In this document: in pieces, positions 1-64,000 of the stretch | How positions within the stretch are numbered: position 1 is the first letter of the stretch | Layout of the letters: every line of letters starts with the position of its first letter | DNA from: Tubulanus polymorphus | Lineage: Eukaryota > Animalia > Nemertea | Assembly (NCBI RefSeq): GCF_964204645.1 | Contig: NC_134036.1 | Coordinates: 10,023,859-10,087,858 of the forward strand | DNA: 64,000 nucleotides | Direction of reading: 5' to 3' | Position numbers and translations under genes: made by a program | Notes under the pieces: model-generated | Told to the model about the DNA's origin: nothing | Database searches by the model: none | The model's input: only the letters and a program-made list of their open reading frames with translations

Positions 1-422
1 AATTCTTTTAATAATTTATCTTGTTCTTCAACTGTTATATGGCCATTTAAACTTATTATATAATCTAGTGTGTTCTTTAATTTATTAATTTCTTTTATAT
101 TAGTTTTAATTTTTTCTTTATTACTTTTTATATTTAATTTTGAACTTATACCAGTTAAAACACTTGAGCTTAATCCTAATACGCCAATTGATATAGCTAA
201 AAGTGTTAATGGGCTGAATATTGCTAAAAATGTTATTACAGAACTAATTGTAACCGAACCACTTATAGTCAAATAATATATAATTTTACTTTTTAAATAT
301 TTTTTCTTTTTTATCTTTAAGTCATTTTCAAATTCTAATATTTGTTTTTCTAAATATGTTTTTAATTTAGTTTTATTTATATCATGAGTAATAATATCAA
401 TATTATCAACTTTATCTTCCAT
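1..422 (-). CDS. Polinton small membrane protein, open to the window edge
   Basis: Hand translation MEDKVDNIDII...IIYIILTISGSVTISSVITFLAIFSPLTLLAISIGVLGLSSSVLTGIS... has two hydrophobic segments and no stop before base 1. Preceded by T8-CTAAA-TAAATG. Not in the ORF track. Confidence 0.7.
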   Translation of the reverse strand, partial: MEDKVDNIDIITHDINKTKLKTYLEKQILEFENDLKIKKKKYLKSKIIYYLTISGSVTISSVITFLAIFSPLTLLAISIGVLGLSSSVLTGISSKLNIKSNKEKIKTNIKEINKLKNTLDYIISLNGHITVEEQDKLLKE

Positions 423-441
423 TTATTTAGAAAAAAAATTA

Positions 442-864
442 CTAATTAGTAAATTTATATGCTACAAATATAGCAATCACTGTTCCACCTAAAATCCATA
501 TTATTTCATATTTCTGTTGTTCTTTACTTGGGGTATAATAATCTGATAATTTAGGTTTGTATAGATGTAATTTTTCTTTATTGGTTACTGCGTTATATAT
601 ACTCATTGCATCATCAACTGATAGAAAATCGCTATGTGAAATATTCTGATCAATTAATTCTTTATTGATGTTATCCATATAGTTTTGTCTCTTTTCTCTA
701 TATTCTTCTGCAGCTTTATCATATTTCTCTAATGCTAAGTTATGTCTTTTTTGTTCTGTTAATGATCCATTTTTATCAATATGTTTAAATAAATAACCAC
801 CACCAGCAAATGCAAAAGCGTTGACAATTGCCGATCCTATAATAGTTATAATTGCAGAAGCCAT
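442..864 (-). CDS. Polinton-associated small protein (N-terminal hydrophobic segment, KRHNLALE coil, C-terminal TM)
   Basis: 140-aa ORF with a TAAATG start context; resembles small proteins of invertebrate Polintons. Confidence 0.65.
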   Translation of the reverse strand: MASAIITIIGSAIVNAFAFAGGGYLFKHIDKNGSLTEQKRHNLALEKYDKAAEEYREKRQNYMDNINKELIDQNISHSDFLSVDDAMSIYNAVTNKEKLHLYKPKLSDYYTPSKEQQKYEIIWILGGTVIAIFVAYKFTN

Positions 865-888
865 TTATTTAGCAAAAAAATTATGCAT

Positions 889-1099
889 TTATATGGGAGG
901 AATATATTTTTGTTTTTCCAAATAATCAATAGGTAAATTAGATAAAGTAACTGCTAACGTTATTTTTAAAATATCATTTATATCAAATCTATCAACATTA
1001 ACACTTCCCATTTTAAATACTTTTTTTGATACCAGTGAATAACCAACAGTTCCAACTGATAGTAATGCGCCATTATATAATCCAGTTATTATCACTCAT
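889..1099 (-). pseudogene. Polinton small hydrophobic protein (ends DYLEKQKYIP), frameshifted near the start
   Basis: The TAAATG-context ATG at 1099 is one base out of frame with ORF 889-1095. Confidence 0.5.
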
Positions 1100-1456
1100 T
1101 TATTTATCAAAAAAATTACTATCATCAAAATATTTAGTTAACTTATTTATGATTATTTCAACATTTATTTCATTACTAGTTTCATTTGTATATATTTCAA
1201 TTATTATTTTTTTAATATCATCGATGATAAAATCTTCATCTTATTCATAAAATCTTAAAGATTCTCTTATTAAATTAGTAATCTTTTTTACATTTAAAGT
1301 TTCTTTATCTATTGTTGTTTCATACTCGAATGTTGTTTCATTAGAAAATGCAATATTTTTGATACGTGTGATTATATCATTAACGTTAAATTTCATTTCT
1401 TTCTCACGTTTGAAATCAAACCCAAAACATATACTCGGTCCAACAGTTATATTCAT
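1100..1456 (-). pseudogene. Polinton hypothetical protein with an internal stop
   Basis: ORF 1241-1456 continues in frame past the TAA (DEDFIIDDIKK...NFFDK*) to 1100. Confidence 0.5.
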
Positions 1457-1472
1457 TTATATAATGAAAAAA

Positions 1473-2262
1473 TTACTCTTTACATCTTATAATTAATTCA
1501 TATATCACAGGAAAGTTATTCAAATCAATTAAATAACCATTATGATTTCTTATTTCTAATTTAAAATTATTAAATTTAGGAATGCAAGGTTTAAAATCAC
1601 ATTCAGCTAAATTATAATTTATTTGCGTTCCAAATTGTTTAACATTCTTTAATGGTAAAATGTTTAATATACTAGAATTACAAGTTATATCTTTAGTTGC
1701 TTCAAATTTTTTTGTTGGGTCAATTAAATTGCAATAAATATAAAAATGTGTAAAAGGTATTAAGCTTGATCTACCGTATATGTTTTCTCTAATATCTTTA
1801 TCTGGAGGAATTCCTAACAGTTTAGCTATAGGTTTTTTTCACCATGTAAAGATATCTTTCTATTGTATGTTGATAAAGTTTAAAATAATCATTATCAAAC
1901 TTTATTTTAATTTTATTAGAGCTCTCACTTTTTATGAATTTAATATTAAATTTAGAATCACTACCTAATCTAATGCGAGCTTTTCTATTAATTTCTTGCT
2001 CTAATGTTTCTATATTATATAATCCTGGTGTAAGCATGAGTTGAAAATTTTTTCTTTTATTCTTATCAAAAATAAAAAGGCTTCTATGTTCATCAGTTTT
2101 ATCTGATATATAGTAAAAAGAGTTACATAAACTTATATTAACTAATTTTAAATCTACACAATTCTTAAATTCTCTATCAAATTGAACTAATAAATTATGT
2201 GATTTATAATTTGTAAGTCTTCTTGAATCAACAAATATTCTGTATTCTTTTAATTCTACCAT
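1473..2262 (-). pseudogene. Minor capsid (penton-like) protein, frameshifted
   Basis: N-terminal IFVDSR...LKLVNISLCNSFY...PGLYNIETLEQEIN. C-terminal frame IYCNLI...ILNILP...LEIRNHNGYLIDLNN...ELIIRCKE*. Both match the Polinton penton pattern. Confidence 0.65.
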
Positions 2263-2330
2263 TATTTATAACATAAAAAAATTACCGCTCATCACTAAAA
2301 ATTAATTTCAATAAAATTTTTCCTTAATAA

Positions 2331-3650
2331 ATGGATGAGAAGATAGCATGTGAAATTTGTGGTGAACTTCTAAGAAAAAGTGATATGGCTCGACATATGA
2401 AAAAACATGATGAAAATTATAAACCCCCTAAACTAAACTGTCCAAGATGTAATAAATTATTCTCAAGAAATCATGTTAAAAAACATTCAGAGAAGTGTAA
2501 AATTAATGGCGCAACGGCTAATGTTGATAGTAACGAAAGTAATAGTAATTCTGTTGAAGTAGAACCTGAAGTTATTTGGAAAACACCTTTCTTATTCTAT
2601 GACAAGGATAATATAAAAGATCATTTCTGTGAGCCTTGTCGAATAAAATATAGCCCTGAAAATATAGAAGATTGGGAGAATCATCAATTTCGTAAAGCAC
2701 ATATAGATAAAATTTCTAATAAATTTGAAACTGAATTCAATGAAAGAAAAAATAATTTATTAGAAAAAATAAAATATGAGAAAACGTTACCAGATAATAA
2801 AGAAACAGTTGAAAAGTTAGAAAAACAATATAATGAATTAACAAGAAAAACATATTATTGTAAATATTGTAAATTGATTATTACAACAAGTAATTCAAAT
2901 CTACATAATAGAACAATAAAACATAAAGAAAACGTAAGAAAATACGAAGAGCTTAATGAAGATCTATTACCAATAAATTATAAACGAAAATGTCCACAAT
3001 GTAGTTATGCAACCTTAAGACAAGAAGGTACTGTGTTATTTTGTAATGAATGTGGATGGCAAAAGAATTTATGGAGTGAAGAAAAAACTAGAAATTTTCT
3101 CATAGATCCAAAAATAAATTATCTAGATGAAATTGAAAATGAAACATTTTCTATAGAAGATCATACACCAGAATATATGCAATGGCTTGAAAAAATAAAA
3201 ATAATAGAAAATAGAAATGGTGAAATAACTAAAAAAGATATTATAAAAACAATTATTCCGTCAACATTTAACACAAAACATAAGAAAATGTATTTATATT
3301 TATTATTTAACGATTATTATGAAAAACCTAAATTAACAGAAGAAGATATGGAAAATATAAAAAAAACATTCAAACAAATATTAATGTATCATTTGGAAAA
3401 TAGAATAACAGATTCAATTAATTATGAATTCTTTTTAAATAAGATTGTAAATTATTTAAACATAGATATTATAATTCCATTTGATGAATTAACAAACAAA
3501 AAGAAACAAAGAGAGCGAGATGAAATGTGGAACAAGATAGAACTTTATTTGAATGAGAAAAATGGAATGGAAGAAGAACCTGAACAATTAAATGAAAATG
3601 AAGAAGCCAATAGTGATTTCGATTATGATGATATTGATTTTATGTTTTAA
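2331..3650 (+). CDS. Zinc-finger protein with a poxvirus late transcription factor VLTF3-like C-terminal domain
   Basis: C2H2-like fingers and a CPQC...FCNECG ribbon, then H..EY.QWL, PKLTEE, SINYEFFLNKI and RDEMWNKI, which follow the VLTF3 motif order. Confidence 0.7.
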   Translation: MDEKIACEICGELLRKSDMARHMKKHDENYKPPKLNCPRCNKLFSRNHVKKHSEKCKINGATANVDSNESNSNSVEVEPEVIWKTPFLFYDKDNIKDHFCEPCRIKYSPENIEDWENHQFRKAHIDKISNKFETEFNERKNNLLEKIKYEKTLPDNKETVEKLEKQYNELTRKTYYCKYCKLIITTSNSNLHNRTIKHKENVRKYEELNEDLLPINYKRKCPQCSYATLRQEGTVLFCNECGWQKNLWSEEKTRNFLIDPKINYLDEIENETFSIEDHTPEYMQWLEKIKIIENRNGEITKKDIIKTIIPSTFNTKHKKMYLYLLFNDYYEKPKLTEEDMENIKKTFKQILMYHLENRITDSINYEFFLNKIVNYLNIDIIIPFDELTNKKKQRERDEMWNKIELYLNEKNGMEEEPEQLNENEEANSDFDYDDIDFMF

Positions 3651-5166
3651 TAACCATAAGGTAATGTTTTTATACCATCATCTAAAATATGCCTTTTATC
3701 ATCAAATGGACTTAAACTAGTTTTTTTCAACTTCATTAATGTACATCTCGTGATCTTCTGATCTTAAACAATTCATTTTGTGTTTCATTACAATTGATTT
3801 ATATAAACACTTTATATAATCTTGAAATTCTATATGTTTATCAACCACATGTTTTGTTATTCCTTTTAACTTTTTAGCTTCATGATCTTTTGTTCTGTAA
3901 CTATACATTTTACTTCTTATCCCAACAAATTCAATCATTTCATCGCCCCCTAATTCATCTTTAAACTTACCAGGAATCTTTTTATTATCATTGCTAAATA
4001 GTTCATGATCTTTGGGATAATTGCTAAAATCAAAATGATGTTTTAATGTTTTTAAGTCTTTTGTTATGTCATTTGTCTTGATTTTTAGTATGTAACTGTC
4101 GGTATTTTTTTTGGATTAATGGGAACCCAGAATTGAATGTTCCATCATATGTTGATAAATCATAAACATAGTCAGTTGGGTTATATATTTCAAATGAATC
4201 TTTAACTTCTTCTGTTAATTCTTTTTCTACATGCCTCAAATTAAAACAATTTGGTTTAGATTTAATCAACCCAATATTCATATTGAAGCCTAATGAATTA
4301 CATAATATATTCAATCCTGATATAGCAACTTTTCCTTTCTGTGCAAAGGTTATCTTTTTATCCTTTGTAAATTTTTGAGTGCCATCTGCGGCATAGAATC
4401 CAATGAAGAACCATTTTCTTAAATTATTTTTTGCATTTAATACATAATCTGGTACTATCTTTTCTTTAGTTGAAGTATTACTTTTCACTATTGCATGAAT
4501 ATAGAATTCATCAATATATTTTATAGCAAAATCTTTAGGATTATTTACAAGTACTCAATAAACTGCTGATGATTTCATAACATCCATGATTTTAAATGTT
4601 TTATTTGGATAAACTTCTTCACAGAATTTCTTAATTCTTTCTAATAATTTTAAGTCTTGATTGCATAAATACCAACAATATTTATTAACCCAAACATAAT
4701 TATACACACCTGCTGAACCATCACCCATGAAAAATCCTTTGATAACACATTCTTTTTCTTCTAATGTTTCGGGTTCTATGTTATAAATATTATCAATAAT
4801 TTCATCAAATGACATATGATTCATTCTTTGGAAAAATCTTTTATGTAATAATTCATCTCCAATTTTTATATCAGTTGGTTTTATTTCATCACCATTTCGT
4901 TTAATTAAACTATGATCTTCTGTAACATCTACAAATCCTAATTTAGTTCTAACTCTATAGATTCTAATAATATTCTTAAATTTTTTCCATCCATTTCTTG
5001 TCCAAACATCCATTAATCCATTTATTTGTATTAATTCTTTTTCACCATATGAAATATAACATTCATTTTGTTTTGGAATTAGTTCTGAAATTCTTCTTAC
5101 CAATATTTTATTATTACATTTTAATAATTTTGGGGTGTCAGCTGTTACAGAATCAAAATATAATAT
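3647..5166 (-). pseudogene. pPolB C-terminal segment (motif C, with intein)
   Basis: ILYFD|intein|TDSYIL...FDFSNYPKDH...GKFKDE...FVGIRSKMYS...KLKGI...SLSPFDDKR...TLPYGY*, with frameshifts. Its stop overlaps the stop of the convergent VLTF3-like gene. Confidence 0.9.
4104..5151 (-). other. Intein with a LAGLIDADG homing endonuclease, inserted in pPolB YFD|TDS
   Basis: Block A SVTADTP, block B VDVTEDHSL, LAGLIDADG-like GFFMGDG and GFYAADG, block F YVYDLST, and C-terminal QKN followed by extein Thr. One in-frame TGA (4555-4557) and one extra A in the 4105-4112 homopolymer. Confidence 0.9.
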
Positions 5167-5986
5167 TTAGGGTTTTCTGTTTCTTCACAGAAAACCCTAT
5201 TGAAATTCGCGTGATTATTATTATTTTTTTCCCTTTTCCACATAGTTTTTGTTAAAAGTGTAAAGGCTTCCTTACCTTACCGCAGTCGCCGATACAATCC
5301 GCATGATGTCCTTCAGCTCACTTCAATCTCCAGATACTGCATGGGAATTTTGATAAATCCACGTTATAAAGGCACTGTCGAGCCGTAAACATCGGAAATT
5401 TGGCTCCGTTCAATTAGTAGCCATGTTGTGTTTTCTTACCGATATTTCTCTCTTCTTTTCGAGGAAGAGCTATCGAATAATTCCCTCTCTTCTCCACAAT
5501 CAATTTCAAAGTCAATTTTATGAATTTATTGCTCAGCGGGTCCGAGTCTAAGAATTTACGAGTCCGGCGTTCGCGCGTCTGACAGGTTTACGGGCATTTG
5601 TTTGTTACCACTTTAATATTTTTGATTTCTTGTTATTCCGGTTATTTCATTTAAGTATATTGCTGATCAGTTCATGTAACCAAAAGCGTCAATAAATAGA
5701 TTTTGAATTGATCAATTTTAAATCAAGGTCGTTGAGTCGCGGAGGGCTGCTAGAATTACGTTCGTCTCAGAGAGAAAACAAACGACAGAAAAGTATCAGG
5801 TGATTATCGATAGCCTACTACGGTACACACAGTTGACAAACAGTGTTAGGCCTGTGCCGGTTGGTGCGTACTGGGAATAAATATACTGGTTAGTCAGTTG
5901 GTTCGGTTGTGAAGTGTGGAAGCTAAGAAAGCCTACCGCAGTACCGGTATTAATTTGTCTATAGGCCTGTTACCAGTAAGTACGTA

Positions 5987-6356
5987 GTTGTTACTCGTAT
6001 GTGACTGTATGGTGATCTCCACAGGTTAATCGTACGTGAGTTCCCTACTAACGCCGTACGCGAGTTCCTAGTAGCCAATACCATTTTTTAAGTACGAAGT
6101 TGTTACCCGTAGGCCCTATGTGCCAGTGACTGTACGGTGATATCCACAGGTTAACCGTACGTGAGTTCCATAAAAAGGCCGTTAGTGAGTTCCTATAATC
6201 TGCAAACGTGCATGCGTGAAAGAATAGAGTTTGGGTTAGGTGAGGCTAGGCTATTTGTAAATCAAATTTTATCCACCCTGCAGTTACGTTCTGTGGCACA
6301 GTGGGTAAATCACTGGACCTGTAGAAATCACCGTACAGTCACGTACAGGTAACAAC
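5987..6356. mobile_element. Small TIR element (MITE) nested in the HINE
   Basis: About 40-bp imperfect inverted repeat GTTGTTACyyGTAyGTGACTGTAyGGTGAT at both ends, with the left end duplicated near 6098. Confidence 0.5.
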
Positions 6357-6561
6357 AGCGTTTTAAGTACCGGGTATTAAGTGAGTACGACAAGCCTACC
6401 ATGCCTATGTACTACAAACACAACTTTTTCCCTCTCGTCGGCCCTACAGTGATGTTACTATAACTGGTGCAGTTATAACATGGATAGGATTTGGCCAGGA
6501 CTAGCCTAAAGTCTAATTCAGTCTATGTACTAATTCACTCGATAGGCCTATTTTTAAAACA

Positions 6562-6730
6562 GGGGTCATTCATTTATTACGTACGCATAAAATTTGATTA
6601 TTTCAACCCCCTCTCCCTCTGTACGCAAAATCGGCCATTTTTTCATGTACATTAAGCATCATAGTACGTAATTGCCCTGACCCCTCCCCCTCCCCATCCC
6701 CTAATGCGTACGTAATAAATGAATGATCCC
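6562..6730. mobile_element. PIF/Harbinger-type MITE
   Basis: 27-bp TIR GGGrTCATTCATTTATTACGTACGCAT (1 mismatch); 3-bp TSD ACA at 6559-6561 and 6731-6733. Confidence 0.8.
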
Positions 6731-8165
6731 ACAATACAGTGAAGTATTCACACGCAGAAAGGCTAATTGATTTGAGCCATGTGATTAAATTTGGCCAGGC
6801 CTTCTCTGACCTGCTGACATTAATAGTCAATGTGGTCACGGCTTGTATACCAGAAATAATTGTAGGCCTGTACATTTTGCTGTTCGTAGGTTTGGTATAC
6901 CGATTTCTCCATTCTTGACTGATAAGTGTACAGTATAGCGTACGCATTATAAAATTGTTCCAATGGGAATAGGGCCTATTGATTGGGCTTATTATTTCCT
7001 GCTTTAGAATACTGAAATAAGCCCAACGTTCATTCAAATATCCAACATCGGTGAAAGTTTGATTACTGTATACATGTACTGTAGGTTTTCATGTTGTATG
7101 AATATTTTGCAGTTCAAATGGGTATGATGCTGATTCCAATGTCGAATGCATGCAGTTAGATGGTCAAGGACAGTCAACACCAAGATATCTCTCTTCGACC
7201 GATGTTGCACCATAGAAGATCTGATTCTTTCAACTCAAGGAAAGTGATTCAACACGATCGACATAACACTGGAATAGGTTTGCAGTAACTAACAGTTCAT
7301 TTCATTTAGTCCTATGTACTTTTTAGCCAATTTGGATTTGATTGTAATTGAAACACTGGAACAAAAGACAAGTTGAAAAAACACAAGTTATGCTTGATTC
7401 TCATGTCCAAATTTAATTCAAATTCAAATTTATTTTATTACACCATATTTACAAAGCATATCATTGGTTCATACAATAATAAAAATTAGGACAGAACAAA
7501 TATTATTACAGAATTTCCAAAAAGGCAATGAATTTCTATAACTAAATGAACATTATTTTTCTAATAACTCAGATCAAGAGTGACTTTCCCGTTTATTAGG
7601 AAACACACCCAACTAGTGAAATAGGTTTGATTTAAACATATGTTGCAGGTATCAATTGTTTATCACTATAATATTTTTAATCCATAAAAGCCAAAATCAA
7701 CATCAGCAGGAAACCAAGACCAGATCAATTCATACTTTATTGATTGAATCTACACTACAATATATGTATTTATTCAAATATTTCAATAAAAACATTAACT
7801 TCTTAAATCTATTCTAAATCATAATACGTTCTTATCTGTAAATTCACTCAATCTATCGACTCAGCAGGCGCTTAAGATGAGTTCTTAATAGGACAGATCC
7901 ATTTTTAAGCATGGTGATAATACAGTATCATGATGTTTGAATGCCAAAATAAATGCCTGGTCAAATAAATTAATATTTGTTGATTGTACGTCCGCGTATG
8001 TTCGGTTTCAAAGCTGATCATATTTGACGTTTACACAGTGGTAGCATATTAGGTTCGAATCTGTCAATGCATTTTATTCTATGTATCGATATTTCAATCT
8101 ACTACAATTCCCATCTTCCTGAATGGCTTTGCAGAAAACCCGTCATCGCTGCTTCGCAGCTATAT

Positions 8166-9712
8166 TTCAATATGCTTTTCCCCAAAAAGTGGTTGTAAAA
8201 CATTATAATAAAAATCATACATTAATAATTTTGATATTTCTAAAACAGTTGAACCTATAAATATTGGTTTATTAAATTTCATTGAAGTTTTTTTAATTTA
8301 ACTGCTGTTAAATAATCTTCAAATCTTTTATTTCCTAAATGTCAAGGACTTGATTGTAAATGTCTTAATCTTTCAGAATTATTTACTAATTCAATATCAT
8401 TTCTATTTCTAATATTTTCACATGTTTTACCATAAAAACTATTATTCATTAATTTGAAGAAATCTTTTTCAAAATCTGTTTTTGATATGGTTCTCTGTTG
8501 AGTATTAAAATCTATATATTTTTCTAACCACTTCGATTGATTAAATTCAATATATCTATGTACTTTCTTTAATTTCATTCCTTGTTTTAGATAAAATTTT
8601 AACATTCTATAATGAACAATATAATTGTATTTATTATTTTGAGTAAGTATTAATTTTTCTGTAAAAACATGATCTTTCGGTTTTATTTTCTTCTGGTATT
8701 CACTTAAATAACTATCATCTACAGTTAAATGTTCTGGGCAATAAGGTAAGTTTCTTGTTTTAAACTTTATATTATCAGGATATTCTAAATCAACTACAAA
8801 GAAATAACCAATTGGTGCTTCATCTTCTAAACTCATAATTGCGCTTTCCCAATTAGTTTTATCACCATTTTCAACTTCTGTTAATATAAAATTTTTATAT
8901 GGTTGAGGTTGCATCATTGCCCAACCATATAAGTTATTGGCGTCAATATATAATAATTTATATTCATCATTTGCTTTAAAATATCTCCCATAACACCACT
9001 AATTCCACCTCTAATTGATTTTTCAAATAATAAAACCATATCTGGTTCTTTTAATAAATCTAATTCTACATTTGTATATTTTAAACCACATTGCCAGGTT
9101 AAACCAGGACTAGAGTAGCAATAACAAGGATCAACATTAAAATGATTCAAATTAACTTCTCTAAATTTTTCAAATATGTCAGCCAATATCATAACATTTG
9201 ACTTTAAATATAAATCAACTAATTCACCATGATTTTTCATCTTAAAATGGTTCCAAATATTTAATGTTCTCTTAAACACTCCGTCTTTCACATACTCCTC
9301 TTTTAATTGATCATAAAATTGATCTTTTAATAATTCTGTTACATTAAAATCATTGTGTGTTTTATAAAATGAATAAGGAATTGCACCTTTATATCTCAAT
9401 AATTTAAAATCTTGGTCATTTGGATAATAATATCGAGTTATTATAAAATCATTATCAACTAAACTTTTTGATAAATTATCTAATGAACTTGCTAGAAATC
9501 TATAAGAATCTAAAAATCTAATGCAACCAAATTGAAATGAAATATAATTTTCAGAGGTTTTAGCTAATAGTTTAAAATCATATTTTCTTACATTTACACC
9601 ATTCATAGCATTATATTCTTCTATTTCTTGATTAATTGTACCAAATTTCTTTGATAATTGTTTTATAAATAGATGGGTATCATAGCCTGATAAATTATGA
9701 AATAATATTGGT
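8166..9712 (-). pseudogene. pPolB middle segment (exonuclease and palm)
   Basis: HNLSGYD, RFLDSYRF, YKGAIPY, IRGGIS, DANNLYG, FFKLMNNSFYGKT and NKPIFIG motifs across frameshifts. Confidence 0.92.
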
Positions 9713-10856
9713 CACGTACGTACAGACAATACGAATCTTGCCAACTTTAATTATTGATCGTATTAATCCATATCGCGCACTGAGCTTCGCGCCATTTTGT
9801 GCTAATGCTGTGAGATATAGACTTGGAGTGACTCGGGAGTGCTCCGAATACATCGTCAGTAAATGTGGGATTCGAACCTAATATGATTAGATTTTTAGTA
9901 AACATCCGCCACTAGTTCGTAGAATTTTCGGAATTTCTATTAACATTCTCGTTTTTTGTCAATCCTGAATTTCGTAACCCGGAAATTTTCGACATTTTCC
10001 GCTACAAATGTGCGATTTCTATCCATACAATAGGCCTAACTTAAAAAAACAAAATGTGACGAACTAGATATTAGTATGTAGTTTATATAACTATGTAATT
10101 TTATGGGTCTCTGTCATTGTATAATGTCAAAAAAGTGACACTCGTCTGTAAATTTGCACAATTATTAAAAATTTTTTTGGCGCCCATAATAATCGTTTTA
10201 CGTTTCGTCTTTTTACATTGCACATAGTCACTAAACTGCTTATTTCTACTGTTAAGTTTTTTAAACAGTTGATTGAGATCAATTAGATTTCATTCTATTC
10301 AAGTGAAATTGTGACCTTGTTAAAAAAGAAGTGAAAATTAAGATGGTATTCAAAATCAAGCAAAATTAAATTTTATTCGACAGAGTTATGTTTAACGCAG
10401 GAGCTTTTATGTGTTAATAGTGATATGTCTTCAACTTCAAAACAATTCATTCTCATAGACAGCAAAAATGACACTTAAATAGGCCTAAACTAGAAATTGT
10501 TGCAGTCTAGGTGGGCGAGTGATAGGCCTCTATCGTCTACTATAGTTTCTCGAGCCTTGGCGCTTATCAAGTCTGTCTATTTCATATAGTATAAGCCTTT
10601 TACGGCTTTTCGACCTTGTAAAATTACCAAATCAAATACATGTAGTTTGATTAATGTATAGGCCTAGGTCCTGCATTTGAGGTCTCTCGGGCCTCCAAAT
10701 GGTAATAACTATTGGTACATTTTTTGTAATTGTAGATGTATTTGTCATAGTCGGAATAGATTTGTCATTCAACATAGTCGGGTTCGTCATAAAGGATTGA
10801 GCAGAGTCGTAATCGATGAAGGGATTCAGTAATCGTTGAACACAGGGGTAAGTTTC

Positions 10857-11456
10857 GGAGTCGTAATCGTTTAACGGAGTCGCAATCGTTAAACGGAGTC
10901 GTAGTCGCTGAACGGAAGCGTAATCATTGAACGGAGTCGTAGTCGCTGAACGGAAGCGTAATCATTGAACGGAGTCGTAGTCGCTGAACGGAAGCGTAAT
11001 CGTTGAACGGTGTCGTAGTCGCTGAATGGAGTCGTAATCGTTTAACGGAGTCGCAATCGTTAAACGGAGTCGTAATTGTTAAACGAATCGTACTCGTTAA
11101 ACGAGTCGTAGTCGCTGAATGGAGTCGTTATCGTTTAACGGAGTCGCAATCGTTAAATGGAGTCGTAGTCGCTGAATGGAAGCGTAATCGTTGAACGGAG
11201 TCGTAGTCGCTGAATGGAGTCGTAATCGTTGAACGGAGTCGTAGTCGCTGAACGGAGTTGTAGTCGCTGAACGGAGTCGTAATCGCTGAACGGAGTCGTA
11301 ATCGTTGAACGGAGTCGTAATCGTTGAACGGAGTCGTAGTCGCTGAACGGAGTCATAATCGTTGAACGGAGTCGTAGTCGCTGAACGGAGTCGTAATCGT
11401 TGAACGGAGTCGTAATCGTTTACGAAGTTGTAATCGTCAAACCTAGTCGTAATCAT
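10857..11456. repeat. 19-bp CpG-rich minisatellite (CGGAGTCGTAaTCGtTGAA), about 30 units
   Basis: Tandem units with alternating variants, flanked by the direct repeat GAAGGGATTCAGTAAT.GTTGAACACAGGGGTAAGT. Confidence 0.9.
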
Positions 11457-12996
11457 TGAAGGGATTCAGTAATTGTTGAACACAGGGGTAAGTCAATGGA
11501 TTTAAAGAAATTTTTAGGGCTATAGTTAGAACATACATTGATATATTGTTTAATTGATTTTTGTAGGTCAGAAAGCAGTAGACCGCGAGCCCTGGGGCAG
11601 GGTAGCTGGGAAGGTTACCAGCATGTTGGGTTCTGCAAGAAAGATCTACTATGGTACAGCGAGGAAAATAATATCATTTAAAGAAAAAATGGCTAAGCTT
11701 CATAGTAAGTGATTCTGCAGCATTTTGTATTAGATGTTTATTATTTATTTCTATTGTTCATTACATTATGACTCTACCCTGATTATTATTTTGGAAAGTT
11801 GCTCTGATAATTAAAAATGACTTATGGCAAAGATTGGCAATGATTTCTTAATTCCGCAATTGGTGGTAACCTTGTGAAATAATGCCAAAAAATCAAGTCA
11901 ATTGTATTTGAAAGATTGTAAATTCAATGGAACTGTTGTTCTAACAAACTCCGGTATATAATAGTTTGTGAAAAATATAATTCGCAATAATAGGAATACT
12001 GCTCGTTATAGCAGACAGTCAATTTACCGATCAATTTTGTTAATTGCTGTGAAGTTTATTTTGACAATGTCCATTGAATGTTTGTTAAAGACTAGTTGAT
12101 AAAAATTCAAGTTGATCAATTCTCTAATTTTACATATGTTGACTGTTTTTTTCTTTTATACATCCATCATTTTCAATTCATATTGTTGTTTCAATAAAAA
12201 CCTTTCAAAAATTATATATGACTGTGTTTGTCTTTCTTAGCCATCTAATTCAAGAAAGGTTACTTGGGGTTCTTGGATCAAATTTATAGCAGGATGGTAA
12301 TTTTATTCATAAAGAATGTATCTGGATCGAAATATTCCTCTAACATATCGTATATTATGGGTACCCTGTGTATAAATTATTTACAATAAGTGAAAGGAAA
12401 TGAGTCTCAGGATAAAGTTTTTGTAAAAGAAGTGTGGTTCTGACAGCTGTATTATAAAGGTGAGTTTCTTGACTATTTCAAAGTTCATTTTCAAACTAAC
12501 TTGAGTCTGTCCTTGGGTGAAATTGAAGTTTGTTACAGGACAATTGTTAGTCAAAATAGTGTTCCAAAAGTGGTAGCATTTGACATGGTGAAATATCGAA
12601 TTATCACTAACAATTTCTATCTGATGACAGACTGGTTAATTTTTCTTTTGCCTAATTAATCATTTAATTTCCTCTGCATGCAACATACCAACAAATTTAA
12701 AACTATTCCATTTTCAGCAAGTGGTAGACATAGAATTTATTGAAATCATTGTTTCACAATAGACAAATTGCGTCAAACTAAATACATGTATTACCTTATA
12801 TATAATTAATTAAAAGCAAAAAATGCTGATACCTTTATGTTTTAAATTGTAATATTACAAAATGTTAGTTGCATTAACAGTTTTTAAAGTACGCTCGTGC
12901 AAGCTGCACCATATAAATTTTATTTACAATAATTACTGGGTTGTACCTTAAGTATTTAATCTAATGAGTTGAATGTTCTTTCAATCAATCTAACAG

Positions 12997-15560
12997 GCTC
13001 TAGGAGAAAATCAGCGAAAAGTGACATGCAGTTGGCAGATGAAAGCAATGAAACACTTTTAACCGCAACCCCTTCTTCAAATGATCACCTGACATCAACG
13101 CCATCATCGTCAACACTTTCATCACCCATAGAGTCTATAATCCCCCCTGTTAGTACGCCAATTTTAAAAAGTTCGGAAAAATACATACTAGAAGATAAAA
13201 TCGAATGTTTGAGAGCAGAAATGAAAAGACTACAGGATATATTGAAAAACCCGAATCTCCTAATGATTACGTCAGGCACTATCAATGATGAAACATTTGT
13301 GGTACAAGAATTAAACAGCGCTAATCAACGAAAAAGTTCATTTATATGTACAAAATTAGATATACCAACTGTGGGGTCATCAATTGCCAGTCGACAGACA
13401 CTTGAGAAGAGAGCTTCTAAATTATTTTCTGTAGCGAACATCATTTCAGCCAAGTCCAAATCAACAATCGATACAGCTGCTACAGTTAGTTCGTTGTTTA
13501 ATCAGAATCAGGAGCTTAAAGAATCAATTTTTTCAAAATCTCCGGAGTTGTGTAAACCTCAGAAGCTATCTCCTGAAGAGTCTGTCGACTTGAGGCTTAG
13601 TGCTCGATTGACAATGAGTCAATATATTTCTATTGACTCAATCCTTAAAAACAAAGGTATCTATGTATTTCCCTCGGTCAATAAAATACGAGAAGAGATA
13701 AAGATTCGCAATGAGGATTTCACGAATAATTTATTCGTTGGTGAAAAGTTAATGGAGGTAAATAGTAGATCTCATGAGTTTCAAAGTGCCCCATTTGATG
13801 TAGTCACTAATCTGAAACAAGCGGTTGAACTTACCCTAAAAAAAATCTCGGCAAGTAATGCATTCGTGGATGATCCTAATTTCCATAATGAGATTTGGAT
13901 GAAAGTCGGCATTGATATAGGTGGGGGTTCAACAAAAATGGTGTATTCAATACTCAATAATAAACTATGTAATAGTCCCGACCAGACACAGCTAATGGGG
14001 TACTTTGAAGCCATAGATTCAAACGAAAACATTGAATCTATTTTTGGGCGATTTCGTGAACAGTTGAATGATCTCAATCACGTAGCATTTAATGGCGATG
14101 AAAAGTCTCTACGCATCTTTCACATAGGGGACATACATTATCTTTGTCAAAATTTAGGGCATCAGGGATCTACTGCCTCGTTTCCATGTTTATTTTGTAA
14201 GGTCAGGCTTGAAATTCTCAGGAAAAAGGATGCCACCCCCCATAATTCTAGTCATTCACCCTTTGAAATGCGAACGTTAACTCACTATCATGAAAATGCT
14301 GCAAAAGCAAAAATGTCTTCGCCTGGGCCAGACACTTTCAGTGTAAATGATAATATGATTTTCCCCCCTATAGATATGGATCATGTCGTACCGCCGCCTT
14401 TACATATTTCACTGGGCTTAGGCCTTATGTTTTTCAACATGTTGGAATCAAAATGTAAAGTCCTAGACCGTGGAAATTTATCTGAAAGAGATGCTACCCT
14501 AGACGAAAAGTGGCAAAAAGCATCAGAGGATGTGATCAAATTAGAGAGAGAAATAACTTCAGTGAGTGAGAACATCAATGAAAAAAATGATATTTTGGAG
14601 CTATTAAAAAATTCGAAAAAGAGAGGTCGCTGTGCCATAAGCTGCACAGCAAAAATTTGTATTATACGATGTATACAGAAGCCTGAGCCAAACCATTTTG
14701 TTGAATGCGCTGAATGCGAAATGCCCTATCATTTTCAGTGTGTAGGTGAGCAGAAAAATTTCAAGTGTATTGAATGTTTAACCGGGAAGGTCGAATCTGC
14801 CGAAAAAATCATAAAACTAAAATCTGATGAAATTCGGCATCTTAAGTCAAAATTGACTGAACTAAAAACCTCCCTTGCTGTGGCGAAATCACTTCTAAAT
14901 GAAATACATAAAGAAATTGATGCTACAATGGGTCCTATCACACGAAGTTTAAACAAAACATTGAAATCAATTGGTGTTGACAGACAAGCATATTACAGCC
15001 AGAGCTTTGTAGGAAACCATGTATATAAAATGATCCAAATCAATGAGAAAGTCAATAATCCTGCAAAGCTCTGTGCTGTGTTAAAAAAATATCCAGCAAT
15101 TCAAACACTTTTTTTAACACTGTTTGAAAAATTTCATGCGATGTATGTAATTTACAATGCAAGTAGATTTTTGTCGAATAGCGAAATTGACATGCTTGAA
15201 CGTTTATGTCTTGATTTTGGATCATGGTTTCCAGAAAATTTTCCGGAAGCTAATATAACGCCGAAATTACATGTTCTTATATATCATGTTGTGCCATTCA
15301 TTCGAATGTGGGGTACATTGGGTCTTTTTAGCGAGCAAGCTCTTGAATCGAAGCATGCGTTGATAAATAGAGATGTTCGCACGTACTGAACCATTCGTGA
15401 TAAAGTTCGCCGCACTAAATTAATTTTCCTCAACCAGGCACTCTATGCAACGAAGTCGATTAAACGTATTCCGATAACGCGTAAATGCCAATGTGGTTCC
15501 TTCTTGAGAAGCGTTAATGATAAACGCATATGCGATGGTTGTAAAAGTACATCGAACTGA
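12997..15560 (+). pseudogene. RAG1-like DDE transposase with an internal PHD-like finger; premature stop at 15387-15389
   Basis: KVGIDIGGG, IGD..L...GHQG.....PCLFC, PPPLH, ITPKLH and SEQALESKH motifs. Likely splice acceptor TCTAACAG ending at 12996. The frame continues past the TGA to ...RKCQCG...ICDGCKSTSN*. Confidence 0.8.
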
Positions 15561-17625
15561 TTTTCGAACATGCTGATCTCCAGAAACCTGATTCTGAAAG
15601 AGGAGATTTGTTAATAAACCTTTGTACATAAATAACTGCTGGATGTGGTTTAAGAGCAGCTTGTGAGCATGTTCAATTTTGTGAATATTATTTTGATGCA
15701 AGGCATTGAATGAAAATTATTATACAGCAAATTAAATATAAGTGAAATCAACTCACCAGTAATCTTATTCAATCATAACAAACATGTTGAAAATAACTTC
15801 ATAAATTCTTTCAAACCTGAAAGTCAAAATAGTGTTATTGATCATTTACACATATTCTTATCCACGAGCAAGGCGTACATGTTTGTATTATTAGAACGGT
15901 GAATAAATAAAATGACCTTACTTATGAATAACTTCATCTGTCACCCTTGAAAAACATTCTTTCAGTGTTTAATGATCTGTAATGTATAATAAATCAGAAA
16001 TGTAATGGAAGCTTTATGAATATTTTATAGTGCCGGTGATAAATAATAACTTTTTCTTTAAATTAGCATTAATCACTTATTTTTACACGCATGCTCGGCT
16101 TAAATGCCTCTTTGACGAGGGAGAAAAATGTATCCAAGCTAATTACAAACTATTTGAATCAAAAAGCTAATTTTGGATTTGTAATTAAGTAGCGGTTCCC
16201 TTTTCCCCAGAGTCAATTACCTCAGTTTATGGCATGCCTCGGACTTAGTTTGACCCAGGACAATTGTCTCAGATTGTTGCATGCCCCGATCAACTTTTAC
16301 CCCAGACAAGAGATGATTTATTGCCTTGGATCTTCGCATGCCCAGATGGAATGGATTGCCTTGGATTATTGTGTGCTTTCTAGGCCCACCTGATGACTCC
16401 ACGTTTGGTTGAAGGTCACGATCGCGCGCGATAGATTTGTTCGCGGATACCAAAAAATATCGATTTCCTAAAAGGTCACGATGAGTGCGCGAAGCTTATT
16501 CTTAGTATTGCTCTAGAGATGTTCGTGAATTGTTCAAATCACGATATCCAACGTACGAAACTAGTTCGGCACTTTATGCAACTAAGTCGAATAAGCGTAG
16601 TCCAATTGTCCGTAAATGCCAGTGCGGATTTTTTTCAAAAATATCGTCTCCGATACGAGGCGGTAAATCTGAAATAACAAGATTTTTTAATAAATAATAC
16701 ACTAAAAAGTCATAAAAATTATTTACAGATATTGTTCTACTTGCGAGCAGGGCTTTCATGCTTGTATTGTATGAGAATGGCGATCGATTAAACTTACTTG
16801 AATAGCTTTGTCTGTCCCCTTTGAAAAAACTTTGCTGTCTTAAAAAAACCTAGGCCTATAATATATAATATGATAGGGCTTACGAAATGTACTGGAGGCT
16901 TTAGGCTTAGATTGACTATAATCGCACGGCGTCGATTGCCACAGATTATCAGATTATCGCCCACTCTCTAGGCCTACCTGACAATATTACAACTCTTAGT
17001 ACAATTCATTGTGGTCACAACCCATCCCTGCTTCGACTGCCCCGAAAAAAACAAATAACTGAGGGAATTTACTAGCCTCGGACGGGTCAAATTATCTGAC
17101 AGTTTGCACTTCAATATACATGAAATAGGCCCATCGATGGAGCTAGGCCTGAAGGTGAATGCGGTTAACTGTTGATACGAATCTTTTTTTCATTATGGGT
17201 TGACATCTTAACAGAATTACTTCAATATAGGCCGCGGTCTGAGTTAAGAATTTGAAGTGGAAATATTTCCGGGTTTCAGCGAACCCGGAAGTAAGTAAAC
17301 AAATTCAGTCGTATTTTTACATTTATTGGGTCAACATGCAGCAAACATACACCATTTAACGGCCACAAACGTAATTCTTTACTTACATTAACAAATGACA
17401 CCCATTAAAGCAACTGGAATGGTTTCAAAGGCAACCAATTCATGATACACTCCGATATTTTAACTATCGTGTCTTTGCGAGGATGACTCCACGTCTTGCT
17501 GAAGATCGTGATCGCGCGCAATAGATTTGTTCGCGGCCACCGAATAATATTGATTTCCTTAAAGGTCACAACAATTACGCGAAACTTCAAGGTCTCTTAT
17601 TCTTAGCGTTGTCTGTACGTACGTG

Positions 17626-19611
17626 TGGTACGAAATTAACTTTCTTAGCTTGTAAATTGCAATCTTCATGAGCAGTTCCACGATATTTTGAATTTAAATG
17701 ATCATGATCTCTAACTTTTTTATCAAATGAATAAAAACGTTTTTCACAATAACAACAATGAGTTGCATAATTAAAATCAATTTCATCTTCTTTTGTCATA
17801 ACTATTCTTTTATTTTTGTTTAATAATTTTGCAAAATCACTTTCTAATTCAATCATTTTATCACAAAAATCATTAACTACATTTTCACCTCTAAAAGAAA
17901 TATATTGACTTTCATATAATTCAGGATAATTTGATTTTATGTAAATTCCATAAGCAGCAGCTCTTTGATGAACTTTTTTAATTGTATTTATAATTGGTGG
18001 GTCTTGAATTATATCTTCATTTAATTCATTTCCTTTATCCATTGATTTTAATAATTGCTTTTTGTTATATATTTCTTTTCTATCTTGATCAGTTAATTCT
18101 TTATTCAACGATTCAAAATCCCCATAAATTACAAATGGAACAATATTTTTAAATTTATGATTAGTAAATTTCAATTCATAATCTTTTTCTGTTGGCATTA
18201 TTAATTTACAAAAATCTTTATTATCACATAATTCTTTATGTTTTAATAATGTATTCTCAGTCATAAATTTAGATAAACATTTTCTACATAGATAAATTTT
18301 ACGATGATGATCACTTTCTGTTCTAAAGAATAAATCAATTTGTTTTAACCACATATAATGTTCATTTTCATCTTTTTTGTAATATAACAAATCTATAACA
18401 TTTTCATCATCATAATATTCTGTTAAATATAAAGCTTCCAATGTATAATCTTTAATATTTTCACCTTTTGTCTTTGGTAATTGCATTAATTCAAATACAT
18501 TTATTTTTAAATTATTAACTTTTTCTATTTTAGGAATCATTTTTATAGTTACTGGATATTGATCAATTTTATATAATGTTTCATATTTCCGGTAATTTGT
18601 TATTCTAAAACTATGTGTCATATCTTCTGTTGGGTGTAAGCAACTAATAATTGACCATAGATAACATTTATTATCTTCATTTTGAACATTTATTACTGCT
18701 TTTGTTGTAAATGGTAATTTAATATAAGAAGATGCTTTAATATCCTTTTCTGTTGTAAAGTTTGAATCATTTTTAAACATTTTATTACTTTTTGATGTTT
18801 TATTTCTTTTTGTATTATAAACATTTAAATCTAAATATATAATTTCATTCAATGTTAAGCCAGAACCCTCAAAATATCTTTCTTCAATATGACGTTTAAA
18901 TTCATTAAATATTTTTTCTAACTTCTCTTTTATTTGTGTTTTTGAAATTATTTCTTCAGAGTGTGTTTGAATATTATAATTCATTTTTTCTTCTGACTTT
19001 ATAAAACTTACTTTCCCAGAGATACTAATTTTTGGATATTCAACATCTGTTATCAAATCTAGTATTTTTTCTATTATTTCATTAAATTTACTATAATCTT
19101 CTATTGTTGTTCCTTTAAAAAATCTAAATATAATAGCTGCAGGACCAATATTACTATGTAATGTTTCTGAGATTTCAATTGTATCTTTTATTTCTAGTGA
19201 ATCAATATAATTTCTAACATTTTCCATGTAAGGTTTATTTGAAATGGATTTAGTTTTTGCATTTGGTTTTTTTACTTTTTGAGGTTTATCGTCAAAATAA
19301 TCTTTTCCTAAAACATTATTACTCAAATTTTGGCGGTGTTTTTGTGATTCGAGATGTCTGTTATAATTCCTTTTTACTATAAATTCATTACAAACTTCAC
19401 ATTTTATTTCATCCACATTCATATTTTCTAATCTTTCTTTTCTTTCATTGGAATTTTCTGGAGTTTCAAAATCTATTACATTTTTTATATGATTTGCAGT
19501 TTTTTCATGTCGTGTTTTATGAGATGTATCAATGTATTTTTTACAATATTGGCAATAATATTGATTTTTATTAACATTATTGTTTTCTGGCTGGTGTTCA
19601 TTCTCTCCTAT
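17626..19611 (-). pseudogene. pPolB N-terminal segment (zinc fingers, terminal-protein/vOTU-like region, ExoI, EndoVII-like HNH insert)
   Basis: SYIKLP...NEDNKCYLW...HYMWLK, YGDFES and CCYC...VRDHDH...YRGTAH..CN. The frame extends 63 codons above the track ATG to an ATA at 19611. Confidence 0.9.
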
Positions 19612-19696
19612 TTATTAGGAAAAAAAATTACTTGTGGTGATGAGTGGTGTCTCGCCCTCTCGCCCTCTGGTATGAAACCCATATCTTCCAATTACT

Positions 19697-20204
19697 GATT
19701 TAACAAGACCAAATGTGTCACCAAGTGCATCCAAATAACTACCCGTTGCGTAATATCGGAGAGAAACCTTCACTTGTAACTCAGCAGAAAGTGCTTTGGA
19801 ACGTTGTGTATCATACGTTATATCATCTCGAATTAAATCTATTATTCGTGTGATATTTTCCGAACTAAAGCTATATTTCTGTCTCACTTCATTTTCTAAA
19901 TAATCATTAATTGCAAATTTAACTGTTTCGTGATATCGATAGCGGCGTGGGTGTCTATAAATTCGTTCTTGATAGATATCATCATAAAAAATGGCAGCCA
20001 TTTTGATAATTTATCCTGGTGATAGTGTTGCTATCACCACGTCGGAGGTGTGTTAACTTTATCACGGGGATAGCTGATTTTATCCCGGTGATAAAGTTAA
20101 CACAGGTTTGAAAAACACACTATCACAGTGATAAAAATATTTAACACCGGGATAGCGATTTATCACCGGGATAGGGCTTATCACCGCTTTGAAAAACGCA
20201 GCCC
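19697..20204 (-). mobile_element. PIF/Harbinger transposon 5' end with a truncated HARBI1-like transposase (19697-20001)
   Basis: ALSAELQVKVSLRYYATGSY motif, GGGCTGCGTTTTTCAAAGC terminus and TATCACCGGGATA subterminal repeats; cut by the Polinton terminus. Confidence 0.75.
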
Positions 20205-20767
20205 TGGGCATTTCATTGGTCAACAATATTTCTATGTAAGGCTTACAATATATAGATCTGGGCATTATGTAGACACTCTCCTAACCATGCTGGTCAAGAC
20301 ATCATGTAATACATATATAGGCAACGAGTAAGTTCCTGATTATATTTTTTCTATATTACGTAAGTGATACTTTGTGAAGGTCAATGTACATGTATTAATT
20401 TCTGTTTCGTTTATTTTGTAGTTTTGAATGATATTGATAGACAGATATATAAGATAAATATTAAACCGACATCATCTTCGTCATCATCTCAAAACGTTGT
20501 CGTATTATTCAATTAGAGAAACGACTGGTGGAATTACTATTTCATAAACAACTATATTTTATTCTACAATCATTATCGATTTCCACATTCCAAGCCGCTC
20601 GGGAGCCGAGCGGTAAGGTATGCGTGGAATGCAGGAATCAATAAAGTATAATACAACATCTGTCACTGCGACATTAACAATAGCTGAACATAGAATAATA
20701 GAAAATGCAATTAGGGTAAATATAATACTAATACAAAAAATCTATATTGTATGAAAAACAACTGCTG

Positions 20768-21499
20768 TTATAAATCATCATTAGGATCATATAATTCCGA
20801 CCAGAATTCTTTGATTTCGGGGTAATTTTCAAACATTTTTTCGATTTCTGTCAAATGATTAATAACGGTATCAAATGGTAAACCCAATAATTGAAATTTT
20901 TTAAATGAATATAATTTCCCAATCCATCTAAGTTTTCTTTCATACCCGACACTAATATGTATATTTTCTTAACCCAAATTAGCCCATGAAATGTTTATAG
21001 TTTGAGTCGAGTGAAAAAGAACAAACCCTTTATTCAAGGAATTCCCAAAAATTATGAAATTCCAAAGATGATTTGTTTGTTTCGTTAACAATTTTTCATA
21101 CTCGCTTATCAGTAATCCACTAATTTCTGAAAATAAATGCGCGTCTATTTCACTAAAGTTCGATAAATCTCTATGATCCATTAATTTTGATTTTAAATAT
21201 TCGTGTAGTTCATAACCGCTCAATTTGATTCTATTTTCTTTAAGTCCTAATAATGTTTTTAAACTTGGTGTTGGTATTTTTGGTAATTCTTGTATATTTG
21301 ATTGTTTGGTTGTCATTACTTCGTCCAAAGTTGACACTAATTGTTTATAATAATCCATTTGTTTCCTGAGTTTTTCGATATTTTTGTCTTCTATATCTAT
21401 TACAGTCTCTTGTGATGGTGTGTTGACATCCATACATTCTGGCTCCTCCCTTTCTTGCGTCAGTTTTGGAGTAGATGGAGTACTTGATCTGTATGACAT
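20768..21499 (-). pseudogene. Polinton-associated hypothetical protein (paralog of 31351-32079), frameshifted
   Basis: Shares HLW.[FY]IIFG..LN.GF, ISW and the C-terminal PEI..FW.EL. Confidence 0.7.
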
Positions 21500-21544
21500 T
21501 TTTTTTACCAAATATCTAGAATGTAGAATAAAACTAACTTGAAG

Positions 21545-23915
21545 CGGTTCCTGAACTTCGCTGAAAAAGCTGAAACACTGAAAAGCTGAAACGCTGAAAT
21601 AAAAACGCTGAAATTTCAGGGAATTTCCGAAAAACGCCGAAATTTCAGGGAATTCCCGAAAAACGCTGAAATCGTGCTAGGTACCGACAATACACGTTTT
21701 GAAATGTTTTCCGGGCCGGTGTCCGCTGACGAGTCCTGAACCGTGTTTTATGCTCTACCTTCGGTTACAGAGACATGCCCTAAGGTCGTCGTCATGATCG
21801 ACTTGATCGATTGCGGATTGCGTGGATTGTTAGATGTGTTTTTTGCCATAGTTTTATGTGCATATACCGGTACGATCTAACAATGAAGTTATCACTTCAT
21901 TTGAATAAATTCTTAATCACAGTAATATTAATTCACAATATTTTTTCTTATGTTTGGTGATTTCTTGCAACTTATCATTGCCAAGTCTCATACAAGTAGT
22001 AGCTGAATGAAAGTACAGTTAGGCTGAACCTGATAACCCAAATTAAGTGCTAGCATGGAACTAATGATTATTTTGATTCTATTTTCGGTGTCATTGAAAT
22101 TCGTTAATAAAGGTTCAACCGTCATAGTATACTGTACTTAGCATTGCTACAATTGGGTGCCATATTTCTACAATTTCTACAAGGAGGAAGGAATCTTTAA
22201 GTGTCTTTGTTCCCGGGTAGGGTACGGGGTAAAACCTGGTTTACTTTCTCTTTCGACTTGCCGGAGACTACTATCTGCAATGTATTGCATGCTTTGATGT
22301 GTCTGGCCTATAGGAGTCGAACGATATTTTTTTCCCATACACAGGCATGGCTTTAGTGTAGATGAAGGCTAGGCACTGCACATTGTGGATTGACTGGAAC
22401 TCTTAACTCACAAAATTAAACGAGTCAACAAGAAAGATCCAATAATTGGACATTTGTCTAACTATATTATTTAACAGCTTGAAATAATACATAACACATT
22501 CTGCAAGAGTATACAAAGGAAATCAGTTCTTACATTATATCAGAATCAATAGTTCGCTTAACTAGAATTCTGGTTCCATTGCTTCATATTCTAATGAAAT
22601 CCACTAGTATACCTTAGAATATCGCTTAGCTTAAGACTAAAAATTTGGTACCAGGAAACAGGGAAGAAAAGTGGGTGTACTGTACATCCGCAATTGACTT
22701 ATTTCTCTCTGGTTGAATCAAGTTATTATTGAAATAGCATTCGAATAGCCATTTTATTTTTAAAAATTGTGTCGTTCAGCTATCCTGCTGCAAATTTCGC
22801 AGTTGAAGTTTACTGGTGCCATCTGATTTCTCAGTATCTCAAAAAATTTGCACATTCTAAGCCTGAATCTAAAAATAGAAAAAGGTGCATTTTAGTCGGA
22901 TATAAAAGAATAATGGCTAATACACCCTGGACTATATAGCCTATGGGGTGGGCTTAGTTTGAAAGCACTGAGGTCCGAGAGAACAGCACTTAGTAAATAA
23001 ATACTGAAATTAAACTTACAAAACACCCAGTACTTGAGATGATGTACTTGACAAGAAGTGTCACCAGCTAAGCAAATCAACTTTGTCTATGACTCCTCCT
23101 TTTATAGATTCAGTAGTAGTCTAAAAATAAGAATCGGTACATTTTTCTAACAGTTGGTATGTCATTTCTTCAAAAAAACTAATTATTATCACGCCACAGC
23201 AAATAAATTATTCACAGTTGTTGAATGGTTAGCCCGATTTAGATTAATTGGTTGACGCTAATCAGTATGACCCATACGTAGGGGCCTACTGCATGCCATT
23301 GGTGTCAATCCATTCCATTCCATTCCACAGTGAATTAAAAAGAAATTTAGTTAGATCCCTTTTGTCCAAAAGCTGCATCATTTATATAACTAGCTGTCAA
23401 ATTTAATTTACCTCCTTCAGAGAATACCATAGTGACATAGTCCGTCGCCCATCAACGTGTTGACAAAAGAAAAGTTGCTCCATGTTTTATACATGAACGT
23501 TCAAATAAGATATTTTGCGTCTTGCAGGGAATATTGAGCATAGTGTTTAAGTTGGCTTGCACGGTTTGTGAATGGGTTTTCCTCATTATGCTGCCTGTAT
23601 GCATTAAAAATCCGGATTTCAAGCGAATTAATATGTCCAACAAGTGGCCCTCTAAAAGTATACTCCACACATACTGTCCATGCGTGTCTCTGTAACCGAA
23701 GGTAGAGACTAAAACACGGTTCAGGACTCGGCAGCGGACACCGGCCCGGAAAATATTTCAAAACGTGTATTGTTGGTACCTAGCACGATTTCAGCGTTTT
23801 TCGGGAATTCCCTGAAATTTCAGCGTTTTTCGGAAATTCCCTGAAATTTCAGCGTTTTTATTTCAGCGTTTCAGCGTTTCAGTGATTCAGCTTTTTCAGC
23901 GAAGTTCAGGAACCG
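21545..23915. mobile_element. Non-autonomous Mutator-like (MULE) element
   Basis: About 230-bp TIRs starting CGGTTCCTGAACTTCGCTGAAAAAGCTG; perfect 9-bp TSD AACTTGAAG (21536-21544 and 23916-23924). Confidence 0.88.
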
Positions 23916-24339
23916 AACTTGAAGTTGTAGTTGTCAAATATCAATTACAGCACTTAAACATGTTTAACGTTTCCCGACGCCTTAATAACAACAAAAAACA
24001 GTACTTACATTTATAACTGTAAACTCCTAATTGTGTTACTAGAGAAAAATCTTATACGTTCTATATATTCCGTCTGTTCAGTTCGGCTGTTGTAATGCGA
24101 CTGCGCTCAATATACCCAGGCACTGTCTGTCTAAGCAACAGATGTTCCTTTGTGATGTAATTGATTAATCCTTTTCAACTGAAATAGCACATTCGATCAA
24201 TATTCAAATGAGGTACATCCCATTCAACTGAATATAAAATGTGGCACAGATGTTAGTATAATTGCATATAGGCAGTTATAATGGATAACTATATACACAC
24301 ATACACGAGCGACTCGAGTAGAGTTCTTATTATAAACGC

Positions 24340-24994
24340 TTAAGATTCAACGTGTTTTTCATTCTGTGTTGAATTCCATAATTCAACAAATGTCTTTGCT
24401 TTAACCACTTGATCTAAATATAACTGTAAATCTAGTTTATTAGATTTAATTATATTTTCTTTCTTTTCAAGAGGTCTTAAATTTTTCCAATTCAAAATTA
24501 GTTTTTTTATCGTATTCACCACTCATATCAAATTTAGAAATCGGCAACACGTGATCAATATGAAAGTATTCACCATAATTATCTATATTCATTTTATCGT
24601 CGAATTGATATATTATCCATGATTTGAGAAATTCATCTGTACAACCCAACAAATTAGATAGTGTTTCTAAATGCGTTTCTTTGTTGAATAATTGTGTTAA
24701 TCTAGACCTTAAACATTGTTTCATTTTAAAATTAAGATCTGTTTTATATCTTCCTCTCATATATTCTGTCATATAATCATTATAATGTTCTCTATTATCT
24801 GCTCGATATTGCTTGGTATATAGTTTAATACAAGTTTTGCAGCAATATTGAAAACCATCTTTGCTAATCTTACGCTTACTAAATTCTGTTATAGCTAATT
24901 TATCTAATTCACATTTAGAACATTTCTTGTAGTATATATTTATAACACCAGTGTTATTTGTAATATTGATAAATTGTGATTGTTCTGGTTCCAT
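24340..24994 (-). pseudogene. Giant-virus-type zinc-finger/HNH (EndoVII-like) endonuclease, frameshifted
   Basis: KKCSKC...CKTC, LRSRL...LLGC...NYG..FHIDHVLP, then NWKNLRPL...N..KSNK in the adjacent frame. Confidence 0.75.
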
Positions 24995-25074
24995 TTTAAT
25001 ATCAAATATTTGTTACTAAATTGATTTTAGAATTTATCCATTTATATGTTATTCATATATATGAATATTTTAAG

Positions 25075-25220
25075 AGTAATAGGGAATATGGGGGTTCATA
25101 TCAAAGGTTGAAGGGGCGGGCGAGTAAAAAATTAAAAGTAAATTCGAGTGTGCGAGAATTTATTTTTTTATGAGCTCGACCGTTCGACCTTTGGTATGAA
25201 CCCCCATATTCCCTATTACT
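25075..25220. repeat. Terminal foldback palindrome of a Polinton derivative
   Basis: AGTAATAGGGAATATGGGGGTTCATA...TATGAACCCCCATATTCCCTATTACT. Confidence 0.85.
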
Positions 25221-26481
25221 TATGTTAACCTGTTAAGTGTCAAAATCATCTGTTAGAAGTACTGGAATATTATGTAAAATCAGGTCAAAAACATATATTT
25301 AGTGTGTTTACAACATGTGTATTTGTAGATTTGAATCGCCGCTGTTTATCAGATGCCATAGTGCTGTACTGAAAATAAACTATGTATATACGTTAAGTTC
25401 ATCTCGCCGGTCGTAGTTTATTTCGCTAGTCCTGTCCACAGCTCAGCACCAGGCGCATCCAAACAAGTTGATCCATTCTCACCAGTCCAGATGGTCCAGT
25501 CCAGAACTATTCAACTACAACTCCGTCTGAATATTTAATATCTACTTTTTCCATATCATCGTCGAATATTCTAGAATATAAAACACGAGAAAGATATTGG
25601 AGGAAAACCTCAAACTATCAAGGAAATAGTGTAAGAAAAATGTCGAACTTACCCCACGACGCGACCACAACCACGCTCGTCATTGCATGAGTGTTCAAAC
25701 GCAGGCTTATGGCGAAATGCGTGTTACAAAATGAACCATAGAAATATATAATACCCGTTATTGTAACGGTTCATAGAATATGAAAGATATCGGCAGATTG
25801 AAGGACACAAACTACCTACCCTACCGGGTTATATGAAACGCATTCGGTCGTGACACGCAACCACAAGTGAAGGCTAGGCGCAAGATCAAACTATGGCTCC
25901 AAGGTCTTTTTGTTCTGGAGTGTTATACACATTAACGGTAATTGTATTTTACTGAAGTGTTTCCGGAATATGCGGATTTAAGTTGTATGAAGTCAATCAA
26001 ACTATGAATCAATGATTAATGATTGATTACATGACTTCATTTCTACAGCGGATTTTCACAGAAATATGACTCGTCCAGCTACAATACAGCTTTGATAAAC
26101 TACTGTTTGTATTTGTGTGTTGTATACAAAAATGATCAACGAAAATGAAAAGATTCAACAATTCGAAGAAAGAAAATTTAGATTTTCCAAACTGTTTTAT
26201 TATATATTTGCAGCTGTATAACAATCGAATTTCATTAACAGAATATCACACTCTTACCAGGCCACAGTAAATACGGTTTCAAGTTGTATGACTACGTGGG
26301 GTGGGGATAAGGGGGAAGGGGAGTATATTTAATGATTAAAAGGCTGCGGTTCATAGTAACCATTTTACACTAATAGGTTCATTGACACGATTTTCAAGGG
26401 CAGTGATTCCTTGATTAATTTCCAATTCTCAAACAAAATGTCCTACTGTAAATCGATGTGAATAAAATTTTAAATCAGTGG

Positions 26482-27429
26482 TTATTTGAATGAATTTCTA
26501 CAGCAGATTTTCATACAGAAATATTCACGAATTTCTCGTCCAAGTAAAAGATATATGTAGAAGTTTACCACATAGTTACTCATAAAGAATTGTGTCAAAA
26601 TATCATATAGAAATTCTTTCTGTTCCGTAAGGATTGGTAAAAATACAACAACAGTGGTTGGAAGTGTGAATATTGCAAATGCGAGTGAAACTGTTACAAG
26701 CATCATTGTTGTACGTTTCGATTTTGTAGTTTTCTTATCAGACGAAAGCATTTTTGTACCTCTGAATAACTGAATAATTATGATAGAATTTGATATTAGA
26801 ATCAACGATAAAGGCAAAACAAAAGCGTAGACACCAAGTGGAGTAAGAAATTTCATTTGGACAATTAATTCATAGTAACATCCGAAAAATTGGTCGGAAA
26901 ATTGTATCGACAAAGTAGCGGGAAGTTGAACCAGTACAGTCACCGTAGTAATTATCAATATAGCAAATCTAGCGAATCTAGGCGTGCATATCAAACGAGA
27001 AGTGAACGGAAAGAGAACAACTGCCGCACGTTCTAGAGATATAGCTACCAATAACCAGGAACTGCTAGAATTGGCACCTGCCATCAATATTTCATATATC
27101 TTACAACTGATCAGTGAATTCATGATGAATATAAGACTAGTGTTTAGATTCAAGAGAACTAACTGTAAAACAGGCATCAGTGTAAAATGTATACAGAACA
27201 GGAAATCACAGACTGATAAAATGACAAGATAGTTAGCGTAAGATAAACTGCGGAATCTGCGACTTGTCATTATTAGAAAAGTAGCTGAATTTCCAAAGAC
27301 TCCAAACAGAAACACGATAGGCAGAATGACCAACGACACAGTACGGTAAGTTCCAGACCTGTTCTCCACCGACATTAGAATGATGTAACTGCTATACGTT
27401 CGACCAATTCGTATCTTAGTTGAATTCAT
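26482..27429 (-). CDS. Class A (rhodopsin-like) GPCR, peptide-receptor-like, intronless host gene
   Basis: Seven hydrophobic segments with GN (TM1), LSVCD (TM2), SLER (TM3), the TM6 Pro and NFYIY (TM7). Confidence 0.88.
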   Translation of the reverse strand: MNSTKIRIGRTYSSYIILMSVENRSGTYRTVSLVILPIVFLFGVFGNSATFLIMTSRRFRSLSYANYLVILSVCDFLFCIHFTLMPVLQLVLLNLNTSLIFIMNSLISCKIYEILMAGANSSSSWLLVAISLERAAVVLFPFTSRLICTPRFARFAILIITTVTVLVQLPATLSIQFSDQFFGCYYELIVQMKFLTPLGVYAFVLPLSLILISNSIIIIQLFRGTKMLSSDKKTTKSKRTTMMLVTVSLAFAIFTLPTTVVVFLPILTEQKEFLYDILTQFFMSNYVVNFYIYLLLGREIREYFCMKICCRNSFK

Positions 27430-28157
27430 GATTCACGAGAATTAACTCTGTTCGGTACGCTCTAGACCTGCTCACTACAGGCATTATAGCGATGTAACTG
27501 ATAAACTGCATCTGAGTTGAATTCATTATTCGATAAAGTGTCAGAGGTATGTGGACTGATTGAATCAATAGACTGACGCTACGTGCAAGCCATGACATAT
27601 ATTCATTTACGCACACAATTTATTTTTGTTCGTTCGCATCAAATGAAAAACAATTCTCAGAAATCTGACTGAAAACATTATAAACCCGTTAGCACTCAAG
27701 CCATCCGTATCCGCCCAGACTAATACTCCTCAAACCTCCCGAATTTTCCCGGCACTTTTTCGTATGCCGCACCACAACGGTTATAGTGTGACTCGGGCCC
27801 AATAGCTTATGATAAACTAGACACCTAAGTTCTCGAAATACCGTACAGAAATCAACATCCTCCTATTTCAATTTCTCAAGTATTTCAAATTTGACACATC
27901 TGAGCGCTCACTTCAAATCCAAGTAAGTTTGGATGAATTTCGGGGGCGAAAAGGACATGTTTTTAGTGACCCGCCTCATCAAATCTTACATCATATTAAA
28001 ACCTTGACAATTTACTAAAAAATAACACTAACTTGTTATGTATGGAAATCGAGATCTCGAATAGAACTCTGCTCACCCAAGACTGCGGACCTTGTTGTAG
28101 AAAGAAGTGGCATTCTTTAAAGTCCGATTTTCCACTCAACTTTTGGCAAGAAGCAGC

Positions 28158-29075
28158 AGTAATTGAAAAATAGCGTTTTCACACCAGAGCACGAGAGTAC
28201 GACAAATCACTCATCACCACTAGTAATTTTTCCTTACAAATGGGAGACTGTGAGTACCAGACAGAAAAATTGATGTTAATAAAAATCAATATTATTGTCC
28301 ATACTGTAAAAAGTACATCGATAAATCTAATAACTCTCATCACGAAAAAACTGCAAATCATAAAAAAATGTTATAGATTTTGAAACACCAGAAAATTCAA
28401 ATGAAAGAAAAGAACAATTAAAAAATATGAAAAAAAGATAAAATTAAATGTAATGTTTGTAATGAAGTTTATAGCAAAAAGGAATTATGAAAGACATCTC
28501 GAATCACAAAAACACCAACACAATTTAAATAAAAATATTTTAGCAACAGAATATTTTGATGATAAACCTCAACAAGTAAAAAAACCAGCTTCAAAAACTA
28601 AATCTATTTCAAATAAACCTTATATAGAAAATGTAAGAAATTATATCGATTCACTAGAAATAAAAGATACAATAGAAATTTTAGAAACATTACGTTGTAA
28701 AATTGGTCCTGCAGCCATTATATTTAGATTTTTTTAAGGCACAACAATATATGTTTATAGCAAATATATCGAAATAATTGAACAAATAATGGACTTTGCT
28801 ACAGAGTTGAATATCCAAAAATTAGTATTTCTGGAAAAGTAAGTTTTATAAAATCAGAAGAAAAAATGGAGTATAATATTCAAACATATTTTGACGAAAT
28901 AATTTAAAAAACACAAATAAAAGAGAAAAAAATATTTAATATTGAAGAAAGATATTTTGAGGGTTCTGGTCTAACATTGAATGAAATCATATTTTGGATC
29001 TGAATATTTATGATACAAAAAGGAATAAAGCATCAAAAAGTAATACATTGTTTAAAAATGATTCAAAATTTTCAA
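28158..29075 (+). mobile_element. Polinton fragment D: terminus plus decayed pPolB 5' end (relative of element A)
   Basis: AGTAATTGAAAAATAGCGTTTTCACACCAGAG terminus, colinear with 19696 to about 18760. NKPYIENVRNYIDSLEIKDTIE is nearly identical to copy A. Confidence 0.85.
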
Positions 29076-29254
29076 TAATAATAAATTTATTTTTCATTTA
29101 ACTACATTTCTATGAATAATGACAATACAGAAAAATGTTACCGAGTTAAGTTAAATGAAGGTAACAGTGAGAGCCTTAGGGGCTGTACAGGTCACTGCAC
29201 CTAGGTGCCTAGAGTGCAAGAGTGCAAGTGCAGCGAATTGAGTAGGTAGTTGTA

Positions 29255-29362
29255 ACAATAGTAATAATGATAATAATGATAACAATAATGATAACAACAA
29301 TCATAATAATAATCAAAATAATAATCATAATAATAATCATAATGATAATCATAATAATCATA
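29255..29362. repeat. (AAT)n-type microsatellite
   Basis: Imperfect AAT/GAT/CAT run. Confidence 0.8.
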
Positions 29363-30622
29363 ACATTTATCAATTTATTCTTTATATTTTAAGTTTTTTT
29401 TTAGAAAAAAGTCACGAATGATTCATACTTATTCAGTGCTTTTGAGCCATAGCTTCCGTTGCCATAGCAAAAACCTCGTCGGAAAACCCCAACGCTATTT
29501 CTTCTTTTTTTCTTTCAGCATCGTCAACGATTGAACGAACAGACTCTGGCAATTCATCCAAGGCTCTTTCCAAATTTAGAAGATAATATTCTATTAATAT
29601 TGTGAGTGTGGCAACTCTTTTTCCGTAGCTTACTCACGTCTTCCTATTTCGCCTCAGCTTCAGCCAACAGCGACCGCTTTCTTTGTGAGGTTTACCTTGC
29701 TCTACTACCTTTCTTAGAAGTGACTGATATTTTTTTTTCTGTTTTTTTTTACTCCTTCACTTTCACAAAGTGGGACTGGGAGGATGTAGTACAGACTAAC
29801 TCAAAAAACTCACGTGTTCATTTTTTCCTCTCGATTTCTTCAAATTCTAGTATTCAACTTTTTCTAACACCACTATCAACACTTCGTTCCCGGGTTTCGG
29901 CTCCATAAATTTGTCTTAAACTCCATCCTGGTCCCTTCGTCCTCGCTTGCCAGGGGTCCGGTATCACTCCCGAACTCGCTTCCACCCGCCCCTGGCCCCA
30001 TGAAGCGTGATTTCATTGCTGGCGCTGTTGCGCATGACGTCATATATCGATTTGCTAAATACTTCCTTGTTCGGTAAAACGTTCGCTGATTGGTCCATTC
30101 AACGGACAAACCAACAGAAGCCTTATTTAGTTTGTTACAAGCGCTGTGATTGGTACAACCGGATTCAGGTCGGCAAGTTACGACTCCAGCGACTCGAGAG
30201 GTCAAGGGGTTCGGAGAACAGCTTTAGCGTAGTGGGTTCGAATCCCTTGACGGGTGAGGATTGGTCGCTTAAAAGTAATAGGGGTAATGGGCTTTCAGGC
30301 CAAAGGTCGAACGGTCGAGCTCGTAAAAAATGAAAAAACATAAAAATAATAACAATTTCTACTTGAATTACTCGCAAAACTCATAAAAATGAAAAATAAA
30401 TTCTCACACGCTCGAATTTATTTTTCATTTTATGAGTTTCACTCCTAATTCAAGTAGAAATTGTAATTATTTTTATGTTTTTCATTTTTACTCACCCACC
30501 CGTTCAACCTTTAACCCGAAAGCCCATTACCCCTATTACTCTTAAAATATTCATATATATATGAATAACATTTAAATCATTGAACTTCTAAAATCAATTT
30601 TAATAAAAAATATAGTATTAAA

Positions 30623-30859
30623 ATGGAAGCAAATAAGTACTACTGCCCAACATGTAAGATAAATATAGATAAGTCTCAAAAAGCAAGACACAATAAAACT
30701 AAAACACATTTAGAGAATAAATTGAAACTAGAATATTTACAGTTATATTCAGAACAGTTAACAAAAGGAAAGAAATTTATTGAATTATGGAATAATGATC
30801 CAAATAATGAACAATATGTTGAGGATCCGATGTTTATACTAGAACATGATTCTATTTGA
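30623..30859 (+). pseudogene. Deletion chimera: pPolB N-terminal zinc finger fused to the HNH-gene C-terminus
   Basis: MEANKYYC...KLKLEY matches the ORF at 60460; LQLY..Q..K.K.F.ELWN matches ORF 24340-24522. Confidence 0.75.
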
Positions 30860-31350
30860 ACCTATATACATTCAATGTACAGAGCTATGGAATAAATCTA
30901 TAAATTCACAGCCGTTACAGTTGTTACTATGACGACGAGACATTATGACACATAATATTACAAACGTGTAGAGAAAATTCTAGAACCGGAACTAGATGAC
31001 GTGGCATAATCAACGACGTGTCATTCTAGAAATCGCCCCGGAAATGGACATACGCTGTAACATTGTGCTCAGGATATTCTATCTTTCGAAACGAAATTAG
31101 GAGTTTATAGTTTACAATTATAAATCTAAATGTAAGTACTGTTTTTTGTAGTTATTGGGGCTATTAAATATGAAACCTTTAAGTGCTTTTGACAACTACA
31201 ACTTCATACAGTTAATTCTATTTTACGTTAGATAGATAATAACTTGAACTATAATAAGTTATAATAATTAGAAACGATAGACTTGAAAATATTTATATCA
31301 TATAATATCGCGGTTCCTGTTCTACCGCTGATATCTTTTAGTTGAATAAA

Positions 31351-32079
31351 ATGTCGTGTGTATCAAGAAGTACTCTTGATTCTCAGAGGACAACCGAAAT
31401 GGAAGATGAACCAACCGAAATGGAAGATGAACCAACCGAAATGGGTACTGAAGTAAAAGAATCTTTCGATATAGAAGATGAAACGTTAGAAGAAGTTAAA
31501 AAACATTTATATTACCATCAAGAAATGACATTAATTTTAGAAAAAATAATAGAAAACCAGCAATCAAGCGTAACATCATTACCGAAAAGACCAACAACCA
31601 ATGTAGAAATATTGTTAAGACTAAAAGGAACAAAAACTAAAAAGAAAATGAGCGGAAATGAGTTAAATAAGTTTTTAAAATCAAAATTATCAAATGAAAA
31701 AGATGTAAGTTTTAAAGAAATAGAAGGTGTAACATCATTTAATGAAATAACTGTTTTATTGAAAAAAAATTATAGAACCTTGTTATTTAAAAAAGCAAAG
31801 CATTTATGGGATTATATCATTTTCGGGGATTGTTTAAATAGGGGATTTTTAATGTTTAATAAACAAACTGCAGGGATTTCTTGGACTTCTTGGGTTAAAA
31901 AATATATAGGTATTAGTGCTGGGTATGAAAGAAAATTAAGAAGTGTAGGGAGATTAATTACATATAAAAGATTCCAATTTTTAAGTTTGTCATTTTCTGA
32001 TATAGTAAAATACTTAAACGATATTGAAAAAATGTTTGACAATGATCCAGAAATTGAAAAGTTCTGGTTGGAATTATAA
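31351..32079 (+). CDS. Polinton-associated hypothetical protein
   Basis: Intact ORF with a paralog at 20768-21499; W..WV...IGISAGYERKLR motif. Confidence 0.7.
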   Translation: MSCVSRSTLDSQRTTEMEDEPTEMEDEPTEMGTEVKESFDIEDETLEEVKKHLYYHQEMTLILEKIIENQQSSVTSLPKRPTTNVEILLRLKGTKTKKKMSGNELNKFLKSKLSNEKDVSFKEIEGVTSFNEITVLLKKNYRTLLFKKAKHLWDYIIFGDCLNRGFLMFNKQTAGISWTSWVKKYIGISAGYERKLRSVGRLITYKRFQFLSLSFSDIVKYLNDIEKMFDNDPEIEKFWLEL

Positions 32080-32170
32080 ATAAAATAATGTATTAGTTGA
32101 AACTATAAATTTTGTCAATACAACGATCGAACATACTTGTATAATGTATTGTGTAAATCTGATTGGTGAA

Positions 32171-32517
32171 TTTTTATGTCGGTCGTTTCTATTTTACAGA
32201 ATGAATATATAATTATGATTAGCGCATGCGCATTGATCAAAAACGCTCCTATAAGAGCGGTTTTGCCTAGTGTACATGCGTTTGAATTTTCTATGTTCAG
32301 TTGTTTCTATTTTACAGAATGAATATATAATTATGATTAGCGCATGCGCATTGATCAAAAACGCTCCTATAAGAGCGGTTTTGCTTAGTGCGAACACGTT
32401 TAGATATTTTATGTCGGTCGTTTCTATTTTACAGAATTTACAGAATGAATATATAATTATGATTAACGCATGCGCATTAAGCAAAAGCGCTCCTATAAGA
32501 GCGGTTTTGCCCAGTGG
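32171..32517. repeat. Tandem repeat, about 119 bp x3
   Basis: Each unit carries (G/A)CGCATGCGCA and AAAA.CGCTCCTATAAGAGCGGTTTT. Confidence 0.85.
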
Positions 32518-32649
32518 TATTATTTAGATATCAAGGAATCGAAACAACTTATCAAAAGCAGCGAGGAATGAAAAAGGATGACGTTGATCGAAGAAATGGA
32601 AGAGGATTATAAAATATTAACCAATTTAGTAAAAAAATATGTATAATAA

Positions 32650-32964
32650 ATGGAACCAGAACAACCACAAACTATCAATATTACAAATAACACTGGCGTT
32701 ATAAACATATATTACAAGAAATGTTCTAAATGTGAATTAGATAAATCATTAACAGAATTTAGTAAGCGTAAGATTAGCAAAGATGGTTTTCAATATTGTT
32801 GTAAAACTTGTACTAAACTATATACCAAACAATATCGAGAAGATAATATAGAACATTATAATTATTATATGACCAAATATATGAGAGAAAGATATCAAAC
32901 AGATCTTAATTTTAGATTGAAACAATGCTTAAGGTCTAGATTAACACAATTATTCAACCAATAA
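32650..32964 (+). pseudogene. 3'-truncated copy of the zinc-finger/HNH endonuclease gene
   Basis: Nearly identical to the 24994 ORF up to ...RLTQLFN, then diverges at about 32958. Confidence 0.85.
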
Positions 32965-33054
32965 GGGTAAAAAAAATATTTTAAAGCGTAAGGTTTCAGC
33001 GAACTCTAACTCTTTTTGAATTTTAACCTATTTTAATAAAAATTTGATATATAA

Positions 33055-35223
33055 ATGTGCACAAGATTAATTAAAGTTCCCGCGAAAGACATGAGTAATA
33101 AATATATAAATTCAATATTATATTATTTAACTGTTAACAATAATTTAGCAGATATTTCAGGAGTAAATATAAATAAGTATTATAAATCTGAAAATAATGA
33201 ATTAATTGAAACATCAGATATATTTTGCGATAATATAATGCTATATAAAATCATGTTAGAAAAAGAAATTATAAAAGAAAATAGAACAACTTTTCTAAAC
33301 ATTAATCAGAGAAAGATAACACATTATGAAATTAAAGAATGTTTTAATCAAGGAGATATTATATTGGATAACTTAGCTATAAAAATTACACGTGTTTTAA
33401 CAATTCATGATGATAATTCAAAATCATATATATTAAGTAGAATTAATCAAGAATTAAAATTAACAGATTATATTGCTGTATTAAAAATTTCATTATGCAA
33501 TCAAAATTTAAATGAATTAATACAGAAAATGGATAATATTGAAAAATTATTAAATGAAAAAAATTACAATATATTAGATGTAGATGTGACACAAGATTTT
33601 AAAGGATCATTTAATTCAGATGAAATAAAATCAATGTTCGAAAATAGAAAATATAAAGTTCTAAAAGAATTTTCCAATAGTTGTGTTTCAGCATTACATA
33701 AGGATGATAAAATAAAGATCTATAATAAAACAGCATGTCAATTCAAATCTCCTGGTGTAAATATAAATTTCGGTTCAAATTTAATGAGTTACATAAATTG
33801 CTATCAAGAGAGGTTAAAAGAATCATTTGAAAAATCAATTGAAACAGGATTGATTAGAATTGAAATAACAAGTATTTCATTTAAAAGAGGATTAAAAGTG
33901 ATGGAAAAAATAAAACAATACTTAAAAAAAGAAAATATTTACTATTCACCTACATATTTACAACTTAAATCATTATTTGATGAGGTTCAACAGACCGTAT
34001 GTATTTATGATTTGATTGAAAAATGCTTTTATTTCTGTTATTATGGTGATTTATTAGCAAGGAAATTTATAGGATATAAATCTAGGATAAGTAAAAATAT
34101 TGAAGAGTCCTCCTTTTTACTTATTTTATCAATGTTTACAATTAAGAATATCCCATGTTTATACCTAACAATTAATCAAAATGATGATAAATCAGAATTC
34201 ATTATTGAAGCAAAAAAATATATTAAAACTGAAGGAGCAACTGTTATATCTTCAACTAATTCAATGTTTACAGTATCGAATAAATTTATATTTAGATTTA
34301 AATTACGTGAAACAGGAATTAGTTTTACAACTTTAAAAAAGAGATACAATATAAAATCTAAACCTTTTTATAAATTAGATGCACTTGATATTGAAGAAGA
34401 TTTTGATTTAAAATTATTATCTAAAAGTGAATTTAAAAAGTTAGAAGAAATGAAAGAACTTAAACAATTACAAGAAGATATAGATGAAAATAGAAATAAA
34501 ATTTGTAATGAATTAAAGCAACAATTAGATATTGATAATGAATTATTTGAGACAGAATTTAAAAAACTTGAAATAATTCCTGAAGTAAAATTAAATGATT
34601 ATACTCCTAAAATATCTGGAATTGACAATAATACAATTTTTGAAATTAGAGGTTTTTCAACTCAATGTAAATGTATAACAGATCTTTATTTCAGTTATAT
34701 TTTAACAGATCAAGGCTTTTATGAAACTACTACTGATTTAAGAGAATTATTGATAAAAACATTACAATTAGACATATTAAATAATAATTATTTTGAATTG
34801 TCTTCGATAGAAAAAATCATCAAAAAGTTAAAAATAGGCGTTCATAGCCCTGATAGACACTTTATTTCATCAAAATTAGAAAAACCTATTTTCCAAGTAA
34901 AGAAGATAACACACGATCATTTTGAAATAATTGATAAAATGGATTTTGAATTGATGAAAAAATATATTGAATATTTAAAGATAAATTCTAATGATTTCAT
35001 AAATGTATGTGATATACGTAAAGAATCTGATTATTTAAGAAAAATGAAACTTAACAATATGAAAATTAAGCAATGCGAGCGTTTAGAACCATTGAAAGAT
35101 AATTCTGAATATAATATTGATTTCATTAATCCTAGATATTTTAGAAATAAATTGCGCCATCTAATTTTAATTCATAATGATGAAAATATTTACATATCAA
35201 ATGAATTTTTCGGTTGGTTCTAA
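33055..35223 (+). CDS. Rep_trans-like (pT181 RepC/inovirus pII-type) rolling-circle initiator-like protein, probably C-terminally truncated
   Basis: LDVDVTQD, KIKIYNK and LIRIEI occur in the order of the Rep_trans active-site motifs; 722-aa open frame. Confidence 0.55.
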   Translation: MCTRLIKVPAKDMSNKYINSILYYLTVNNNLADISGVNINKYYKSENNELIETSDIFCDNIMLYKIMLEKEIIKENRTTFLNINQRKITHYEIKECFNQGDIILDNLAIKITRVLTIHDDNSKSYILSRINQELKLTDYIAVLKISLCNQNLNELIQKMDNIEKLLNEKNYNILDVDVTQDFKGSFNSDEIKSMFENRKYKVLKEFSNSCVSALHKDDKIKIYNKTACQFKSPGVNINFGSNLMSYINCYQERLKESFEKSIETGLIRIEITSISFKRGLKVMEKIKQYLKKENIYYSPTYLQLKSLFDEVQQTVCIYDLIEKCFYFCYYGDLLARKFIGYKSRISKNIEESSFLLILSMFTIKNIPCLYLTINQNDDKSEFIIEAKKYIKTEGATVISSTNSMFTVSNKFIFRFKLRETGISFTTLKKRYNIKSKPFYKLDALDIEEDFDLKLLSKSEFKKLEEMKELKQLQEDIDENRNKICNELKQQLDIDNELFETEFKKLEIIPEVKLNDYTPKISGIDNNTIFEIRGFSTQCKCITDLYFSYILTDQGFYETTTDLRELLIKTLQLDILNNNYFELSSIEKIIKKLKIGVHSPDRHFISSKLEKPIFQVKKITHDHFEIIDKMDFELMKKYIEYLKINSNDFINVCDIRKESDYLRKMKLNNMKIKQCERLEPLKDNSEYNIDFINPRYFRNKLRHLILIHNDENIYISNEFFGWF

Positions 35224-37513
35224 CAGACGGCCTTCGTTAGGATGAAACATATTCGAAGTGCGTTGATTGCCGTGTTTTGCTACTATCCCAGCCAAGTCAC
35301 TTATTACAACAGTCGGCTGGTGCTTCATGGAAAGTATCATGTGTACGTGATCCCTCGGCCCTTCTCCACGAAGTAACACCTTAATACCGTAGGCCACTCG
35401 ATGTGGACATGTTACAGCAAGCCAACCACCTGACAATAAAAATAAAGTCATATTATTCGAACGAACTTTATATTTAAGTTCGGAGAAACAACGAACATTG
35501 ATCCTTACCTGATGCTCCCCATAGTTTAACTAACTTGTCATAGTACTATTGTTACCATAGACCTTGCTTTAAAGCATTTTAAGCATACTCGTTTTCGATC
35601 CGGTCTCTTTTATTCCGATGCTTCTGCATGCTTTCTGAATGTCTTGTACTGTAATAATAGCGCTTATTCCATCTTGCCATTGTAGGTAAGAATTATTTAG
35701 TCATAATCTAGGTCTGTTAACTCCTAACCACAGTGTCGTACATAAAATGTAATATCTGTTCGGTGGTTATCGTCAATTCATTGTCTTCATCATTGTTGTC
35801 GTCTTGGACATGCAAACAGTTGTATTTTTTGTACTCTGTATTTACAGCGGTATCACCGCTTCTACTTTTACGATCCATGGCGCCCAGTTACTAAAGTTTG
35901 GGGCTACTATCTTGTTCGCCATGCAACCTAAAATATGTACAAACGATTGCTGTAGCCACTATTTGAGATGAATGTGGCTACCTTCTAATGTTGAAAATGC
36001 TACCTTTGCTTGATTGATTGATTATATCAGTTTCCACTTGCGATTAAAACGAATCAATATTTACATCATCCGTGCAGTCGTCTGTTGGCTCTAATTCTGA
36101 AGCTGCAATAGAAAATAACGCGGATGAATGACGTCCGTTGGTAGAAACAAACATATAGAAACCTCACCATTGAGCCTGTTGGTTGAGTTTTATGTTCGAT
36201 GTTTCCTCTATGATTGACACCAAACGACCTACTGCTGTATGATTCTGAAATTATAAGACATGAAATTTCATGAACAATAGAATTAACAAAGTCATATTTG
36301 AACTTTACAGTGAGGTTGATACTTACCATCAAACCAGCTCGTAACCACAGACATAAACGAGTCGACAACAACAAACTGTCGTCGAAGATATGAATTCCCT
36401 CATCGTGCTCCTGATATCGAAACCAATGACCTCGTTGTCGTCATTGCCGAACGTATACTTCAATATCTTAAAAAAACAGTGTCATTGAACATTATATGAT
36501 TAGATAAGACAACATTTTAAATGCATGATTTTCGACTCAATTAAATAAATCCATTAAATAATTCAATCAAAATAACTTATGTGAATGGCAATAATATCGA
36601 CAATTTCCCCGCGAAACGTAAATCTGTGTTCGTGCAGTTCACATCCACATTTATGGCAACGATTTTTGCGAAGTCTAATCTGCGTGATTTGGCTTGGAGA
36701 TTGTACATGTCCCGGGATAACCGGGATTCGCTTGTAATTGCGTAAATAATGTGACAATTTGTCCAAAAGTTGACCCTGTGGCGGGTATGAATTGTCGATG
36801 GAATGGTCAGCGTCTTGGTGTCCAGATTATTGGATTTCACGTCGGTGAATGCCAGATTTGATTGCAATGAAAACCACTTTGCAATAGACTTGTGGATACA
36901 GCCTTTCCTGATGAGCATTTACAATTTAATTGTAATGCTTTCCGATCGAACGAAATGACACATCTACCATGCCGACTCCATGATCGTATTTCTCCGCAAA
37001 ATATTGACATATGGATAAAGCGTTCACTTCTCATCCATACACTGATCAATGGAGCCTTTTTTGCAATGCCAACTGTGAACGCACTGGACAAGCATTTTTG
37101 CTATCTATTCCAATAATTTATCTATGTACAAGTGACTCTAAACTGTCGTTTTTTAACTGTGTATTTACATATGGAAGGGCGTGAGTACCACTTTTGACGT
37201 GTGGACTCTGGTATGCATTATTGCCACCTCGTGCAGACGCTTCTGATGCCGAGATGCACGTGTCGTTTTCGCAACTGAACATTGCAGGCGGCGATGCCCT
37301 TGCAATCACATGGATGGGGTATCCCGCTCCGTGCATAGAATTCGCGATCAAAAATATTCCCCGATTGGGGTCGACACATATCCCGGGGTTGTGTCTGTTG
37401 GAATCAATAATTGCAGGTGAATGCTGTGCCATATGCTTCTTTATATTTTTTCTATACCTAATGGTAGCATTGCAATGTGTAAATTTCACATTGTCCCATT
37501 TAGGGTTCGGCAT
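35197..37513 (-). pseudogene. KDZ/Zisupton-type (HMGXB3-like) transposase relic, multi-exon
   Basis: SGGW...CPH.V.Y..K..LR.E.PRD....LS.KH.P.V...D motif, Cys-rich upstream exons, and GT/AG intron signals near 35431 and 35508. Confidence 0.6.
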
Positions 37514-37780
37514 TTCATTGACGGATACGACTGTTCTAAGCGCGGATTCGGTACTTCGTTGGATACGACTGCTGCAGAGCGCGGGTTCGGCATTTCATTG
37601 ACGGATACGACTGTTTCTAAGCGCGGATTCGGTACTTCGTTGGATACGACTGCTGCAGAGCGCGGATTCGGTACTTCGTTGACGGATACGACTGCTGAAG
37701 AGCGCGGATTCGGTACTTCGTTGACGGATACGACTGCTGCAGAGCGCGGATTCGGTACTTCGTTGACGGATACGACTGTT
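37503..37780. repeat. About 40-bp minisatellite (GCGCGGATTCGGTACTTCGTTGACGGATACGACTG...)
   Basis: About 7 tandem units. Confidence 0.85.
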
Positions 37781-38329
37781 TTATTACATACGACTAGATG
37801 TGTTTCGATATTTTCTCTCCGCGATATGATGGCCAAACACTCGGAGCAATGAAAATGGTCATGTCCACTTTGGTTTCGGCAACAAACATGATGGCATGCG
37901 AGTATAAGTATATCTAGCAAAAGCAAAAAAAAAAACAGAAAAAGAATAAAAAGCAATAATAATACATCGCTTTCATCGTTGGTAGCCTTATATTCAAGAA
38001 ATGCATAGTTCAGTTTACCTCTGTACAAAAACGCTGATTTTCTATGGCATAGTAGATGGTTCTTTAATCACGACTTTTTTGCTGGCTTAAAGACGGTAGT
38101 TGGACGCGCTGGGCAGCTGTGTAGAGGTTGCTTCGGTAGCGACTCCAAATACGTATCAACAGACTTTATGATAGAGGCTTGCGGCTGCAGCGAGAATTAC
38201 ATTATTCATAATATTAGATGAATTCAACTTATTGTCACTGATTATATCTTTAGTTTCAATTTATTATGTATTTTTTATGATATAATAATCATTTAGTCTT
38301 AGAAAACAAAACAAATACTGCTAGAAAAA

Positions 38330-39075
38330 TCGCAATCGCTCCTAAAATCACGCTGTCTTCTACATGGCGTTACAGGCCCCAAATGTTCTGCAGTCGATAT
38401 GGCGTGAGAGGACCCGAACGGTTTTCCGTACAAACAAATGAATAATTGTCACTCGTTATCGTAACTATTCAAAGATCTATCATTCTACATGGATTGTCAA
38501 TCATTTAGACTTAGAAAAAAGGCAAATATTGTTTCAAAAAGCTCCTAAAATCACGCTGTCTTCTAGATGGCGTGTCATCTGCAGAATAGCTTCAATTGAG
38601 ACATGGCGTGAGAGGACCCGAACGTTTTCCGTACAAACAAATGAATAATTGTCACTAATGTCACTATCATGAATATTCAAAGATTTATCATTCTATGTGG
38701 TTTGTCAATCATTTAGACTTAGAAAAAGGCAAATATTGTTTCAAGAAGCTCCTAAAACCACGCTGTCGTCTACATGGCGTGTCAGGCCCCAAACGTTCTG
38801 CAGCCAATATGGCGTGTCAAGCTTCAGTTGAAACATGGCGTGAGAGGAACCGATCGGTTTTCCGTACAAACGAAGGAATAATTGTCACTAATTATCATAA
38901 ATATTCAAATATTTATCATTCTATATGGTTTGTCAATCATTTAGACTTAGAAAAAAGGCAAATATTGTTTCAAGAAGCTCCTAAAAACCACGCTGTCGTC
39001 TACATGGCGTGTCAGGCCCCAAACGTTCTGCAGCCAATATGGCGTGTCAAGCTTCAATTGAAACATGGCGTGAGA
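38330..39075. repeat. Tandem repeat of about 205-230 bp, 3.5 copies
   Basis: GCTCCTAAAA.CACGCTGTC recurs at about 38338, 38541, 38748 and 38977. Confidence 0.8.
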
Positions 39076-39862
39076 AGACCTGGATTATTTTTCGTTCAAT
39101 CAGTAGTACAATAATCATTATGTCTTAGAAATAGGTTTATAAATCGTTGTTTCTATTTTGTTCATATTTAAAAATATACAAAAATTGCTTTGGTAATAAG
39201 TAAAGAATAAATAGAAATTCATTACACATTGATATACCGGTACTTGAAATTATCTCATTCAGGTTTTACACGTCGTATCTGACTAAATAACGTGGTCCGT
39301 TCGACGCGAACATATATCTTCGTTCCGCGTGAATCATATATAGTCTGCATTTTGCTCGGGGCTTGTGACGCCCTTTACGGATGAAACTCCATGGCTGAAA
39401 TACCCAATTCCTTTTCAGATCCAAGCTTCAGGGTCGAACTACACCCATAAAACTAATGACGACACCAGACGTATAATATTACAACGTACGTACATTTATT
39501 AAAGTTATGTGGCTGGGACTGACTGTGGTCAGTAAACATATATTGTTATAGGTACAGTTTATAGGGGTATGTCAAGTATAAACACTGAATGATTCACACT
39601 GAACAGACTGAAGTCAGTACACCATATAAACACTATACATACAATAACTATACAATAACTGGGTAACACAACTGGGTGACACGCCTTGTCAGATATGGCG
39701 TGACAAGCCCCAGGGCCTGTGACGCCATATTTAGCTGATTCTTAAGATTGACTACACTCAATTTTTCAGTCGGCGACGGACGTTTATCGTTGTTAGTGAT
39801 GTAATATGTAAAAAATACAGGAAACCTATCCCAATTGGTTTTGTTCTACCGATCCATAGTAC

Positions 39863-42452
39863 TGTAGCGTAATGGGGGAATGGGGGAATTATAAGCGGGC
39901 ACGCAACGTCCGCTACGGTGTCGTAGCGCGACACAAAGTCTCCTCAGGGAAGCGGGTTTGCACGCTTCCGGTCTCGTGATTCCTCGAGTTCCTCGTGGTA
40001 GCATGAACGGCGAGGGGGAAAGTGGACGTTGCTTCATAAGTTCGCTGATGTCGAACGGACTCTAGGAAAAAGTTGAAATCAGAAGAGTGGTTGGAAATGC
40101 CTCGGAGAAACGGACCAAAGCCAAAGAACGAAATTCAGAGATGTACGTATACCTCGATATGTCCACGATAGTGGCTTTAATTAATATCTTAATGTAAATA
40201 ATGCAATTACAACTTTATGATGATTAGATTAACAATGATCAAATGAAATAGAGTGTTAATAACATACAGGGCTGGTGACACACAGTCAAAAGACACACGG
40301 TCTCGAGAGGACACACAGTCCCACAGCCTCAAAGTATGCCTGAACTTGCAAGATCTCAAATAAAACACGGAAATGAAGGATAATAAATCTTATTTCAATA
40401 CTATACACCGAGTCACGTTATCTGATGAAAAAGGAAGCCATTAACCGAGGAGACTCCTTGAAAGTTCGACTAATTCTACTAGTATCTACAATATATCTAC
40501 AGCGTGCGAAACGCGATCAATAGGATAAGATTTCGTCAAACATTTATACAAAGTGCCCTCGGACGGGACCGAGGGCAAAACGCGATAATACGGTCTCGGG
40601 GAACTAATGATGTTCGACCACACGATTGGCTTCAATGTTTAATACACACAGTTAATAACAGCGCGCTCTGACGGAATCGAGGGCGAAAAGCGATAGGACG
40701 CTCTTATAATATACAACAATAAATTAGGCCAATCAAAACCGTAAATAGAAATAACAAGCGGGACCGGTTCAGGACACGGCGACTTGCCTTCCAACTCGTC
40801 GACCCATGCAATCTACTCCGGTCAGGTTGAGAGGTCAGGTTAATACCCCCATTAACCAACAATTAAAAACGTTAATTAACGAGCCGGGAAACGAGCGCGC
40901 CGACCGGCCCGGCAACGTGCACCGCAACCGGCCCGGAGTCAAGAAATTCCAACAATAGATACCGGAGACTCCCCTCGCGAGCGAAACCTAGCGGGGGAAG
41001 CCCGATAAATGATACATTTGGCCGCGAACACAGAAGGTAGAAAGTTTCTTTTGTCCAATGGCGTATAGCGCCGCCGCGGTCGAAAATCGAACTAATCTGT
41101 CAAGTCGATAATTTTCTAAGTGAGAAGACGCCGCGTTCAGTTCGCGGTACACTGCTGTTCATCAAATTTCTTTTGAAGTTGAAGTTCACAGCGCGCTATT
41201 CAGTTTTCAGAAGTAGAGGGCTAAAATAACATCATTCGTAAGATCTCAGATTGAATATTTTCATCAGATTCAGAGCTCAGTTCATTGTATAAAATGTGTT
41301 ATTTCATGTATTAGACAGTTACTTCTATTACTCTGACAGGAGTTTTTATGTCATAATTTTTTTTACCCCATGTGTAACTCAATTATAGCAGAGTTGATAG
41401 TTGAATTATCAATTATTAAGTTATAAATAAATTAGTATTATTAATCTAATTATTGGATTGATTATTATTAAGAGATATGACATTATAAACATATATATAA
41501 TGCACAGTTATGGATGTTATATATAATGCAAAGATATGGATGTTATAATGATAATGTATTTCTACTCGCATAGAAATGAGACTAAAGTTTTCCTGTTTGG
41601 ATATTCTAAAAGCTTATCAGTCCTTTGCCAAGGATATGAATGGTTTGTGATGATATTATGTAAACTAAATTCATTTGTTGGTTGAACGATTTCAATTAAT
41701 ATCGCAATATTTAGCATTCGTGATATAATTACTATGATAGAGATATGGCCATTTGTCTATTGTTTATGTTAGCAAAAGATTGCATTTGATATAGAAGGCT
41801 TTAAAATGTTTTGATGTATGGTTGAGATTTTCAAAATAAATGTTATGCTTACATGAGATAATTGGAACTAGATGTTTTATTTCATTTTTATCAAGTATCG
41901 ATGGATGAGAAGTCTTTCGACGATGTGCAGTTAGCCCATTAGAGTTTGCCTTACAATACTTTACTCTCAGTCTAAGCTGAATTTAATTCATACCGCCGTT
42001 ACAGTACCATAAAATTCACACAAAATCTTTAGCGTCATTGGAATAGGACGTCCCCTGTTTCACATCCGGCAGGTGTGTTGACGGTGGGTAAGTTTAATAA
42101 GGTACACCAAATCTATTAAAACGATCGCTATTTTAAAATCAAATCATCCCGAAGAAATTGGGGATTCGAACCTATCGGATATATACTGGTACTCGGCGTC
42201 TTTCCACTTAACAAAACATCGTCAATAACATTAGTTCTTATTATTGCTAAGTAGCGGCGCTACCGGTACTGTCGATCGGACATCAGAAACTTTCTACCTT
42301 TTGCGCGGACACAACGGAACACGGAATATACAATACGGAAAAGACAGGATTATTTACATTCAAAGACAGGTAATAGGGTCGAACAAGTTCTAAAAGAGGG
42401 TGGGACCGGAGTTGGACTCCGTAGCAGAAAGAAACCCCGCTGTTACGCTACA
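39863..42452 (-). mobile_element. 3' LTR of a Gypsy-like retrotransposon (about 1.3 kb after removing the nested insert)
   Basis: TGTAGCGTAA...TTACGCTACA termini; on the minus strand a purine-rich GAGGACGTTCGGGGCTGGAGGGGG lies just before the LTR (PPT-like). Confidence 0.6.
41029..42305. mobile_element. Non-autonomous CAC-ended TIR element nested in the LTR
   Basis: 21-bp imperfect TIR CACAGAAGGTAGAAAGTTTCT / CGCAAAAGGTAGAAAGTTTCT; near-TSD CGAA/CGGA. Confidence 0.6.
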
Positions 42453-43015
42453 AAGCCCCCTCCAGCCCCGAACGTCCTCGTTCGGAACAGGCGACAAAAA
42501 AGGTTAGAATTTATCAGCACTAGATGGTATCATATAAAATTTTAAAGAGAAGTTTTTCCTGCGCGGACAGCATCCCACACGATTTCGCAATATGTACAAG
42601 GAGGAAGCTCATCTGACGGATGTTCAATACGGATGGTATCCCAGCTGGCAAACAACCGACATCTGACGTCGATTTTGGTGGAGGTTGCGCTGTTACGTAG
42701 ATACAACGTCGGACTTACGTCGGGTCTGGCCAGTAAGCATTGAGATCATCTTTATCACTGTTTATGACGTTGAAACGACGTCGCACTTTTCGACTAATCG
42801 AAATTACGTTGGAAATATTTAACAAATCCAACACAAGAAAAATAGTACTAATTTTGATCTAAAAAAGCATTTCCAAATAAAAAAATGCCCTTTAAAAACA
42901 TATTTACCATCGTTTGGTCTTCTAAAGAGCGATTGTGTAAAGTCGGAAAGGCAGTCATGCCGAACCTTTCTGAGCAGATTAGTTTCACCTATCCGCCACT
43001 GCGTGGCGTGCTACA

Positions 43016-45027
43016 ATGAGCTCAACCAATGAAATCGCAGTGATGGCGGCTCCCAGGAATTCCAGCGATAATTCCTCGTCGTCGTACAATTTAAGAAATT
43101 TAGAGGCAAAAAATTACCTACAGATGATCCAACTTCCATTAATAAAGGGAAGGAAAGTTAAAGCTCAACCTGCTGTACAGACTTTAGGCTACTACGACGT
43201 TGAAAGAATTATTTCGAGAAAGACAGAGGGCCGAAAGGTAACGTTAAGTTAAGAAGCATAGCCATACATTCGTTTAGCCCCCAATGAGACGTAAAATAGC
43301 GCACTACGCTGGTATATTCGGCTAAATGTCTTATTTAGGCCTATGGAATTAAGGTATGAGTGAAGTCACCCGCCTACGAGGATGCCCTGGTTCCAAATGA
43401 AAATATTCGTAATTTTTCATTTATTATGTTCTAATATCCAGAAAATGAGCATAACGCACAAAACTATTAAGATACATTGATAAAACATTTTTTAGATCAA
43501 TATTTATTATGTAGATTGCCATTACGAGTTTGGATGGCACAGTTTATGTCTTAAAATTCACGGATTATAATTCGGTATGTGGCTGCCCTGACAGCTAACC
43601 GAGCCGACGCTAGCGCCATCTATCAAACATAAATTGAAGCTGTTGCCCAATTTTACAACAAATACTGCCACAAATCATTGGAAAGGTCTGTTGTGTTTAG
43701 TGTCAATAGAATTTTCATAGGCCCTATATTTTTTAAGATGCCAAGTCTCAGATTCGACTGGCAGTGCTTATTGTTTTCGAAAGATTTGGAGAACAGAAGT
43801 TACAACCTGTCCGAGAGGGGAGGACTAGCCTACTTGTTTTACACATTTCTTCAAACTTCAAAATTTTCATACTGAGAGGAAATCAAGGGTGATGTTGATT
43901 TGTAATTGACACATAATTCTTGAATTAAGTATAGAACTCCTATGAATAAATACAGCATATAATAGCACATATTATTCGTATGCAGGCCTACTTGTCGGTG
44001 AAGGTTCTTCGGTTTGTTACTGTTGCCTATTTTGTGGCTGAAAATAATGAATAATGAAAAACCCTCATCAACTTTGAGGTGACTGTTAAGTGATACCACA
44101 CGTTCTGCAGGCCATAAAAAATTACTTGATTCTCATCAGTTGTGATCAACATATCGGAGAGGGAGGTTTATATTTTGTATGAAATAATATTGATTTATGA
44201 TGATTTTATATCCGTCATATTCATCTAAAAACGACTCTGTCACAATAGCAAGGCCCATTGAGGTTGCGATTTTTTTTAAACCAAAACCGCTTGTCACTGA
44301 ACAGAAGTGGGTCAATGTTTGCTGAACTGAACTAGCTTTCAATAATCATTAAATGTGAACTAATTTGAGTGCTATGTGTCACTATTATCTTAAGTGTTTA
44401 CAATTCGGAGTGGGCGCTGATAAGAATCAAATAATTTATTTCATAAGATCTAAATGTCATCAAGATGCTGAAGTACTGGTACAAACAAATTGTTGTATTT
44501 TTCAGGTTTTCTTTCTTGTCAAGTGGGAAACTTATAGTATAACTCATTGTTCCTGGGAGCCGTCTTCACATCTGCCACGTCATTTTATTGATAATTACGA
44601 GGAACCAAATATTGAACCCACACGAATTTCATTTTGGTCCGATCCTTTTTCTGAAGCTGTTAGAAGATTAGTCCTAACTGAATGAGTAGTAAGGGCAAAC
44701 ATCGAATTTCCGCTGGATATTTATCGTTATGTTTTTTACGGAAAGGGAACTCTTCTTAAAAATGGATACTTGTCTCTTCAAAAACGCGACTTTGATAAGT
44801 TACAACTCGACGCTGCTTGGAATTATCGTATCAATAAACATGGGCAGGGACTCAGAATACTATTCCCTGTAGAATTAAAAGCAAAACTATGGTTTAGTCG
44901 AAGAATTTATTACGTAAATGAGAACAAAAATCTTCATTTTGGGAAGAATCACCCACTCGAGAAAATAATCGTCCGATGTGTAACTATTGCGTGCGATACG
45001 GCGACATTGAATGATGAAAATTCGTAG
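43016..45027 (+). pseudogene. Spliced chromodomain protein gene (exon 1 43016-43237, exon 2 from 44506; later frameshift)
   Basis: A phase-0 GT-AG intron (43238-44505) joins YYDVERIISRKTEGRK to VFFLVKWETYSITHCSWEP. Confidence 0.75.
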
Positions 45028-45384
45028 TTTGTATTGAACTTAGTTGACTTTAATGTCAAGCTGTAGTGAGTGGTCATTTATTCAAGAATTTCATTTTAAG
45101 ACTGCAGATTGGAACTGTATTTGTGTTTTTTTTCATGAATATTTGACATCAGAACTTGTAGTTGTCTTTTTTGCGATTGTTCGACTGCAGTTTGTGGTTT
45201 TGTAATTTTTCCTATCCTTTATTTGGACTTCACTTACCTCGGACCAATTTTGCCAGTCCCAGTTTTTCCGAGTTAGGCAAGGTTTAACTGCAGAACTGGT
45301 TTTGTATTTTTTGTACTTATTACACTACAGAACTGGAGTGTTAGTTATTTACTTCTGTTTACAATCATATTTAGAACTTGCAAT

Positions 45385-47825
45385 ATGTCTCTTGGAGATA
45401 TCGAATATAAGTACAAATTGAATTTAGTTACACGTAGTTTCAGTACATCTGCTGATGTTGTACTTAGCTTACAAATGGACTATGGTCTAATCAAAGAATT
45501 TCTAAACTTCAAGCAAAAATACAAAGATGCTAGCTATGTTTTATTATTGAATGTAGCCCTTCCAAACTTTGTTCAGTTGCACCATACTGAACGTCTGAAT
45601 CAAAGAAATCTGTTCCTCTGTAAAAAACAAGTACCAGAACTTGTCCGGTAGAAGGTACATGGAACTGAATGCTTAAGTGTGGTCAATGGGCATATATGCC
45701 CATGAACTAGTTGATGTTGGGGGGCAAGTTCAGAATTGTAAAATTTTGACCTCTGAAAACTGTGACCTACACAGAAGGATTGATCTACTTTTGAAATCAA
45801 TCATTGAATATCAAAACAGTACCCACTCCTTGTCTACCAAATGTCAGGAACAGCAAATAGAAATTGAAAGATTGAGCTCATCATTAAGTAATTATCTAGA
45901 CAAGGTTTATAACAATCCTATCAAGACAAATAGTGGGAAATTATTTCATGATCTTAGTGATTGGCAACAAAAGCGTAGACTTCATTCGCTACATGGGGAA
46001 ATTGAAAGGGCTCTATGGTTTATGGAAACATATGGCTTGGAAATTGACTCCTTGACTGTAACTAGTGGAACTAACGAGCATAATATCAATTTTAAATCTG
46101 ACAACAGCAGGAACATAGGTAGTTATGAGAAATTGTCAGACTCCGTGAAGGACAAATTGAAAAATATTTTGTATGTGCTAGACTCATTTTGTATCAGCGA
46201 TACTGCCTACCATGAATTGACCGTTCTTGATTCAGAATTACCAAAGAAGTCACTTATAGTTCAATGTAGGGAATCTCTGTCAGATATATATTCCATACAT
46301 AGGGCTGTTGGGGGAATACCAGGAGCTTACATAAGTTTCCATGAGCAAGTAGCTCTTCTGGTTAAGAATGACCCTTCTCTTCAGTCTGCTGAGAAAATTG
46401 TCATAAAATTGCGTGGTGATGGAGCAAACATGAGTCGTGTTAGTAGTTTCCTAACTATGTCACTTGCCATTCTGAAAGAAGGGGCAAACACAGGTGTACC
46501 TATTCCTATTGCAATTCTTAACCAGTCTGAATTGTATGATTCTATCAAGAATGGTCTCAAGCCACTCATTGAAGAAATCAATGAAATATTGATTCAAAAG
46601 AAAATGGCTATTAATGGTCTATCATATGAGGTTGAAATTGTATTAGGTGGCGATATGAAATTTTTACAACTGTTGTGTGGTTTAAAAGGCAGTACAGCCA
46701 ATCAAAGTTGTCCATGGTGCAAAGTGCACAAAGACAACAGACATGAGTGTAATCATAATTGGGATCATTTTCATCAAGATCCTCTTGTCAGAACCTATGA
46801 TAATTTAGTGAATGATGCCCTTGAATCCAAAAACGGGGTAGACCATCTACATATATTAAAGATAGATCCAGGAAACATTGTTATTGATGAGCTTCATCTA
46901 TTACTAAGAATATTTGATGTATTATTGCGTAATATCATCACTGATGTTAAGGATCTTGATGACTTTGCCAGACTTAGCCAGCTAGATACTGCTAATCAAC
47001 CACTAATAGGAGATAAACAACAAAATCTTTGTAAACTGATAAACTCATGTGGTGTGACTTTCAGGATATGGGAAGTCAGAGATCCATTAACACATAAAGG
47101 TACTGGCAAACTTGATTGGACATCTGTTCAAGGACCCGATGTAAAAACCATTATGACACTTCTACCTCAGATGTTACAGGGGTCAAATGTCATGCATGCA
47201 CAGACAAAACATGATGTATTACAACTGTGGATTAATTTCTTTGATTTGTACAAATATTTGTCTGATGATACACATGTACCAGAACTATTGGTTTTCTTTA
47301 AAAATGTGAAAAATTGGATCACTGATTTTCTCAGTCTTGGTTCTCAAAGGAAGGGATACAAGAAGGCCAATATCACACCCTATATGCATGCGCTTCTTTT
47401 CGATGTACCTTTCTTTTTGGACAAATTTGGTCCGCTCAAAAGGTATACAGGACAAGGGATAGAAAAGTTGAATGCGATTATCAAAAGGTACACATGGCTA
47501 AGACCTGTACGGCTGATTCAACTAAGGAGGTATTAACGGTCCTGAAAAGAATAGAACATTTAAAGGACTCTGGCCATGAAAGAAAGAAAAGGGCATATAA
47601 GAAAACTGATCAAATTACTGGTTGTGGGAAAAGCACTCCCGGGCTCAAAGAAAAAAGCGTAGAATACTGCAGGAGATACAGGAAAATTGTGTTCCATGTG
47701 ATCCTGTACCTGAAAGTGTTGAGGGATTAAGGTCTGATCTATCGATGCGTAGAACCTATGAACCCTTGAATAAATTATTCTTGATGAAAAGAGAGTTGTT
47801 ATTAAAGCCTAGCAATTCAAAATGA
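45385..47825 (+). pseudogene. Second RAG1/Transib-related DDE transposase, frameshifted at both ends (core 45677-47536)
   Basis: KLRGDG, GGDMKFL...G......CPWC, IDELHLLLRI, WTS..G, ITPYMH and GQGIEK motifs. Confidence 0.78.
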
Positions 47826-50478
47826 GGTACGAAAGCCCTGCGAATCAGTGGTTGGGCTAAGAAAATAGCCATCATGAATGAGTGGTGCCCTTTTCTTTCT
47901 TTCATGAGTGTTGCCAATTTTTCCTGATTTCGGGATTTTGACATGCATAATTCCAAAATTATTTTGATTATAGTGTAAAAATGCGATGATTTTGAAGGTG
48001 CAGACACCCATTTTCAGAATTTTTGTACATGTAGTAAGAAATTAATTTGAACATGTATGAACTTAAATTATTTTTCCAAAAATTATCTGGAATTTGACCA
48101 ATTGTTGTAAAAATGTGATGATTTTGTGGAACCATCGATTTAGTATGTATATACGCATGGCTCGGAGAGGGTGGGTCCTGAGATCTCTAAATACATAAGA
48201 CATACTAAATGCATGACCCCTTTCATGAGAGAAGAGTATATCGATGTAACTGATATTGATTGATGAAGTTGTCTTTCATTTTGTGTTATGTATTCTGTCC
48301 ATTCTGTGTTATGTATTCTGTCTCAAAATAATTACTAATGTTTGTATTTATATGTTTATTTTTCTGTTTTTAAAAATAAAATGTTTGCTTATATTACATG
48401 TATTCTCAATTACATTTATCTGGATCAGATGGTGGATTCAATATTAACAATTTTGGAAAGGATTTATTTTTCGAAAACTGCTTTTGGACAAAATTTGATG
48501 GAATAGCCTAATACCAGGGTCCGTAGCGGTCTTTAAATTCCATGAAGGTTTTTGAATTATGTTGCTGGGGAAATACTAGAATCTTTAAATTTGAAAGCTT
48601 GTCTTTGGAAGTCTTTAATGTTATCGATTATCGCCGAGTTGTATGGTGTACGGACATTTATTTACTGAAGACAATTCAATGCGTAGCAACAGTCAGCGCC
48701 TCGTGATGTCAGTGTAAGTCAGTGTACACGGGGCTAAGCGCTCGAGATGCAGATTACTGATGTATAGAGGCCTACAAACACCATCACATACACGCTCTAG
48801 TCACCATGCTGGCAGCACATCCAGTGCTCATATATTGGGGCGCGCGCGCGCGCGCTCGCGCTATACGTTTTGTTTTAATACAGTGTTTGAATGAAAACAG
48901 TTTTTTTGAATGCAATATACTACATGAATTATCATTTTTAGAGTAATTATCGGTCTAATAATTATCAGTAAGTATTTGAAATGATTTATATTGGGTCATG
49001 AGGGGGAAGGTGCGGTATCGGCATTGACGAGGTGGACGGGAACCGAGAAAATTAGGGCCTACGGTTGAAAAAATCATTTGAGAATATTATATTCTGAGGG
49101 ACGAGCCTATTTCAGAGGAGATTTTTATTAAATGGGAAGGGTGATGATGTCATAGGATTTATGAAGGCAAAAATTGCATGGCGTGTCCACGGTGTCGTCA
49201 AATTCGTGATTTTAAGCGTCCATTTAAAACCTTAAAATTTTTCTGATTTTTACAGAAAGGTCGGTTTTTGGCTCTAAATTGGAAAAATCAAATCTGCGAC
49301 TATCCGAATTTGTCTTACACCGTTGTGACCGTAGAGACCCGTATATGGCGACTGTTTAGTCAACTCATGCATGAAATGCATTTTTGCTCCATCTATTGAC
49401 AGCGAAACACACTAAGACACCACTCAACGCGTGCCCGTAATGGGAAAAACACTTGACTTTACCGATCAATTTTTACGGTTAATTTGGAAAAACTTTTCTC
49501 TGCAGTCGGTAAATGATTTTTACATCATGAGAATCACATTATTCTAAATTAAATTTATTAATACTCAACTTTTTACAATAAAACATCATGGAAGATTAAC
49601 TGCCGTTTAAATCAAATCACTAACACAAAACTCAATAGCGCGCGAGCTTCAACAATGCGTCGATAGCTGTCATGCGCAACAATGGATTCACGAGAAAGTT
49701 CGGCATGGGGATTCGAACCTGACAGGTACAGGCTATCGCGTTCGGTTTCGTAGCGAACGAGATCCGTCCACCATTTTCAACGTTGCCGAACCCCGTCGAA
49801 CCTCACGCCGTTTTTCAGTTTGTCACTCATTATCTACATTATTTTGATATAAAGGTAAGTAATTTTATATATTTTAGTTGCTAGATCGCATAAATTTGGG
49901 CCTTAGATCGAGTTGAATAACGCGTTGGACAAAAAGCCTGTTGTAATGAGCAATTATAGAGCCTACGACCATTCCTTCTGGACCCGGGGCCCTGCCTGCT
50001 TCCCTTTTCTGGTTTGCCCCTTTATTTTTCGTTGAAATTTTTTTACCTAGTTCCTTTAAACAATGATAATATGCCTTCTCTACTTCGTAGCTAGTGAGAC
50101 ATACTACGTAGAAGAGACTTAGTCCGGTCTCGACTAGTAGCATTTCCCTTAAAATTAAACGCTGTAAAAAAAATCACGGGTCTGTTTTTATTTTTAAAAG
50201 AACGAATTTGTTCCGATAGGCCTACAATATATCCGCGACGTACGTAACTTAAAGTTCTGTATCGGGTCTGACCTCACAGAGATTAAATTGAGTTTGTTTG
50301 ATACACAATTAATCTTGAGATTATCTTCAAAATAAAGTCGTGTAAAATTCATCAAAAATGTTTTATTATCAATCAGAAAATAGGCCTATCTTTATCAGTT
50401 CGTAGCATTTGAATTAACATTCATATTGTTGTTCTAGATGCTGTAAATTGCAACATTTTTTGCCCGATTTTTCAAAAG

Positions 50479-50481
<3 letters not shown>

Positions 50482-50533
<52 letters not shown>
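50482..50533. repeat. (TA)n microsatellite
   Basis: Perfect TA run. Confidence 0.95.
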
Positions 50534-50537
<4 letters not shown>

Positions 50538-50734
50538 TTTAAACTCACAACCTAGTCGGGACAGTCGCATATTCTGAGACCGCACTGTCGGGACCAGAAA
50601 CCTTGTCGGGACTTATATATGCACTGTCGGGACTGTGGTTCAAAAAATGTTATTTATCTCGAATATGCGCGTAAAAGCGTTTTCACACTTTTTTACATTT
50701 CATTAATTTCACCGACTCGTCGGGACAACAAGCC

Positions 50735-51500
50735 ATTGATTGTGCTGCCTCCTAGGGTCCCGACTGTGAACTCATATATATAAACAACTAAGCTCTGGCA
50801 CCGACTTATCGGGACAAGGTTAATTGAAGAGGATAACACATTTCAGACGTCGAGGTACGACACGTTACATGGATTAATGTTTGTGCTGCCACCTGGGGTC
50901 CCAACAGTGTATATATAAAAGATATGTATAAATGTAAGCTCCGACACCGACTTATCGGGACAATATAAAATAAAGAAGAGAGCCCTTAACGGGATACGAT
51001 AAAATTAAGAAAACTGTCCTTTCGAGACCTAGATGGCTACTTTAAATGGTATAGTGCTTGTGCTGCCACCTGGGGTCCCGAGAGTGTATATATATATTAC
51101 GGTGTCAGTAAGCTCCTACACCGACTTATCGGGACAATATAAATTAAAGAAGACAGCCCTTAACGGGATACAATAAAATAAAGAAGACTGTCCTTTCGAG
51201 ACCCAGATGGCTACTCTAAATGGTATAATGCTTGTGCTTCCACCTGTGGTCCCGACAATGTGTATATATTACGGCGTAAGTAAGCTCATACACCGACTTA
51301 TCGGGACAATATAAATTAAAGAAGACAGCCCTTAACGGGATACAATAAAATAAAGAAGACTGTCCTTTCGAGACCTAGATGGCTACTCTAAATGGTATAA
51401 TGCTTGTGCTGTCACCTGGGTCCCGACAATGTATAAATATATTACGGCGTAAGTAAGCTCATACACCGACTTATCGGGACAATATAAATTAAAGAAGACA
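50735..51500. repeat. Tandem repeat of about 175 bp, 4-5 copies
   Basis: Recurrent TGTGCTGCCACCTGGGGTCCC and CACCGACTTATCGGGACAA. Confidence 0.85.
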
Positions 51501-53699
51501 TCATGAATTTTCAGATCTCAGAATTTTCTGATTTCTTCTTAACTACTTTCAGTACATGATAATAAAGCAATTCTGAGGGCTTTATACAAACAGGGACATA
51601 GTAAAGCTATATATTTTCTGTTTCAGAACAACTTATTCTATCTAAAAATGTATACTTATGTATACAAAATTTTTGCTGTCTGGGGTAAGATGGGGGACCC
51701 CAGAAGGCCCCGCCCAGGGTGCGGTTGTACTAAATAAGCCTGTTTTTTTTACAGTAATTAGCCAAGGAAAGAAAGAGATCAGAGAGAAACTGATTATAAT
51801 TCCCCATTTTATCCAAGCTAGGGCTGGTGTTGATCACTGGGAAAAGTTTTGGGGTCCTTGGGTCATTATGAGGGTCAATATCTCAAGGTCAACGAATGGT
51901 CAAAAATCAAATTTAAAAAGAATATTTTTCAATTTCTGTCAATATGTCCTCTCTAGGGTCACTCTAGTATCCTCTATTGCCGAGTATCCTCTCATGAGCT
52001 GAAATAAAGTATTCCTCGAGGTGTCTCCGGATATTAGGGGGTCTTTGTGACCCCCTAAATTCCCAGAGGAGTCGAACTGACAGAAAATCTACAAAGAGTC
52101 AGTGTAATTTGAATGACATACTTCACTGATGCGACTACGCCGGCCAAAAATAAACACTGATAAGAGTTAGAATGATACAATGTATGTAATGCGTACTGTG
52201 AAAATCTATCTATGTCAGGTATGCGCCGTGTCTAAACGCTCTGTCATAGGCCTATGTGCTGTATACACAGCTGGTGCTTGTATGGATATAGGAACAGCTT
52301 CAGTGTGTTGCCAAGGCCTCCTCGCGATAACAGACATAACATGAAGTACAGAGCTCGATGTATATTACATCTATAGGGCCATAGCAACACTACCCGTTAT
52401 TCCTCAACAGCGTGTATACGATATTAAACTTCTCGTTAAGAAGACGGCTCTAATCATATCTGTCCATAATTTTAGATCCTTAATTAACTATATTAGAAAC
52501 ACAAACTGACCCTGTGTACAACTTTTCCCTTTAGGCAAACTCAGTATCAGATGTGATAGAACAACTGCACCCGTTGATGGAGAAACCAATCCTCATCGTA
52601 AAGCTGCACCTTCGATGTCAGACGTACTACTACATTTCGGATACCTGGCCAACTGTCATCTGGATAATTTGCGTTTCGAAATGCCTCCGTTTAATCTAGT
52701 CGACACGTTGGGTATTCAACTTATAGATCAACATGTACCCGAGATAAAGTAACGATGGACCCAATCATCGATTTAATATATTAGACAGCTAACAAATTAA
52801 CCCCAATCAACCTCTTGCCGGTTAAGGCTGTTTGGAAGATTGTTTGAATAATTGTTTGAATAATGAATGAACCGGAACCGAAATTTCCCATTTTGTACTT
52901 CGATTCAATCAACAATTGCTATAAATTCGACCGCCGATCACGAAACTATAAATGCACTTCCATTTTCGAATTCAAAATCTGGTCTGGTTCCCGGCAGGTG
53001 GTGGATCTTTAAAGGACACCAAATAAATAGGTCTTGTAACTCACCTGACCATTAACTAATAGGCAGTTCAGACTTTTTATAGGTCTAAAATGGATTAGAC
53101 ACTTATTGCAAGGGCCAGTGTGGCAAGATGGGATGAGGAAAATCGCTATACATACTGACTTTCAAACCTTCAAAGGAGCGATCAAAATCAAACCGCAACT
53201 CTGTTTCAATAATCAGATTTATTTTCAGATAATAATATACATATGAAAAGATAGGATAGGAGCTAGGCCTAATCATATCAAAAGTTTTGTCTAAGAATAG
53301 TTGAAATGTGTTTTTCGAAAAAATCTATAATTCCTGCTTCAATGAGTCGAAGTGGTCATTCTTGGGGTACCGGTATCTGTAAAACAATGCGTAAGATCAA
53401 TAAAAATGAAGTGACAATTAAATTGAATTGAATTACAAAATCACATCGTAATAGAGCGGATTTGATATTAATTCTGTCCGTCCTGTACTAACATCTTGCT
53501 GTAGTAGACATTTTTGGGGCACTAAGGACCAATGGCAATCATTATTTATAGAAAATCTTACCTTCAATGAACAGAAATACCGTGTAAAACAAGTGTGAAT
53601 AAACCAGGAAATGCGCGGTGGGGTAGTGCGCAGTGTCTCTAGTGTACGGAGACGCATCGGGCTCATTCACAAAGTAAAAAAAACCGAAACCTTGATCTC

Positions 53700-56600
53700 T
53701 TGAAACAAAACGGGCCCCCGCGCCCAGGGTTTTAATGGTTCTGCATCATCTAGAGGGCCATTTCTAAATACCCGTCAAGTTTCAGAGCCCTACGGCCACT
53801 ATAAGGGGTCGAGCGGGTCCCCAGAAAGTGTTCGCGCGGCCGTTTTAGACCATATGGCCGTGCGACTAAAATTCTAGCGCCGCAACCAAGGGCATATAAG
53901 AATCCTTTTTTAGGTTTATACAATTGAGTTAGACCCTGAGAAGTTTGAGAACCATAGGGCCACTATTTAGTTCACGCGGGATGTTAGAAGGGGTTCGGTT
54001 TTCAGGCCTCAACCAGTGTATTTTCGCGTATAGCTTATTAGACGCCCATGATAATTTCCGTCGAATATGGAGAATGAATTAAATTATTACACAGCGAAGC
54101 GTCAATGCGTCGAATATGGAGAATCATAATATGATTATTTTGGTGAACCGTTGAATATGCGCCGAATGTGGTCACTCAATCTGAAATGGTTTTTCTGGAA
54201 CCCCGTCGAATATGGTGACCCATTTTTTCAGTTCACTAAACGTTGTTACTATCAGTGATTTTCGGTTTTAGCTTGTTTAATACGAATACGGTACGTAAAT
54301 CAGCTAATTGTGACTAAATAAATGAATCTATCGGAGAGAGCGACAAAAAAGTTCAAAATTTCAAATTGATTTTTCTTAGTCTCAATAAAAGTGCATATTC
54401 GACGGTTTGCCAGAAAGCAAGCAATATATTCATCATTTCGCACGAGAAAATACTTCTGTCTTGTTTTTTAACAAGCTTATTCACCTTAATTGAACAAAGG
54501 TACCTACAAATTTAGGGGGGTGTACCCGTACCCCCTTAAATCCGCCCCCGAGTAGCCCCAATACGATCTGATCCATCGGATCGAGCGAGAAATAATATCG
54601 ACTCATTCTTTTGGGATTTGTCACCTGCAGGGGAGTTGCTGTTGCTAGAGTCAGGCTTTAGAATATTTTTTATCAGGCTAAGGCTATTGTGATAAATGCG
54701 GCCTTATCCTGCCAAAATACGGATACAAAATTAGCTCGTGATAACCAGACCTATGTTTGTAGGGCGTCGGTATAGATATTCATCGAAGGTCAATCAGTGT
54801 ACGCGCGCTGTGCGTTGATTCAGTGGTTGCTATGCAACTCGCCATTATTATAGACCTTTTAAAGGCCCACTGGCAGTATAAAAGCCCAATCAATGTCAGA
54901 CATGGCAGTATCTTTGAACCTGTGGAGCGGTGAGGAGCTCCAACGGTTGAAACTGGAATTCTCCTATTTTCTCTGTCAGTTATCCGATTTGGATCCTCCT
55001 TTTTGTCAGACATATGTATTAATGCATAATATATTCATTTCTGCAGTCAAAATTATGTTTTAGGCCCTCCTCTTTGAGTAATTAAGCAATTTCGTTGGTA
55101 TTTTCTTCAAAATTTGAATCTTTGAATGACGTAAAGGGAGGAGTTATCCAGTGAATCAGTGTAGCTTGCACGGCACAGTAACAGTAACATGATACCCTAG
55201 GTCATCACTACACATAAACAAAAATATAGGCTAATTCATAGTACCTAAATCTCACTACAAAAATCTTTTTTCCCGATCAAGGAATCAGTCTGAAATTTCA
55301 TACACTTGTTAAGCTTTCTACCTTCAGTGTTATGCCAAAATTTCATCAAAATCGGATAAAAATTGATAATTTTTAAAAATCTCAAAATTTCGCCAAATTC
55401 TTTAATCTTGGTCCTTTTCTTACAGAAAATGATCACAAGCTTCAGATTTTCATCCCCAATAAGACTGTACCATTTAAAATTACCTCAGAACTTTATATGA
55501 AAATTTATGAATTTGTCAGATATTACAGTGTGTGACCTCTACAGTTACAATTGTGAGCCACCCTTACTCACTGTAAACATCATCAACATGTTAGTGTAGC
55601 TAGTGGGACGGCCCATCTCAAGTGCTTACCACCCGGTTAACTACTGCTCATACCAATGGGCCTTTAACGACGCGCGGTGCGCTTAATCATTAGCCTGGCA
55701 TTACAACACCCTCGATATACCGCCATACTCTATACCGCCAAAATCGTTCCAGTCACCGATTGAAGGTCATCACGGTTGACTGGTTACTCCATCAACGACA
55801 TTTTTCAAACTGCAACCCAAGTATATCGTGAATTCTGTGACACAGTCCTAATACCATCAACAAGAAATTGGCACATTTTCAAGCCCGCAATCATTTACAT
55901 GGGAATGATCAAAATCTTTATCAATCTTTATTCCAGGTCTTTGGATCAGAAACTAATGTTACTTCAAGAAGAAATCGAATTTCGTCCAGATATTATAATG
56001 TCAAAATTTTTACAGTATGCAATCGAAGAAATATCCTTAAGAACAATATAACACCGTAGATATTTAACTAAATTTAGTCTAAATTAACAGAGCATTTTTA
56101 GGTCTAGTTATGAATTCTATTTCTTATTTTACAAATATTGTCTTATTTTCATTGATGTTACTAGGGGGGCAGGATGTCAGTCAGTTTTGGAGTGTCGGAC
56201 TGTTTTTTTTTGTTTTAGAAATGTACTTGAAGTGTCAGTCAGTTTGTATTGTTTTGATAACTGCCTTCTGGTCTCTGCCACCCTTGGTGTCTTATGTAAT
56301 AGTATCCTGGTTGAAAATTTGTTGAAAGAAATCAGAGATTCGAGTTGTAGCTTGTGAGCGGGTTGGATGTCCAGCCTCGTCTCTCCGATATATCGAAGAA
56401 AATAAAGTGAAATTTACGTTTGAAGTTTTAAGAACGTTTTCTCGTCGTTGGTTCCTGACCGTCGATTTAAGGATTTTTTACGTAGTTACCCTGGGCTTGC
56501 GAGGCGGAAATCTCAGGGTGCTATAACAACACTAAATTCAAGATTAAAATGCATGGATGTACAAGGGCTAGACAATAGATGGAACTAATATCTGTAAAAT

Positions 56601-59355
56601 CGTTTGGTCGTTTTCGACAAGTCTTTTCCTCAATGCTTGAAAATGCCAGGCAGTATACTTTTCATGGTCACGGAGTTGCCAAATTATTACTACAAGATCT
56701 TCTATAGGGTAAATGTACATGATAAAGAGACACCTAAGTCGAGCGGACAAACATTTTTCAAATTTCTCGGCGTGTCCGATGAGAATGACCCATGATTTGA
56801 TGATTTGAATTACACCACCATGTTCTCAAATTGAATCTTCTTCTATCCTCATCAGACCTTGGACCCACTAATTCTGTAAGCTTACATAGACCTCAAGTCA
56901 AATTGATTTGAGTCAATATGGTTTTTATCTAAAACCCTTTAACTTAATCGATCGCCTGATTCAGGACTACACTGCCAATTCCCTAAACGTCTTAAAAGTA
57001 GGCATGTTACATAGGGCCTAAAAATGGTCGGACCAAACAATGTTCTGAATGGCAGGGGTGGATCCAGGGACAGACTTTGTCAGAAGCACATTGATAAGCG
57101 CAAAAAAAATTCTCGCTCCGGCGAAACCAAAGGGCCGATAGCAATTTTTTAAGCACACATAAATTAGACCCTCGCCTTAAAAGGAATTATTGAGGGTGGC
57201 GGCTGACAGCTTTAGGGTCTAATCTGAAAGTTCTCAGGGACCTAGTGAGGGTCTAATCCAGTGTGCAAACCTTAAAAAAGGGTTCTAGGCCCTTGGTTGC
57301 GGCGCTAGAACTTTTGTCGCGCAGCCATCCAGGGGACTGAGACGGCCGCGCGACCACTTTCTCATCGGGACCCGCTCCGACCCCTGGCCCTGGCCAGACC
57401 GTTATAATGAGCGTCACGCAAAAATACATTAAGTTACCTGAAAACCGACCCCTCTAACATTCCGCGCGACTTTGATAGTGGCCCTAGGGCTCTGAAACTT
57501 CTCAGGACCCTAGGGGAGGGTCTGTAATCCAAGTGTGCAAGCCTTAAAAAAGGGTTCTGGGCCCTTGGTTGCGGCGCTAGAATTGTTGTCCAGAGGTCTA
57601 AAACGGCTGCGTGACCACTTCCGGGGACCCGCTCGACCCCTTATAATGGCCCTAGGGCTCTAAAACTTGTCGGGTTTTCAAGATGGCCCTGTAGATGATG
57701 CAGAACCATTAAAACCCCGGGCGCGGGGGTCCGTTGGGTCTGGGTGTCGAATATGCAATTTTTGTCGGAAATAAGCTGAACATACCATAAAAATCGCAAT
57801 TTTTTAAAGTTTTATGTGTTTATGTTTTCCTCCTTTTTTCCTTTTTGGCAAACCGTCGAAAATCCTTAAATATCCATGGACATCCATCAAACATGGAGAA
57901 TGAATTAAATTATTACATAGCGAACCGTCGAATATGCGTCGAATATGGAAAATCATTTAGGGCCTATATGAATATTTTGGTGAACCGTCGAATATGCGTC
58001 GTATGGACACTCCATCTTAAATGGTTTGTCTGGACCCCGTCGAATATGGTGACCCTTTTTTTCTGTTCAAAAATGTTGGTAACTAACAGTCCATTTTCGG
58101 TATTAGCATGTTTAATACGCCAATATAGTACCTAAATCAGCTATGTGACTTGATATCCGAGATAAATGAATCTGATATCGGAAACGAGAGCGACAAAAAA
58201 GTTCAAAATTTCAAATTGATTTTTCTCAGTTTCAATAAACGGGCAATATTCGACGGTTGCCAGAAAGCCGATAAGTTGAGAGCTGAAAACCGACCCGCTT
58301 CTAACATCCCACGTGGACCTTAATAGTGGACCTAAGGCTCCGAAACGTGACGGGTATGTATAAGAAGGGGCCCTGTAGATGATACAGAACCATTAAAACC
58401 CTGGGCGCGGGGGTCCGTTGGGTCTGGGCAGACCCTGGCCAGACCGTTAAAATGAGCATACAAATTGTGACTGTAAATGAAACCCGATCAAGACTGTATA
58501 TACGTTAGAGTACAAATATGTATTCAATATTCACGTGCCTGTGCCGCTTTCTTACTGACGGTCTATCAATGCGCATAGTACTATCCCTTCGATTGCGACG
58601 CACCCACTGACCTAACCATGCACTGTATATTAGAAACACAAAACTGCTCTTCGTGTAAAAACTTTTACTTTTAGGCAAACTCAGCACGAGATGTGAAGTA
58701 CCGATCGCGCACCCCTGGACGTATGATCTTCAACCTTGCGATATAACTATATCCAAAATTTCGATGTATTAAATTAGGCAGCCTGAAAAATTCACCCAAT
58801 CAGTCGCTTGCCGGTTGAGACTGGTTGGAAGATAATATTGTTTGAATGAACGAGAACCGAATTTCCCAATCATGTACTTCGATTTCAACAAACAAATATG
58901 TAAACTCGACAGCCGATCACACAACTATATCTGTACTTCGATTTCCGATTTCAAAATAAAACCCCCTGTTTCACTCCCGGCAGGTGTGCAGGCGCGGATC
59001 TAGGGAGGGCTCTGAAACTTCTCAGAGACCCAGGGGAGGGTCTAATCCAAGTGTGCTAACCTTAAAAATAGGTTCTAAGCCGGCCTTGATTGCGGCGCTA
59101 GAATTTTTGTCGCGCGGCCATACCAGGGGTCTGACGGCCGTGCGACGACTTTCTGGGGACCCACTCGACCCCTAATAGTGGCCCTAGGGCCCTGAGACTT
59201 ATCGGGTATAAAAGAAGGGGCCCTGTAAATTATACAGAATCATTAACCAGACCGTTAAAGTGAGTAACGCGAAAATACACAAAGTTAAGACCTGATAACC
59301 GACCCCATTCTAACAACCCGCACGACCTTAATAGTGGCCCTAGGGCCCTGAAACT
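53700..59355. repeat. Mosaic of dispersed repeat modules (direct and inverted copies)
   Basis: CCCTTGGTTGCGGCGCTAGAA and GGGCTCTGAAACTT modules at 53700-54040 (inverted), 57220-57740, 58270-58460 and 59000-59355. Also 54050-54420 resembles 57850-58270. Confidence 0.7.
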
Positions 59356-59974
59356 CAGGCAGGCCTGGAGGCAAATATTCTTGTTGTGATAGAAATTCAA
59401 TCCTGCTAAACCACTGGTAAAATTGTATTCGGCCCGGTTTGGAAAGAAAAATCAGGGGCCAGTTACATAGTCATGGCAAGACAAGACCAACTTGGTTCTA
59501 CAGCCAATCTAACAATAAGACCAGTCTAAAGGTTTGAGACCACTGTTTGGACTCACGGCTGTGCAACCTGGGCAGGGCTGAGCTGAGACCGCAACCGTTG
59601 AGGTCAAGTCGGTGCGCTATTTAAACGAAAAGCTCCATTATTGCCCCGGCTCACGCGCGATTCAGTGGTTGCTACGCAACTGAACATTGAAATATAAAAT
59701 AATTTTCTACTACGAGCGACGCGCCTATACATTAATATTTACATAGAGCGAGTTCTATGGTATTTTCACTGAGACGAATAAGTCACAACGCGCCTCATAG
59801 CGTAGTTTTTATCCAAATCCCCCTCGACCTCACGCCCCTGGGTCGCGATTTCGCACCAACTAATAGCACTAATAACGATAATCGAGAAGTCTACGAGGAG
59901 TAGAATATTAAAAATCCATAATAAAATTTCTGTGATAAATCCAGGCAAGGCTCAATGATAAATCCAATCGTATA

Positions 59975-61962
59975 AGTAATAGGGGTAATGGGCTTTCAAG
60001 CCAAAGGTCGAACGGTCGAGCTCATTAAAAAACAAAACATTAAAAGTAATTAAAAACTATAATATATTTTCATAACCGTGTGTATTTTATATTAAAAACT
60101 AAATATTTATTCTAAGATATCAATAATTTAAAAAGCATATTGTATTAAATCAATTGGTCGCTCCACTTCGCTACCGCTCCGCTCCGCGACCAATTGATTT
60201 ATTTACAATACACAAATTCATATAATCAAATATATTCAAATAATAATAATTATTCTATTGTTCAACTGAAATACACACGGTTATGAAAATATATTATAGT
60301 TTTAAATTACTTTTAATATTTGTTATTAATGAACTCGACCATTCAACCTTTAACCTGAAAGCCCATTACCCCTATTACTCTTAAAATAATCATATAAATG
60401 AATAACATTTAAATCATTGAACTTCTAAAATCAATTTTAATAAAAATTTTAGTATTAAAATGGAAGCAAATAAGTACTACTGTCCAACATGTAATATCAA
60501 TATAGATAAATCCCAAAAAGCAAGACACAATAAAACTAAAACACATTCAGAGAATAAATTGAAACTAGAATATAAAGATGATATATTAGAAACTAAATTA
60601 GAAGAATTAAAGAATGAAAAAGAAACACACAAATGTGATACATGTAATCAATCATTCAGTGATAAAAGATATTATAAAGAACATTTAAAATCTATAAGTC
60701 ATATTAGAAATAAGAATAATGATATTTTAGGTGAAGATTATTTTGATAAAGATAATGATAAGAAACAGAAGACAATTAAAAGCATAAAAAATAAATTAAA
60801 CAATAAAAGACCATACATGGAAGATGTAAGAAATTATATTAATTCATTAGATAATAAAAAAGATATAGAAATAACCGAAGCATTTAAAAGTGATATTGGT
60901 CCAGCTGCTATTGAGTTTAAATTTCATAAAGGTAAAACATTAGAAGAAAATAAAAAACATTTAGAAAATATGAAAGAAATAATAAAAATAATAACTGATG
61001 TTGAATATCCTAAAATTAGTATATCAGTAAAGTTTATAAAATCTGAAGATAAACCAATATATAATATAAATTCTCATTCACAACATATTATATCTAAACA
61101 ACATATAGATGATAAATTAGATAAATGTTATAATGAAGTAAAAACTAAAATAGAAGAGAAATATTTTGAAGGATCTGGTTTAATATTTGAAATAATATTT
61201 ATGACTTTACATGTTTATAACACAAAATATAATAAGTTAACTAAATCAAAACCAATTGATGAAAATAATGTATCATATTATAAAGATGATAGTATAAATG
61301 GAACAAGTTATATTAAACTACCATTTAAAACTAATGCAAAAAAAACTAATGTACAAAATGAAGATGATAAATGTTATCTATGTGCTATAATAAGTTGTTT
61401 ACACCCAGTTGAAGATTATAAACAACATAGTTTTAGATTAACTCATTATAAACTATTTGAAAATAATTATAAGATAGATAAGTATCCTGTTATAATTAAA
61501 AACATCCCAAAAATAGAAAGAGATAATAATCTAAAAATAAATGTATTTGATTTAATTAAATTACCAAATACAAAAGGTAACAATATAAAACATTATACAT
61601 TAGAACCTTTATATCTATCAAAAGATTATGATTCAAATGATGTTATAGATATATTATATTATGAGAATCATTATATGTGGATTAAACAAATCGATTTATT
61701 TTTTAAATCAGAAAATGATCACCATAAAATATATCTTTGTAGAAAATGTTTACATAGATTCAGTAATGAAAGTACATTATTAAATCATAAACAATTATGT
61801 GAAAATCATGATTATTGTAAATTAGTTTTACCAAATGAAAAGGATAAAATATTAGAATTCAAAAAACATGATTACAAAAATAAAGTACCATTTGTAATAT
61901 ATGGAGATTTTGAATCATTAAATATAGAACTAACTGATCAAGATAGAAAAGAAATAGATCTT
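59975..61962 (+). mobile_element. Polinton B: 405-bp foldback terminus plus pPolB 5' part, truncated by Penelope
   Basis: AGTAATAGGGGTAATGGGCTTTC terminus (59975) with an inverted copy ending at 60379, followed by the pPolB ORF. Confidence 0.85.
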
Positions 61963-61989
61963 AGGAAGAGAGTTCAAATATCCGAATAA
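60460..61989 (+). pseudogene. pPolB N-terminal half (zinc fingers, vOTU-like region, ExoI), truncated
   Basis: Homologous to 17626-19611 (IGPAAI, YFEGSGL, NEDDKCYL, VPFVIYGDFESLN). Confidence 0.88.
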
Positions 61990-62503
61990 CCATAGAAGCG
62001 ATAACATTAAAAACCTCATTTTCTAATGAGTAAATACAGGTTATTAACACGAACGTTTTCGGGATCATATCCCCTCATCAGGTGAAATACAAGTGAATCA
62101 AATGATTAAACTACAGGTTTATATACAACATAAGTTACAAAATTACAAGTGCTAAATTCTAAGCTAATTACAAACCAAGTATTTAATTACAAACTAATTA
62201 TTTGAATACATTTAGGATAAAGGATGAGCCGTTTTGAAATAATTGTTGATTTAAAGAGGGTCGTTGCGCTTTAATAAACAGGGCCTCCCTAATTTTACAG
62301 TCGAGATCAGATGAACCTTTGTCTAGAATTTTGAATTTGTTGTTACTGAATTCCTGATCATAAGTGTGACAAATTGCGAGATGTTGTCCAATCGCAGAAG
62401 TCTTTGATCTGTGTTCCTTAATCCTGATGGCCAAATGTCGTTTAGTTTTCCCAATATAGGAAGTGTTTATATCACATAAACAATAGTAGTTAGGAAATGT
62501 CAC
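61962..62503 (-). mobile_element. 5'-truncated Penelope-like retroelement (GIY-YIG C-terminus plus 3' end)
   Basis: C.C...YIGKTKR.L..R..EH, H...C and EAL.I....PSLN motifs; downstream hammerhead. Confidence 0.85.
62048..62084 (-). ncRNA. Minimal type I hammerhead ribozyme
   Basis: CAC-CTGATGA-GGGGAT-ATG-ATCCC-GAA-AACGTT-C-GTG: intact core, stem II, palindromic stem III and stem I. Confidence 0.8.
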
Positions 62504-62998
62504 TTCAGGACCTCAATGAGGAGGGGGGAGGGGGAGGAGTGAGGAGGGTGGAGGGGGAGGAGTTTCTTAAGATTTTTTTCTTAAGATTTTTTCCTCAAGA
62601 TATTTTTCTTAAGATTTTTTTTTCCTCAAGATATTTTTCTTAAGATATTTTCCTTAAGATTTTTTTTCTTTTTTTCCTTTACGAATTTTCTTTTTGGCGG
62701 CAAAATTCAAATCATTGACTATGTAAATTCCAAATCAATTTATTGATGTGATTAATTCCCTAGATGGCGCCACTATTACGAGATCCTATGCGTGTGTGTG
62801 TGTGAGGAGGGGGAGGAGTAAATCCTAGATGGCGCTTTCTTTTCCAGCATTACCAATTTCGAGTGATACAAAGAAACCACAAAAAAAACAAATGTATAAC
62901 AAATTAATGTCAACAATTAAAAAACATTTATTAACAATAAACGCGCAATAAATAGAATAGATAAATAAATAATCATATACACTGCGTTATTTCCTATA

Positions 62999-64000
62999 TC
63001 AATATCCGTACGGAAGCGTGTTATACCGATCTGCGGGGTCGAAAGCTCGTTTAGTATAAACCGCGCGATATATTTTTCGTTCGTCTCTATTGTAAATAGA
63101 ACAGTCCTTGATCTTTCTATTAATTTTGTCAGGGTTTAATATGTAAAGATGGTCGTACTTTTCTTCGACAATTATATCTACCATGGAACCAAAGTTTACA
63201 ATTTGTTTGTTTCGAAAATTCAAATTGATCCCTTTAACTTTACATTCCGTTGAAAATGTATTATCTCTAGGACTGAATACCCGATATGCATAATTTTTGG
63301 GTCCAGCCGAAACAAATTCTGAAATAAACGACCCCTCCCCGTATTTATCGACCAATTCATCGGTCATATCACCCAAAAAATTCCCGGTCGGCGGATCCCA
63401 TTCACCAGGTTTCACGCTATAAATAATGGAGTCGGTATCCGTGTATAGGGTTCGTTCCCCTAATTTCTCCATATAACTATAGAGAATAAGCCGCGCATGA
63501 GCCGTTGTGAAAGCTGCTAAAGCGACGCTGGTTTTGTTTGTCGATTCGACAAATTCTGCGCGTTTTTTGTAATGCACTCTTAGCACCTCGTCATTACACA
63601 ACAACAAATCGCTTATCTCTAAAGTTTCATCCAAAAGCATTCTATATAATTCCCCGGGGTCCAAAATATATTTAGCCGTCGTCTTATTTTCGTTTTGACC
63701 GAGTTTACCCCACATCGAATTTAAGCATAATTTCGTGACTGTTCGCATCCCCTTGGCTTTCTTAATCTTATCTTCTTCGAGTTGGATACCCTCTCTTTCT
63801 AAATAATCGGAAATGAATTTATCCTTCTCGTCGCGCGACATATCTTTACACGGCCAACCACTGGCTTCGGTTTTAACTTTGAGGAATTTTCCTATATAAT
63901 CCTCGAATAAACCCGTTTCATTAGTTTCCCAATTCCAAATTTCATATATATCTAATATCTTATAACCAAGTGTCACTGCTTTTTGTACCTCTAAAGTTAC
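62999..64000 (-). CDS. pPolB C-terminal part from a different Polinton/adintovirus lineage; no intein
   Basis: KLCLNSMWGK, LYTDTDS, SAGPKNYAY, KVKGI and TLPYGY*; followed by a G-rich TAGATGGCGC-containing TIR-like region (62505-62860). Confidence 0.9.
   Translation of the reverse strand, partial: VTLEVQKAVTLGYKILDIYEIWNWETNETGLFEDYIGKFLKVKTEASGWPCKDMSRDEKDKFISDYLEREGIQLEEDKIKKAKGMRTVTKLCLNSMWGKLGQNENKTTAKYILDPGELYRMLLDETLEISDLLLCNDEVLRVHYKKRAEFVESTNKTSVALAAFTTAHARLILYSYMEKLGERTLYTDTDSIIYSVKPGEWDPPTGNFLGDMTDELVDKYGEGSFISEFVSAGPKNYAYRVFSPRDNTFSTECKVKGINLNFRNKQIVNFGSMVDIIVEEKYDHLYILNPDKINRKIKDCSIYNRDERKIYRAVYTKRAFDPADRYNTLPYGY

Follow-up and report, generated by a model that had tools for sequence, protein, structure and literature searches.

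The question raised by this locus is how animal Polintons are transcribed, and with it whether they behave as autonomous viruses or depend upon a helper. Within the 64-kb stretch of DNA analysed here (the window), a sequence-only reading had picked out seven sites resembling poxvirus late promoters, and all of them are found as written, those at 422, 864, 1099, 1456, 2262 and 19611 on the minus strand and that at 2331 on the plus strand. Judged from gene content, the element that carries them is of the Maverick-Polinton type, with a pPolB gene here and, in the related locus L102, an rve integrase (E 1.5e-10) and an A32-like ATPase (Pox_A32, E 4.6e-11); the element is cut by the left edge of the window, and the latter two genes lie outside it.

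Start sites and the genes behind them

Five of the sites lie close together on the minus strand. The first (420..442) reads GTAA, T8, 5 nt and TAAATG and heads an ORF of 140 or more aa (3..422), a small conserved gene with two predicted membrane helices which runs off the window and has a weak SLATT_fungal match (E 0.009) below the cut-off. The site at 862..884, with T7, 6 nt and TAAATG, takes the top PWM score and heads a conserved 140-aa gene (442..864) with 32 homologues at 30-74% identity. That at 1097..1119 heads a gene which is broken in this copy (890..1099): the ORF at 1099 has only 8 codons here, and the sequence shares 85% identity over 67 aa with the 73-76 aa gene of the six related loci L102-L107 (1733-1960 in L102). 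A short gene (1241..1456), whose N-terminus is homologous to genes of 110-126 aa in the relatives, lies behind the site at 1454..1476. The fifth site (2260..2285) has T7 and TAAAT followed by an ATG 3 nt beyond the usual place; no same-strand gene lies directly upstream of it, and behind it is a second broken gene (1479..2262) with two pieces homologous to L102 565-1329. On the plus strand, the site at 2306..2333 is dual, combining an A-rich core 11 nt before TAAAT, which is intermediate-like, with a T5 tract, and it heads the VLTF3-like gene.

The seventh site (19609..19631, minus strand) marks the 5' end of pPolB. There is no ATG in this copy, and the frame is open for 674 codons, running into a pPolB ORF of 611 aa. 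The gene as a whole (3660..19611, minus strand) is present as pieces at about 17587-19611, 8160-9620 and 3660-5120, with host repeats and frameshifts breaking it up and an intein-like insert in the last piece (3660-5120); one piece matches DNA_pol_B_2 at E 4e-5, below the cut-off, and another has a weak Endonuclease_7 match. A decayed copy of the pPolB site (28223..28242, plus strand) lies at the homologous position of another pPolB 5' fragment, in inverted orientation.

A signal fused to the start codon

The motif had been said to precede most genes of the element, and this proves to be the case: TAA stands immediately before the ATG at 36 of the 41 genes defined by homology in the window and the six related loci, a set that contains orthologues and whose genes are therefore not independent, compared with 76 of 1,040 other ATGs in the same sequences. 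With a T-tract required as well, the counts are 28/41 and 10/1,040, and among the TAAATG sites themselves a T-tract accompanies 28 of 36 at genes and 10 of 76 at controls. Enrichment over an AT-matched background, which had been set as a check, is also seen, with 28 occurrences against a shuffle mean of 0.58 (maximum 5). The pattern GTAATTTTTTN{4,9}TAAATG matches the window three times against 0.02 expected, and a count of three was reached in none of 100 shuffles. A matrix trained on 40 starts from L102-L107 only, and scored without the TG of the ATG, places the seven sites at ranks 1-7 across the whole 64 kb. In positions 1-3700, six sites exceed the matrix threshold, one of which (888) is no gene start, against a mean of 0.38 (maximum 2) in 100 dinucleotide shuffles.

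The form of the motif needs some revision. It had been described as T5-8 followed by a spacer of 5-7 nt, and whilst the T-run and the spacer hold, the loose spacing does not, since the register is fixed: the upstream T-tract profile peaks at -10 from TAAAT, where T is found in 37 of the 41 genes, and the T-run begins 14-19 nt ahead of the ATG in 32 of 36 run-bearing sites. The start codons are unusual in another respect. Animal start codons usually prefer a purine at -3, and contrary to this T occupies -3 in 41 of 46 starts, which in itself would be an unfavourable context for starting translation in an animal. Across this Polinton family the conserved signal is joined directly to the ATG of nearly every gene, and our literature searches found no report of a poxvirus-late-type motif in Polintons.

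Within the family the site is common to the pPolB, MCP-like, ATPase and dNK genes, and in L102 alone TAA abuts the ATG at 14 of 15 ORFs of 100 or more aa, compared with at most 35% of ORFs in 81 other loci, which are mostly viral contigs chosen for one motif match. In L102 the site is missing from the integrase gene's first ATG, and the distant relatives L108-L112 have the T-tract form at some genes only. A DNA-pattern scan of viral contigs returned 101 stretches, and the motif density of the element is absent from all 80 of those listed, each of which held a single match. Scans of viral contigs with the 140-aa gene and with the MCP-like gene gave no loci, and a phage collection gave no match. 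The MCP-like gene (L102 5877-7124) has 98 homologues, and its alignment found no sequence match in the PDB; the relative L110 matches Capsid_N at E 0.005. Four sequencing runs indicate that the family is multi-copy, with many diverged copies in the host, and the element sequence that we examined holds no RNA polymerase gene.

The VLTF3-like factor and the predicted promoter classes

The suggestion that the element has a VLTF3-like factor of its own stands, in that the gene is real. The ORF at 2331..3650 (plus strand) encodes a 439-aa protein with N-terminal zinc fingers and a C-terminal zinc ribbon and cyclin-like fold, which is predicted to be a VLTF3-like, TFIIB-shaped factor. It receives an Atlas score of 0.96 with the Pox_VLTF3 clusters. 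Its structure model (pLDDT 72.7) has cowpox VLTF3 as the best Foldseek match (E 8.8e-6, TM 0.56), entomopoxvirus VLTF3 follows at E 9e-5, and poxvirus VLTF3s make up three of the top five fold matches, in a shallow ranking where those of Megaviridae and others come next at E 5e-4 to 1e-3. The best PDB match of the domain is a middling one to TFIIB (Z 6.8, rmsd 4.3, 95 aligned). The Pfam Pox_VLTF3 profile gives no match to this ORF up to E 10, a whole-protein search found none among 7,995 candidates, and a search of representative proteins returned four matches, of which three are real.

In vaccinia late promoters a T is conserved at -10 from TAAAT, as described in PMC11980589, and the spacing between core and initiator is given as about 6 nt for late and about 11 nt for intermediate promoters (PMC12722222). 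The late geometry claimed for the element is matched here, with TAAAT overlapping the start codon, a T at -10 within the T-run and a spacer of about 6 nt. The motif fits a poxvirus late promoter in initiator, core and spacing, from which we predict a promoter role.

A second, A-rich class appears to correspond to the vaccinia intermediate promoter, in which an A/T-rich core precedes TAAA by about 11 nt. Of 32 A-rich cores, 9 are followed by TAAA(A)TG, in every case at 10-12 nt and against a background of 2.8%, and eight of the nine open ORFs of 78 or more codons, both VLTF3-like genes among them, in a class that was defined after its sites had been seen and several of whose sites are homologues. 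Besides the dual site, examples include that at 24992..25020 (minus strand; A-rich core, 12 nt, TAAAATG), heading an ORF for an endonuclease VII-like protein in a related element, and four on the plus strand: 30598..30625, before the 5' fragment of a pPolB from a second element family; 32625..32652, heading ORF 32650-32964; 33031..33057, heading a 722-aa ORF (33055-35223) for which family searches gave no match; and 60435..60462, heading a 509-aa pPolB 5' ORF of the second family. The placing of the VLTF3 gene in this class resembles vaccinia, where A2L is an intermediate gene. Unlike in vaccinia, the motif belongs to a Polinton which is integrated and has an integrase and in which no RNA polymerase was seen, and the late-type site also serves pPolB and dNK, functions which in vaccinia are mainly early; no early-type promoter class was seen in the element.

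Which polymerase may read the site

Since a vaccinia-spaced signal at nearly every gene is found together with a VLTF3-like factor, the element may well be activated by a helper, and we give an even chance to the reading we prefer, that the motif is a promoter and that a poxvirus-type virus infecting the same cell supplies the RNA polymerase for it, the element then being a parasite of the virophage kind. By analogy with vaccinia, the T-tract would be the promoter core, transcription would begin within the AAA of TAAAT, and slippage would give a 5' poly(A) leader, which would also replace the T at -3. Until infection by such a helper, integrated copies would mostly be silent. The element's own VLTF3, behind its intermediate-like promoter, could then join or replace the factor of the helper and bias its polymerase towards the late-type genes of the element. 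More tentatively, integrated animal Polintons may be the endogenous virophages of an undiscovered invertebrate poxvirus-type virus, with a two-step mini-cascade in which an intermediate-type promoter drives the element's VLTF3 and this steers the helper's polymerase onto the late-type promoters of the remaining genes. If a helper is indeed used, then a poxvirus-like virus of this host, so far undiscovered, is predicted, and the many integrated copies are possibly defensive in the manner of Mavirus.

There are precedents for such an arrangement. All Mavirus genes are described as having the CroV late promoter in common, and Sputnik and Guarani as using the mimivirus late promoter (PMC6723459). 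Like Mavirus and the EMALEs, the element is a small integrating pPolB/rve element in which nearly all genes, the polymerase gene included, follow a single late motif of helper type; it differs from Mavirus in having TAAATG rather than TCTA, an animal host and a VLTF3 of its own. PLVs have been reported with entomopoxviruses (Barth et al. 2024, PMC11296320); these too are Polinton-like elements and proposed poxvirus parasites, but they are described as coming from occlusion bodies and as having divergent capsids and a tyrosine recombinase or no known integrase. Their link to poxviruses rests on co-isolation, whereas ours rests on promoters, and the words 'promoter' and 'motif' are absent from the main text of that report.

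It is possible, and in our view somewhat unlikely, that host RNA polymerase II reads the site instead, together with the TFIIB-like VLTF3 of the element, the element being autonomous in the nucleus and in no need of a helper, and factor and promoter both being inherited from, or common with, Nucleocytoviricota. This is favoured by the fold of the domain, a zinc ribbon and a cyclin-like part whose best PDB match, a middling one, is TFIIB. Medusavirus (PMC8400408) and the ariadnaviruses (bioRxiv 2026.08.29.747986) depend on the nucleus, have no RNA polymerase and retain VLTF3, so that a VLTF3 gene alone does not imply a helper. The integrase and the many diverged host copies also indicate that the family reaches the nucleus. 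Maverick-Polintons and adintoviruses share pPolB, rve integrase, A32-like ATPase, an MCP-like gene and integration into animal genomes with the element (PMC8502044, PMC11131425, bioRxiv 2026.06.19.733378), in sources whose main texts lack the word 'promoter' and give no account of the poxvirus-type signal; a subgroup including coral polintoviruses has VLTF3, as here, and the coral viruses are described as transcribed in ordinary host transcriptomes with no known helper (PMC11131425). Virions of animal Polintons have reportedly not been observed (bioRxiv 2026.06.19.733378). The yeast elements pGKL1/2, which are likewise linear and pPolB-bearing, have a TAAAN initiator, from which 5' poly(A) leaders arise; unlike the element here, they are described as having their own RNA polymerase, an early-type ATNTGA core, no capsid and no integrase (PMC6211774). 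Nuclear transcription of the element, if it occurs, would mean nuclear use of VLTF3 with TAAAT and bear on the origin of the poxvirus late system.

Against it, VLTF3 and pPolB are themselves preceded by this initiator, leaving in view no early promoter of plainly host type from which a cascade could begin, the vaccinia match holds for both spacings, and T stands at -3 in nearly all starts. Coding strands also tolerate AATAAA at about 6 per kb; it is not avoided there (65 vs 64.2, 57 vs 49.7 and 31 vs 28.4 expected), in a weak test whose nuclear control comprises just three genes (2 vs 4.4) and in which AATAAA is mildly depleted in the second element family (19 vs 25.2, z -2.2). AATAAA or ATTAAA occurs near the stops of 22 of 33 genes, which is uninformative given the high A+T content and overlap with the motif itself. 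The poxvirus early terminator T5NT is rarer than expected in coding strands (5 vs 10.2, 5 vs 8.9 and 5 vs 8.6), and is also depleted on the opposite strand (89 vs 105.5, 52 vs 71.6 and 40 vs 48.4).

A helper from elsewhere in the Nucleocytoviricota (irido-, asfar-, ego- or pitho-like), with a late promoter coincidentally of the same shape, seems improbable. The motif is not unique to poxviruses, since one gene of L063, a giant-virus contig, has a near-identical site, and the contig shows similar T-rich starts, with TAA before the ATG at 6 of 17 ORFs; VLTF3 is pan-NCLDV, ASFV late promoters are described as bipartite too and a ranavirus TAAAT lies upstream of DNA polymerase (PMC5294985). However, a strict start-overlapping TAAATG with T at -10 is the form described for poxvirus late promoters, ASFV having TATATA and CroV TCTA, and poxvirus VLTF3s head the fold matches.

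That the motif is no promoter at all, and instead terminates the gene upstream, couples stop to start or serves as a splice or trans-splice acceptor, is very unlikely. In its favour, TAA is a stop in frame, and the upstream gene's stop codon sometimes supplies the AA ahead of the T-run, with 8 of 28 runs starting 0-3 nt past such a codon. We nevertheless reject a terminator, as the run keeps a nearly constant distance from the downstream ATG (sd 2.8 nt) and a widely varying one from the upstream stop (sd 120 nt), and is present at divergent starts with no same-strand gene upstream (2262 and 2331 in the window, 10981 and 11054 in L102). Stop-start coupling is rejected because TAA doubles as the upstream gene's stop in just 2 of 36 cases, and a splice acceptor because AG occurs within the last 10 nt at 1 of 46 sites. 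Chance in AT-rich DNA, which the element's G+C content of about 23% and the frequency of bare TAAATG in the window might suggest, is refuted by the shuffles and by the ranking of all seven sites with the held-out matrix.

A conserved motif at Polinton gene starts

The motif is real, conserved and not a product of chance. All seven sites claimed by the sequence-only reading, each a T-tract, a spacer of about 6 nt and TAAAT(G) at the gene start, are present in the window exactly as written, six on the minus strand (starts 422, 864, 1099, 1456, 2262 and, for pPolB, 19611) and one on the plus strand (2331). The strict pattern GTAATTTTTTN{4,9}TAAATG has three matches in the window where chance predicts 0.02. 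Starts 422, 864, 1456, 2262 and 2331 each open an ORF; the frame at 1099 stops after 8 codons, and the DNA behind it is an 85% match to the relatives' gene over 67 aa. At 19611 the ATG is absent in this copy, with 674 codons open and running through the 611-aa pPolB ORF, and in an inverted second pPolB 5' fragment the corresponding position still holds the site in decayed form.

Genes were defined without the motif, from ORFs of at least 65 aa in window positions 1-3700 and in six related loci (L102-L107), with a homologue in another locus or a length of at least 200 aa qualifying 41 of 46 ORFs; these include orthologues and hence are not independent. TAA directly precedes ATG at 36 of the 41 genes, compared with 76 of the 1,040 remaining ATGs of these sequences, at least five T fall within the seven positions -16 to -10 at 30/41 against 95/1,040, and both coincide at 28/41 against 10/1,040. 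Shuffled upstream 30-mers gave a mean of 0.58 and a maximum of 5 with both features; the motif is enriched over AT-rich background. Given the shared orthologues, L102 was also counted separately, and alone has TAA|ATG at 14 of its 15 ORFs of at least 100 aa. Three of the five ORFs outside the gene set have the site; the other two, antisense shadows, lack it. When 86 loci are ranked by TAA|ATG share, these relatives are the top five (75-100%) and the sixth reaches 35%. A held-out matrix, built from 40 starts of L102-L107 only and leaving the TG of ATG unscored, gave the seven sites ranks 1 to 7 across the 64 kb, and the site is absent at three long host or transposon ORFs. Among more distant relatives, L108 has a full site ahead of its pPolB-side ORF and A-rich starts at its structural genes, L110 has starts of TAAA or TTAAA type, and L112 (55% GC) has no such starts.

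A terminator, a coupling signal and a splice acceptor were considered and ruled out, since the T-run is locked to the downstream ATG (offset sd 2.8 nt, 36 sites, against 120 nt from the upstream stop, 28 sites) and also occurs at divergent starts, AG falls within the last 10 nt at 1 of 46 sites, and only 2 of 36 TAAs also end the gene before. The start context has T at -3 in 41/46 and G at +4 in 30/46; animal start codons usually prefer a purine at -3. Initiation within AAA followed by slippage would place an A at -3.

Geometry and proposed promoter classes

Judged from sequence, it is very likely that the site functions as a promoter. The upstream profile is maximal at a T 10 nt before TAAAT (37/41 genes), and in this the motif resembles vaccinia late promoters, where TAAAT(G) lies across the start codon and the tenth upstream nucleotide is a conserved T amid less conserved Ts (PMC11980589). 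In vaccinia, core and initiator are ~6 nt apart in late promoters and ~11 nt apart in intermediate ones, the class to which A2L, of the VLTF3 family, is assigned (PMC12722222).

Of the 32 occurrences of a second core, TTT(T/C)A(A/G)TAA(A/C)A, 9 have TAAA(A)TG downstream, where the background rate is 2.8%; the pattern was picked with the sites already in view, and these are in part homologous. The spacer was permitted to be 8-17 nt and is 10-12 nt in every case, and 8 of the 9 sites open ORFs of at least 78 codons. They lie ahead of the VLTF3-like gene in the window and L102, ahead of one further L102 gene, and at five starts of related element fragments (25.0, 30.6, 32.7, 33.1 and 60.5 kb); this is suggestive only of the A-rich core as a second promoter class. 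The L102 orthologue of the 2262 gene has the A-rich class in place of the T-tract class, and just upstream of the 2262 start (window 2263) 339 reads of DNA run X5 diverge from the window sequence. The promoter ahead of this gene may vary from copy to copy.

The VLTF3-like factor and the candidate polymerases

The VLTF3-like factor proposed for the element was recovered as a domain of the 439-aa ORF at 2331-3650 (+). Residues 210-415 score 0.96 against Atlas Pox_VLTF3 clusters (219/256 features), and a Pfam search of the ORF gave no VLTF3 match. The predicted structure (4-row alignment, pLDDT 72.7) matches cowpox VLTF3 (E 8.8e-6), followed by an entomopoxvirus VLTF3 (9e-5) and, further down, by VLTF3s from the rest of Nucleocytoviricota; among solved structures its best match is TFIIB, of middling strength and tied by cyclins (Z 6.8, rmsd 4.3, 95 residues). 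Some Polintons were already known to carry VLTF3 (PMC11131425).

We give an even chance to the site being read by a poxvirus-type helper. One late-type site stands at nearly all genes, pPolB included, a near-universal usage shared with Mavirus (PMC6723459); both vaccinia spacings are found; and PLVs within entomopoxvirus occlusion bodies offer a precedent (PMC11296320). A more doubtful alternative is that host Pol II reads the site with the element's own VLTF3. Weighing against a helper, VLTF3 is retained by nuclear viruses without an RNAP (medusavirus, PMC8400408; ariadnaviruses, bioRxiv 2026.08.29.747986), and ordinary transcriptomes contain coral polintovirus transcripts (PMC11131425). Favouring one, AATAAA is not avoided in coding strands relative to synonymous shuffles (L102, 65 vs 64.2; L103-107, 57 vs 49.7; window element, 31 vs 28.4), although the control is very small, at three host or transposon ORFs (2 vs 4.4), and the second pPolB family is mildly depleted (19 vs 25.2). 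That another NCLDV is the helper is improbable. L063, a giant-virus MAG contig encoding two NIF phosphatases, counts against the poxvirus-type reading: 6 of its 17 ORFs have T-rich TAA|ATG starts, and one of these is almost identical to the window motif.

Mimicry of helper promoters is already known as such; mimicry of a poxvirus-type helper by an animal Polinton that is integrated and encodes VLTF3 itself would be new. Among main texts outside subscription journals we found no published report of the motif, one search listing just a paper on the Guarani virophage; an earlier mention elsewhere is possible. The word 'promoter' is absent from the accessible main texts of PMC11296320, PMC8502044, PMC11131425 and bioRxiv 2026.06.19.733378.

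The Polinton, its relatives and a second family

The sequence around the sites is the right-hand part of a decayed Polinton, whose pPolB (-), between ~19.6 and 3.66 kb, is broken into pieces by higher-GC repeats. Window 1-5133 is covered ~55-1,150-fold by 12% of one DNA run's reads, mostly 90-99% alike, a sign of numerous diverged copies. An intein-like insert (4070-5120, -) adjoins the polymerase motif C residues in the 3' part of pPolB; on visual inspection its ends look Hint-like, and it has a weak match to LAGLIDADG_3 (E 0.021). A literature search on inteins in Polinton pPolB listed one paper, which concerns cryptophyte PLVs. An intact 787-aa ORF (13026-15389, +; DUF1280, E 1e-21) is likely a transposase inserted inside the gene. 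A rhodopsin-family GPCR ORF lies at 26482-27429 (E 8e-19), from which the host is taken to be an animal.

A 140-aa gene has 32 homologues, and 8 metagenome loci were retrieved with their alignment. L102 (11.5 kb) shares the gene block and adds an MCP-like gene, an rve integrase, an A32 ATPase and a deoxynucleoside kinase, the last (10340-10981, -; E 1.7e-31) preceded by a late-type site and oriented divergently to the VLTF3-like gene. Neither the window element nor L102, both of which are incomplete, showed an RNA polymerase gene. Polinton MCP-like genes also occur in contigs filed as bacterial or archaeal genomes (L110, L111, L112; protein P0126), probably as eukaryotic or viral contamination.

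At 60460-63841 the second pPolB family is represented by a 509-aa 5' ORF (+), at 56% against the first family, and by a DNA_pol_B_2 piece of 280 aa (-). An intact 722-aa ORF (33055-35223, +; 21% G+C, TAAATG start) has no family match in Pfam, PHROGs or Atlas, and carries spaced motifs that, by eye, we take to resemble Rep_trans-type initiators. A homologous gene pair (20792-21499, -, and 31351-32079, +; 38-45% identity) has no TAAATG starts and no assigned function. Three long imperfect palindromes (25055-25223, 30269-30545 and 59971-60400) share outer arms and differ in their interiors, and each immediately precedes an intermediate-like site with an element fragment's first gene. Folded as DNA they give long hairpins (-55 to -90 kcal/mol, values without a shuffle control), which may serve the second family as end structures or replication origins.

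Follow-up and report, generated by a model that had tools for sequence, protein, structure and literature searches.

The interrupted polymerase gene

The minus strand of the window (the whole stretch analysed, 64,000 nucleotides) carries a gene for a family-B DNA polymerase of the protein-primed type (pPolB), which runs from 19611 to 3650 and was traced by tblastn (19575 to 3650) with an uninterrupted relative, P0002, matching it at 54-81% across P0002 residues 674-1689. Its N-terminal part (17626..19611) corresponds to P0002 residues 1-674; the exonuclease and palm portion of the N-extein (8163..9711; PF03175, E 5e-8) contains a stop and frameshifts; the last five N-extein codons, I-L-Y-F-D, lie at 5152..5166; and the C-extein (3650..4103), which has a further frameshift near 3720, begins with T-D-S (Thr+1 at 4103-4101). 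Between these last two pieces lies an intein (4104..5151) apparently combining a Hint domain with a LAGLIDADG endonuclease, broken in this copy, its 1,048 bases not making whole codons. The gene is further split by a 7.9-kb transposon, a 3-kb insertion and several frameshifts. Judged by its sequence, the polymerase is of the protein-primed family-B kind that would place it with the Polinton/Maverick (adintovirus) elements.

The larger intruder (9713..17625, no strand assigned) is a nested DNA transposon with 17-bp TIRs starting with CAC, a 4-bp target duplication and a DUF1280 ORF of 809 aa at 12960-15389; it also holds a 19-bp tandem array, and we take it to be Transib/Chapaev-like. The smaller (5167..8167, likewise unstranded) is a non-autonomous insertion, presumably HINE/Helentron-like, that is present at high copy and absent from other copies; it has a hairpin and sub-terminal inverted repeats. 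In raw short reads of a species that contains the window stretch (run X6), 142 reads skip 5162-8162, and over 1,300 and 2,200 loose ends fall at the two ends of the insertion.

A host GPCR gene (26482..27432, minus strand) marks animal DNA. All six homologues found for it come from Tubulanus polymorphus, the best at 62% identity, and the contig is therefore animal, not the foreign DNA that would have removed the novelty of the original prediction. The contig is probably nemertean and the element an old integrated copy; an animal host is thereby demonstrated for the window's lineage only, not for relatives P0002-P0006. The window yielded no recognised capsid, ATPase or integrase gene, and Pfam named no integrase, packaging ATPase, protease or capsid among five neighbouring ORFs at 3-3650. 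The element probably extends past the left end of the window. Four small minus-strand ORFs at 3-2265 gave weak Pfam matches only; they may resemble adintovirus membrane and penton genes.

A second pPolB (62999..64000, minus strand) has an uninterrupted Y-T-D-T-D-S at 63445. The empty site that had been pointed out in this gene is thus real, but the gene was rejected as an allelic empty control because it belongs to a different pPolB class: judging by how they score against PF03175 and how similar they are to one another, P0005 and the 62999 gene look Alpha-like and the window gene Beta-like. Further N-terminal pPolB-like fragments at 28405-29075 and 60421-61989 are related to 17587-19611, forming inverted repeats with it (tblastn match 60460-61923 for the second).

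Intein residues and lesions

At Y-F-D/T-D-S (slash, insertion point) of a Polinton-type pPolB sits a class-1 intein that contains two LAGLIDADG helices. In the minus-strand translation 5151-4104 is flanked by I-L-Y-F-D and T-D-S-Y, in agreement with the roughly 349 codons first counted between YFD and TDS. P0001, the window intein translation with its single stop read as X, opens with SVTADTP, and every other motif named beforehand was located: block B, T-E-D-H, at 4912..4923; the two helices, GFFMGDG at 4717..4737 and GFYAADG at 4381..4401; block F, YVYDL, at 4156..4170; and K-N before T-D-S, in another frame past the 8-T run. Ser1 (5151-5149), TEDH, the Asp of YVYDL, the terminal Asn (4106-4104) and Thr+1 make up the full set of class-1 residues; Lys rather than His precedes the terminal Asn, as in Mimivirus. 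Chance is not the explanation: TEDH has a single occurrence across all six reading frames of the window, and P0001 hits polymerases that bear inteins with E down to 2e-125. Third-position GC in the intein (0.15) resembles that in two flanking extein pieces (0.14 and 0.23). A spliceosomal intron was rejected on account of coding motifs all along the insert, and a hedgehog-type Hint or bacterial intein-like domain on account of the internal position, the endonuclease, the Asn/Thr junction and the empty alleles described below.

Both lesions predicted within the intein are there, as is the insertion five codons upstream (its end is at 5167). The in-frame stop (4555..4557) is nearly private to this copy, the window letter at 4557 being found in 3 of 185 reads. 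The frameshift in the run of eight T (4105..4112), at the C-terminal end of the intein, fits either a private mutation or an assembly error; an indel relative to the window occurs at 4105 in 45 reads and at 4114 in 20. Comparison with relatives adds a third lesion, an in-frame gap of six residues near residue 58. With stop, frameshift, deletion and two transposon insertions the window copy is dead, and is capable of neither splicing nor homing.

Profile and structure evidence

The profile searches that had been proposed as a check gave a divided answer. The window copy stays under the curated Pfam and NCBIfam cut-offs, with no Intein_splicing or intein_Nterm match and LAGLIDADG_3 at E 4e-4 (21.0 bits, cut-off 22.5), while its relative P0003 passes both Intein_splicing (37.7 bits against 35.8) and intein_Nterm (32.9 against 24.5). 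P0006 and P0122 also pass intein_Nterm, with P0002 and P0005 just under; Intein_splicing is not reached by P0002, P0005 or P0006; and LAGLIDADG_3 is above cut-off in P0002, P0003, P0005 and P0122. The only PDB sequence match of the window intein is PI-PkoII (E 0.003). A structure model of P0001 (mean pLDDT 61.5) is good for the endonuclease half only, the Hint half being poor with pLDDT under 50 at 62-108 and 292-346; intein-endonucleases make up its top five PDB folds. In an alignment with six full-length pPolB relatives, every splicing residue and the two LAGLIDADG aspartates are conserved in each of them (6/6). Two helices, acidic catalytic residues and a matching modelled fold are the features expected of a LAGLIDADG (DOD) endonuclease, which the insert thus appears to encode.

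Relatives with the same insert

Among 91 long matches to P0001 the best five are pPolBs with an insert at Y-x-D/T-D-S (43-59% identity); the others are 78 RNA-primed giant-virus-type PolBs, including that of Mimivirus (37%), seven topoisomerases and one unclassified protein. Nineteen shorter matches include nine with pPolB exteins and six close intein fragments whose extein is too short to class. The 150 highest-ranking cluster representatives, out of 1,378, include one with a pPolB extein, two short close fragments and 134 RNA-primed PolBs. Uninterrupted proteins joining pPolB and intein are present in other assemblies. Scans with intein alignments returned 160 viral and metagenome loci, none of them a pPolB and many of the closest on giant-virus MAG contigs; scans of viral contigs with single proteins (P0001, P0002) gave no match. 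The pPolB-intein clusters have 136, 121 and 55 members, many of them short, the contigs of listed members ranging from 9 kb to 1 Mb, and these clusters suggest multi-copy endogenous elements.

Intein and extein identities are similar for the window and P0002 (59% versus 56-57%) and for P0003 and P0004 (64% versus 68-69%). The exteins of P0005 have no BLAST match to the other pPolBs, and its intein is 43-46% identical to theirs. Two further arrangements were seen. P0139 (574 aa) has a related full intein at M-D/S...H-N/T-D in a host protein that matches none of the polymerase and topoisomerase references used, a further host gene. Many giant-virus-type PolBs (P0156-P0165 and others) hold one intein in motif B and a related one in motif C.

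Filled and empty alleles

Intein-less alleles, which we sought in the reads, are present. With the X6 reads mapped at 80% likeness, coverage drops from about 700 beside the intein to about 120-220 within it, and 231 reads leave the C-extein for letters like those of the N-extein (165 at 4105 and 66 at 4095). About one quarter of related copies are filled, a rough figure, as the extein may gather more distant relatives. Some reads have other indels, and short reads report junctions rather than whole unbroken copies.

Two protein families contain both filled and empty alleles, with exteins 94-99% identical. In the P0003 cluster 15 of 136 members were read: seven are filled, six empty and two too short. 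Set against one filled copy, each empty of this family has 8-10 changes in the 24 positions lying up to 12 residues from the site and 9-57 in the 881-1,167 positions elsewhere (1-5%), while filled copies show 0/24 differences beside the insertion. This local spike in divergence has Fisher p of 3e-5 to 1e-11, where the copies are related and the tests are not independent events. Differences common to all the empties span residues -7 to +44, which may be a co-conversion tract, and positions -5 to +3 vary among the empties, which could represent escape variants. In the P0006 cluster (15 of 121 members seen), the filled P0110 and the empty P0113 are 98-99% identical with identical flanks. Removal of the insert leaves the conserved host motif, as displayed by the natural empties P0113 and P0099-P0106 and by the reads at the junction. 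Motif C variants, D-C-D-S and D-T-D-A, occur in P0099, P0101-P0103, P0105, P0106 and P0125, in pPolBs that are otherwise near-identical; P0125 is a filled allele with T-D-A.

Phylogeny of the intein

In a rapid first tree, built from 172 inteins, the 17 pPolB rows all fell together (support 0.96). IQ-TREE (LG+F+G4) was then applied to 68 rows: 13 pPolB, the nearest 45 among 211 non-redundant others, and 10 spread. The pPolB inteins form one clade at 100/100 (SH-aLRT/bootstrap) with a stem of 0.49, sister to 23 giant-virus-type inteins at 85/68. For a second tree, of 60 rows, 13 rows were dropped and five archaeal inteins added (three outgroups and two Asgard-labelled); the pPolB clade is again 100/100, now sister to 17 giant-virus-type inteins at 91/86, nine of which come from giant-virus MAG contigs, and it is nested in larger giant-virus-type groups at 99/75 and 93/98. 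Its stem is long in both trees (0.47-0.49). The two Asgard-labelled inteins branch apart from the pPolB clade. A G-F-P-L-type C-terminal signature occurs in 14 of 17 pPolB rows and in 41 of 287 other inteins at the same site; phage matches are weak (two records, 24-27%).

The sequences support giant-virus PolB inteins as the nearest non-Polinton relatives of the window intein, with moderate support for a specific sister group. The tree against NCLDV and archaeal PolB inteins thus bears out a place among giant-virus inteins of that site. Movement from a giant-virus PolB into a Polinton stands in so far as these nearest relatives are concerned; a one-off jump into this element does not, and the shared clade looks like an old acquisition, not a recent co-infection of this worm. 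Divergence within the clade roughly tracks that of the exteins in the main pPolB class, and we read this as a single capture long ago, after which intein and extein were inherited together for a long time with homing maintaining the intein, and at least one crossing from one pPolB class to another. Since the pPolB inteins are one long-stemmed clade that tracks its exteins, the capture would date far back, and the cell that was co-infected may have belonged to something other than this worm, or to no animal at all.

Archaeal-contig PolBs with a giant-virus-like intein class at the motif-C site were also seen (L161:745-4734, L162:685-4683 and P0026). The Asgard-labelled inteins of L161 and L162 are 39-41% relatives, one of the contigs being labelled Promethearchaeota, and in the 60-row tree they lie far from the three other archaeal inteins of the same site.

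Proposed explanation and alternatives

We are fairly confident that the window holds a decayed copy of an intein in motif C of a Polinton-type pPolB in animal DNA, likely acquired in an old capture from a giant virus and likely spread by homing among element copies; the core of the original prediction, an intein at the conserved family-B motif-C site of a pPolB in animal DNA, is supported. In an unbroken copy Ser1, the block-B Thr and His, the block-F Asp, the terminal Asn and Thr+1 would excise the insert, by analogy with class-1 intein chemistry as presented in the accessible text of PMC7765530 and PMC549080, and excision would rejoin Y-x-D/T-D-S to give an active polymerase. The freed LAGLIDADG nuclease would be expected to cut the empty site in other element copies, repair from a filled copy would write in the intein with some flanking sequence, and empty copies with altered sites would escape cutting. 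Many dispersed copies would supply targets without a second virus. Because family-B polymerases have motif C in common whether they are primed by RNA or by protein, an intein from a giant virus could enter a pPolB and later cross classes.

A real intein might instead have been inherited vertically with occasional precise loss, its homing long stopped and the empties being losses or lineages never invaded. Similar intein and extein identities within the main pPolB class fit such a history, as do the many copies that are fragments or pseudogenes, but it would leave unexplained why the active-site residues of the endonuclease persist at 43-64% identity, why filled and empty copies with 98-99% identical exteins differ in a tract from -7 to +44 with -5 to +3 varied in the empties, and why the intein also sits in the distant pPolB class of P0005; we think it unlikely. 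The donor could have been archaeal or unsampled, or the flow could have run from Polinton-like elements to giant viruses, for which one might cite the Asgard-labelled PolBs with a 39-41% relative at the motif-C site, the long stem and sister support of only 85/68 and 91/86. The pPolB clade nevertheless falls inside nested giant-virus-type groups (99/75, 93/98) with the Asgard inteins elsewhere, the G-F-P-L-type signature is concentrated in it (14/17 against 41/287) and the phage matches are weak, which leaves another donor or direction rather improbable. We consider it highly improbable that a contaminant or a co-assembled virus, and not animal chromosomal DNA, accounts for the element: a small share of the stretch is present in one marine metagenome (a marine metagenome run, X5, gave 8 records, which were left out of the analysis), but two transposons of host type break up the gene, one of them high-copy in reads of the same species, a ribbon-worm-like GPCR lies 21 kb away, and the 160 viral and metagenome loci include no pPolB.

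Capture from a giant virus followed by homing among copies may be taken further. We lean slightly towards the broader proposal that animal Polintons have a live intein family of their own, derived from one giant-virus capture, homing between germline copies, crossing pPolB classes and selecting cut-resistant variants; if true, animal nuclear DNA would have its first resident intein system able both to splice itself and to home. Giant viruses and Polintons have long been thought to meet in co-infected cells, and the locus, which places an intein in animal chromosomal DNA, offers direct sequence evidence of gene flow from the former to the latter. Filled, empty and apparently resistant alleles in one multi-copy family make the homing cycle of invasion, conversion, escape and decay measurable in a single genome. 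Gene finders and Polinton surveys may misread long pPolBs.

Comparison with known systems

The pPolB intein is well supported as an intein and apparently undescribed in this host class. Among the papers listed by full-text searches of the openly searchable literature, for several of which the top 20-40 hits were covered, none reports an intein within a pPolB or a Polinton or in the nuclear DNA of animals, and none describes one in an element resident in animal chromosomes. The accessible portions of PMC12220804, PMC13768754, PMC5718144, PMC10710043, PMC8502044, PMC13215967 and 10.64898/2026.10.13.758929 contain nothing on pPolB inteins. The view that inteins are essentially unknown from animal nuclear genes agrees with the summary table of Green et al. 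2018, which gives Metazoa 0 inteins and counts 67 viral DNA-polymerase inteins; iridoviruses infecting animals do carry inteins (Green et al. 2018; PMC549080, as far as their accessible text goes).

Nuclear inteins are described in fungi, algae and Anaeramoeba, and endogenous giant-virus PolB inteins in algae and protists (accessible text of PMC5784728 and PMC10710043). They share with the window their place in eukaryotic nuclear DNA and viruses as a likely source, and unlike the window they include no metazoan case in that text. Animal Polintons or adintoviruses have PolBs of two classes, Alpha and Beta (Starrett et al., PMC8502044), and, like the window, a pPolB with PF03175; in the parts of that source available the supplement is without the terms intein, LAGLIDADG, homing or Hint, and the text without 'intein'.

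There are also the HNH/VSR nucleases inserted in Polinton pPolBs of nematodes, oomycetes and molluscs (Jeong et al., 10.1101/2023.08.22.554363), which likewise put an endonuclease domain inside a Polinton pPolB. Those are HNH or VSR, whereas the window insert appears to have a full Hint domain, its splice junctions fall within the catalytic motif, and there are empty alleles to match it; the words 'LAGLIDADG', 'homing' and 'intein' are absent from the accessible text of Jeong et al., and one sentence in the available part of Krupovic et al. 2024 (PMC11071308) suggests that intein invasions produced the HNH/VSR inserts.

The nearest known system is the PolB intein of Mimivirus (Ogata et al. 2005, PMC549080, accessible text) with other NCLDV PolB site-III inteins, which share the site Y-x-D/T-D-S and a length of about 350 aa. 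Lying between the first Asp and the Thr of Y-x-D-T-D-S, and related to inteins of that site, the window insert is an allele of this same PolB site-III (motif C) intein. The Mimivirus and window inteins have in common Ser1, Asn and Thr+1, the Lys before the terminal Asn and two LAGLIDADG helices, and they are 36-37% identical. Unlike Mimivirus, the window has as host a protein-primed polymerase of an integrating element with many dispersed copies in animal nuclear DNA, and unlike the Mimivirus and other NCLDV inteins those of the pPolBs form a separate, long-stemmed clade.

Follow-up and report, generated by a model that had tools for sequence, protein, structure and literature searches.

The gene at 33055-35223 (+) of the window, by which we mean the whole 64,000-nt stretch of DNA analyzed here, likely points to a type of eukaryotic mobile DNA not described before, because its product is a predicted plasmid-type nickase and because it has a fixed DNA end of its own, set in an interrupted gene beside Polinton-like DNA. 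The explanation we favor, and think probable, is that the element is autonomous and one-ended and moves by a rolling circle, with a TBP-fold enzyme of its own that uses Y223 for nicking and with a helicase and polymerase supplied by the host. What the DNA and the reads show is the open reading frame with its conserved residues, a fixed 5' end beside flanks that vary, copies in decay, the gene interrupted here, and a 3' break. The window is repeat-rich and of animal type, with a rhodopsin-family GPCR, transposase-like ORFs, and pPolB fragments rich in AT. Searches of the open-access literature turned up no description of a Rep_trans element in eukaryotes.

The protein family and its predicted fold

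The ORF is open for 722 codons under the standard code, with its C-terminus cut short. The motifs on which the earlier note built its case are present, with DVDVTQD from 33577 (D175), KIYNK from 33715 (K221, placing Y223 at 33721), and RIE at 33856 (R268 and E270). The predicted catalytic domain is aa 51-296 (33205..33942, +) and contains D59, D177, D181, Y223, K225, R268, and E270, the first being a near-invariant Asp N-terminal to the DVDVTQD motif. A second beta-rich domain at aa ~312-391 (33988..34230, +) is indicated by secondary structure and a model pLDDT >85, and has no match by itself. The remainder (34423..35211, +) holds a long helix at aa 457-501 and a beta-rich C-terminal region, modeled with low confidence and conserved in many homologs, which we take to be possibly ssDNA-binding OB folds. 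Most aligned homologs extend ~37-48 residues beyond the N716 column and the window protein only 6; since the gene is broken at 35210-35212, the last 3 codons and the stop of the ORF are neighboring DNA. Among 35 of the variants listed from reads and contigs for close copies of the gene, 10 are silent and 1 is a stop, with no clear signal of purifying selection.

A word-based search finds 5 relatives of the protein, and a full HMMER scan finds 120 at E ≤ 0.001. Alignment A2 has 89 rows, made up of residues 1-440 of the window protein and 88 homologs, these being the ones of at least 300 aa, minus two fragments without the core, plus one 275-aa close relative. Counted only among rows having a residue at the column, conservation is 77/78 for D59, 82/83 for D177, 83/83 for D181, 89/89 for both Y223 and K225, 86/88 for R268, and 83/87 for E270, and a second, separate alignment is similar. 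The earlier note had made its proposal depend on conservation of the D/D/Y/E residues, and D177, D181, Y223, and E270 are indeed invariant or nearly so, as is D59, an Asp that the note does not mention. At no A2 column is an HUH pattern common to more than 1 of the 89 rows.

Family proteins are 540-1100 aa long with extra C-terminal domains, and most of the homologs looked up sit on contigs of 2-6 kb. Three of the 30 clusters looked up bear an organism name, in each case that of the mealybug Planococcus citri, as genes. Pfam has no match to any Rep family in 6 members of alignment A1 or in 49 homologs, PHROG has none either, and sequence searches of PDB, phages, and plasmids gave no informative match. 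Scans of viral contigs for the family returned 181 and 4 pattern matches, with 0 confirmed. The scan of prokaryote genomes returned one 1384-nt contig inside a bacterial bin, which is likely a stray eukaryotic contig (L017).

The active site of RepD is formed by D46, R140, D142, D146, Y191, R212, and E214 (PMC4797284, PMC13107129), and most of these residues are invariant in alignment A3. As described for the Rep_trans family PF02486 (pT181/pC221 RepC/RepD, RepSTK1, inovirus; PMC4797284, PMC5714925), a TBP-like curved sheet is likewise predicted and the order is the same, running from an N-terminal Asp through DxxxD and a YxK on a beta-strand to RxE, with agreement in local spacing; RepD R189 corresponds to K221 of the window protein. 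The match departs from those descriptions at two places. R140, strictly conserved in the RxD of motif I, is replaced by Asp, position 175 of A2 having D in 61/83 rows, S in 8, E in 5, and C in 4, and a conserved Lys near it, K144 (76/81 in A2), might be the stand-in. The Glu of motif III, given as YxKxxE (PMC5714925), is absent at YxK+3, where A2 position 228 has Q in 43 and C in 32 of 89 rows; a Glu at position 231 occurs in 57/89 rows and is absent from the window protein. The window family is also unlike Rep_trans in being eukaryotic, in its length and added domains, and in having no Pfam or profile match, and the window gene acts, unlike a plasmid, as an insertion whose end is fixed. Rep_trans enzymes seemed limited to bacteria before an archaeal family turned up (2026 paper, PMC13107129). 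That family, Rep-Arvir/RepSNJ2 (DUF7845) of archaeal viruses, also has its Rep_trans fold assigned by structure alone, and its D/E/Y positions correspond; it differs in being archaeal and fused to a MarR-like wHTH, and our likening of it to the window family goes by the description in that paper.

An earlier model built from 6 sequences had a pLDDT of 62 and weak matches to RepDE and TBP. The model from 89 rows has pLDDT 95.0 and pTM 0.92 and predicts a TBP-like crescent fold for the catalytic domain; all seven residues named above lie on its beta-strands, Y223 in strand 218-224. In Foldseek against PDB, RepDE (4CWC) is rank 1 with E = 8e-4 and prob 0.99, the sole match with E ≤ 0.001, although the TM-scores against it are low at 0.20/0.29. 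In BFVD, inovirus G2P is rank 3 (E = 1.2e-4) amid viral TBP-like proteins, and the best matches include viral TBP-like and early transcription factor proteins. VIA, over 48,161 chains, places aa 51-296 of the predicted model onto whole TBP cores with a middling Z of 7-7.9, and aligns RepDE with Z = 5.7, pairing residues 51-294 of the model with 39-237 of the chain (154 aligned, rmsd 5.1). RepDE is rank 38 in one VIA run, below TBPs and half-domain matches, and outside the best 50 in the other; among the best 50 rows of the former run, the whole domain is covered by TBPs (Z = 7.0-7.8) and RepDE only. Going by range ends only, D59 and E270 fall within ~1 residue of D46 and E214. By sequence profile, hhalign against 8 Rep_trans proteins is not significant (probability 0.2-1%; score 19.2 vs ≤17.6 in 30 shuffles), and within that non-significant alignment the register pairs Y223/K225 with Y191/K193 and R268/E270 with R212/E214. 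The match is thus a distant one.

That TBPs outscore RepDE in VIA, that the best BFVD matches include TBP-like proteins and early transcription factors of viruses, and that there is no significant sequence link to Rep_trans would suit some other TBP-fold enzyme or DNA-binding factor, one that does not nick and join and is carried passively by another mobile element. An invariant D..DxxxD..YxK..RxE in the Rep_trans order is hard to account for in that way, and there is no other transposase gene in the 98 nt from the fixed end to the ORF, so we regard it as highly improbable. That the protein works like a Rep_trans nickase is by inference very probable, and this call of a non-HUH nickase, already made in the earlier note, is borne out at the level of prediction by residue conservation and model fold. 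Because fold and residue order match, yet there is neither a Pfam match nor a significant profile match, we describe the protein as Rep_trans-like in its working; by the defining tests of PF02486, it is not a member.

The fixed end, the 3' break and the proposed movement

Reads and contigs from the runs X1, X2, X4, and X6 carry the same species label as the window. The fixed 5' terminal module of the element occupies 32957..33017 (+), with the 11-mer AATAAGGGTAA at 32960-32970. The boundary at 32956/32957 is sharp: 17 and 23 X6 reads are loose upstream of it (agreement 0.59 and 0.62), and 4 plus 2 X1 contigs likewise leave the window sequence there, the flanks being mixed in both samples. Two X1 contigs match only 32957-33017 and depart behind 33017, and the reads at the fixed end may come from non-autonomous partners having only the terminus in common.

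The sequence upstream of the boundary is a 5' fragment of an endonuclease VII/HNH-type gene (32650..32958, +), which matches ORF 24994-24467 (−) at 86% identity over 105 aa, the latter ORF being identified by PHROG 1035 endonuclease VII (E = 2.7e-14). The boundary of the Rep-like element cuts this gene after ~103 codons, and identity to the other endonuclease copy ends at ~32958-32964. At the joint, the listed flanks and the window have 2-3 letters (AC or AAC) in common, and one other listed flank resembles, by eye, part of the endonuclease gene family. Farther upstream lie three tandem repeats of 118-126 nt with a small hairpin (32179..32540, +) and a 242-aa ORF, ORF242 (31351..32079, +), with a second copy at 21499-20790 (−).

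At the 3' side there is a break at 35210..35212, where the Rep-like gene runs into part of an ORF on the minus strand (35197-35451) that is unrelated to it. Before 35210, 30 X6 reads and contigs of X1, X2, and X4 continue in other sequence, and past 35212 contigs of X1, X2, and X4 (three runs, two samples) continue in sequence missing from the window. The window copy is 3'-truncated, and may be inactive. The abutting minus-strand fragment has a weak Pfam match to Y1_Tnp (E = 0.007) and presumably resembles KDZ-associated transposase sequences. Elsewhere, X2 holds internally deleted and truncated copies of the element. Contig depth of gene against flank is 946 vs 244 in X1 and 83 vs 86 in X2, figures to be read as depth and not as copy number.

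The earlier note had considered both a native gene wired into a Polinton and a rolling-circle mobile element of eukaryotes that is as yet undescribed. Support for the mobile element comes from the constancy of the 5' end and from the decayed copies. For the window copy the native gene finds no support: the copy has its own end inside the endonuclease gene, and pPolB, endonuclease, and ORF242 are found in 0/16 homologous loci (contigs 1.2-9.5 kb).

If the enzyme acts as RepD does (PMC4797284, PMC5714925), D59, D177, and E270 would hold a divalent metal, and Y223 would nick one strand near the fixed end and remain on the 5' phosphate. A host polymerase and helicase would displace the strand, and a second transesterification would attach the displaced strand to target DNA, it seems behind an AC dinucleotide. 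The family has no recognized helicase domain: Pfam finds none of the helicase families in 49 homologs, and the search for a fused helicase form of 1988-5000 aa returned none, which is weak evidence. In the window, the element would have landed in the endonuclease gene of a Polinton-like element family.

The shared leader and the foldback heads

The leader of the Rep-like gene (33019..33057, +) is common to the Rep-like, pPolB, and endonuclease genes and apparently to another gene seen in reads only. Its likeness to the pPolB leader (60434-60462), spotted in the earlier note, is real: with ≤1 mismatch allowed, the 16-mer ATTTTAATAAAAATTT matches the window at 33030, at 60434, and nowhere else (0.14 matches expected), 0/100 shuffles reached 2 matches, and under a third-order Markov model of AT-rich islands 1/60 simulations had even one exact copy, all of these being post hoc tests with the pattern drawn from the matches. 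The leader type also stands before both endonuclease copies and, more loosely, before a zinc-finger ORF at 2331. Because of the X1 contigs that match the terminal module only, and because X6 reads have loose ends at the leader (16 before 33019 and 15 behind 33057), we suggest that it fronts another gene as well. The sharing suggests that the element had its origin in the company of foldback-headed pPolB/endonuclease elements, or exchanges modules with them.

There are three such heads in the window. The head at 30274..30545 begins a high-copy element whose left end is fixed at 30274, with 2058 X6 reads loose on the upstream side (agreement 0.33); behind the head come the leader and, at 30623-30736, a 5' fragment of pPolB. 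The head at 59975..60379 has behind it the leader and then 60460-61989, the N-terminal part of pPolB, and in the same way the head at 25075..25220 precedes the leader and, at 24994-24467 (−), the endonuclease VII/HNH gene. The three are one high-copy family, in which the same head fronts either pPolB or the endonuclease gene. Six other loci yielded no foldback of this sort. The window has 5 occurrences of the motif AATARGGGTAA where 0.13 are expected, in a post hoc test; one is at the Rep end, and the other 4, all of one family, are in foldback arms. The motif begins 3 nt after the fixed end at both 32957 and 30274. The Rep end and 2 of the 3 heads have a 10/11 match 3 nt from the fixed end, and a by-hand estimate, window choice allowed for, puts the chance of such an anchored match at ~1 in 1000. 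An extended homology of the Rep end to the foldback arms, which gave a good-looking alignment, was dropped on failing an unbiased test: in a scan of 6371 windows the arms are outside the best 15 places, and among 2000 shuffles 22-1566 score at least as high as observed. Within the arms, transitions run 28 to 1 in the direction that leaves G.T pairs on just the antisense strand, a sign of a single-stranded state, the copies being related and not independent.

These signals invite the reading that the protein serves as the nickase by which the foldback-headed pPolB/endonuclease elements replicate or resolve their termini, Rep-headed and pPolB-headed units being segments or partners of one system. 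The common leader, the anchored motif, the arm transitions, and the hairpins or ~1 kb TIRs that end three relatives (L004, L005, L007) speak for it. Against that, the motif test is post hoc and similarity beyond the 11-mer is not significant, the Rep end has no foldback, and pPolB is missing from all 16 loci mentioned above. Terminal-protein priming is also the normal mode for pPolB elements. Their integration is normally by INT (10.1101/2023.08.22.554363). We consider this reading unlikely, and prefer the autonomous one-ended element.

The surroundings contain other mobile and repeated DNA. A fragmented Polinton-like element at 1-19700 (−) has pPolB pieces at 19422-17587, 9606-8342, and ~5160-3650, split by insertions, and then small AT-rich genes with a leader consisting of a T-run plus TAAATAAATG, one of them weakly like DUF5901. 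Near 5013-4150 in its pPolB is an apparent insert, without a Pfam match, which we take to be intein-like. The C-terminal part of a second, GC-richer pPolB type lies at 62999-64000 (−) and has no tblastn match to the other pPolB pieces. An element with inverted ends of 234-245 nt, 95-96% identical, lies at 21536-23926 between the endonuclease gene and the ORF242 homolog, and a SINE-like, very high-copy short element at 29940-30261 stands directly before a foldback, with 4284 and 4881 X6 reads having loose ends at its borders. The rhodopsin-family GPCR (26482-27429, −) is intronless, and its X6 depth of ~900 at 85% likeness against 25-45 nearby suggests that it belongs to an expanded family. Of two long transposase-like ORFs, that at 13026-15389 matches DUF1280 and that at 45686-47536 has no Pfam family.

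Hairpin-ended relatives and known systems

The three relatives mentioned above are metagenome contigs with Rep homologs 24-26% identical to the window protein. L007 (9506 nt) has inverted ends of ~1.05 kb at 87% identity; L004 has ~460 nt of the L007 end at 97% and closes in a hairpin with a 22-bp stem; and L005 ends in a palindrome related to those ends. Features seen in this set (L007 at 1-9506, L004 at 5139-5661, L005 at 4252-4782) also include a branched terminal hairpin and a repeated ~250-nt module beside several genes. The Rep genes of L004 and L007 are oriented oppositely relative to the shared end, and their differences are A>G 190 and C>T 128 vs G>A 23 and T>C 23, an orientation-linked bias that fits strand displacement from nicked ends. 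The pattern supports a replication role for the family, and the contigs look like linear replicons, assembly artefacts being possible.

It might then be asked if the main role of the family is to initiate replication of free linear molecules with hairpin ends, similar to plasmids or viruses, with the window copy a passively integrated piece. The ends and substitution bias of these contigs are as expected for that, and most homologs are on short contigs; on the other side are the low identity of the three to the window protein, the possible artefacts, and, in the window species, the joining of a single precise end to several different flanks. That pattern is not what passive integration would produce, and we rate this account as quite improbable beside the one-ended element.

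In behavior the proposed element resembles Helitrons and Replitrons (PMC10288648), which are eukaryotic, are thought to move by rolling-circle strand transfer, and insert in an orientation-specific manner at short targets; Replitrons also lack a helicase. The eukaryotic rolling-circle transposons treated in that source all use HUH enzymes, whereas the window family has no conserved HUH and an unrelated fold. The Pif1 helicase fused in Helitrons was not found in the 49 homologs. With Polintons/Mavericks that have an HNH-bearing pPolB2 (10.1101/2023.08.22.554363) the likeness is in a neighboring pPolB with a weak endonuclease VII match (E = 0.036) and in the AT-rich leader that the window pPolB has in common with the Rep-like gene. 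The Polinton core genes listed there do not include Rep, and the window's foldback elements, which are fragments only, have no identified integrase, capsid, ATPase, paired TIR, or TSD.

A broader picture, which we hold to be rather doubtful, is that eukaryotes have a whole Rep_trans-driven class of replicons, appearing in animals as one-ended transposons and elsewhere as linear plasmids with hairpin ends, and that the nickase of this animal has a further substrate in the single-strand foldback heads of pPolB Polinton-like elements, replicating or moving them in place of protein priming or an integrase. What the window contributes is a read-mapped fixed end, an insertion into a Polinton-associated gene, and signals that the element has in common with the foldback elements, and the fixed end together with the candidate catalytic residues makes the proposed one-ended element directly testable. 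If it is real, the element would represent a new class of transposase, a TBP-fold tyrosine nickase missed by Pfam-based annotation, and Rep_trans-type enzymes would extend to the third domain of life.
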